Assembly (NCBI GenBank): GCA_025839675.1
Contig: CP104013.1
Coordinates: 850,736 to 870,735 of the forward strand
DNA: 20,000 nt
Origin: Candidatus Lokiarchaeum ossiferum
GTDB lineage: Archaea; Asgardarchaeota; Lokiarchaeia; Sigyniarchaeales; Promethearchaeaceae
Reading direction: 5' to 3'
Shown here: piece after piece, positions 1 through 20,000 of the stretch
How positions within the stretch are numbered: position 1 is the first letter of the stretch
Layout of the letters: each line of letters starts with the position of its first letter
Position numbers and translations under genes: made by a program
The notes under the pieces: model-generated
What the model was told of the DNA's origin: nothing
Database searches by the model: none
Seen by the model: only the letters and a program-made list of their open reading frames with translations

Positions 1-3000
1 TGATAAAATGGTTGATAATAAGTCTTCTTCAGATGAAGTTTCATCAATATTTTGAGAGAAATCGGTTTCAGATGAAGATTTTGAGGAAGATTCAGTTGTA
101 ATATTTGGAGATGGAGTGTTACTATTCATATCTTGATAGTATTTACAATCAAAGATGTTTTCCATTTGCGCAGAATCTATTCCTCGAGGACAATTCACCA
201 TATTGCTACATGAAAAACATAACGGCGGTTTCTCTTCAGGGATTTCTTCTGGAGCATTCATATCACGAAATTCTTTGCACGAAAAAATAGTTTCCATTTG
301 ATCCGAATCAATTCCCCTTGGACAATCAATCATATTACTACAGGAAAAACAAAGAGGCATCCCTGATTCTTCTTCCGAATCAGCTTCTCCTGAAGAAGAA
401 CCAGACATAGTATCGTACTCATCACATTTCATACAAGATTCCATTTGAGATGAATCTAACCCTTTGGGACAATCCACCATATTTTTACATGAAAAGCAAA
501 GAGGCATTCCATCAGAACTTTCATGCATTATTTTTGGTGAAGATTTTACAGTTGGCTGGGAATCACTTCCAATGTCTATATCCCGAGATAACAATTCTAA
601 GAGATCCATATCCGAATATTCATCATCTACTTCGATATTCAATTCTTCAATTATGGAATTTTCACTTTTTAATTCAATTTTATCCCCTATTGTAGAATTT
701 TTTGCTTCAAGAGCCGATTTTTCTTGTTTCTTGTTATATTCTGATAAAAAAAGTGTTGTATATTTACTTCGATTCAATCTATATTGATCTAATTTTCCAA
801 AACGATTGAGGGCACTTGTTTGTGAATACAAGGATTCAAAGAAGTCATCGGCATAGGGTATTTCAGTGAATTGAAACCCTTCCTCAATTTCAGAAGGAAG
901 ATTCTGACAGTCATGAGCGAAAAGATCATCAGTAATCTGAAAACAGTAAGGACATATATGCTTAAATTTATAATGTTTTTTCTTTGCTTTGATGGGAGTT
1001 ATTTGTTCTGATCCTTCCGAAAGGTCATCGAATTCGGATTTAATTTCTTTCTGGGCAATTTGCTCTGCCAGTTCATCATCATATATTGATTCAAATGTTT
1101 CCTTCAAAGATGGATTTTCTTGAGTAATCAGTTTATTATATAACTGAAAAAATAATGGGGTATATTCAGTTCGATTTAACTTATTTTCATCCACAAAGCC
1201 CTTTCTCTGCCATGCGTTTATGGAATAATATAAATATAAGAAAAAGTCACTAAAACATGCTCGAATGTCAAATTGAAATGTTTCAGGAACATCTTCAGGT
1301 AATTTTGAACATTTATGAAGACTTAAATCTTCTTCCGAGATATAACAATAAGGACAAATTTGCTTAACTCGATAATTTTTTACTTTTAAACTATCTAAAA
1401 TGTTAAGTTTTTGTTCCACAAAAATTTCTTTGGGAACTCGAGAGGGTAACTCCTCTGTCACTCCTTCTACAAGAACATTTATTTCTTCAGATGTTCTCCT
1501 AGATACTATTTCTAAATCATTTGATTGTTTATTACCCGAACCTGAAAGAAATTGAGAATATTCATAAGAAAAGAGAGATGAATACTCAGATCTGTCAAAT
1601 ATAAAAAAATTGAGTATTCCTTTACTTGATAAAGAGCCTATCTTTTGGTAAATTTTTTCAAAAAACTTTGCACTAAATAGCTGAATATCAAATTTAAAAC
1701 CAGAAGGGATATGATCACAAGAATGACCAAATAGACATTCGTGTAGAGTATAACAATACGGGCAAATCTGAGGTACGGTTGTCTTTTCTACATCTATACC
1801 CTTTTCTTCAATGATTTTTTCAATTTTACCCACTTTTTGTTTTAAAGAACTATAGTAACCAGTAAGATCATAAACTACGGGGTTATCTAGAGTTTCATTG
1901 TATTCTAAAGTTATATTTGGATCTTCACTCTTTTGAAGACGATTGTGAATGCGAATAAACATTTGAAGATATTTACGCCGATTAAGACGATATTGATCAA
2001 TATGACCGTGTCGATTCAATCCATTAGAGTTTTTATATAAATCTTTAAAAAATGTAACTTGCGAGAGAAGTGCGGAATAAGAAAAATCAGGAGGAAGCTT
2101 TGCACACGTATGATTGACCAAATTAGTGGTGGATTTGTAGCAAAAAGGACAAATTTGATTCAGTTGTTGGAGTTTAAGAAGAGTTTGGCGCTCATCTTCC
2201 TTTTGTTTTTGTGCACGCTTTTCTTGAAGTTGTAAATTTTTACGTTTCTTTGCTTCAAGAAGTCGTTTCTGTTCTTCAGCAACTTTATGTCTTTCAATCA
2301 GTATTCGCTGTTTATAATCTTTGAATTTTTCCTCCTCCAAATAAGGAGGTTGGAAATATTTGGTAAACAAACGATTATATTTATTATGACTAAATTTATT
2401 GAAATCAATTTTTCCATATTTATTCAAAGCACCAATTTCACGGTACAATCGCCTGAAAAATTCATAATCTTCTCCAAGATTTAGAGTGAATTTTATGTCG
2501 GGGGGTTTCTTATCACATTCATGGTCGTAAAGGGAATTGAATGATTCAAAACAGAAGGGACAAATTTGTTTTAAATCAGAAATCTTTTGAAAAGACTTGG
2601 AATTTCTCCTAGATTTGTCTGATAAAGATGTTTTAGTTGAATTTTTATGAGATGATGGCTTAAGATTTGAACTTATTTCATCTTCTATTTTTTCCATCTC
2701 GGTTTTTTTGTGTGGTTCACTTGTAACCTTTTCATCAGGTAGAACTAATAATTTTTCAAGAACTTCTACTGATGGATCTGCAGTTTCTTCCAATGATTTT
2801 ATTGCTTGCAAAAAATTTGTTCTATATCTCTTGAGATCAAATCGATAGAGGTTTAAAAATCCGCGAGGATCCCAAATTCCTGAAGATTTATACACAAGAT
2901 CAAAAAATTCATCTGGATGTATTCTACATTGAAAAGTAAAAAATGGATTATCATTACATTTATGAGAAGACAGCCGTCGATATTTCAATCCGCAATAAGG

Positions 3001-3459
3001 GCATAATTGAACCAATTTCGTTCCTTTTGAAAATGCAAAATCATTTTTTTTTTCAACAAGCTCTATTTTTTGAGCCAATATTTCCTTAATTTGCTTTTCA
3101 TCATCGAAATTTCCATCGATTATTGCGGTTTCAAAAGAAATTTGAGGATTGTTGATTAAGCGAAGATATAATTTAATAAACGAATATTGATAAGGTGTAC
3201 GATCAAGCTTAACTACATCAATATGGCCTGATTTCTTATTAAACGCAACAGAATTATGATAAAGATAATAAAAGAACTGATCGTTGCAAATTTCTTTCTT
3301 AAACATGAAATTTGGAGGTGCAATTTTGCACTTGTGCCGAGAAATTGCTTTAAAAGATTGAAAACAAAATGGGCACACTGCACTTAACGAATAATTCTGT
3401 GTTATTGACGCATTTATTTCAGATATTCGGACCCCCCCCGAATTTACAAATTCTGTCAT
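1..3459 (-). CDS. Giant multi-zinc-finger repeat protein, 3' truncated by window edge (start ATG at 3459; >=1153 codons); 7 CP[FY]C-x9-HxC modules and 3 C-x2-C-x5-C-x14-C motifs
   Basis: I read the complement codon by codon. Lines of 60 nt are in phase with this frame, and no tta/cta/tca occurs in phase from 3459 to 1. Translation starts MTEFVNSGGVRISEINASITQNYSLSAVCPFCFQSFKAISRHKCKIAPPNF... and ends ...EEDLLSTILS at the edge. The supplied ORF track omits it because it has no stop in the window. Confidence 0.93.
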   Translation of the reverse strand, partial: MTEFVNSGGVRISEINASITQNYSLSAVCPFCFQSFKAISRHKCKIAPPNFMFKKEICNDQFFYYLYHNSVAFNKKSGHIDVVKLDRTPYQYSFIKLYLRLINNPQISFETAIIDGNFDDEKQIKEILAQKIELVEKKNDFAFSKGTKLVQLCPYCGLKYRRLSSHKCNDNPFFTFQCRIHPDEFFDLVYKSSGIWDPRGFLNLYRFDLKRYRTNFLQAIKSLEETADPSVEVLEKLLVLPDEKVTSEPHKKTEMEKIEDEISSNLKPSSHKNSTKTSLSDKSRRNSKSFQKISDLKQICPFCFESFNSLYDHECDKKPPDIKFTLNLGEDYEFFRRLYREIGALNKYGKIDFNKFSHNKYNRLFTKYFQPPYLEEEKFKDYKQRILIERHKVAEEQKRLLEAKKRKNLQLQEKRAQKQKEDERQTLLKLQQLNQICPFCYKSTTNLVNHTCAKLPPDFSYSALLSQVTFFKDLYKNSNGLNRHGHIDQYRLNRRKYLQMFIRIHNRLQKSEDPNITLEYNETLDNPVVYDLTGYYSSLKQKVGKIEKIIEEKGIDVEKTTVPQICPYCYTLHECLFGHSCDHIPSGFKFDIQLFSAKFFEKIYQKIGSLSSKGILNFFIFDRSEYSSLFSYEYSQFLSGSGNKQSNDLEIVSRRTSEEINVLVEGVTEELPSRVPKEIFVEQKLNILDSLKVKNYRVKQICPYCYISEEDLSLHKCSKLPEDVPETFQFDIRACFSDFFLYLYYSINAWQRKGFVDENKLNRTEYTPLFFQLYNKLITQENPSLKETFESIYDDELAEQIAQKEIKSEFDDLSEGSEQITPIKAKKKHYKFKHICPYCFQITDDLFAHDCQNLPSEIEEGFQFTEIPYADDFFESLYSQTSALNRFGKLDQYRLNRSKYTTLFLSEYNKKQEKSALEAKNSTIGDKIELKSENSIIEELNIEVDDEYSDMDLLELLSRDIDIGSDSQPTVKSSPKIMHESSDGMPLCFSCKNMVDCPKGLDSSQMESCMKCDEYDTMSGSSSGEADSEEESGMPLCFSCSNMIDCPRGIDSDQMETIFSCKEFRDMNAPEEIPEEKPPLCFSCSNMVNCPRGIDSAQMENIFDCKYYQDMNSNTPSPNITTESSSKSSSETDFSQNIDETSSEEDLLSTILS

Positions 3460-3697
3460 AGATCAATTAAAGTAAAGGTTTTTCGTGAGCAATAAATACA
3501 TTCATTTCTATTCCAGATACTTTTTTTTCTAATAATTCTAGGAATTTTTTTTCTAATAACCACAGTTATTGTGAAGATTTTGGAGCTTTCCTAAAAATTT
3601 TTACAATGAAAATTCCGATCTAACCACTTATGTCTTCAATAAAAACAATTTGAGAAAAATCAAAATGAACTATTATTCTTAAAAACACATTAGTAAT

Positions 3698-5704
3698 TTA
3701 GAGGAACAACTTTCCATCAGAATATATCTCACTAACAGTGACTATATTTTTTAAATCATCGTATTGATAAAGAATTATTAAATCCCCATGCTCTATATGG
3801 GATACAATACCTTTTAAGACCGCTTGAGATATATACCAAGGATCAGCTTTGATTTTGCACTCGGGATAGTTTGTACATCGATGAAAAATTTTTCGAGTGG
3901 TGACAATTTTGCTCATTTCGGCCTCACAGGAACTGCAAATTACTTTCAATTGTCCTCGATCTTGCTCCCAACGATTCATTATTTCTTTAAGTAAATCTTG
4001 TTTTTCTTCATTTGTAATTTTAATTTGAGCTTCTTCATGGATTGAAATGTCAATATTCTCCAGATCTGCAAGATTCTGAAGATCTTCTTCTGCTTTATTT
4101 GGGATAATTTCTTCAGTGCGCTTTTTCTGTCGTTTAAATAATCGAAACCTATGGCGTTTTTTTTCAAGTTTCTTTTGAATTTCTTTTTCCAATTCTTCTT
4201 CAATTTCTTTTTGGATTGCATTTTCCCGATCTTCTCGATTCGTTTCTGTTTCTTTAAAAGCATGGCATTGAAAGACTTGTTCCATTTGTTCAGAATTTAA
4301 ATTAAGAGGACAATTATCTATATGGGTGCAAATCCCACAAATTGAAATATCAGATGGAACTATCGAAGATTTATATGAAGTTGTAGAAAAATTCATGTTT
4401 TCATATAAATCACAATCAAAAATAGTTTCCATTTGAGATGAATCTACACCTTTTGGACAATCCATCATATGTGTACAGGAGAAACACCATGGCATCCCAT
4501 CATCAGGGGGTGTTTTTAAGCCTATTTTTTCCTGAGTTGACAGAGCTTTAGCGGTTTTTGCAGGTAACCCGGTGAGATCATAATCTCGAGACATCATATC
4601 TAGAACATCCATATTGGACAAATCTTGATTATCCAGCTGTGAAAGATCCATGGTGAGATCAAGATCTTCTTCATCCAAGCCATATAATGAATCGTGGAGT
4701 TTCTGCAACTTGAAATTATAAAATTGAAAGAATTCAGTCGAATAAGTCGACTGATTAATTTTTATTAAGTCAGGAGTACCATTTGGAGTAGTGATGCGCA
4801 ATTTTCGATATAAATCTTCGAAAAACAATTCTTCATTCAAAGCAGATTCAAAAGAAAACTCAGAAGGCATTTTTTCACATTTGTGATCTCTTAAAGAATG
4901 AATTACTTGCAAGCAATAGGGACATAAGACTTTTGAGGAAACAAAATTCTTCAGAGTGTCCTTTTTAGCCTTTTCAAGGATTTCCTTTTCGAATTTTTCA
5001 AAACGGGATTTCTTGTGGGATGGAGTGGAATAATTTTTCTCCATTCGAGCTTTTTCTAATGAAGGCCCTTCCATCTCCATCATACGATCATAATAAGTGA
5101 AAAATAACAACCGATAAGCCGCAGTATTCAATTTATAAAGATCCACATTCTTTGAAGAACTCCAAGCATCAAGCTTTTTATAGAGAAATATGAAGAAATC
5201 GTTCGTGCATATTTTTTCTTGAAAATGGAAATCGGGAGATAACTCCTCGGGAAGGGAAGCACAAACATGTTCAGATAAACTCGGAACACCTTCATAACAA
5301 TATGGGCAGATCTGTTTTATAAAAATAGAAGGAGGAACTGATGAATTACGAGTAACAGAACTAGTTTCAGTTTTAGCAGGATTTTTGATAATCGGATCTG
5401 TAATTTTAAAAGAAGTTTCAATAGAAGCATCTATTTCTTTTTGATATGCCCGAAGAAATGCAATTTGGTACTTCACAGGATGAAGTTTATAAATATCAAA
5501 AGTTCCTTGATCTGATAATGCATCAGATTCTTTATATATATGCTTGAAAAATGAAGCATCATCGATTTTTTTGGAAAACTGAAAATTTGGAGGAAGATCA
5601 AGGCATTGGTGCCCATAAAGAGAAAGAAAAGATTTAAAGCAAAAGGGACAAATTTGACGGTATTTTTTTAATTTTGATTCTTTTGACTCTTCATTTTTAT
5701 CCAT
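3698..5704 (-). CDS. Multi-zinc-finger repeat protein, paralogue of the 1..3459 gene: 3 CP[FY]C-x9-HxC modules, 2 C-x2-C-x5-C-x14-C motifs, and a C-terminal topoisomerase-like zinc ribbon
   Basis: 668-aa ORF. Contains CPFCFKSFLSLYGHQC, CPYCYEGVPSLSEHVC, CPYCLQVIHSLRDHKC, CFSCTHMMDCPKGVDSSQMETIFDC, CGICTHIDNCPLNLNSEQMEQVFQC and CSSC...CTNYPEC. Confidence 0.93.
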   Translation of the reverse strand: MDKNEESKESKLKKYRQICPFCFKSFLSLYGHQCLDLPPNFQFSKKIDDASFFKHIYKESDALSDQGTFDIYKLHPVKYQIAFLRAYQKEIDASIETSFKITDPIIKNPAKTETSSVTRNSSVPPSIFIKQICPYCYEGVPSLSEHVCASLPEELSPDFHFQEKICTNDFFIFLYKKLDAWSSSKNVDLYKLNTAAYRLLFFTYYDRMMEMEGPSLEKARMEKNYSTPSHKKSRFEKFEKEILEKAKKDTLKNFVSSKVLCPYCLQVIHSLRDHKCEKMPSEFSFESALNEELFFEDLYRKLRITTPNGTPDLIKINQSTYSTEFFQFYNFKLQKLHDSLYGLDEEDLDLTMDLSQLDNQDLSNMDVLDMMSRDYDLTGLPAKTAKALSTQEKIGLKTPPDDGMPWCFSCTHMMDCPKGVDSSQMETIFDCDLYENMNFSTTSYKSSIVPSDISICGICTHIDNCPLNLNSEQMEQVFQCHAFKETETNREDRENAIQKEIEEELEKEIQKKLEKKRHRFRLFKRQKKRTEEIIPNKAEEDLQNLADLENIDISIHEEAQIKITNEEKQDLLKEIMNRWEQDRGQLKVICSSCEAEMSKIVTTRKIFHRCTNYPECKIKADPWYISQAVLKGIVSHIEHGDLIILYQYDDLKNIVTVSEIYSDGKLFL
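3857..3937 (-). other. Zinc-ribbon motif (CSSCEAEMSKIVTTRKIFHRCTNYPEC), similar to topoisomerase C-terminal zinc repeats
   Basis: Pattern CxxC...F..CxNYPxC near the C-terminus of the 3698..5704 product. Confidence 0.6.
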
Positions 5705-5922
5705 AATTAAAAATTCCTTTGATCAAACGACTTTTCAGTTTCATATTTTTGAAAAAAACCAGTTCTAATTAAATAATTGAAACTCTTAATCTATATTTCT
5801 CTGTTTCTAATTATAAAAAAATGGGTTTATAAAAATAATTCTTAAAGGTAAACTTTCTTCTCATTATTATATTTTAGGAAAAATAAAATTACTTGGTTAA
5901 AATGATGGAAAAAGAAAAGGGA

Positions 5923-6041
5923 GTTTCTCAGTTTGAGGTTTCGCAATATTCGAGATATCACTACTATCCACAACGCATCCGGCCTTAACTTCAGTGTTCG
6001 GAATGGGTACTGGTGTTATTCCGGACCTATGACCGAGAAAC
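5923..6041 (-). rRNA. 5S ribosomal RNA, copy 1
   Basis: The minus strand contains AACACCAGTACCCATTCCGAACACTGAAGTTAAG, the conserved 5S core. Helix I pairs: 5' GTTTCTCGGT with 3' ACTGAGAAAC. Length is 119 nt. Confidence 0.93.
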
Positions 6042-6062
6042 AATATAGATAGTGATATAAGC

Positions 6063-6070
6063 TTATTAAA
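6063..6070 (-). promoter_or_regulatory. Candidate archaeal TATA box (TTTAATAA) for 5S copy 1
   Basis: Located about -29 to -22 from the inferred 5' end at 6041. Identical in copy 2. Confidence 0.5.
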
Positions 6071-6198
6071 CTTATCGAAGTGCTCAAGATCCTTCTTAAA
6101 TTTTATTATTTACATCTGAGGCATGTTCGGTTAAAATTCATTTCAAAGAACGATAGCTTTTTTTATTTGAAAGACATGGTTGATTTAGGTGGAAATTT

Positions 6199-6666
6199 TT
6201 GAGCATAGGACTTATTTTAATTATCATCGTGTCGGTTATTGCAGGAGGATACTTTATATTACTTATAATAATTCAGTTGATAAGTAAACGCCCAAATAAT
6301 TTAGGAATTTCAGGAGGAAGATTACAAGCGTGTCCTGATATTCCTAATTGCGTGTGTAGTTATAGCAAAGAAAAAAATTCTAAAATAGAGCCATATTCAT
6401 TTTCAAAATCAATTAAAGAACAAAATTCTATTTTGATTGAAATAATCCAGAAATATCCAAGAACTAGAATAATCAAAAATGAAATAAATTATGTTTATGC
6501 AGAATTTCGTTCCCTGGCGTGGCGTTTTATAGACGATGTGGAGTTTTTTCTGGATGAAACTGCCAAATGCATCCATTTTCGCTCTGCATCTAGAATTGGG
6601 ACAAATGATTTCGGAATGAATCGAAAACGGATGGAAGATATAAGACAATTGTTGAAGGAATCTTAG
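6199..6666 (+). CDS. DUF1499-like membrane-anchored protein (TTG start)
   Basis: N-terminal hydrophobic segment, then PNCVCSY...YAEFRSLAWRFIDDVEFFLDETAKCIHFRSASRIGTNDFGMNRKRMEDIR, the DUF1499 pattern. An in-frame TGA at 6181 leaves TTG at 6199 as the likely start, with AGGTGG at 6187-6192 upstream. Confidence 0.8.
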   Translation: MSIGLILIIIVSVIAGGYFILLIIIQLISKRPNNLGISGGRLQACPDIPNCVCSYSKEKNSKIEPYSFSKSIKEQNSILIEIIQKYPRTRIIKNEINYVYAEFRSLAWRFIDDVEFFLDETAKCIHFRSASRIGTNDFGMNRKRMEDIRQLLKES

Positions 6667-6842
6667 GGGTATTGAGGCAGAAATTATTGATAATTGGAAT
6701 GTAAAGTAAGAGATTTACCAATGATCATCTTTCTCTTCTTTTTTTTAGTTAATTTGAAAAATAATAGAGCGTTTTTTTTTTGAGAAACACTAGACCCAAT
6801 ATAAAATTAGCATTACTGGTAATTGGATAAAAAGAAAAGGGA

Positions 6843-6961
6843 GTTTCTCAGTTTGAGGTTTCGCAATATTCGAGATATCACTACTATCCACAACGCATCC
6901 GGCCTTAACTTCAGTGTTCGGAATGGGTACTGGTGTTATTCCGGACCTATGACCGAGAAAC
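6843..6961 (-). rRNA. 5S ribosomal RNA, copy 2
   Basis: The 119-nt sequence is identical to copy 1, including the helix I strands and conserved core. Confidence 0.93.
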
Positions 6962-6982
6962 AATTTAGATAGTGATATAAGC

Positions 6983-6990
6983 TTATTAAA
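6983..6990 (-). promoter_or_regulatory. Candidate archaeal TATA box (TTTAATAA) for 5S copy 2
   Basis: Same position relative to the 5S 5' end as in copy 1. Confidence 0.5.
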
Positions 6991-7076
6991 CTTATCGAAG
7001 TGCTCAAGATCCTACTTAAATTTTGTTATAATCTAAAACACAAAAATCAAGAATTAAAAAGAACCAAAAAAAATAA

Positions 7077-7814
7077 TTATAATCGCATCGAATAAGGAAT
7101 TAGGGCCCGTCGCATTATTTTACTATAAGAATAAAGCACAGAACGCATAGATTTTACAAGACTAAGGATTAATTCTCCTTTAATGCTAGTATAATAGTAT
7201 TTCAACAAAATCATGTCTGCTTTGTGATCATGTTCCTTAAGGTTTGTATTTATGATGGTTTTTATCTCGGATAACCGTTCTTCCCTAATATCTTCATCAA
7301 TCAAATCTATTTTATGGAGAAATACATTAAATTGAGCTTTTGGTGCAACCAATGATTTCGAGTTTAATGCTTCTATTAGATCTTCCAAAATTTGATCCTT
7401 AAATTTATCAAACTGACTGATATCCATTACAAAGATGATAGAATCAGATTCACCAAAAGCTTGCTCTTGATCTAACCCAAGCCAACGTTCTATTTCTTGA
7501 CCCGCAGAATCTGCAACCCCTGCTGAAACATCCAACCAATTATAGGTATAATTTTCAATTCCTCGAGTTGGTTCCAAAGGATCATCAATCAAGGTTTGTG
7601 GACTTGAGTCTTCGAAAAACACACTCCGTATAGTAGATTTTCCTGCTGCGGGGGGACCAATGAACAATATTCGCCTGATCGATTCATCTTCATTTGCAAT
7701 TCCGAGCATTCGCATTAAAAAAGCATCGGTAGGCTCCCCTTCTTCCTTATTGGCATCAATTAATTCAGCCACTTTTTTCGAGACTTCAATTGAGACCTTT
7801 TCTTCTTCTGTCAT
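7077..7814 (-). CDS. Rag/Gtr-like (Ras-superfamily) small GTPase with about 45-aa N-terminal extension
   Basis: G1 GPPAAGKST, TRGIE switch region, G3 DSAGQE, G4 HKID. HKxD, followed here by LIDEDIREER, resembles RagA HKMDLVQEDQR. Confidence 0.82.
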   Translation of the reverse strand: MTEEEKVSIEVSKKVAELIDANKEEGEPTDAFLMRMLGIANEDESIRRILFIGPPAAGKSTIRSVFFEDSSPQTLIDDPLEPTRGIENYTYNWLDVSAGVADSAGQEIERWLGLDQEQAFGESDSIIFVMDISQFDKFKDQILEDLIEALNSKSLVAPKAQFNVFLHKIDLIDEDIREERLSEIKTIINTNLKEHDHKADMILLKYYYTSIKGELILSLVKSMRSVLYSYSKIMRRALIPYSMRL

Positions 7815-7942
7815 AATTCATCCCATTCTTAATCCTAGAATCGTATTAACGATCATTTTGATTTTTAGTGCTTAATATGTATCCGTTTGAATTATTTCTT
7901 GTAATATTTTTAAAAAATAGTTGTTATTAAAAATCTTCAATC

Positions 7943-8584
7943 ATGTGGAAACAATCTTCGGAAATTAAACCCAGCACTCAATATTCACAAACACTCAAAT
8001 ATAATATCAGATTTGAACAAAATATGGATAAAAATGCACTTTGGAAATCTTTTCCGGAATTAGAAACACCTAGATTATGGCTAAAAAAAATGAGCCGAAA
8101 GCATGCAAACGAACTTATGGAATTTTGGGGTGACGATGAAGTAACCAGATATACAGACTTTAATTCATTTAGGGAAATCCAAAAGATAGAAAAAACAATA
8201 AATTGGGTAAACAACCGGTTTAAAGATAAATATGGAATTCGGTGGGGCATTTTTCTCAAAGAAAACTCAAAATTGATTGGAACTTGCGGATTTAATTCAT
8301 GGATCACAGATCGGGGAAACAAATCCGAAATTGGATACGATTTACATAGAAAATATTGGCGAAAGGGATATATGTTTGAAAGTCTTTATAAAATGATTAC
8401 CTATGGATTCCAGGAAATGAAATTGCATCGCATTGAAGCAGATGTGGATCCAAATAATATGGGGTCACAAAAATTGTTGGAAAAACTCCATTTCACTAAG
8501 GAAGGATGCTTGCGGGATAATGGGTATTGGAAAGGGCAATATTGGACGACTTTGATATATGGTCTTTTAGAAAAAGAATTCTAA
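7943..8584 (+). CDS. GNAT-family N-acetyltransferase (RimJ/RimL-like)
   Basis: ETPRLWLKKM..., IGTCGFNSW..., EIGYDLHRKYWRKGYMFESL..., HRIEADVDPNNMGSQKLLEKLHFTKEGCLRD. The true start may be an internal ATG near 8024. Confidence 0.85.
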   Translation: MWKQSSEIKPSTQYSQTLKYNIRFEQNMDKNALWKSFPELETPRLWLKKMSRKHANELMEFWGDDEVTRYTDFNSFREIQKIEKTINWVNNRFKDKYGIRWGIFLKENSKLIGTCGFNSWITDRGNKSEIGYDLHRKYWRKGYMFESLYKMITYGFQEMKLHRIEADVDPNNMGSQKLLEKLHFTKEGCLRDNGYWKGQYWTTLIYGLLEKEF

Positions 8585-8703
8585 ACAAGCGATATCCTCA
8601 TCAAAGTGTTCTTTATATCCATCAAACATCCATAATTCATTTATAACAGAAGAAAAAGAAGTCAAAAAAAAGAGCAGCCGCCCAAACCCTTGAAAAAACT
8701 TGG

Positions 8704-8740
8704 AAAAAAAAAGGGTTGGATTGACACGGCGCCGTTGCCA
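8704..8740 (-). terminator. Possible terminator downstream of the archaellin
   Basis: On the minus strand, after the stop at 8764, an imperfect hairpin TTGgCaACGGC/GCCGTGtCAA (core palindrome 8726..8735) is followed by CCAACCC and T9. Confidence 0.35.
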
Positions 8741-8763
8741 ATACGATCGATTCACATTAAGGA

Positions 8764-9529
8764 TTACCGTAGGAGATTCATTCCTGGTTCTATGCCCGTC
8801 GGAGCGACTTTCGACACTTTCATCATTGCGACACTAGAAATTAAAACGATCATCACATTATCATTTCCAGCAATTTCGTGCGTTGTTGCATCAAGCAACA
8901 CAAAAAATCGCACAATTTCACCAGCATCTAAAATAGTGTTGGAGTGTACTTCATCATAGAATGCCATGCCATATGTATTATTTATGGCTGCACTATTCCA
9001 AAAATACGCTTCATCATTTAGAGCAGAATTATATGATAATCTTGACTCATTTAGCGAACCAATGAACACAGAAACTTCAATGGCAGATTCTGACAGATCA
9101 ACTTCACCCGTACCTAAGACTAAACGCATATTCCATACAAGCCCTTCGAGTTTACTATTTCCATCAGCGTCGTAACCTACGACGAGTCCGCCCTCTACTA
9201 TCATGAATTTTTCCACAGATTTATTTTTGTGTGTGAATAAAATTTTGCATGGCAGATGAAGCTTGCTGCAGTGCCTGTTGCCCCGTTGCACTGAGTTGTT
9301 GTTGTAATGTTGATCCCATAGTGAGGATTACAAATGCAACTCCAGCTGCAGTGATTATAAAGGCAATCAAGATGATTGCGGCGGTCATCCCTTCATTTGC
9401 TTTTCGACCTTTTTTGGTACGGCGACGTCTGATCCGGGCGTTGGTTGCTTTATCGGCATTAATCTTGCGGATTTCCTGACGAGAATCGCAAGAACTTGAT
9501 TGCAATTTGCTGCTCATAACAGATTTCAC
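8764..9529 (-). CDS. Archaellin/type IV pilin-like structural protein, apparently frameshifted: N-terminal part 9221..9529, C-terminal part 8764..~9228 in another frame
   Basis: N-terminal frame has KKGRKANEG|MTAAIILIAFIITAAGVAFVILTMGSTLQQQLSATGQQALQQASSAMQNFIHTQK-stop, a class III signal peptide-like sequence plus the archaellin alpha-helix. The adjacent frame continues NKSVEKFMIVEGGLVVGYDADGNSKLEGLVWNMRLVLGTGEVDLSESAIEVSVF. Removing one A from the A5 run at 9224-9228 joins them. Confidence 0.75.
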
Positions 9530-9667
9530 CTGTTTAATTTTTGGCCACTTGAGTCATCTTACAACTAGCGTAGGATTTGTCCAGTTCCAAATTTTATTCA
9601 ATTCTTGAGACAAAGGTTAATACTTAAAGACAATTATTAGAAAAATTCTAAAAAAAATGATTTCATC

Positions 9668-11449
9668 TTAGAGAATTGCAACACCAAAACCACCAATCAA
9701 CTCACCAGCTACTTGACTGATCACAATAATCTCTAAACCCGCAATAATATAATATTGAGACAAGTATTTGGTAACTTTCATCCAAGTACCTCGTTGAGGA
9801 ATAATTATGGCCAGACAAGCGTAAATTGGCATAGTTAAATAATAGATGGTGAAATACAAATCAGTAAAAAATGCAGGAGGTGGTTTACCTAACTGTAAAT
9901 TCATCCCTTGGACATCTTGCAGAGCACCCATTGTGACATTCAATAGGAAAAGAACATCTTTCATAAAGATCATAATCCCAATATTAATAATAGTGAGCAT
10001 CAGTAAAGTCCCTTTGAAGACCCCAATTACCTGCTGCCTATCCCGACGGAGCTTCAATATTTTTTCAACATTGGTTGAGATAAATTTGGATATTATTTCG
10101 GTATTACCTCCTATATCTAAACTAGAAGTAAAAATTCGAAGAAAACGATCAATAATACTGCTGGATGTGCTATCAGAAAACCATTGCCACGCAATAATCG
10201 GATCAATCCCAAATTTTGATTGGGTGTATAATAATTTAATATCAGTAGTCAAAGGACCAAATTGTTCCCGAGAGATGATGTTAACAGAATCAAAAATGCT
10301 TCCTCCTAATAATGCTGTTGTAGCGCCCAAAGTGCGAATAAAAACGGGGAAATTAGCATCCCGTCGTTTTATAATATCTTCAAATTTTTCAGCAACATAA
10401 CCAGGATAAAACATGGAGATTCCAAATATGATCATGAAAACTGGGAGAGAGATCACAGAATTACCGTCAGCATCTTTTAGAAAGAAAGTAATGAATGCCA
10501 AAATTGGCATGAAAACAAAAACACAGATTAAAAAGGAATAAAGAACTTTTTCGTACTCAGCGGTTTTCCTTTGAATATTCACCAAACCATCTTTGGGGGA
10601 GATCGCATAAAAGGCAACCATAAGAGCAATATAAACAAGTTCTATTACCCCCAAAATGAGAAATAAATTCCGAGTATTGGCAGCTTCATCACTTCCAAAA
10701 AGAAACATCATCAAAAGAAAGGTAATAGATATAAAACTCAATGAAGTGGAAAGTGCGGTAAACATATCGTTAAGTACCTCAAGGGATTTCAACTTGCGAG
10801 TATAATCCGAAATATAACCGTTTAAAACCGATTGCTGTTCTTTTAAGAAATAATCTTCTAAATTTTCACCCGCATCCAAAGCTTGGGAAAAACGGGAGAG
10901 AAAATCACCAAATCTGGAACTTGCTGTCGTAGCACTTACTTTTTTAATGCTATCTAAATATCCAAGATTCCACTCTTTCGCCATGGTACGAATTCGTTTT
11001 ACCTCTAAAGCAATTAGTCCAAAAGATTTTTCCCGACGACTTACATTCTCAAAAAGTTGATCTCGACTAGCTTTTGAGGTAGAAATACCACCCATATAGG
11101 TAACAAGCATAGGAAGAGCAGTATCAATTTGTTCTTGACGTAAAGAGCGTTTAAAATAGGGAAAGATAAAAACTATAATGAATCCAAGAAAAAAACATGA
11201 AATTGATAAAGGAAAAATTATCCCAGAAATCATAGGGCTCATTTCCAATAAAATTCCGATGATTATTCCGGACCCTAGACCACCCACTGTAATAGGGAGA
11301 AGAATTTTAAATAAATATTCACCTATGGATTTCTGTATTCCTGCTTGGATTAGTGTTTGTTGGAACGAATCAACAAGTTTCCGATAAACATCTTGCATTG
11401 TTTCTTTGAAACTTTGTTTTTTATTCTCTTCGTCTCGTTTTTCCATCAT
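9668..11449 (-). CDS. arlJ: Archaellum polytopic membrane platform protein
   Basis: 593-aa multi-TM T2SF/TadC-like protein (FPYFKRSLRQEQIDTALPMLVTYMGGIS..., GARTLGATTALLGGSIFD-like segment) immediately downstream of the arlI-like gene. Confidence 0.85.
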   Translation of the reverse strand: MMEKRDEENKKQSFKETMQDVYRKLVDSFQQTLIQAGIQKSIGEYLFKILLPITVGGLGSGIIIGILLEMSPMISGIIFPLSISCFFLGFIIVFIFPYFKRSLRQEQIDTALPMLVTYMGGISTSKASRDQLFENVSRREKSFGLIALEVKRIRTMAKEWNLGYLDSIKKVSATTASSRFGDFLSRFSQALDAGENLEDYFLKEQQSVLNGYISDYTRKLKSLEVLNDMFTALSTSLSFISITFLLMMFLFGSDEAANTRNLFLILGVIELVYIALMVAFYAISPKDGLVNIQRKTAEYEKVLYSFLICVFVFMPILAFITFFLKDADGNSVISLPVFMIIFGISMFYPGYVAEKFEDIIKRRDANFPVFIRTLGATTALLGGSIFDSVNIISREQFGPLTTDIKLLYTQSKFGIDPIIAWQWFSDSTSSSIIDRFLRIFTSSLDIGGNTEIISKFISTNVEKILKLRRDRQQVIGVFKGTLLMLTIINIGIMIFMKDVLFLLNVTMGALQDVQGMNLQLGKPPPAFFTDLYFTIYYLTMPIYACLAIIIPQRGTWMKVTKYLSQYYIIAGLEIIVISQVAGELIGGFGVAIL

Positions 11450-11485
11450 ATATCAGTTTGATTTGGTTATTTGACCATGATTAAC

Positions 11486-13273
11486 TTAGAGTGCGGCATC
11501 GTCTTCTTCCTTCATACGCCGTTTCATTGTATCTACTACTTCTTGAGGTAATTTCTTTTTGTTTTTATAAGTGGTTAATATTCGAAAGATAGTATGGTAA
11601 TTTTGAATTCCAAGTTCTCCAAACGCTTCTAGGATATGTCGTTTCGTGCGTAATTCGTCATAGAGCATTTTAATATCTTTTCGTTTTATTCCCCGTTTGA
11701 CTGCGATTTTTTGTTCAAATACATAGGATTGATTTCTAAATATATGAGTATCATCCCCTGCATCCCATGCAAAAAGCTCAACATACCTAAATTTATCTTT
11801 TTTTGGAAGATAATCAACTAATTCATTGCAAGAAATGCAACGACGTAATAATTTTCCCGTTTTTCCTTGAACTGCCATTTGTATATAGACAAGATCAAGT
11901 AAAGCAATAAATGCAGGAGGGACATTAATAGGCTTCCCAGTCATACGATTCACAAATGCTCGTACACTACCAGCGTGGAAAGTAGCAACCATCGGGTGAC
12001 CAGTTTGCATTGCTTGAAAAGCCATGTTTCCTTCTTCACCACGAATTTCTCCAATAATTATTAAATTTGGACGTTGTCTGAGAGCTGCCTTTACAAGAAG
12101 AAAAATATCCACGGGATTTCCAGCTGAAGCAGGACGGGTGACTTCTCGAGTCCAATTTTGGTGAGGCACTTTTACTTCTGGAGTATCTTCAATACTTACG
12201 ATTTTTGCATTAGGTCCAATAAAAGTGAGTAAGGCATTCAAAGAGGTCGTTTTTCCAGATGCAGTTTCACCAACAACCATCATAGAATGATGAGATTCCA
12301 GGGTCATCCATAAATATGCACATAATTGGGAACTAAGAGTGCCCCATCCAATAAGATTGACTACACTGATAACATCTTCACTAAACTTACGGATTGTGAA
12401 ATTTGATCCATGCATGGACACATCTGTTCCATAGACGATATTAATACGAGAGCCATCGGGTAAAGCAGCATCAACCACAGGATTGGAGTGGCTCGCAGGA
12501 CGTCCAGAACGTTCGCTAAGATATAGGGCAAACAAATCAAGTTCTTCATCCGTTTCAAATATAATGGTACTTTCAAGAGATTCAAAGATTTTATGTTCTA
12601 CAAAGAGTGGACCTTTCCCATTACAAGTTATATCTTCAATATATGGATCATTAATTAGTGGTTGGAGTTTTCCTAAACCAATCTTATTACGAATAAAATA
12701 ATAACGGACCCGTTCAGCGACGACGGGATCGAGCTTCAATTTGGAACTCTGTTTCAATTTGGACAGCAATTTCAAAATTGGATTTGAAGAATCTGTTTTT
12801 TCATAGGAAGTTCCTGATCCTCCACCACCGATGGAAGTATCAATTATACGAGCAGCAAACTTGTCATATAATTTAATATGATCTTCTTTATTCTCTGGAA
12901 TATCATTGTACTTAATCAAAGAGGTTAAGGTGGACATAATTTTTTCTTGAGCATCTGTAGTAGCTTGATTTAATGTAGGTTCTATTGAAGAATATAAGAT
13001 TCTGGAAGGCCCGGGATAAATATGTATAAATACAGGTCCATCTGCAGGGTATAAAACATTGGGATATTCCAATTTTTTATGCTTGCGCTCTAATTTTTCA
13101 ATATATACAGGCACCCCAATTTCTTCATTGTAGTTCTGAATTAAATAGTCCAGTACATGAGGGTATTTGGCAGTAATTTGCCTTAATACAACATTTTGAT
13201 TAATTTTGGCTTCTGCTTGGGCCATTTCTTGCGTGGACATTGTTTCTGTCATGTTTAATTCAGCATTCAACAA
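11486..13273 (-). CDS. arlI: Archaellum assembly/motor ATPase
   Basis: Type II/IV secretion ATPase: Walker A VVGETASGKTTSLNALL, IVSIEDTPEVKVPHQNWTREVTR, Walker B-like NLIIIGEIRGEEGNMAFQAMQTGHPMVATFHA. Confidence 0.92.
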   Translation of the reverse strand: MLNAELNMTETMSTQEMAQAEAKINQNVVLRQITAKYPHVLDYLIQNYNEEIGVPVYIEKLERKHKKLEYPNVLYPADGPVFIHIYPGPSRILYSSIEPTLNQATTDAQEKIMSTLTSLIKYNDIPENKEDHIKLYDKFAARIIDTSIGGGGSGTSYEKTDSSNPILKLLSKLKQSSKLKLDPVVAERVRYYFIRNKIGLGKLQPLINDPYIEDITCNGKGPLFVEHKIFESLESTIIFETDEELDLFALYLSERSGRPASHSNPVVDAALPDGSRINIVYGTDVSMHGSNFTIRKFSEDVISVVNLIGWGTLSSQLCAYLWMTLESHHSMMVVGETASGKTTSLNALLTFIGPNAKIVSIEDTPEVKVPHQNWTREVTRPASAGNPVDIFLLVKAALRQRPNLIIIGEIRGEEGNMAFQAMQTGHPMVATFHAGSVRAFVNRMTGKPINVPPAFIALLDLVYIQMAVQGKTGKLLRRCISCNELVDYLPKKDKFRYVELFAWDAGDDTHIFRNQSYVFEQKIAVKRGIKRKDIKMLYDELRTKRHILEAFGELGIQNYHTIFRILTTYKNKKKLPQEVVDTMKRRMKEEDDAAL

Positions 13274-13415
13274 TTCTCATGGAATTCATATTGAAGATGT
13301 AGAAATTGTTTCTAACCATCCAAGTAACCCTTTTTACTATATATTTGGGTTTTTAGAAATTTCTTCACAAAAAAATCAATTTTTTTATCTTAATTGAAAG
13401 AAAAAATGAAATAAT

Positions 13416-14177
13416 TTAAGCCGCAGAAATAACTGAAACCGCAATTCCAAAGGCAGAATCAATATTAAAGACAATTAATTGAGATATTTCATCTTGTGCT
13501 AACCATTTTAAAACTGAACACGCTTTGAAGGCCGTTCCATCTTCTTCTCGCTGTTCAAATCGAAGAATTAAGTCACATAAATTCATAAAATTTAATTCGA
13601 TATAGTCATATAACTCGGGGAAGTAAGTTGGAATAGTAATAATGACTGTTTTTCCACCAATGGTTAATCTTTTACACAATTCAAAGAAAAACATTACTTG
13701 TTTAGGATCAAAATTCTTTCCGACAAAATAAGTCAGGGAATCAATAATAATCACTTCGCTTTCAATGTTGGATATTAGATCAATTAACTTAAACATTACA
13801 TCAGGAGTACGTAGAACTTTTCCTGATTGAGACACAACAGGAATAATGTCAAACTGTCCAGTTAAAAAGAAATCTTCTGCTCTTTCCCAAGATAGAGAGA
13901 ACATATTTTGCACTAAACCTTTGACTGTCATCTCACTTGTGATATAGGAAACGGTCTTTCTACATCGCAAAGCACCATAAGCAATTTGTTGACACCATAC
14001 AGACTTCCCTGCCCCCATATCCCCAGCAAATACTGCAAGAGATCCACATTTTACTCCACCCCCCAGATTTCGATCCAATTCTTCATTCGTTGTGAGGAAA
14101 TATTCGGAGAAATCTTTTTCTGGCCCTTTTTTTTCTTCTTTATCTGCAAATGATTCCATAATTCTGTTTCCTCGCAT
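13416..14177 (-). CDS. arlH: Archaellum KaiC/RecA-like ATPase ArlH
   Basis: LGGGVKCGSLAVFAGDMGAGKSVWCQQIAYGAL (Walker A) and SEVIIIDSLTYF (Walker B). Gene order next to arlI/arlJ. Confidence 0.88.
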   Translation of the reverse strand: MRGNRIMESFADKEEKKGPEKDFSEYFLTTNEELDRNLGGGVKCGSLAVFAGDMGAGKSVWCQQIAYGALRCRKTVSYITSEMTVKGLVQNMFSLSWERAEDFFLTGQFDIIPVVSQSGKVLRTPDVMFKLIDLISNIESEVIIIDSLTYFVGKNFDPKQVMFFFELCKRLTIGGKTVIITIPTYFPELYDYIELNFMNLCDLILRFEQREEDGTAFKACSVLKWLAQDEISQLIVFNIDSAFGIAVSVISAA

Positions 14178-14192
14178 TAATTCGTAATGATC

Positions 14193-14729
14193 TTATGATA
14201 GGGTGTTATAAATAAATGAATCTCCGACCCCATTAGGGGTTGAAATTCGGTAATAATAGTATTGCTCCGCTATTGTTACATTAAACGTAATTGTGATATT
14301 TAAAAGCTCATGAGGATCCCAATAAGTGGGATTGTGGGACAAATCACCTAACATAGTAAACGACCAATAACATCCAGCACTGATAATTGCAGCACCTAAA
14401 TTCGAACTGGGAATCCATCTATCATAGACATATGGCCCACAATCAAGAACTTGAGTGACATTTGTAAAAACATCCATAGAGTCCAATTGATAAATAATTT
14501 CTGTTCCAATATTTTCTATCACTAAATTAATAGCCATTTCAGAAGGATCGCGCGAAGCATTAATTAATTGAATGCTTGTATGGATGCGAGAAAATTCCCG
14601 ATCGTAATTGTTTTCCTGAGCTTCTGTTATCAATTCATTAGAACTTTGAAAAGCTGAATAAAGCATAGATCCCACTAACAGAGTACAAAGAAATAACATT
14701 CCAAAGGAAATTGATACTGATTGTCCCAT
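14193..14729 (-). CDS. arlF: ArlF-like archaellum stator protein
   Basis: Single N-terminal hydrophobic helix (MGQSVSISFGMLFLCTLLVGSMLYSAF) and a beta-rich extracytoplasmic domain (AINLVIENIGTEIIYQLDSMDVF). Position next to arlH. Confidence 0.65.
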   Translation of the reverse strand: MGQSVSISFGMLFLCTLLVGSMLYSAFQSSNELITEAQENNYDREFSRIHTSIQLINASRDPSEMAINLVIENIGTEIIYQLDSMDVFTNVTQVLDCGPYVYDRWIPSSNLGAAIISAGCYWSFTMLGDLSHNPTYWDPHELLNITITFNVTIAEQYYYYRISTPNGVGDSFIYNTLS

Positions 14730-14764
14730 TTTTTTTCAAGTTTTTTTTATGTTCAAAGAAAATT

Positions 14765-15244
14765 TCAAATTGAAAATTGATAAATTTCACTAATTCCTGA
14801 TATAGCGATAACTATTTGATGAGAACCAGAATTAATTGACTCACCATCAGGAAAATACATGCGAACTATAATTGTCTCGAGTGGATCCCAAATATTGTTT
14901 CCATTGTCGTTCAAGATAGTTGCATTCCATCGAAAAAGACTTGTGTCCGCACTGTCAAGGTAATAATAGTCCCCATCTAAGAAGACATCCATTTCAGAGA
15001 AGGACCCCACAGATGCATCCCCAAGATTCTTCACATAACCATATATTGTTGAATTCCCCGCTTCTGTGTTTCCTATAGCAAGTACTTCAAAATCAGTATT
15101 AATTTGATTAGCAAAATTTTGACCGCTGTTGTTAATTGATGCACCTATTGCAGCCGCTACAGTAAAAGCCGCTGCGATGACAACTATAGTTGTTACAATC
15201 GACGCTGTAGACATTATTCCAGTTGATACTGCATTATCACTCAT
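14765..15244 (-). CDS. arlG: ArlG-like archaellum stator protein
   Basis: N-terminal helix IVTTIVVIAAAFTVAAAIGASINNSGQNFANQINTDFEVLAIGN, resembling the ArlG N-terminus, plus a beta-rich domain. First gene of the minus-strand cluster. Confidence 0.65.
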   Translation of the reverse strand: MSDNAVSTGIMSTASIVTTIVVIAAAFTVAAAIGASINNSGQNFANQINTDFEVLAIGNTEAGNSTIYGYVKNLGDASVGSFSEMDVFLDGDYYYLDSADTSLFRWNATILNDNGNNIWDPLETIIVRMYFPDGESINSGSHQIVIAISGISEIYQFSI

Positions 15245-15409
15245 ATAGAATACCTAAAAGGTTGACCTTTAGTTACTAGTTCTTAGTGAATTCCTTGCCA
15301 AATATTAAGAGTTTAAAATGATTTTTTGGAAAGATTTTGAAATAATTCTAAGGTCTTTTTTTGAAGGGAGAAATAATAGGGAGAAGATTGCATACTTTCG
15401 TTAATAGTC

Positions 15410-16819
15410 ATGACAGAAGCAAAAGATTTATTATTAGTTTGGATCGGTCAAGCGGGAGTAAATATTGCCGAAAGATTTTGGGCATATGCATATGAAACGC
15501 TAGGTATTCCAGTACCAATCAAAACGGGAGATATTCCCGCAGACATTGATAAGATGCTCGATAAGAAGTTAGAAATGACAGAATTCTATACAGAATACGA
15601 AATTGAAGAAGCACGTCGGATGTTCTTCTACAATCTGCTAGATGATAAAGATCGAGCTAGTAATAAACAAAAAAAATATATCCCGCGATCTATTTTTATT
15701 GATTTGGAAGCCCAACCAGTTCGGAGTTTTCATGAACGAAATTCCCATATTTTTCCAAAGGATGATTTTATCTACAATACATTCGGATCTCATTCAATGT
15801 GGGCACGGGCCAAGCGTATTGGTACCAATTTAAAACCATACATCCTTGATCGAATTCAATCTCTTATTCAAATGCGTGCGATTCAAAACTTAGAAGGCAT
15901 AATAATAATTCATGCAACGGGAGGTGGAGCAGGATCTGGACTTCTTGATAGTGTATTTGAAGTTCTGCAAGATAAGTTCCCAAAAGTCCCTACCCTCACT
16001 TTTTCAATTTTTCCAAGTCGAAAACTCAGTGGAAATGTTATTGAAGCATATAATACAATTTATGCAGCAAACAGTTTATTAGCAAATGCAAGTGCAACAG
16101 TGTTACTTGACAATGATAAAATAATTAATTTGGTAAAAGAAAAATATCAGATTGAATCACCCACTTATGAAGATATTAATATGATAATCTCTCGGTTAAT
16201 ATTCAGTGTGATTATGCAAATTGCAATGCCTGGTGCCATCATTCGGGCGGATTTCAATAAATTATTCACAAATTTAGTACCCTACAAATACATGAAATTT
16301 TTGTTAGCAGGTATTGCTCCCTTTAAATTTGATGAATTTTCTCAAAATTCTACAGAAGATCTAGTGAAAGAGCTCACTGATGAGCAGAATTATATGGCCG
16401 ATGTAAACTTTGGTACAGGTAAATATGTATCTACCATGTATTTCTTCATGGGAAAACTAGGTCCTGAAGTGAAAACTCCTCTCCGAATTGCCAAAGAAAA
16501 TATGGATTTTATGCCATGGATTCCGACTGGTATGTTCATAGGAATTACTCCACGAGAAAAAATGACCCTTGATGGGATGCCTCTTTTACGTCAAGGAATT
16601 GTTTTAGCAAATAATTCGGCAATGCGGTTTATATTTCAAAGAACTATGGCACAATTTCAAGTGATGTTTAATAAAGGTGCATTTATGCACCATTTTAAGA
16701 AAGAAAACATAGATGCGGAAAAAGAATTGAAACAAGCCGCAGCCAATATTACACGAATGATGAAATTTTATGAGATTGCAGAAAAATCTACAACTAAAAA
16801 ACGAACTGTTAAATCCTAA
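15410..16819 (+). CDS. Tubulin-family GTPase (artubulin/eukaryotic-tubulin-like)
   Basis: WIGQAGVNIAE (T1), PRSIFIDLEAQPV (T3 region), IIIIHATGGGAGSG (tubulin signature at 15920..15940), FSIFPSRKLSGNVIEAYN, LLDNDKI, PTYEDINMIISRL, ADFNKLFTNLVPYKYMKFLLAGIAPF (T7/H8), and a C-terminal FMHHFKKENIDAEKELKQAAANI helix. Length is 469 aa. Confidence 0.93.
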   Translation: MTEAKDLLLVWIGQAGVNIAERFWAYAYETLGIPVPIKTGDIPADIDKMLDKKLEMTEFYTEYEIEEARRMFFYNLLDDKDRASNKQKKYIPRSIFIDLEAQPVRSFHERNSHIFPKDDFIYNTFGSHSMWARAKRIGTNLKPYILDRIQSLIQMRAIQNLEGIIIIHATGGGAGSGLLDSVFEVLQDKFPKVPTLTFSIFPSRKLSGNVIEAYNTIYAANSLLANASATVLLDNDKIINLVKEKYQIESPTYEDINMIISRLIFSVIMQIAMPGAIIRADFNKLFTNLVPYKYMKFLLAGIAPFKFDEFSQNSTEDLVKELTDEQNYMADVNFGTGKYVSTMYFFMGKLGPEVKTPLRIAKENMDFMPWIPTGMFIGITPREKMTLDGMPLLRQGIVLANNSAMRFIFQRTMAQFQVMFNKGAFMHHFKKENIDAEKELKQAAANITRMMKFYEIAEKSTTKKRTVKS

Positions 16820-16847
16820 TTTTTTCCTTTCATTGTTTTCAATAAAA

Positions 16848-17738
16848 CTAAACATTGTTTAATTTCAGAACTCCATTAGAAATCGCTTTTTTTTCTATAT
16901 GATTAACAACATTGAAATATATTGTGATTTCATTCTCATTAACGATTTTTTTTAATACTTGAAGTTTAATTTCGGTTCCTGGAAGTACCATACCGGTAAA
17001 TTGGCAATATATTTCCTTAACATTTGAAGGATTCCCTCCAGATTCTCGGTTGATAATAGAACTTACAGCTATAGCCAGAGTAGCAGTCCCCTGTAAAATA
17101 TTACCGGGTAATTTAACAGAATGTGCAAATTTTGGAGAAGTATGAATTGGGAAGACTATATTTGTACATCCATCGTAGACATAGGGAAGACATAGATCAA
17201 TGAATATATCTTCAACCCATTCAGGTTTTCCTTGCCATTTGTTATCCAAATAGGACGGCATAGTGGGAAGGTTACTAATCTCTGCCCCTTCTGGAGAACA
17301 TTTCACACCTCGCAACATAATGCCTGTGTATTCGGTAAACACTCTATATCCTTTTCTGTCGGTGGCTTTAAATTCTCCAATAAAATGACTTCCCGCACGA
17401 TGAGGTTTTATCGCTGCAATCTGCCCTTCGATCTGTAGACGATCCTTGGGTTTAATCAACCTATGGACAATAATATGTTCTGAATAATGAACCCCACGGG
17501 CTAAAAAATGTTGAGGAAAGTTTTGATCGATGATAAATTCAGAAATATTTTCAATTATTGGCCAATTTACAACAACTGGAAAGAGTGGATGAGCTACGAG
17601 CCCACCCTTTTGTTCATCATCGAAATAATAAGGATTGGAATCTTTTATTGATGCAGCATAATTTGTGGTTTGTCGCCAAGTTACTCGCGTTTTATATGGT
17701 TTAAGGATAGTTCCAACATATTTTAAATCGAGTTCCAT
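16848..17738 (-). CDS. MaoC/hot-dog-fold dehydratase-like protein
   Basis: TRVTWRQTTNYAASIKDSNPYYFDD...LVAHPLFPV, HSEHIIVHRLIKPKDRLQIEGQI, and a second hot-dog half with HTSPKFAHSVKLPGNILQGTATLAIAVSSII. Confidence 0.75.
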   Translation of the reverse strand: MELDLKYVGTILKPYKTRVTWRQTTNYAASIKDSNPYYFDDEQKGGLVAHPLFPVVVNWPIIENISEFIIDQNFPQHFLARGVHYSEHIIVHRLIKPKDRLQIEGQIAAIKPHRAGSHFIGEFKATDRKGYRVFTEYTGIMLRGVKCSPEGAEISNLPTMPSYLDNKWQGKPEWVEDIFIDLCLPYVYDGCTNIVFPIHTSPKFAHSVKLPGNILQGTATLAIAVSSIINRESGGNPSNVKEIYCQFTGMVLPGTEIKLQVLKKIVNENEITIYFNVVNHIEKKAISNGVLKLNNV

Positions 17739-18028
17739 TCTATTCTAAATTGTATTTTCTGTTCATTTTAAACTTTACTTCACTGGAAAGGAGTAATATA
17801 CCAAAACTACTCGTATCTATTTCAGATTTGTAATAATCGAAGAAATTTTAAACTTCTATATTTGAAAGAAGAATCAATCATAAAAAATGCATTAGGAAAC
17901 ACCTTTCCATTTATAGAAGATTTATGTTTTTCACTAAAATTTTTACAAAATTTTTTTGCAAAATCATCTATATTAGTCGAAGGTGATAAATTTCTAGTAA
18001 TCCGGAGAATTTTTTTCTATTCGGAACG

Positions 18029-18796
18029 GTGAATCATATGTCTGTACAAATCGAGGATATTTCTAATACCTATATTATGACAAAATCAGAAACTTTGTTT
18101 AAGATTTTGCAAGCGTTGAGCTTTAAGGGTGGTAGTTCAAGCACATCTTCATTAAAAATTGCTGTAATGCTGGATGATAACATTATCGCCGCAGCTTTGA
18201 AGGGTGGAGAACTTTTAAAATTCATTGAAAAAGATGAAGATGAATACGCCCTCACAGCTGAAGGTGAACGAATTTTAGAAGTCAGTAAAAAAGAACAACA
18301 AGATATGGTGGCTAAAAGCTATTATGCTATTGAGGGCTATCGAGATATTGTTTTTCGCATGAAAATGGCAAGCAATCAGATGCAAATGAAAGAACTTGAA
18401 AAAGCATTCTATATATTGGAAAAAGATATGCGTGATGAACTAAGAAAAGTAATTGTTGATAGTTTTATAGATTTTGGTCTTTATGCAAATGTTTTAGAAA
18501 CTAATAATAATGCAGCCAATCCAGGAGTTTTATTAACCGCTAATGGAGTTTCGCAATTAGATGCAGTATTAGCAGCGAAAAAACGCAAACGTAAGGGAGG
18601 TACTGCCCCCACAGCAGCCAGTTCTGGTGGAGGCATTGTAAGTGATTTATCTTGTCAATCTTGTGGAAAAGCGATTATGCCAGACTTTGCCATGTGCCCC
18701 TATTGCGGTACTGCGTTAAAACGTTCCTGTAGCAATTGCGGTAAGGAATTACAACCAGGCTGGAAAATGTGTCCCTTCTGTGGAACCGGACAATAA
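18029..18796 (+). CDS. Winged-helix-like protein with C-terminal double zinc ribbon
   Basis: TLFKILQALSFKGG...KIAVMLDDNIIAAALKGGELLKFIEKDEDEYALTAEGERILE, then CQSCGKAIMPDFAMCPYCGTALKRSCSNCGKELQPGWKMCPFCG. The start may be ATG at 18038. Confidence 0.75.
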   Translation: MNHMSVQIEDISNTYIMTKSETLFKILQALSFKGGSSSTSSLKIAVMLDDNIIAAALKGGELLKFIEKDEDEYALTAEGERILEVSKKEQQDMVAKSYYAIEGYRDIVFRMKMASNQMQMKELEKAFYILEKDMRDELRKVIVDSFIDFGLYANVLETNNNAANPGVLLTANGVSQLDAVLAAKKRKRKGGTAPTAASSGGGIVSDLSCQSCGKAIMPDFAMCPYCGTALKRSCSNCGKELQPGWKMCPFCGTGQ

Positions 18797-18944
18797 TCAA
18801 TCACATCCTAAGGAATGTTTTGTCTTTATTCTTTTTTCTCTTTTATTAACAGGTCTTGCATTTATTTCCAAAAACAATTCTAAAATCCATATATATATAT
18901 CTTCCAAACATCTTATTAAGTAGAGGTTTTAGTAGAGGCTTTCC

Positions 18945-20000
18945 ATGAGTATTGGCGCAGATGATAAAGATGATCTTTTGTTTATCTTCATTGGTCAACG
19001 AGGACTTCAAATCGGTAGTATCTTCTTTAATTTAATTAAGGACGATTATAAAGGAAAGCGATATGATATTTTGGATTTTTTTTCCAAGGTATTTTTTATT
19101 TGTGAAACCGAAAGTCAATTCCGAGAAATTGGAACCATGATAGAAGGATATGTTCCCGAAGAAAATGTGCTTTTAATGGGAGAATTAAATACAAGCGGAG
19201 ATTTATGGTCAAATATTGAAGAAAATGACGATATATTCGCAAGTAGAGTTTTTGCTCCATTAATGTACGCTGTTGATCAACTCGCAAAGCCAAATATTCT
19301 TCTTTTTTATGACCTTTCAAATGGAAAACAAGCAGGAATTTGTGATTATTTATTGATCAATTTTCCTTTAGTAAAACAACAAATGCCAATCTATGTGATT
19401 GCCACAACATCTATCGATGAAGGAGCAGGTGCTTTATCTATTTATTGGAGTATTTTAGGGCTAAACTCGATCATTCAAGGATCCACAGCAAAAGCTTGTA
19501 TTCTATTAGATTATGAAGCAATTGGAAATTCAATTTTTCTAAAACGAATTAAGAAAATGGATGATATTGATTTTGAGAGTTATAACTATGTTGTAGCCCA
19601 ATTAATTTACTCCATCACATATTATGATAGAGAACCATATTCAAATGCTGTGCCATTTTGTCAAATGATTGATAAACTCGTGATTTTCAATGACATGAAA
19701 TTCATCATTCCCTTCATGACAATGCCTCGTCGTGAATTGATCGAAGATGAAACGTTTTCGGGCTATTTAAACGAGTTGGTAAATGATTGCAACCTATTTT
19801 CAATGAATTATAAACGCCCCATAGATGAAAATGGCGTTGAACAAGATTATCCTAAAATTAGTCTCGCTAATGCATTTATTGCCTTTGGGGAAAAACAAGA
19901 TACACACTATCTAAACTTAATCCGGAATAATTTACCTCCGATCATGGAATATTTGCCTGGCACTAAAACGTTTTATACATATCCCCGCGGGGACCCTTTC
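18945..20000 (+). CDS. Divergent tubulin-like paralogue, 3' truncated by window edge (352 codons in window)
   Basis: Open frame from ATG 18945 to 20000 without stop, not in the ORF track. DLLFIFIGQRGLQIGSSIFF matches DLLLVWIGQAGVNIAERFW of the upstream tubulin. Collinear matches continue at ACILLDYEAI/TVLLDNDKI and DKLVIFNDMKFIIPFMTMP/TNLVPYKYMKFLLAGIAP. Confidence 0.75.
   Translation, partial: MSIGADDKDDLLFIFIGQRGLQIGSIFFNLIKDDYKGKRYDILDFFSKVFFICETESQFREIGTMIEGYVPEENVLLMGELNTSGDLWSNIEENDDIFASRVFAPLMYAVDQLAKPNILLFYDLSNGKQAGICDYLLINFPLVKQQMPIYVIATTSIDEGAGALSIYWSILGLNSIIQGSTAKACILLDYEAIGNSIFLKRIKKMDDIDFESYNYVVAQLIYSITYYDREPYSNAVPFCQMIDKLVIFNDMKFIIPFMTMPRRELIEDETFSGYLNELVNDCNLFSMNYKRPIDENGVEQDYPKISLANAFIAFGEKQDTHYLNLIRNNLPPIMEYLPGTKTFYTYPRGDPF

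Follow-up and report, generated by a model that had tools for sequence, protein, structure and literature searches.

Among the nearest known counterparts of the finger described here are the Ros/MucR proteins (PF05443; PDB 2JSP) and the classical C2H2 fingers (PF00096). In Ros/MucR a short finger, unstable alone, forms part of a bigger globular domain that also has additional helices, and Ros87 has a large hydrophobic core. Classical C2H2 fingers combine a beta-hairpin knuckle, C-P-x-C-x3-F, with a His-bearing helix. Protein binding is common among C2HC and UBZ fingers.

We analyzed a 20-kb stretch of the Candidatus Lokiarchaeum ossiferum genome (the window), in which two genes encode paralogous proteins built from repeated modules with a C2HC finger. 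The design idea of these modules is like that of Ros/MucR, but Ros/MucR proteins contain one domain each, whereas the Lokiarchaeal proteins contain arrays of three to seven. As regards structural identity, we consider these arrays, at a probability of roughly 85%, to represent a new zinc domain family.

Fingers and modules of the two genes

A scan of the six reading frames (regular expression C..C.{9}H.C) revealed exactly 10 matches to the pattern C-x2-C-x9-H-x-C in the 20-kb window: seven in gene 1 and three in gene 2, both on the minus strand, and none outside these two genes. The ten copies claimed in the preliminary description were thus all recovered, each at exactly the position given for it there. 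In shuffled versions of the two proteins, the mean number of matches was 0.0005. Gene 1 continues past the left edge of the window; its full-length orthologue in Ca. Lokiarchaeum ossiferum, the hypothetical protein P0001, has 1273 aa and is 97% identical. The features of both genes are listed in Table 1.

Table 1. Features of the two zinc-finger genes (window positions; all on the minus strand)
Feature	Position	Strand	C2HC finger	Residues (aa)	Remarks
Gene 1, long paralogue	1..3459	-		1153 of 1273 visible	continuous ORF, cut by left window edge; visible part: 7 C2HC modules, acidic motif, 3 Cys4 motifs
Gene 1 module 1	3148..3387	-	3328-3375	25-104	pI 9.5
Gene 1 module 2	2776..3015	-	2956-3003	149-228	pI 9.0
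Gene 1 module 3	2335..2574	-	2515-2562	296-375	pI 8.8
Gene 1 module 4	1924..2163	-	2104-2151	433-512	pI 10.0
Gene 1 module 5	1537..1776	-	1717-1764	562-641	pI 6.3
Gene 1 module 6	1129..1368	-	1309-1356	698-777	pI 4.9; copy used for modelling
Gene 1 module 7	727..966	-	907-954	832-911	pI 4.6
Gene 1 acidic motif	571..621	-			EYSDMDLLELLSRDIDI
Gene 1 Cys4 motif 1	424..498	-			C-x2-C-x5-C-P-x13-C
Gene 1 Cys4 motif 2	277..351	-			
Gene 1 Cys4 motif 3	145..219	-			
Gene 2, short paralogue	3698..5704	-		668	100% identical to P0005 (NEF87_000691, Ca. L. ossiferum); 3 C2HC modules, acidic motif, 2 Cys4 motifs, charged helix, Topo-type Zn ribbon, C-terminal beta domain
Gene 2 module 1	5423..5662	-	5603-5650	15-94	
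Gene 2 module 2	5081..5320	-	5261-5308	129-208	nearest counterpart: gene 1 module 6
Gene 2 module 3	4697..4936	-	4877-4924	257-336	
Gene 2 acidic motif	4574..4624	-			DLSNMDVLDMMSRDYDL
Gene 2 Cys4 motif 1	4412..4486	-			
Gene 2 Cys4 motif 2	4265..4339	-			divergent
Gene 2 C-terminal domain	3701..3958	-			Topo-IA-type C4 zinc ribbon (aa 590-616), one helix, three-stranded sheet; ends SDGKLFL

Every finger opens a module of ~80 aa that is rich in aromatic residues (~19%). When the ten modules were aligned over ~90 aa (average pairwise identity, 31%), residues C7, P8, C10, H20, C22, P26, F44, F45, Y49, Y71 and F75 were invariant and L17, F33, F35 and G59 nearly so, in agreement with the consensus proposed earlier. 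The invariant C, C, H and C positions suggest that the module very probably binds zinc. The finger spacing had been reported never to vary, and this holds for the 10 modules of the window and for 43 out of 43 non-redundant modules of the wider family. The linkers, described as variable and charged, are indeed 36-69 aa long and abundant in K/R and D/E.

Four basic or polar residues (K75, N77, R78 and K80) are kept across the family alignment, and the net charge of the modules spans +9 to -6. Taken as a whole, the two proteins are acidic (pI of about 5.5), with tails of -33 and -23. At the DNA level, no tandem repeat of module size was found, and the copies are therefore old and not an assembly artefact.

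Predicted fold and database searches

Modelling of gene 1 module 6 with AlphaFold2 gave a pLDDT of 90.7 and a pTM of 0.81 (five models score 86-91). In this model, which contains no metal, there are strands at residues 5-6 and 13-14, a three-residue helix (17-19) and two longer helices (42-51 and 68-84). A short beta-beta-alpha finger plus two helices is thus confidently predicted. The modelled finger consists of a beta-hairpin knuckle (C-P-[YF]-C), the three-residue helix and H-x-C, and it packs in the model on the two helices via a core that is unusually rich in aromatic residues (F-x-F, FF..LY, Y...F..Y).

The preliminary description had assigned the module to no known domain, and the searches bear this out. 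Neither the whole proteins nor 43 single modules matched any Pfam or NCBIfam family covering the module. Comparison of the module with PDB sequence profiles, one of the checks suggested earlier, yielded no family for the full module and at best an insignificant match to the finger only. Structure prediction for a single module, also suggested there, produced a confident fold for which Foldseek found no match in the PDB or among the viral models of BFVD (best E values of 9 and 2, respectively).

Distribution, orthology and selection

With a profile of the module, a step that had likewise been proposed, 1.84 billion protein representatives were searched exhaustively, and the full module was detected in only 14 proteins. 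Those that are named come from Lokiarchaeum/Promethearchaeota. No eukaryotic protein was found to carry the full module, and the mollusc proteins resemble it in the finger only. As judged from this search, the domain is confined to Lokiarchaeum-like archaea of the Asgard group.

Orthologues of the two proteins share 34-97% identity, and their modules are collinear, positional orthologues between species. The pN/pS ratio is 0.07-0.10 in the modules versus 0.17-0.38 in the rest of the proteins (whole-gene values: 0.17 for gene 1, against the other strain, and 0.13 for gene 2), and the modules are under stronger purifying selection than the remainder of each protein. The whole-gene ratios, the identity of the orthologues, the excess of exact finger matches over the chance expectation and the confident fold prediction refute the notion that the ORFs are spurious or decaying and their Cys/His patterns due to chance, a notion that has nothing in its favour beyond the missing annotation.

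The modules diverge from one another, yet each is conserved in its position across species, as would be expected if each had its own ligand. This observation fits a protein-protein scaffold, in which each positional module would recruit a different partner (e.g. cytoskeletal, trafficking or ubiquitin-like) and the tail would only localize or oligomerize the protein. The wide variation of charge along gene 1, where the pI of the modules ranges from 10 down to 4.6, and their aromatic content are consistent with such a role, as are the protein-binding C2HC and UBZ fingers and the signalling proteins with CARD or Mab-21 domains in which molluscs carry related fingers. However, UBZ-type fingers (zf_UBZ, UBZ_FAAP20 and related) were rejected, since neither modules nor whole proteins gave a Pfam match to them, and no other protein-binding finger family was matched. 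What does remain in linkage are genes for a winged-helix protein and for one that has a DNA-type zinc ribbon. The neighbours in the window, namely the RagA-like GTPase, tubulin and archaellum genes, are absent from the related metagenomic loci with visible flanks. We regard a purely protein-binding role as possible, though less likely than not.

The narrow distribution of these large, repetitive proteins, the weak similarity that their Cys4 region shows to phrog_15341 (E=0.0014) and the location of related fingers in mollusc immune proteins might also suggest that they belong to a mobile element, a virus or a system of defence against viruses. Such an origin is highly improbable: PADLOC gave no real match (coiled-coil and winged-helix noise only), there were no relatives in IMG/VR, the GC content of the genes (30-34%) is the same as that of the flanks, and the gene order is chromosomal, being syntenic between genomes whose zinc-finger proteins share only about 35-45% identity.

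The shared C-terminal tail

The tail common to both paralogues comprises an acidic motif and two or three putative Cys4 metal sites, along with a charged helix, a zinc ribbon of the topoisomerase IA type and a small beta domain. Acidic motifs like that of gene 1 were recognized by eye in other full-length family sequences, where the regular expression did not pick them up. The C-terminal domain is the best-conserved part of the family (mean column identity, 67%). That of gene 2 matched PF01396 (Zn_ribbon_Top1) with E=2.3e-6 and 27.7 bits, under the cut-off of 32 bits, and the same model matched all of the 10 family C-termini tested (best E, 2.6e-8).

This likeness to the C4 zinc ribbon of topoisomerase IA (C-x2-C-x16-C-x5-C, with N-Y-P-E-C) concerns only the tail and not the module. 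The proteins analyzed here lack the topoisomerase catalytic domain, and after the ribbon they have a helix and a three-stranded sheet that are specific to the family. The C-terminal domain was modelled with a pLDDT of 80-90 and had no significant neighbour in the PDB, E. coli Topo I being found only at E=0.63.

Genomic neighbourhood

In four of the five loci with visible downstream sequence (locus L004 is the exception), the zinc-finger genes are followed by a gene whose product combines a long coiled coil with a winged helix of the HTH_11/TrmB type and shows 64-72% identity between loci. In three loci, a gene encoding a Fer4 and CCG-domain protein is also located downstream (38-47% identity). 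AhpC/Redoxin and DsrE genes are close by in locus L003, and an AhpC/Redoxin gene in L006.

These neighbours, along with the number of Cys residues (22 for gene 2 and 38 for that portion of gene 1 which lies inside the window), raise the possibility of redox or metal sensing, or of metal buffering: the Cys sites would bind and release Zn or Fe-S with the redox state, in connection with the downstream Fe-S oxidoreductase. The C-x2-C-x5-C spacing of the Cys4 repeat, which we take to recur in the [4Fe-4S] sites of EndoIII/MutY and AddB/Dna2, points the same way. The Fer4 gene, however, is less conserved than the coiled-coil gene and is absent from L002, although this locus retains the other partners. 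Moreover, elaborate position-specific helical parts are unnecessary for metal buffering, and no thioredoxin- or metallothionein-like features were found in Pfam or NCBIfam, which makes this explanation improbable.

Proposed function

Several leads point towards nucleic acid: (i) the C-terminal ribbon, (ii) the winged-helix partner gene, (iii) the likenesses of the finger, and (iv) the conserved basic and polar residues. We tentatively propose, at somewhat less than even odds, that the array proteins are multivalent nucleic-acid scaffolds. The two paralogues string three or seven domains on flexible charged linkers, and the conserved tail would anchor the proteins to nucleic acid, with DNA as the most likely target. 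Every module, specific to its position, may present a binding surface around the conserved polar motif D-x-[YH]-[KR]-L-N-[RQ]-x-K-Y, where the last helix begins, and a probable partner of the proteins is the conserved coiled-coil winged-helix protein encoded downstream. Given the range of module charge and the acidity of the proteins, they are unlike a uniform nucleic-acid binder.

A bolder version of this proposal, which we consider improbable, is that the fold is new, that the finger is truly homologous to those of bacterial Ros/MucR and of eukaryotic C2H2/C2HC proteins (an archaeal intermediate in zinc-finger evolution), and that the arrays form an Asgard-specific DNA-organizing complex with the coiled-coil winged-helix partner. 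A new fold would add a class of zinc finger, homology of the finger to Ros/MucR and C2H2 would bear on the origin of eukaryotic zinc fingers, and organization of DNA with the partner would provide a new component of Asgard chromosome biology. Should none of these be true, the modules would form a narrow orphan family of local interest. Asgard genomes encode many lineage-specific proteins of unknown function, among which this family is unusually well defined: the putative metal-binding domain has a confident predicted fold and is present in 10 copies, and its host is cultured, so that it can be tested.

Comparison with known zinc fingers

The spacing of the first three ligands, C-x2-C-x9-H, is shared with Ros/MucR (the Ros87 sequence was checked against 2jsp_A) by all 10 modules of the window and all 43 of the family. 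The fourth ligand differs, being an invariant Cys at H+2 here and a His located 3-4 residues after the first His in Ros/MucR. In addition, hhalign of the 43 modules against nine Ros/MucR sequences gave a probability of 1.9% over 17 finger columns only, with the helical parts unaligned; no PF05443 match was found in the 43 modules at E<=10; and Foldseek did not return 2JSP for the module model in the PDB. Direct membership of Ros/MucR is ruled out by these results.

Classical C2H2 fingers share the knuckle followed by a His-bearing helix, and the module model suggests a beta-beta-alpha arrangement of the finger, with a helix of three residues only. Their pattern, C-x2-4-C-x12-H-x3-5-H, differs from that of every copy in the Cys-to-His spacer (9 and not 12) and in the closure (H-x-C and not H-x3-5-H), and a C2H2 finger is only a quarter as large as the module. 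This family was rejected; PF00096 matched only 1 of the 43 modules (E=0.37) and none of the whole proteins. The top match of the module profile among PDB sequences was the atypical zinc finger of POGZ (PDB 2E72), which also has the H-x-C closure and then C-P, but this match is insignificant (E=0.054 and 0.65), is restricted to the finger and can be aligned only with an insertion of three residues. The zf-C2HC_2 family (PF13913) was discarded as well, with 0 of 43 modules matching.

Only the 20-residue finger has relatives, namely the compact C2HC fingers of mollusc Mab-21 (cGAS-like)/CARD proteins, which have the same pattern (C-P-x-C-x3-F-x2-L-x2-H-x-C) and were the only non-family matches of the exhaustive search (E from 1.9e-13 to 2.8e-4, summed over repeats). 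In hhalign, the mollusc finger matched the module with a probability of 96.9% (E=1.9e-10, 23 columns), a comparison that is partly circular because the Loki profile itself had served to select the mollusc sequences. The mollusc fingers have no family of their own, and Pfam describes them only in part (zf-C2HC_2 / DUF7573; in the former they cover only model positions 2-14 of 25). The likeness may reflect either homology or convergence.

The mollusc finger also matched Ros/MucR (90% in hhalign) and consensus C2H2 DNA-binding fingers ('CPECGKSF'), so that the link between the module and DNA-binding fingers is transitive, through the mollusc finger. In contrast to the Lokiarchaeal modules, the mollusc repeats are bare fingers of ~20 residues on Ser/Pro-rich linkers, entirely without the ~55-residue helical segment.

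Ten modules in two adjacent genes

The GC content of the window is low (30–38%), and its left 5.7 kb are occupied by gene 1 and gene 2, a long and a short paralogue. The gene 2 protein matches NEF87_000691 of Candidatus Lokiarchaeum ossiferum at 100% identity; the gene 1 protein matches, at 97% identity, a hypothetical protein of 1273 aa encoded by a second genome of this species. The coordinates of all features are collected in the table.

Features of the window and partner genes at related loci (L001, L002, L003 and L006)
Feature	Position	Strand	Details
Gene 1 (long paralogue)	from 3459, past window left edge	-	ORF, 1153 aa visible
Gene 2 (short paralogue)	3698-5704	-	ORF, 668 aa
Charge gradient of gene 1 modules	727-3387
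Acidic amphipathic motif	571-621; 4574-4624		[DE]-MD-[LV]-L-[DE]-[LM]-[LM]-S-R-D-[IY]-D-[LI]
Cys4 repeats, gene 1	145-219, 277-351, 424-498
Cys4 repeats, gene 2	4265-4339, 4412-4486
C-terminal domain, gene 2	3701-3958		aa 583-668; gene 1 counterpart past window left edge
Cys4 region with phrog_15341 match	about 40-507		P0001 (full-length gene 1 orthologue) aa 985-1140; E=0.0014, 19 bits
Gtr1/RagA-type small GTPase	7077-7814	-	top match Gtr1/RagA, E=1.9e-20
Archaellum cluster	9668-15244	-	FlaJ-like T2SSF, FlaI-like T2SSE ATPase, KaiC-like FlaH, two archaeal flagellins
Tubulin-family gene	15410-16819	+	Tubulin E=1.8e-34, Tubulin_C E=3e-12
Downstream partner genes, L003	13916-16613		outside window
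Downstream partner genes, L001	7273-10009		outside window
Downstream partner genes, L002	2761-4223		outside window
Downstream partner genes, L006	2179-4927		outside window

A regular-expression search of the whole 20 kb in six frames gave exactly ten matches to C-x2-C-x9-H-x-C, all of them in gene 1 or gene 2; shuffling of both proteins gave a chance expectation of 0.0005 matches (mean). All ten fingers of the preliminary description were thus recovered in place, with zero extra matches, and its consensus and repeat scheme were borne out by an alignment of the ten ~90-aa modules, in which C7, P8, C10, H20, C22, P26, F44, F45, Y49, Y71 and F75 are invariant and L17, F33, F35 and G59 almost so. 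Pairwise identity among the modules averages 31%, the linkers between them (36–69 aa) are rich in K/R and D/E, and the window DNA contains no module-sized tandem repeat. Along gene 1 the charge is graded: modules 1–4 are basic (pI 8.8–10.0, net +3 to +9), modules 5–7 are acidic or neutral (pI 4.6–6.3, net -1 to -6), and the tail that follows carries a net charge of -33. Overall, both array proteins are acidic.

Fold, constraint and distribution of the module

The module had been described as unassigned, and the database searches support this reading. Neither Pfam nor NCBIfam placed a family on it when the whole proteins were scanned, or when 43 non-redundant modules were scanned singly at E<=10. 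The best hit of a PDB profile search with the modules, the atypical POGZ finger 2E72, was non-significant (E=0.054, 0.65) and covered the finger portion only. In the literature on Lokiarchaeum zinc fingers and Asgard C2HC proteins, no description of either protein was found, nor by locus tag.

AlphaFold2, given an alignment of the ten window copies alone, modelled module 6 of gene 1 with a pLDDT of 90.7 and a pTM of 0.81 (the five models span 86–91). The finger part of the model consists of a beta-hairpin at the C-P-x-C knuckle and a 3-residue helix preceding H-x-C; the rest begins with an extended F-x-F segment, after which come helix 42–51 (FF..LY), a small bridge and helix 68–84 (Y...F...Y).

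The module-by-module comparison with relatives shows that the copies are positional orthologues. Modules 1, 4, 5, 6 and 7 of P0001 each scored best against the same-numbered module of its homologue P0003 (34% identical), and the short paralogue's modules are collinear with those of the homologues P0006 (3/3) and P0009 (2/3). In a comparison of the two L. ossiferum genomes, pN/pS is 0.17 for the whole of gene 1, 0.07 for its modules and 0.38 for its non-module parts; the corresponding values for gene 2 are 0.13, 0.10 and 0.17. This split identifies the modules as the parts under most constraint and, together with the positional orthology, argues that the arrays are old and that every position has been retained. 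The module is a conserved domain under selection whose fold is predicted with confidence and whose four metal ligands are invariant, and an artefact is excluded as an explanation of the arrays.

When 1.84 billion representatives were searched exhaustively with an HMM, 22 proteins were returned at E<=0.001, only 14 of which contain the whole module. The named carriers are Ca. L. ossiferum and one Promethearchaeota MAG; the remaining ones are metagenomic (ENA, Logan or JGI). Viral contigs were searched with the C-terminal alignment only, since the module alignment offers no sufficiently conserved stretch for a query, and yielded no relatives. The same alignment found no match in metagenome contigs, and neither it nor gene 2 found one in genome contigs, results that are uninformative as to distribution; the coiled-coil partner described below retrieved one 1.5-kb metagenome contig, too short to include the upstream gene. 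The modules form a new, zinc-finger-based family of very narrow lineage range.

A tail shared by both proteins

After the modules, both proteins and every full-length relative contain four extra elements. The first is an acidic motif (…DMDLLELLSRDIDI…), a possible short linear interaction motif. It lies with the module array on one side and the Cys4 repeats on the other, and similar motifs are visible in the other full-length members.

The second element is a Cys4 repeat, C-[FGM]-[SIN]-C-x5-C-P-x13-C, present in 1–3 copies per protein (5 in the window, 18 family-wide), with the fuller pattern P-L-C-F-S-C-x-N-M-x-x-C-P-x-G-x-D-S-x-Q-M-E-x-I-F-x-C (C-x2-C-x5-C-P-x13-C) and four invariant Cys. 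It matched no Pfam or PDB profile. The C-x2-C-x5-C spacing recurs in [4Fe-4S] sites of EndoIII/MutY and AddB/Dna2. The Cys4 region also gave a weak, perhaps compositional, match to phrog_15341, a functionally uncharacterised phage family.

A charged helix forms the third element. The fourth, a C4 zinc ribbon followed by a helix and a three-stranded sheet with SEGKLFL at the end, is conserved more strongly than any other part of the family (67% column identity). Zn_ribbon_Top1 (PF01396) was matched by 10/10 family C-termini (best E=2.6e-8), the window C-terminus scoring 27.7 bits, under the 32-bit Pfam cut-off. In a model of the tail, pLDDT was 80–90 for the C-terminal domain and 64–80 for the first Cys4 motif. 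A PDB profile search with the C-terminal domain gave no match, and Foldseek found no significant neighbour of the tail model in PDB (RelE/ParE, ~E=0.4; E. coli Topo I, E=0.63).

Gene neighbourhood

Reading onward from the short zinc-finger gene, the long paralogue comes next in the window, and further downstream genes lie past the window edge. At L003 the long paralogue is followed by genes for a ~335-aa coiled-coil protein with a HTH_11/TrmB winged helix, a 148-aa protein and a ~390-aa Fer4 + CCG protein; the order at L001 is identical. L005 has the long paralogue and then the contig end. L006 lacks the long paralogue and keeps the other three genes in unchanged order, and L002 lacks both the long paralogue and the Fer4 + CCG gene, so that the short zinc-finger gene is followed by the coiled-coil and 148-aa genes. 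P0004, a relative with five modules, has a different gene context.

Across loci, identity is 64–72% for the coiled-coil partner, whose winged helix (HTH_11/TrmB-like) is C-terminal, 58–68% for the 148-aa partner (weak DUF6630 match) and 38–47% for the Fer4 + CCG Fe-S protein, as against 34–45% for the zinc-finger proteins; the partners are therefore better conserved. Comparison of the coiled-coil and 148-aa partners with PDB sequences gave nothing informative.

The other window genes, which include those for a DUF1499 protein and a GNAT acetyltransferase, are consistent with an Asgard archaeon. The RagA-like GTPase, of a family of eukaryotic-signature GTPases, has a counterpart at the corresponding site of the other L. 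ossiferum genome and was not found in related metagenomic loci with visible flanks. The archaellum cluster has the zinc-finger genes on one side and a tubulin gene on the other, the latter presumably one of the L. ossiferum Asgard tubulins that recent papers on microtubules discuss (e.g. PMC13394414).

Possible function

Two paralogues with a common tail carry the modules as arrays joined by flexible linkers. Each module would bind zinc and use the conserved polar motif D-x-[YH]-[KR]-L-N-[RQ]-x-K-Y and its surroundings as a binding surface, and the tail would attach the protein to nucleic acid. Three features hint at such anchoring: the Topo-type ribbon, the genetically linked partner with a winged helix and the kinship of the finger with DNA-binding fingers. 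However, a module charge that runs from +9 to -6 along gene 1, in proteins that are acidic overall, argues against a simple nucleic-acid binder and therefore makes a protein-recruiting scaffold a serious rival. Redox or metal functions are minor alternatives, as is a role in defence. No PADLOC or PHROG family fits the zinc-finger or partner proteins, and an origin in defence systems or phages was rejected on these results.

The family is clearly delimited, and a cultured Asgard archaeon is available in which to test it, but it answers no long-standing question directly.

Comparison with known zinc fingers

The hits of the exhaustive search that lack the whole module are confined to profile positions 2–27. 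Those with names belong to molluscs (Batillaria, Littorina, Haliotis, Potamilus), and Mab-21 or CARD domains are present in several proteins of the set. Their repeat, C-P-T-C-G-K-x-F-K-Q-L-S-x-H-K-C-K, has the same C-x2-C-x9-H-x-C spacing as the modules. The gastropod and bivalve Mab-21 (cGAS-like) and CARD proteins (P0013, P0016-P0023) have 1–7 tandem compact fingers each. Pfam matched these only in part (zf-C2HC_2, positions 2–14 of 25; DUF7573), and they seem to represent a class of short C2HC fingers in immune proteins of invertebrates that has yet to be described.

In hhalign the Loki modules matched the mollusc fingers with a probability of 96.9% over 23 columns; there is some circularity in this comparison, since the Loki profile itself had selected the mollusc set. 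The mollusc fingers matched Ros/MucR with 90% probability (17 columns), and their top PDB matches were consensus C2H2 fingers ('CPECGKSF').

Membership of the Ros/MucR family was considered from the common C-x2-C-x9-H spacing, and rejected on a direct profile-profile test: the Loki modules gave a probability of 8.4% with Ros87 alone (19 columns) and 1.9% with nine Ros/MucR sequences (17 columns), in finger columns only. Like Ros/MucR, the module is a short finger buttressed by additional helices and a large hydrophobic core, but the direct alignment spans the finger alone. The first ~20 residues of the module thus appear to be a compact C2H2-like finger with an H-x-C closure, and the other ~55 are lineage-specific.

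What the first reader, a model, noticed from the sequence alone, without database searches (positions are those of the whole stretch)
15410..16819. Eukaryotic-type tubulin homologue beside an archaellum operon
The signatures match alpha/beta-tubulin across the whole length, including a C-terminal helix region like the eukaryotic FLHWYTGEGMDEMEF...EAESN segment. FtsZ-like NxDxxD is absent. The gene is divergent from arlG with only 165 bp between. Artubulin/OdinTubulin-like proteins are rare in archaea, and a link to motility machinery would be new to me.
Basis: partly seen in the sequence, partly recalled or inferred. Interest (0 to 1): 0.8.

Follow-up and report, generated by a model that had tools for sequence, protein, structure and literature searches.

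The report
Lokiarchaeal AtubC tubulin beside archaellum operon
This gene is AtubC, the already catalogued but unstudied third eukaryote-type tubulin of the Asgard archaeon Lokiarchaeum ossiferum; it sits back-to-back with the genes for the archaeal swimming motor in every relative examined, which suggests a testable role for it.

Summary
Window 15410-16819(+) encodes a 469-aa true tubulin (Pfam Tubulin 1.8e-34 and Tubulin_C 3e-12). Its best solved relatives are Asgard AtubB/AtubA (about 1e-57), then BtubA/B and alpha/beta-tubulin. The AF2 model has pTM 0.87 and matches only tubulins. The gene starts 165 bp from a divergent arlG-arlF-arlH-arlI-arlJ operon.

The window comes from Ca. Lokiarchaeum ossiferum B-35. 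The protein is UYP44417.1, mislabelled 'CetZ'. By taxon, position and its own clade it is almost certainly AtubC, named in 2026 and not characterised.

AtubC keeps most GTP-binding residues. It has Lys at the catalytic T7 position (beta-like), a family-specific GGGAGSG box, a conserved H1-S2 insertion and a mostly basic tail. dN/dS is 0.03.

I found none of the following in the papers I could search:
- The arl <> atubC arrangement is kept in all 11 related Lokiarchaeal contigs examined (about 9 distinct AtubC sequences), down to 44% AtubC identity.
- A nucleotide-site-dead 'pseudo-tubulin' lies two genes downstream of atubC, and its relatives sit inside Heimdallarchaeial arl operons.
- The Heimdall (Kari-type) atubAB pair also abuts an arl operon.

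A functional tubulin-archaellum link is plausible but unproven.

The parts
15410..16819 (+). atubC: 469-aa tubulin. Lys-type (beta-like) T7 loop, GGGAGSG G-box, conserved H1-S2 insertion (~res 34-87), basic C-terminal tail.
15245..15409 (.). 165-bp divergent intergenic region between arlG and atubC. It holds a block, TTTTTTGGAAAGATT (about 15324-15338), that is identical in three close relatives and degenerate in two more. It may be a shared promoter or regulatory element (untested).
14765..15244 (-). arlG (archaellum stator protein), first gene of the divergent operon
   Evidence: NCBIfam ArlG 2.5e-13 (below cut-off); Pfam Arch_flagellin 2e-06
14193..14729 (-). arlF (archaellum stator protein)
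   Evidence: NCBIfam ArlF 1.8e-14 (below cut-off)
13416..14177 (-). arlH (KaiC-like archaellum ATP-binding protein)
   Evidence: NCBIfam FlaH/ArlH 3e-40 / 4.5e-39 (below cut-off); Pfam KaiC ATPase
11486..13273 (-). arlI (archaellum motor ATPase)
   Evidence: NCBIfam equivalog 'archaellum ATPase motor FlaI', 604 bits against cut-off 550; exact match NEF87_000698
9668..11449 (-). arlJ (archaellum platform membrane protein)
   Evidence: NCBIfam ArlJ/FlaJ 9.6e-87 (below cut-off); Pfam T2SSF; NEF87_000697
9221..9529 (-). N-terminal half of a split archaellin: signal peptide plus hydrophobic helix, ~100 aa
   Evidence: NCBIfam flagellin 5.7e-07; the same two-ORF split occurs in nine related loci; it is collinear with intact 252-255-aa archaellins in L007 and L008
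8764..9291 (-). C-terminal half of the split archaellin (globular domain; probable ATG at 9204)
   Evidence: tblastn: 40-41% identity to the C-terminal part of the intact archaellins of L007 and L008
7077..7814 (-). Gtr1/RagA-like small GTPase. It flanks the arl operon here and in L002, L003, L004, L007, L008 and L014.
   Evidence: Pfam Gtr1_RagA 1.9e-20; synteny
18029..18796 (+). Winged-helix / AAA_assoc_C / double zinc-ribbon protein. It is conserved between atubC and the pseudo-tubulin in nine of the related Lokiarchaeal loci.
18945..20000 (+). Pseudo-tubulin: the first 352 aa of a ~650-aa protein that runs off the window. It has a divergent tubulin fold with all nucleotide-binding motifs lost. 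In relatives an acidic linker and a coiled coil follow.

Best explanation
SHOWN. The ORF is a tubulin-family protein from Ca. Lokiarchaeum ossiferum. It forms its own small clade, is under strong purifying selection, and is encoded in a conserved block in Lokiarchaeia.

INFERRED identity. It is the AtubC paralogue named in 2026. Taxon, position and monophyly all fit, but I could not compare accessions.

INFERRED from sequence:
- It binds GTP, because the T1, T2, T5, N206, Y224 and N228 equivalents are kept.
- It cannot activate hydrolysis in the subunit below it, because Lys284 replaces the catalytic Glu, as in beta-tubulin and AtubA.
- It would therefore act as the 'beta-like' member of a heterodimer or polymer. 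Its partner would be encoded in the same block. One candidate is the Glu-bearing AtubB, by analogy with AtubB2 displacing AtubB. The other is the adjacent pseudo-tubulin.
- The conserved H1-S2 insertion and the basic tail should give it different lateral contacts and partners from the AtubAB mini-microtubule.

The conserved block is: RagA-like GTPase, split archaellin, arlJ-I-H-F-G, then divergently atubC, a wHTH/Zn-ribbon protein and a pseudo-tubulin, followed by atubB-atubA.

INFERRED from gene context. The atubC / Zn-ribbon / pseudo-tubulin module is functionally coupled to the archaellum. The most likely role is a cytoplasmic scaffold that positions, anchors or times assembly of the motor. 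This operon has no ArlX or ArlCDE. Functionally this would resemble the effect of CetZ1 on archaellum-base assembly in Haloferax.
For: Identity:
- Exact protein match to L. ossiferum UYP44417.1.
- Pfam, PDB and fold evidence all point to tubulin.
- NJ tree: the family is monophyletic at 100% bootstrap, apart from AtubA/BtubA, AtubB/BtubB, alpha, beta and gamma.
- In relatives the orthologue lies 4-8 kb from atubB-atubA. L001's AtubB is near-identical to the solved L. ossiferum AtubB. This matches the description of AtubC in PMC13394414.

Motifs and selection:
- GGGAGSG, K284, N235 and N257 are invariant across the family; position 253 is Tyr or Phe.
- dN/dS is 0.029.

Linkage to arl:
- The arl <> atubC arrangement is present in all 11 related Lokiarchaeal contigs examined (about 9 distinct AtubC sequences), at 91-44% AtubC identity. 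These are L001-L009, L013 and L014. Two of them were found through ArlJ rather than through tubulin.
- Unrelated genes are inserted at various points in these loci, yet the arrangement survives.
- Pseudo-tubulin against the AtubC family: hhalign 94.6%, E 7e-8 over 380 columns.
- Relatives of the pseudo-tubulin sit co-directionally downstream of arlJ in two Heimdall arl operons. Evidence: hhalign 97.2%, E 3e-11; best PDB hit Heim-beta-tubulin 2.7e-5.
- The Heimdall atubAB pair lies 3 kb from, and divergent to, an arl operon.

Precedent: CetZ1 influences assembly and polar placement of ArlD1 (PMC13644373). A haloarchaeal TFF locus co-localises with CetZ2.
Against: - There is no expression, interaction or localisation data.
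- The one held preprint on L. ossiferum motility describes crawling on actin-driven protrusions, distinct from archaellar swimming.
- The Lokiarchaeal genomes share extended synteny here, so adjacency within the class could be simple inheritance.
- In L009 two genes, one a PIN-domain protein, separate arlG from atubC, so a shared promoter is not obligatory.
- L016 has the Heimdall arl operon without atubAB.
- The Heimdall evidence rests on two lineages, because L010 and L015 are the same organism.
- The T3 loop and the G-box Thr are altered, so GTP binding is not certain.
- The equation with the published 'AtubC' rests on taxon, position and clade, not on accession matching, because the tree figure is not held.
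Confidence: 0.5

Rival explanations
1. AtubC belongs only to the AtubAB mini-microtubule system, as an alternative beta-like subunit, a nucleator, a cap or a regulator. Its position next to the arl operon is inherited synteny, or the trace of a co-transferred genomic island, with no mechanistic connection to motility.
For: - AtubC always lies within ~4-8 kb of atubB-atubA where contigs allow.
- PMC13394414 reports no conserved context between taxonomic groups beyond atubAB.
- Both tubulins and archaella are patchy in Asgard archaea, as expected for a mobile island.
- Flanking genes such as the RagA GTPase and zinc-ribbon proteins are also syntenic.
- In L009 two genes (one a PIN-domain protein) are inserted between arlG and atubC.
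Against: - Tubulin-like genes lie inside Heimdall arl operons even where atubAB is absent (L016).
- The arl-tubulin adjacency recurs with a different architecture in Heimdallarchaeia.
- Between the same genomes AtubC diverges at the rate of the Arl accessory proteins and the pseudo-tubulin (44%), not at the rate of AtubB (73%).
Confidence: 0.4
2. It is a CetZ/FtsZ-type protein, as the GenBank product name 'Tubulin-like protein CetZ' says.
For: Only the annotation string and the shared Pfam Tubulin/FtsZ GTPase domain.
Against: - It has the Tubulin_C domain, not FtsZ_C.
- No NCBIfam model matches at E <= 0.01.
- The 60 best of 170 PDB sequence hits, and the 50 best fold hits, are all Atub, Btub or eukaryotic tubulins.
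- The T7 loop lacks NxDxxD.
Confidence: 0.02
3. It is a decaying, functionless paralogue of AtubA/B.
For: - It evolves faster than AtubB (44% against 73% identity over the same genome pair).
- It has an altered T3 loop and G-box.
- The family is very small: 9 clusters among 5.8 billion proteins.
Against: - dN/dS is 0.029.
- The ORF is intact in every homologue recovered, with 109 invariant positions that include nucleotide-contact and H8 interface residues.
- The insertion is conserved (E64, E66, A68, R69, F73, Y74).
Confidence: 0.03

Closest known systems
AtubC clade of Lokiarchaeial tubulins (Lowe, Ettema et al., Sci Adv 2026, PMC13394414; bioRxiv 10.64898/2026.02.15.705738)
   Same: It is Lokiarchaeial, forms a monophyletic third tubulin group, and is encoded within 10 kb of the atubAB tandem. 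This ORF is the L. ossiferum gene that fits all three criteria.
   Different: Nothing sets it apart; it appears to be a member. The paper gives no function or biochemistry, and its text and held supplement do not mention the archaellum operon.
AtubA/AtubB (and AtubB2) mini-microtubule tubulins of Ca. L. ossiferum and Kariarchaeaceae (PDB 9f6t, 9hxc, 24rt, 9tqj)
   Same: Same fold and the best sequence matches (1e-50 to 1e-57). AtubC shares the Lys-type T7 loop with AtubA and beta-tubulin. All are encoded in the same locus.
   Different: - Only 26-30% identity.
- A ~30-residue H1-S2 insertion.
- GGGAGSG instead of GGGTGSG.
- T3 loop GS.S.[WFY]ARA instead of GAGNN[WF]A.
- A mostly basic rather than acidic tail.
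- Faster divergence.
OdinTubulin (PMC8956254)
   Same: Published trees tend to pair Odin tubulins with AtubC. Both are Asgard tubulins outside the A/B clades.
   Different: According to PMC13371889, OdinTubulin is encoded as a single gene, all its subunits retain catalytic activity, and it assembles as a homopolymer. AtubC has Lys at the catalytic position and lies in a multi-tubulin locus. I did not test the relationship here because no Odin sequence was available.
Eukaryotic beta-tubulin
   Same: Lys at the position of alpha-Glu254. The GTP-contact residues N206, Y224, N228, E183 and the T1 loop are kept. The model superposes at TMq 0.82-0.84.
   Different: ~25% identity, the H1-S2 insertion, and no acidic tail. 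There is no evidence that it sits in a 13-protofilament lattice.
CetZ1/CetZ2 of Haloferax volcanii (PMC13644373; TFF preprint 10.64898/2026.04.22.720090)
   Same: These are tubulin-superfamily proteins tied to the archaeal motility machinery. [quoted passage not shown] This is the nearest functional analogue for the proposed role.
   Different: A different family (CetZ, with an FtsZ-like C-terminal domain). AtubC is not a member.
ArlX / ArlCDE cytoplasmic archaellum scaffold proteins
   Same: The operon order arlG-arlF-arlH-arlI-arlJ is the crenarchaeal type (my own knowledge), in which arlX would precede arlG. Here that position holds the divergent atubC module.
   Different: There is no sequence relationship. 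The replacement idea is pure inference.

Membership tests
Tubulin proper (alpha/beta/gamma/Btub/Atub) | Tubulin GTPase domain plus the tubulin-type C-terminal domain (PF00091 + PF03953) | tested here: met
   E 1.8e-34 and 3e-12, both above the gathering cut-offs
Tubulin proper (alpha/beta/gamma/Btub/Atub) | Full-length tubulin fold | tested here: met
   AF2 model pLDDT 81.5, pTM 0.87. All 50 top Foldseek PDB hits are alpha/beta-tubulin or BtubA, TMq 0.79-0.84.
Tubulin proper (alpha/beta/gamma/Btub/Atub) | Canonical G-box [SAG]GGTG[SA]G | tested here: not met
   The G-box is GGGAGSG, with the Thr-to-Ala change invariant in all 10 family members. The contacts are mainly backbone (my own knowledge), so I read this as a variant, not a loss.
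AtubC clade (PMC13394414) | Lokiarchaeial origin | tested here: met
   Exact match to Ca. L. ossiferum B-35 UYP44417.1
AtubC clade (PMC13394414) | Encoded within 10 kb of the atubA-atubB tandem | tested here: met
   Met in orthologous loci L001, L002, L003, L005 and L014, where the gap is about 4-8 kb. L001's AtubB is near-identical to the solved L. ossiferum AtubB. The window ends before the expected position, so this is inferred for the window itself.
AtubC clade (PMC13394414) | Monophyletic group distinct from AtubA and AtubB | tested here: met
   NJ tree with 200 bootstraps: 100% support. The method is crude and has no CetZ, FtsZ or Odin outgroup.
AtubC clade (PMC13394414) | Same sequences as the tips of the published tree | not testable with these tools
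   Fig. S1A/B are images and are not held. No accession list was found in the supplement.
Catalytic (alpha-like, Glu-bearing) tubulin | Acidic residue at the T7 position equivalent to alpha-Glu254 | tested here: not met
   Lys284, invariant in the family
CetZ / FtsZ | FtsZ-type C-terminal domain, T7 NxDxxD motif, and a match to curated CetZ/FtsZ models | tested here: not met
   No FtsZ_C hit. No NCBIfam hit at E <= 0.01. T7 reads RADFNK. No FtsZ or CetZ among the top PDB sequence or fold hits.
Archaellum (arl) operon | ArlI motor ATPase | tested here: met
   NCBIfam equivalog, 604 bits against a cut-off of 550
Archaellum (arl) operon | Archaellum-specific ArlH, ArlJ, ArlF and ArlG | tested here: inconclusive
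   For each gene the best-scoring families are Arl/Fla models (ArlH 4.5e-39, ArlJ 9.6e-87, ArlF 1.8e-14, ArlG 2.5e-13), but all score below the equivalog cut-offs. Gene order G-F-H-I-J.
Archaellum (arl) operon | Archaellin with a class III signal peptide | tested here: inconclusive
   Present only as two ORFs (9221-9529 and 8764-9291) that correspond to the N- and C-terminal halves of intact archaellins found in L007 and L008.
Archaellum (arl) operon | Cytoplasmic scaffold ArlX or ArlCDE, and the prepilin peptidase | tested here: not met
   No further ORF lies within arlG-arlJ, and no FlaC, FlaD/E or peptidase hits appear among the window ORFs that were scanned. Not every window ORF was scanned, and these genes may lie elsewhere in the genome.

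The most novel reading that the evidence does not exclude
Asgard archaella carry tubulin-family cytoplasmic components. The nucleotide-dead pseudo-tubulin (in both Loki- and Heimdallarchaeia) and, in Lokiarchaeia, AtubC would form or recruit a scaffold at the motor base. This scaffold would stand in for ArlX/ArlCDE and physically couple the rotary motility organelle to the AtubAB mini-microtubule cytoskeleton. That would mean a tubulin-motility organelle association predating eukaryotes.
Probability: 0.25. Interest if true: 0.85.

Novelty: already known. Interest (0 to 1): 0.55.

Why it matters
Asgard tubulins are the closest prokaryotic relatives of the proteins that build eukaryotic microtubules, yet their role in the cell is unknown. 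AtubC in particular has been named but never studied.

Three results here give a concrete hypothesis that can be tested in a cultivated organism. AtubC is a conserved, beta-like, strongly selected paralogue. It is always encoded back-to-back with the archaellum operon. A related pseudo-tubulin is embedded in Heimdall archaellum operons. The hypothesis is that part of the Asgard tubulin repertoire serves the motility machinery.

If this is true, it adds a new class of archaellum accessory proteins. It also bears on how tubulin paralogues specialised before eukaryogenesis. If it is false, the locus is still a useful marker of a tubulin-plus-archaellum island that seems to move or persist as a unit.

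Tried and rejected
- A scan of GTDB representative genomes for AtubC found nothing. L. ossiferum itself was not returned, so the source may be masked or absent from the collection. I do not count this as evidence of absence.
- A scan of the same collection with AtubA/B gave only three loci: one Heimdall and two bacterial BtubAB.
- A profile search with the AtubC alignment found no further members. The exhaustive HMMER search found only the known 44% clade, then generic tubulins at <=31% identity. The two top 'hits', P0014 and P0015, are mis-assembled or duplicated eukaryotic alpha and beta tubulins.
- The first AF2 model, built from 10 sequences, was poor in the C-terminal half (pLDDT 62). It was replaced by the 14-sequence model.
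- The Heimdall 508-aa gene between arlB and atubA is a signal-peptide, TM-anchored surface protein. It is unrelated to the Lokiarchaeal pseudo-tubulin or to L001's 508-aa ORF.
- The Heimdall 471-aa gene after arlJ is a coiled-coil protein with a possible winged-helix end, judged by eye; it is not tubulin-like.
- A search for inverted repeats that could explain the inverted archaellin pair in L001 found only a 12-nt pair, at chance level.
- The alignment of the intergenic regions gave one short conserved block. I did not pursue it as a regulator site.
- Wollweber et al. 2025 (Cell) is not held. What I say about AtubB2 rests on PDB molecule names and my own memory of the abstract.
- L018 (ArlJ 37% identity) is too short a contig to show what lies upstream of arlG.
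Full report
**1. The observation**

Window 15410-16819 (+) is an ATG-initiated ORF of 469 codons. It matches the Pfam Tubulin/FtsZ GTPase domain (E 1.8e-34) and the tubulin-specific C-terminal domain Tubulin_C (E 3e-12).

Against all PDB sequences the best matches are:
- Heimdallarchaeial AtubB (7.7e-57)
- L. ossiferum AtubA (4e-56) and AtubB (6e-50)
- BtubA/B and eukaryotic alpha/beta-tubulins (about 1e-47)

These alignments cover residues ~87-465. No FtsZ or CetZ chain is among the 60 best of 170 hits.

The neighbour on the other strand, 14765-15244, has ArlG as its best NCBIfam hit, though below the curated cut-off. The gap is exactly 165 bp. ArlF, ArlH, ArlI and ArlJ follow on the minus strand. 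ArlI passes its equivalog cut-off with 604 bits against 550.

**2. Source and identity**

An exact-sequence look-up places the protein in Ca. Lokiarchaeum ossiferum B-35. It is UYP44417.1 / WP_457918670.1 on a 6.04-Mb contig. The ArlI next door is NEF87_000698. GenBank calls the tubulin 'Tubulin-like protein CetZ', which the tests above contradict. No NCBIfam model matches at E <= 0.01.

A 2026 paper (PMC13394414, and its preprint) divides Asgard tubulins into AtubA, AtubB and AtubC. It says AtubC is confined to Lokiarchaeia, is encoded within 10 kb of the atubAB tandem, tends to group with Odin tubulins, and has an unresolved deep position in the tubulin tree. No function is given.

In the closest relative of the window (L001, AtubC 91% identical) the orthologue lies 5.4 kb from a tubulin pair. 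The second gene of that pair is almost identical to the solved L. ossiferum AtubB. The same layout occurs in L002, L003, L005 and L014.

A neighbour-joining tree of 39 tubulins recovers the family as a clade with 100% bootstrap. It is separate from AtubA/BtubA, AtubB/BtubB, alpha, beta and gamma.

I therefore identify the ORF as L. ossiferum AtubC. The one step I could not take is matching accessions to the published tree, which is an image.

**3. Anatomy of the protein**

The family is tiny. It comprises nine 90%-identity clusters among 5.8 billion proteins. Nothing closer than ~31% identity exists outside it in an exhaustive HMMER scan.

Across ten members 109 positions are invariant.

Nucleotide-contact positions that are kept:
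- T1 loop GQAG
- T2 loop Asp98/Glu100
- T5 loop and Glu212
- Asn235, equivalent to N206
- Tyr253, equivalent to Y224 (Tyr or Phe across the family)
- Asn257, equivalent to N228

Derived features found throughout the family:
- The G-box is GGGAGSG.
- The T3 loop is GS.S.[WFY]ARA instead of GAGNN[WF]A.
- The residue equivalent to the catalytic alpha-Glu254 is Lys284, as in beta-tubulin and AtubA.
- About 30 extra residues sit in the H1-S2 loop, with a conserved 'E.EEARR.FFY' helix.
- The C-terminal tail is basic in most members, rather than acidic.

An AlphaFold2 model built from 14 sequences reaches pLDDT 81.5 and pTM 0.87. Low confidence is confined to residues 37-59 within the H1-S2 insertion, a short loop at 307-311 and the tail. 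Its 50 best Foldseek matches in the PDB are all alpha/beta-tubulin or BtubA, with TMq 0.79-0.84.

Between the window and L001, dN/dS is 0.029, so the gene is under strong purifying selection.

Over the same pair of genomes AtubC has diverged to 44% identity while AtubB remains at 73%.

**4. The neighbourhood**

I fetched the contigs of all AtubC relatives that were long enough, plus two loci found independently through ArlJ. All 11 related Lokiarchaeal contigs show atubC divergent from arlG-arlF-arlH-arlI-arlJ. They are L001-L009, L013 and L014, carry about nine distinct AtubC sequences, and span 91% down to 44% AtubC identity. In the short contigs L006 and L009 only part of the arl operon is visible.

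The conserved block is:
- a Gtr1/RagA-like GTPase
- a split archaellin
- arlJ-I-H-F-G
- then, divergently, atubC, a winged-helix/zinc-ribbon protein and a ~550-740-aa protein
- a variable stretch
- atubB-atubA

Unrelated genes come and go inside this block. Examples are the MaoC dehydratase in L. ossiferum, a beta-lactamase and a flavodoxin in L002, a transposase and a methyltransferase in L005, and two genes, one a PIN-domain protein, between arlG and atubC in L009. The core order survives them all.

Every Loki-type ArlJ I could place on a long contig is next to atubC.

**5. Unexpected relatives**

The ~550-740-aa protein begins at window 18945 and runs off the end. It has no Pfam hit. Even so, its first ~420 residues align end to end with the AtubC family (hhalign 94.6%, E 7e-8, 380 columns). 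It aligns less well with AtubA/B (86.7%). All of its nucleotide-binding motifs are lost: the G-box reads SNGKQAG, N206 is Tyr and T7 is Gln or Asp. An acidic linker and a coiled coil follow. Its dN/dS is 0.018. In the NJ tree the split of AtubC plus this 'pseudo-tubulin' from all other tubulins has 88% support. Long-branch attraction is possible.

In a Kariarchaeaceae-like Heimdall genome (L010, which is the same organism as L015) the atubAB pair lies 3 kb from, and divergent to, an arl operon with the order arlB-x-arlG-F-H-I-J. This AtubA is near-identical to the one characterised in 2026.

Tightly packed downstream of that operon's arlJ is a 400-aa protein whose best PDB hits are all tubulins (Heim-beta-tubulin 2.7e-5). 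Its closest profile match is the Lokiarchaeal pseudo-tubulin (hhalign 97.2%, E 3e-11).

A second Heimdall lineage, L016, has ArlI 73% identical to that of L015. It keeps this in-operon pseudo-tubulin although it has no atubAB nearby. A euryarchaeal-type arl operon with che genes (L017) has no tubulin-like gene.

**6. Interpretation**

Shown: the fold, the family, the organism, the derived motifs, purifying selection and the conserved gene order.

Inferred from sequence: AtubC binds GTP but, like beta-tubulin and AtubA, cannot activate hydrolysis in the subunit beneath it. It should therefore act in a heteromeric polymer. Candidate partners encoded in the same block are the Glu-bearing AtubB and the pseudo-tubulin. 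From my own memory of Wollweber et al. 2025, AtubB2 can replace AtubB; an AtubB-AtubC pairing in place of AtubA would be the analogous case. The H1-S2 loop makes lateral contacts in microtubules (established knowledge), so the conserved insertion argues for a lattice or partner different from the AtubAB tube.

Inferred from context: the atubC / Zn-ribbon / pseudo-tubulin module serves the archaellum. The operon has the crenarchaeal gene order (my own knowledge) but no ArlX or ArlCDE, so a cytoplasmic scaffold is missing. [quoted passage not shown] A haloarchaeal TFF locus also co-localises with CetZ2.

Against this reading:
- There are no expression or localisation data.
- The held preprint describes L. 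ossiferum motility as crawling, not swimming.
- Synteny within Lokiarchaeia may simply be inherited.
- The Heimdall support rests on two lineages.

I give the coupled reading about 0.5 and the 'microtubule system only, adjacency inherited' reading about 0.4.

**7. Novelty**

The gene and its clade are already in the literature and in GenBank, and the organism is the one in which Asgard microtubules were discovered. The feature itself is therefore already known.

Full-text searches of the held library found no paper that connects Asgard tubulins with archaellum clusters. PMC13394414 states that genomic context is not conserved between taxonomic groups. The following therefore appear unreported and are the part worth following up:
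- the conserved arl-atubC arrangement
- the pseudo-tubulin
- its presence inside Heimdall arl operons
- the Kari-type atubAB-arl adjacency

Noticed in passing
window 18945-20000 (+), running off the window end; full length in L001:13523-15499, L002:12147-14186, L003:11818-14031, L005:11710-13347, L014:1709-3670: A conserved ~550-740-aa protein with no Pfam hit. Its N-terminal ~420 aa form a full-length but nucleotide-site-dead tubulin fold, closest to AtubC. An acidic linker and a coiled coil follow. dN/dS is 0.018.
   Followed up: partly
L015:13575-14777 (+) and L016:13618-14814 (+): A 400-aa divergent tubulin-like gene sits co-directionally downstream of arlJ inside Heimdallarchaeial arl operons. 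Its best profile match is the Lokiarchaeal pseudo-tubulin (hhalign 97.2%). It is present even in L016, which has no atubAB nearby.
   Followed up: partly
L010:8680-11263 (atubA, atubB) and L010:23-5675 (arl operon); L015 is the same organism: The Kariarchaeaceae-type atubAB pair lies 3 kb from, and divergent to, an arlB-x-arlG-F-H-I-J operon. A gelsolin gene lies 4 kb further on. The 2026 papers I could read do not mention this context.
   Followed up: partly
window 8764-9529 (-): The archaellin is split into two ORFs: a ~100-aa signal-peptide/hydrophobic-helix part and a ~146-175-aa globular part. The same split occurs in nine related loci. L007 and L008 also carry an intact 252-255-aa archaellin that is collinear with the two halves.
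   Followed up: partly
L001:3251-4030 (+) compared with window 8764-9529 (-): In the 91%-identical relative the split-archaellin pair is inverted relative to arlJ, and extra genes (a DinB-like gene and a 508-aa ORF) are present. No convincing flanking inverted repeats were found in the window; the only pair is 12 nt.
   Followed up: partly
window 5909-6109 and 6829-7029; 5S rRNA at 5923-6040 (-) and 6843-6960 (-): Two 5S rRNA genes lie within a 201-nt direct repeat (99% identical) spaced 920 bp apart. They bracket a DUF1499 ORF (6199-6666).
   Followed up: partly
window 7077-7814 (-): A Gtr1/RagA-like small GTPase flanks the distal end of the arl operon here and in L002, L003, L004, L007, L008 and L014. 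By my own analogy with bacterial MglA it could be a polarity or regulatory GTPase for the motility module.
   Followed up: no
window 18029-18796 (+): A winged-helix / AAA_assoc_C / double zinc-ribbon protein is conserved between atubC and the pseudo-tubulin in nine of the related Lokiarchaeal loci. It could be a regulator or adaptor of the module.
   Followed up: no
window 1-3462 (-) and 3698-5704 (-): Two large paralogous proteins carry repeated Cys/His (CPxC...H.C) modules and a Top1-type zinc ribbon. A homologue lies beside the RagA GTPase in L008.
   Followed up: no
window 15410-16819 (GenBank UYP44417.1): The public product name 'Tubulin-like protein CetZ' is a misannotation. The protein has a tubulin-type C-terminal domain and matches no NCBIfam model at E <= 0.01.
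   Followed up: yes
L009:9564-14021: Downstream of the AtubC gene this contig carries bacterial-looking genes (POTRA/ShlB, MotA/ExbB-ExbD, DsbA-like). It may be a chimeric assembly or a case of horizontal transfer.
   Followed up: no
window 16848-17738 (-): The MaoC-like dehydratase wedged between atubC and the Zn-ribbon gene is present only in the L. ossiferum lineage (window and L001). It is the fastest-evolving gene of the block (73% aa identity, dN/dS 0.10).
   Followed up: partly

Follow-up and report, generated by a model that had tools for sequence, protein, structure and literature searches.

The window, the whole 20,000-nt stretch of Candidatus Lokiarchaeum ossiferum DNA analyzed here, ends within an ATG-initiated reading frame that stays open for 352 codons up to the last nucleotide (Table 1). 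The complete gene, which we call psT (for 'pseudo-tubulin'), is 1977 nt long and encodes 658 aa; the window edge cuts it after codon 352. Its product is deposited as WP_371805016.1 / UYP44420.1 (Ca. L. ossiferum) and annotated as 'hypothetical protein', and the part encoded in the window matches the L. ossiferum hypothetical protein P0017 at 352 of 352 residues. The window covers the N-terminal GTPase-like domain, helix H7 with the T7 loop, and part of the C-terminal domain, while H11/H12, an acidic stretch, a disordered linker and a C-terminal helix lie beyond its edge. Upstream of psT, the stop codon of the preceding gene is followed by a T-rich tract and then by a TATA-like element, which, with the GAGG sequence downstream of it, may represent psT's own promoter and ribosome-binding site.

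Table 1. Coordinates of psT, its motifs and its neighbours in the window.
Feature	Position	Strand	Remarks
Intact tubulin, 469 aa	15410..16819	+	Fits the published AtubC clade
Winged-helix/AAA_assoc_C protein with C-terminal double zinc ribbon, 252 aa from conserved Met	18038..18796	+	
AT-rich TATA-like element atatatatatat	18889..18900	+	45-56 nt 5' of ATG; from sequence, conserved in related contig L005
GAGG	18935-18938	+	Between TATA-like element and psT ATG
psT gene, first 352 of 658 codons	18945..20000	+	Open reading frame, identity, tubulin homology
T1-loop equivalent GQRGLQIG, aa 17-24	18993..19016	+	Family pattern G-x-R-G
T3-loop equivalent TSGDLWSN, aa 83-90	19191..19214	+	MAFFT alignment to tubulin GAGNNWAK
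Degenerate T4 S-N-G-K-Q-A-G, aa 125-131	19317..19337	+	Replaces GGGTGSG; alignments
S6/T6/H6 equivalent LLDYEAIGN, aa 187-195	19503..19529	+	Aligned to (C)IDNEALYD
T7-loop equivalent NAVPFCQ, aa 234-240	19644..19664	+	MAFFT alignment

The intact tubulin encoded at 15410 carries GGGAGSG; its H1-S2 loop contains an insertion of ~55 aa, the catalytic position of its T7 loop is an invariant Lys, and it shares about 30% identity with AtubA/B. The named Asgard tubulins are AtubA, AtubB, AtubB2 and AtubC, the last being a Lokiarchaeial clade that is separate from AtubA/B and whose genes lie less than 10 kb away from the AtubAB pair (Lowe/Ettema, Sci Adv 2026; PMC13394414). The tubulin at 15410 fits this clade description, both in its distinctness and in its distance of less than 10 kb from AtubAB: the AtubB/AtubA pair (a tandem tubulin pair whose members are the orthologues of AtubB and AtubA from L. 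ossiferum, 7e-252 and 2e-247) lies 5-6 kb past the window end, and in L013 an AtubC-clade tubulin lies 9.6 kb from AtubB. Between AtubC and psT there are one or two genes, one of which varies and is encoded on the other strand. The gene for the winged-helix/zinc-ribbon (wHTH-zinc-ribbon) protein, which is well conserved (48-70% identity), is co-oriented with psT and lies directly 5' of it in all of the related contigs covering both, except that in L010 a transposase gene sits between the two. The full order of archaellum operon, AtubC, wHTH-zinc ribbon, psT and AtubB-AtubA was found in five contigs (L005, L006, L007, L010 and L013), and five shorter ones hold parts of it, with psT included in L002, L004/L008 and L015 and present as a fragment in L011; L012, also one of these five, stops before the psT position. 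L009 has AtubC without the downstream cluster, and also carries bacterial-type genes. The original prediction had envisaged psT and the tubulin at 15410 as a possible two-component cytoskeletal system. An intact tubulin does neighbour psT, but the two belong to a larger, partly known conserved cluster that also includes the wHTH-zinc-ribbon gene and AtubB/AtubA. The system had further been thought undescribed; no description of psT, of a pseudo-tubulin or of an 'AtubD' was found in the literature searched, which did not take in Wollweber et al. 2025 (Cell), reportedly on Asgard tubulins, but the proposed partner fits the published AtubC.

The same prediction regarded psT as a second tubulin-like protein, collinear with the tubulin at 15410, whose nucleotide-binding loop is degenerate. 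All of the strings that it quoted are present in psT: GQRGLQIG, LLDYEAI (aa 187-193), ILLFYDLSNGKQAGICDYLL (aa 118-137) and DKLVIFNDMKFIIPFMTMP (aa 243-261). The collinearity proved to be beyond chance. BLASTP aligned psT with the tubulin at 15410 at E = 3e-5 and 23% identity, along with a longer collinear alignment, and hhalign aligned the psT and AtubC families with 95.3% probability and E = 2.1e-8 over 379 columns (residues 8-423 versus 5-460). When the psT family profile was searched against PDB sequences, 160 matches were obtained at E <= 10, and the best 60 of these 160 were all tubulins; the matches included BtubB (7e-6), beta-tubulins (~1e-4), Odin tubulin (1.4e-3) and gamma-tubulin (4.6e-3). 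A HMMER search of 1.84 billion representatives returned, outside the psT family, nothing but tubulins and three further degenerate ones, and neither profile search assigned psT to another Rossmann family. In an AF2 model built from psT family sequences only, the N-terminal domain was Rossmann-like and confident (residues 10-155, with pLDDT < 50 beyond 155), and the top 50 Foldseek matches of this model in the PDB were all tubulins (E ~1e-9, TM 0.50-0.57), with gamma-tubulins among the best. Full-length AF2 modelling with eight sequences gave confidence confined to the N-terminal domain and the C-terminal helix. Because the AF2 models are poor past residue 155, the C-terminal half of the fold is read only from sequence alignment and predicted helices. 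The H11/H12 region, which is tubulin-specific and absent from FtsZ, is present in the psT family: 'ENNT...KFD..I....SYLH.LED...YQE' could be aligned with H11/H12 of tubulin, the match 'ENNTVVRQYFQDLLEKFDILISHHSYLHVLED' was seen in psT orthologues, and AF2 predicted helices at 361-379 and 393-417. The psT core (aa 1-418) follows tubulin collinearly all the way from strand S1 through helix H12. The hhalign scores of psT were 65.8 against AtubC, 46.0 against AtubA and 41.0 against AtubB, so that by profile score AtubC is its closest paralogue. We conclude that psT is almost certainly a paralogue, though a highly divergent one, of tubulin proper and not of FtsZ.

Standard family models and single-sequence searches returned little. 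Pfam PF00091 did not match the window fragment of psT and scored 16.4 bits on the orthologue P0002, below its cut-off of 33; neither sequence passed the gathering thresholds of PF00091 and PF03953. Full-length psT gave nothing meaningful against NCBIfam (a single match, to an unrelated family, at E 0.094 and well short of the cut-off), its tail matched no Pfam family, and a PDB search with the single fragment sequence gave only noise. Such blanks would fit a decaying pseudogene, a chance open reading frame or an unrelated Rossmann-fold enzyme, but these readings are effectively refuted. At least seven orthologues have an intact frame, of 545-737 aa; strong purifying selection acts on the core (dN 0.032, dS 1.59, omega (dN/dS) 0.02; omega 0.14 for the tail); synteny is kept; and both profile and fold searches return tubulins only. 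Between orthologues the psT core is at least as conserved as AtubC (80/73/44% versus 65/61/45%). The family is very small, comprising 8 clusters at 90% identity in a set of 5.8 billion clusters and, at 50% identity, 5 clusters among 1.84 billion representatives, with at least three more distant psT-like relatives in metagenomes. A metagenome scan added a single further locus, and the GTDB representative genomes held no locus for either psT or AtubC, so that co-occurrence statistics for the two genes are weak.

We then compared the nucleotide site of psT with that of tubulin, motif by motif, on a MAFFT L-INS-i alignment. For T2 and T3 this alignment was preferred because it fits the AF2 secondary structure (S2 = VFFIC, S3 = NVLL, T3 = SGDLWSN), and the hhalign placement, which put 'ELNTSG' under the tubulin DLE motif, was dropped. 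In psT all of the GTP-contact elements are replaced, namely T1, T2, T3, T4, T5, Asn206 (T6), Asn228 (H7), and Asp251 and position 254 (T7). GQRGLQIG is the T1-loop equivalent, as predicted; the tubulin pattern GQxGNQ is absent, the Gln being variable in the psT family (Q/H/T/S/A/K/R) and Arg19 invariant. The gamma-phosphate sensor Asn101 of tubulin is an invariant Asp86 in psT. The GGGAGSG box of the neighbouring tubulin aligns with S-N-G-K-Q-A-G, which bears out its predicted replacement, and the family pattern [ST]-[NS]-G-x-x-A-G keeps two of the five glycines. The guanine-binding Asn206 is replaced by an invariant Tyr190, and in H7 N228 is replaced by V217 and, in this clade, Y224 by Ser. 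The T7 pattern N-x-D-x-x-(E/K) is lost, with an invariant Pro237 in place of D251. The T7 Lys of the neighbouring tubulin lies opposite Gln240, again as had been proposed; this catalytic/Lys254 position is occupied by Asp in a second subclade and by His in one sequence. The loops that make lateral contacts in microtubules, H1-S2 and the M-loop, are shortened.

The residue sets that replace the former GTP-contact motifs are themselves conserved within the psT family, strongly so for G-x-R-G, GDLWSN, S-x-G-x-x-A-G and LDYxAIGN, and there is therefore selection on that face of psT. Together with the two retained T4 glycines, this conservation would suit a protein that still binds nucleotide actively, through motifs invented anew, and forms filaments of its own. 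We consider this very unlikely: the guanine readers N206 and N228 and the gamma-phosphate reader N101 are lost, Asp stands in place of the gamma-phosphate sensor, most phosphate-loop glycines and D251 of T7 are gone, and the catalytic position varies within the family (Q/D/H). Judged from its motifs, psT is predicted to have lost the ability to bind GTP, although an unusual ligand or binding mode is conceivable.

Beyond the core, an acidic stretch after H12 is followed by a disordered linker, which differs in length between orthologues from about 50 to 250 aa, and by a conserved, highly charged C-terminal helix of ~75 aa that ends in ...ELKELAKMFENL. AF2 on full-length psT predicted disorder at 446-582 and a helix at 583-657. 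The arrangement of a globular core, a variable disordered linker and a conserved C-terminal element was found in the alignment of full-length orthologues, in the AF2 models and in composition. Altogether the tail measures 240 aa, and the Atubs have no such tail.

We favour a reading in which psT, devoid of GTPase activity, serves the Asgard tubulin system as an accessory or adaptor subunit, and we regard the chances of this reading as evenly balanced. A protein of this kind would neither bind nor hydrolyse GTP and would form no lattice of its own. Its tubulin-type longitudinal surface would dock onto the Asgard tubulins encoded alongside, the candidate partner being AtubC, its closest paralogue and most consistent neighbour, or alternatively AtubA/B; synteny fits both alike and does not tell them apart. 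The tail could tether the complex to another partner or to itself, and the co-conserved wHTH-zinc-ribbon protein would be an obvious candidate for the former. In this way psT might act as an end-binding adaptor, a cap or a nucleator, and the capping, nucleating or regulatory role suggested for it at the outset is plausible. Taken as a whole, the mechanism (no GTP use, docking on Asgard tubulins and tethering by the tail) is tentative, and we rate it somewhat below an even chance.

If AtubC is the partner, psT could instead be its obligate, stoichiometric counterpart in an alpha/beta-like heterodimer, with a nucleotide-free 'non-exchangeable site', that builds a second filament system. Besides the profile score that makes AtubC the closest paralogue, the similar divergence rates of the two proteins and the invariant T7 Lys of AtubC point in this direction; the same Lys is found in beta-tubulin and AtubA, which sit on a site that does not hydrolyse GTP. 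Moreover, the more distant psT-like gene P0025 also adjoins a canonical tubulin, which matches AtubC marginally best (1.5e-48, versus 5e-47 for AtubB and 5e-46 for AtubA). However, the psT and AtubC genes are neither tandem nor overlapping, unlike those of AtubA/B, but separated by one or two genes; the lateral-contact loops of psT are shortened; and a tail of 240 aa is unlike a lattice subunit. Such a heterodimer is rather unlikely, although it deserves more credit than the other alternatives considered here.

A different possibility is that psT and the wHTH-zinc-ribbon protein encoded upstream form a DNA-to-filament adaptor, comparable to TubR, which connects centromere DNA with TubZ, or to a kinetochore-like link to AtubA/B microtubules. 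The gene for a wHTH protein with a double zinc ribbon is conserved directly 5' of psT wherever a contig covers both, P0025 is likewise preceded by the gene for a coiled-coil and wHTH protein, and the succession of core, linker and C-terminal element is that of FtsZ and TubZ. On the other hand, there are no iterons or centromere-like iterated repeats near these genes, between 15000 and 20000; wHTH domains also serve protein-protein contacts; and the zinc-ribbon protein gave only non-significant zinc-ribbon matches among PDB sequences, the most similar being RNA-binding or ribosomal proteins. By analogy, such a link is conceivable but improbable.

As an accessory or adaptor subunit, psT would bear on several questions. 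The first archaeal microtubules to be shown were those of L. ossiferum, and AtubB and AtubA form mini-microtubules; at issue there are their function, nucleation, capping and anchoring. Located between AtubC and AtubB/A, strongly conserved, predicted to be GTPase-dead and endowed with an adaptor-like tail, psT is a concrete candidate for a nucleating, capping or anchoring factor, and tractable proteins are available for a direct test of it. In the most far-reaching version, which we regard as a long shot, psT would be the first microtubule-associated regulatory subunit of an archaeal microtubule system: a nucleotide-free tubulin paralogue, capping or nucleating the polymers of AtubA/B (or AtubC) and coupling them, through its tail and the wHTH-zinc-ribbon protein, to DNA or another cellular structure. 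If true, it would be a pre-eukaryotic analogue of gamma-tubulin or of a kinetochore-type adaptor. Furthermore, psT would constitute a fifth, cryptic branch of the Asgard tubulin family that is used to reconstruct the origin of eukaryotic tubulin. PF00091-based or stringent PSI-BLAST searches are likely to miss this branch. The published searches combined queries with PF00091/COG and a single iteration of PSI-BLAST (E <= 1e-3 or 1e-10), after which long branches were removed (PMC13394414), and psT may well have been missed or filtered out by them.

Among known systems, psT shares with the Asgard tubulins the organism, the gene cluster and the fold family, collinearity from S1 to H12 and the conserved H11/H12. 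It differs from them in lacking GGGTGSG and the GTP-contact residues, in falling below the Pfam tubulin thresholds, and in having shortened H1-S2 and M loops and a 240-aa tail. Misato/DML1 and other degenerate eukaryotic tubulin-like proteins have weakened GTPase motifs and non-polymer roles. Although psT is likewise a divergent member of the tubulin superfamily with weakened GTPase motifs, it keeps H11/H12, is archaeal, lies within the tubulin gene cluster and has no match to the Misato Pfam models (Misat_Tub_SegII / Tubulin_3) at E <= 1 in the window fragment or in the full-length orthologues P0002 and P0003. FtsZ and TubZ consist of a globular core, a disordered C-terminal linker and a terminal peptide that binds FtsA/ZipA/SepF or TubR. 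This three-part layout is common to psT, and a wHTH gene adjoins psT as TubR adjoins TubZ; by contrast, the psT core is of tubulin type and predicted to be GTPase-dead, and its terminal element is a charged helix of ~75 aa rather than a short peptide. TubZRC partition systems also have centromere-like repeats beside the wHTH gene, which are lacking at the psT locus (15000-20000). Gamma-tubulin, the microtubule nucleator and minus-end cap, is a non-lattice paralogue, and psT would likewise offer one longitudinal face to a polymer; gamma-tubulin differs in its intact GTP site, in having no long tail and in forming a ring that separate GCP proteins organise. Finally, the actin-related proteins (Arps), which belong to another superfamily and serve as an analogy only, illustrate how a cytoskeletal fold can be re-used as a non-polymerising regulatory subunit.

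The psT gene, which encodes a degenerate tubulin paralogue, is preceded by a 12-nt tandem duplication, AGTAGAGG(T/C)TTT, that includes a GAGG ribosome-binding-like motif; the closest orthologous contig (L005) has a single copy of the unit. The 352 residues encoded in the window match, at 100% identity, the start of a "hypothetical protein" of 658 aa from Candidatus Lokiarchaeum ossiferum (WP_371805016.1/XEO75707.1; cluster mate UYP44420.1, NEF87_000705) encoded on the 6.27-Mb chromosome CP163304.1. Pfam assigned no family to the window fragment, a phmmer search of the fragment against PDB sequences returned noise only, and the single NCBIfam match of the full protein was to an unrelated family and far under its cut-off (E 0.094). 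BLASTP aligned psT with the neighbouring tubulin (E = 3e-5, plus a second, longer collinear alignment), and hhalign comparison of the two families gave 95.3% probability and E = 2.1e-8 over 379 aligned columns (residues 8–423 against 5–460), indicating that the similarity claimed in the original prediction, whose quoted strings were all found in the window sequence, is real and collinear. In a search of every PDB sequence with a profile of four family members, 160 matches reached E <= 10, and the top 60 of these were all tubulins, including BtubB (7e-6), many beta-tubulins (~1e-4), Odin tubulin (1.4e-3) and gamma-tubulin (4.6e-3), with aligned blocks collinear in the GTPase domain and H11–H12. 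A HMMER search of 1.84 billion representative proteins with the psT core profile (E <= 1e-3) gave 30 matches, namely five psT family members, three other degenerate tubulin-like proteins and a remainder resembling canonical tubulins; PF00091 was highly significant in seven of the eight canonical-looking matches scanned with Pfam, and most of the others carried tubulin T1/T4 motifs by pattern match.

We modeled the window fragment with AlphaFold2 using family sequences only, so that canonical tubulins could not bias the result. Overall confidence was low (pLDDT 53, pTM 0.61); the beta-alpha-beta N-terminal domain (residues 10–155) was confident and the C-terminal half was weakly supported (pLDDT below 50). 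The top 50 Foldseek matches of this model in the PDB were all tubulins (E ~1e-9, TM 0.50–0.57, 270–290 columns), so that fold and profile searches alike pointed to tubulins and not to another Rossmann family. In the complete orthologues (545–737 aa), the segment ENNTVVRQYFQDLLEKFDILISHHSYLHVLEDLGIT..SF..ALDKLVSIVDAYQESEDLLY, which lies past the part covered by the window, aligns to tubulin H11–H12 (e.g. of beta-tubulin). Because this region is absent from FtsZ, we group psT with the true tubulins, and we regard its identity as a tubulin-like protein as nearly certain.

To compare nucleotide-site motifs, psT was aligned using MAFFT L-INS-i with AtubA, AtubB, AtubC and metagenomic tubulins, and alpha- and beta-tubulin were included for residue numbering only. 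The alignment was consistent with the AlphaFold2 secondary structure and bore out two proposals of the original prediction, the loss of the GGGAGSG box at T4 and the replacement of the T7 Lys by Gln, the latter at a position that varies within the family.

Nucleotide-site motifs of tubulin and their counterparts in psT
Element	Tubulin	psT
T1	GQxGNQ	G-x-R-G; Gln varies, Arg19 invariant
T2	VDLEP	ICETE
T3	GAGNNWA	TSGDLWS; Asn101 to invariant Asp86
T4	GGGTGSG	S-N-G-K-Q-A-G
T5	SDTVVEPYN	GAGALSIYW
T6	DNEA	DYEA; Asn206 to invariant Tyr190
H7	Tyr224 / Asn228	Ser / Val217
T7	N-A-D-L-R-K/E	A-V-P-F-C-Q; Asp251 to invariant Pro237; position 254 Q, D or H

The canonical GTP-site residues are all lost, and the substitute residues are themselves invariant family-wide. 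Given these replacements, the elements that read base, ribose and phosphate and those that activate hydrolysis in the neighboring subunit are all gone. The H1-S2 loop and the M-loop, through which microtubules mainly make their lateral contacts, are ~20 and 5–7 residues shorter, respectively, than in tubulin. Judging from the motifs, canonical GTP binding is probably absent and psT would build no microtubule wall.

The tubulin-like core is followed by an acidic stretch (52% Asp/Glu), a linker variable in length and sequence, and a conserved C-terminal helix of ~75 aa, which is 54% Glu/Lys/Arg, shows a weak heptad pattern, begins with G-x-L-x-W-L and finishes with ...ELKELAKMFENL. AlphaFold2 gave the helix a pLDDT of 70–80 and predicted the linker to be disordered. 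psT is under strong purifying selection: between L. ossiferum and its closest metagenomic orthologue (L005), dN was 0.032 and dS 1.59 in the core (omega 0.02), and omega was 0.14 in the tail. It is a working gene, its core being conserved at least as well as the neighboring tubulin (80/73/44% versus 65/61/45% identity across the same three contigs).

The neighboring tubulin shares ~30% identity with AtubA and AtubB and forms a small family of its own. It carries a ~55-residue insertion in the H1-S2 loop (aa ~30–87) and a divergent T3 loop (GSHSMWA). AtubA, AtubB, AtubB2 and AtubC were defined in a Sci Adv 2026 paper, in which AtubC is encoded <10 kb from AtubAB in Lokiarchaeia (PMC13394414). 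The window tubulin lies 9.6 kb from AtubB and fits the published AtubC, an assignment made by this description.

Contigs of this tubulin family revealed a recurring order: archaellum operon (minus), AtubC-like tubulin, a variable small gene, a winged-helix/AAA_assoc_C and double-zinc-ribbon protein, psT, variable genes and a tandem tubulin pair (minus). The order was complete in five contigs (L005, L006, L007, L010 and L013, the L. ossiferum record extending beyond the window). Five shorter contigs showed the parts within their reach (L002, L004/L008 and L015 with psT, L011 with a psT fragment, and L012, which stopped short of the psT position). L009, which also carries bacterial-type genes, had AtubC and lacked the downstream genes. 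The two tandem tubulins are orthologues of the structurally characterized AtubB and AtubA from L. ossiferum (7e-252 and 2e-247); in L. ossiferum they lie 5.5 kb past the psT stop, outside the window. Thus, the two-component system originally proposed forms part of a larger cluster that is partly known. The psT–AtubB interval holds a 1101-aa protein in L. ossiferum and unrelated genes (methyltransferase, DUF498, small ORFs) in other contigs, and this difference in content marks it as a variable spot. The archaellum operon was divergently adjacent to AtubC in all related contigs but L009, where a partial operon and two small genes precede AtubC; this recurrent adjacency suggests that motility genes are linked functionally or by regulation to tubulin genes.

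The window is low in G+C (~33%), and its other genes include a MaoC dehydratase; these features pointed to an archaeal origin. No 16S or 23S rRNA gene was found near the two 5S genes. The Gtr1/RagA-type GTPase, a eukaryote-like signature protein, is conserved next to the archaellum genes of L007, L011 and L012.

Coordinates of features in the window, and of one L. ossiferum gene beyond it
Feature	Position	Strand	Remarks
Stop-free frame	1-3462	-	at least 1154 aa, leaves left edge; repeated CPFC/CPYC...H..C zinc-finger-like modules
668-aa protein	3698-5704	-	follows preceding frame; same modules; C-terminal topoisomerase-type zinc ribbon
136-bp direct repeat	5909-6044 and 6829-6964		perfect; copies flank 155-aa ORF
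5S rRNA genes	5923-6040 and 6843-6960	-	identical; within repeat
155-aa ORF	6199-6666		
Gtr1/RagA-type small GTPase	7077-7814	-	Pfam 1.8e-20
Archaellum operon	8764-15244	-	archaellins, FlaJ, FlaI, FlaH, FlaG/F-like
AtubC-like tubulin	15410-16819	+	Pfam Tubulin and Tubulin_C
12-nt tandem duplication	18919-18942		directly upstream of psT start codon
psT	18945 onward	+	ATG; no stop up to window end (352 codons)
1101-aa protein	12649-15954 of L013	-	between psT and AtubB; no Pfam match

Three more distant proteins from metagenomes (P0024, P0025 and P0030; 382–399 aa) are tail-less, lack the T4 glycines and showed no Pfam tubulin match of significance, or at best a marginal and partial one. By hhalign they were far closer to psT (3e-12, 2e-13 and 3e-8, respectively) than to AtubA, AtubB or AtubC; all three share DVW[SN], and one has IDY. 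Degenerate tubulins of this type thus predate the Lokiarchaeum clade and extend beyond it. On its 4.4-kb contig (L014), the P0025 gene follows two others, one for a coiled-coil and winged-helix protein and one for a 138-aa product, and is oriented divergently from the gene of a canonical tubulin (GGGAGSG, catalytic Glu in T7) that scored marginally best to AtubC. In two distant cases, degenerate tubulins adjoin a gene for a winged-helix protein and one for a canonical tubulin.

Literature text searches for a degenerate tubulin-like protein of this kind found nothing, and no such paralogue is mentioned in PMC13394414, its preprint or supplement, the Nerearchaeum preprint or a 2026 review; Wollweber et al. 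2025 could still mention one. Published Asgard tubulin searches relied on PF00091/COG queries and a single PSI-BLAST iteration (E <= 1e-3 or 1e-10) and then discarded long branches, steps that could have missed psT or filtered it out.

AtubC is the nearest paralogue of psT (hhalign score 65.8, compared with 46.0 for AtubA and 41.0 for AtubB). The main alternative for the role of psT is framed around this pair, as an AtubC–psT heterodimer with an obligate, non-hydrolysing interface. The T7 catalytic position of AtubC is an invariant Lys (RADFNK), as in beta-tubulin and AtubA, so AtubC would not activate GTP hydrolysis in the subunit below; this resemblance underlies the heterodimer reading, and the Lys would suit such an interface. 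From its sequence features, we class psT as a putative pseudo-GTPase of the tubulin superfamily that carries an adaptor-type tail and is encoded within the Asgard microtubule gene cluster, and we propose an accessory or adaptor mechanism tentatively, judging it somewhat less than an even chance. As a GTPase-dead, non-lattice subunit, psT would dock on an Atub polymer or dimer via the tubulin longitudinal face, and its tail would then tether or oligomerise. Such use of the tail would be like that in FtsZ and TubZ, which reach FtsA/ZipA/SepF or TubR by means of a disordered linker with its terminal element.
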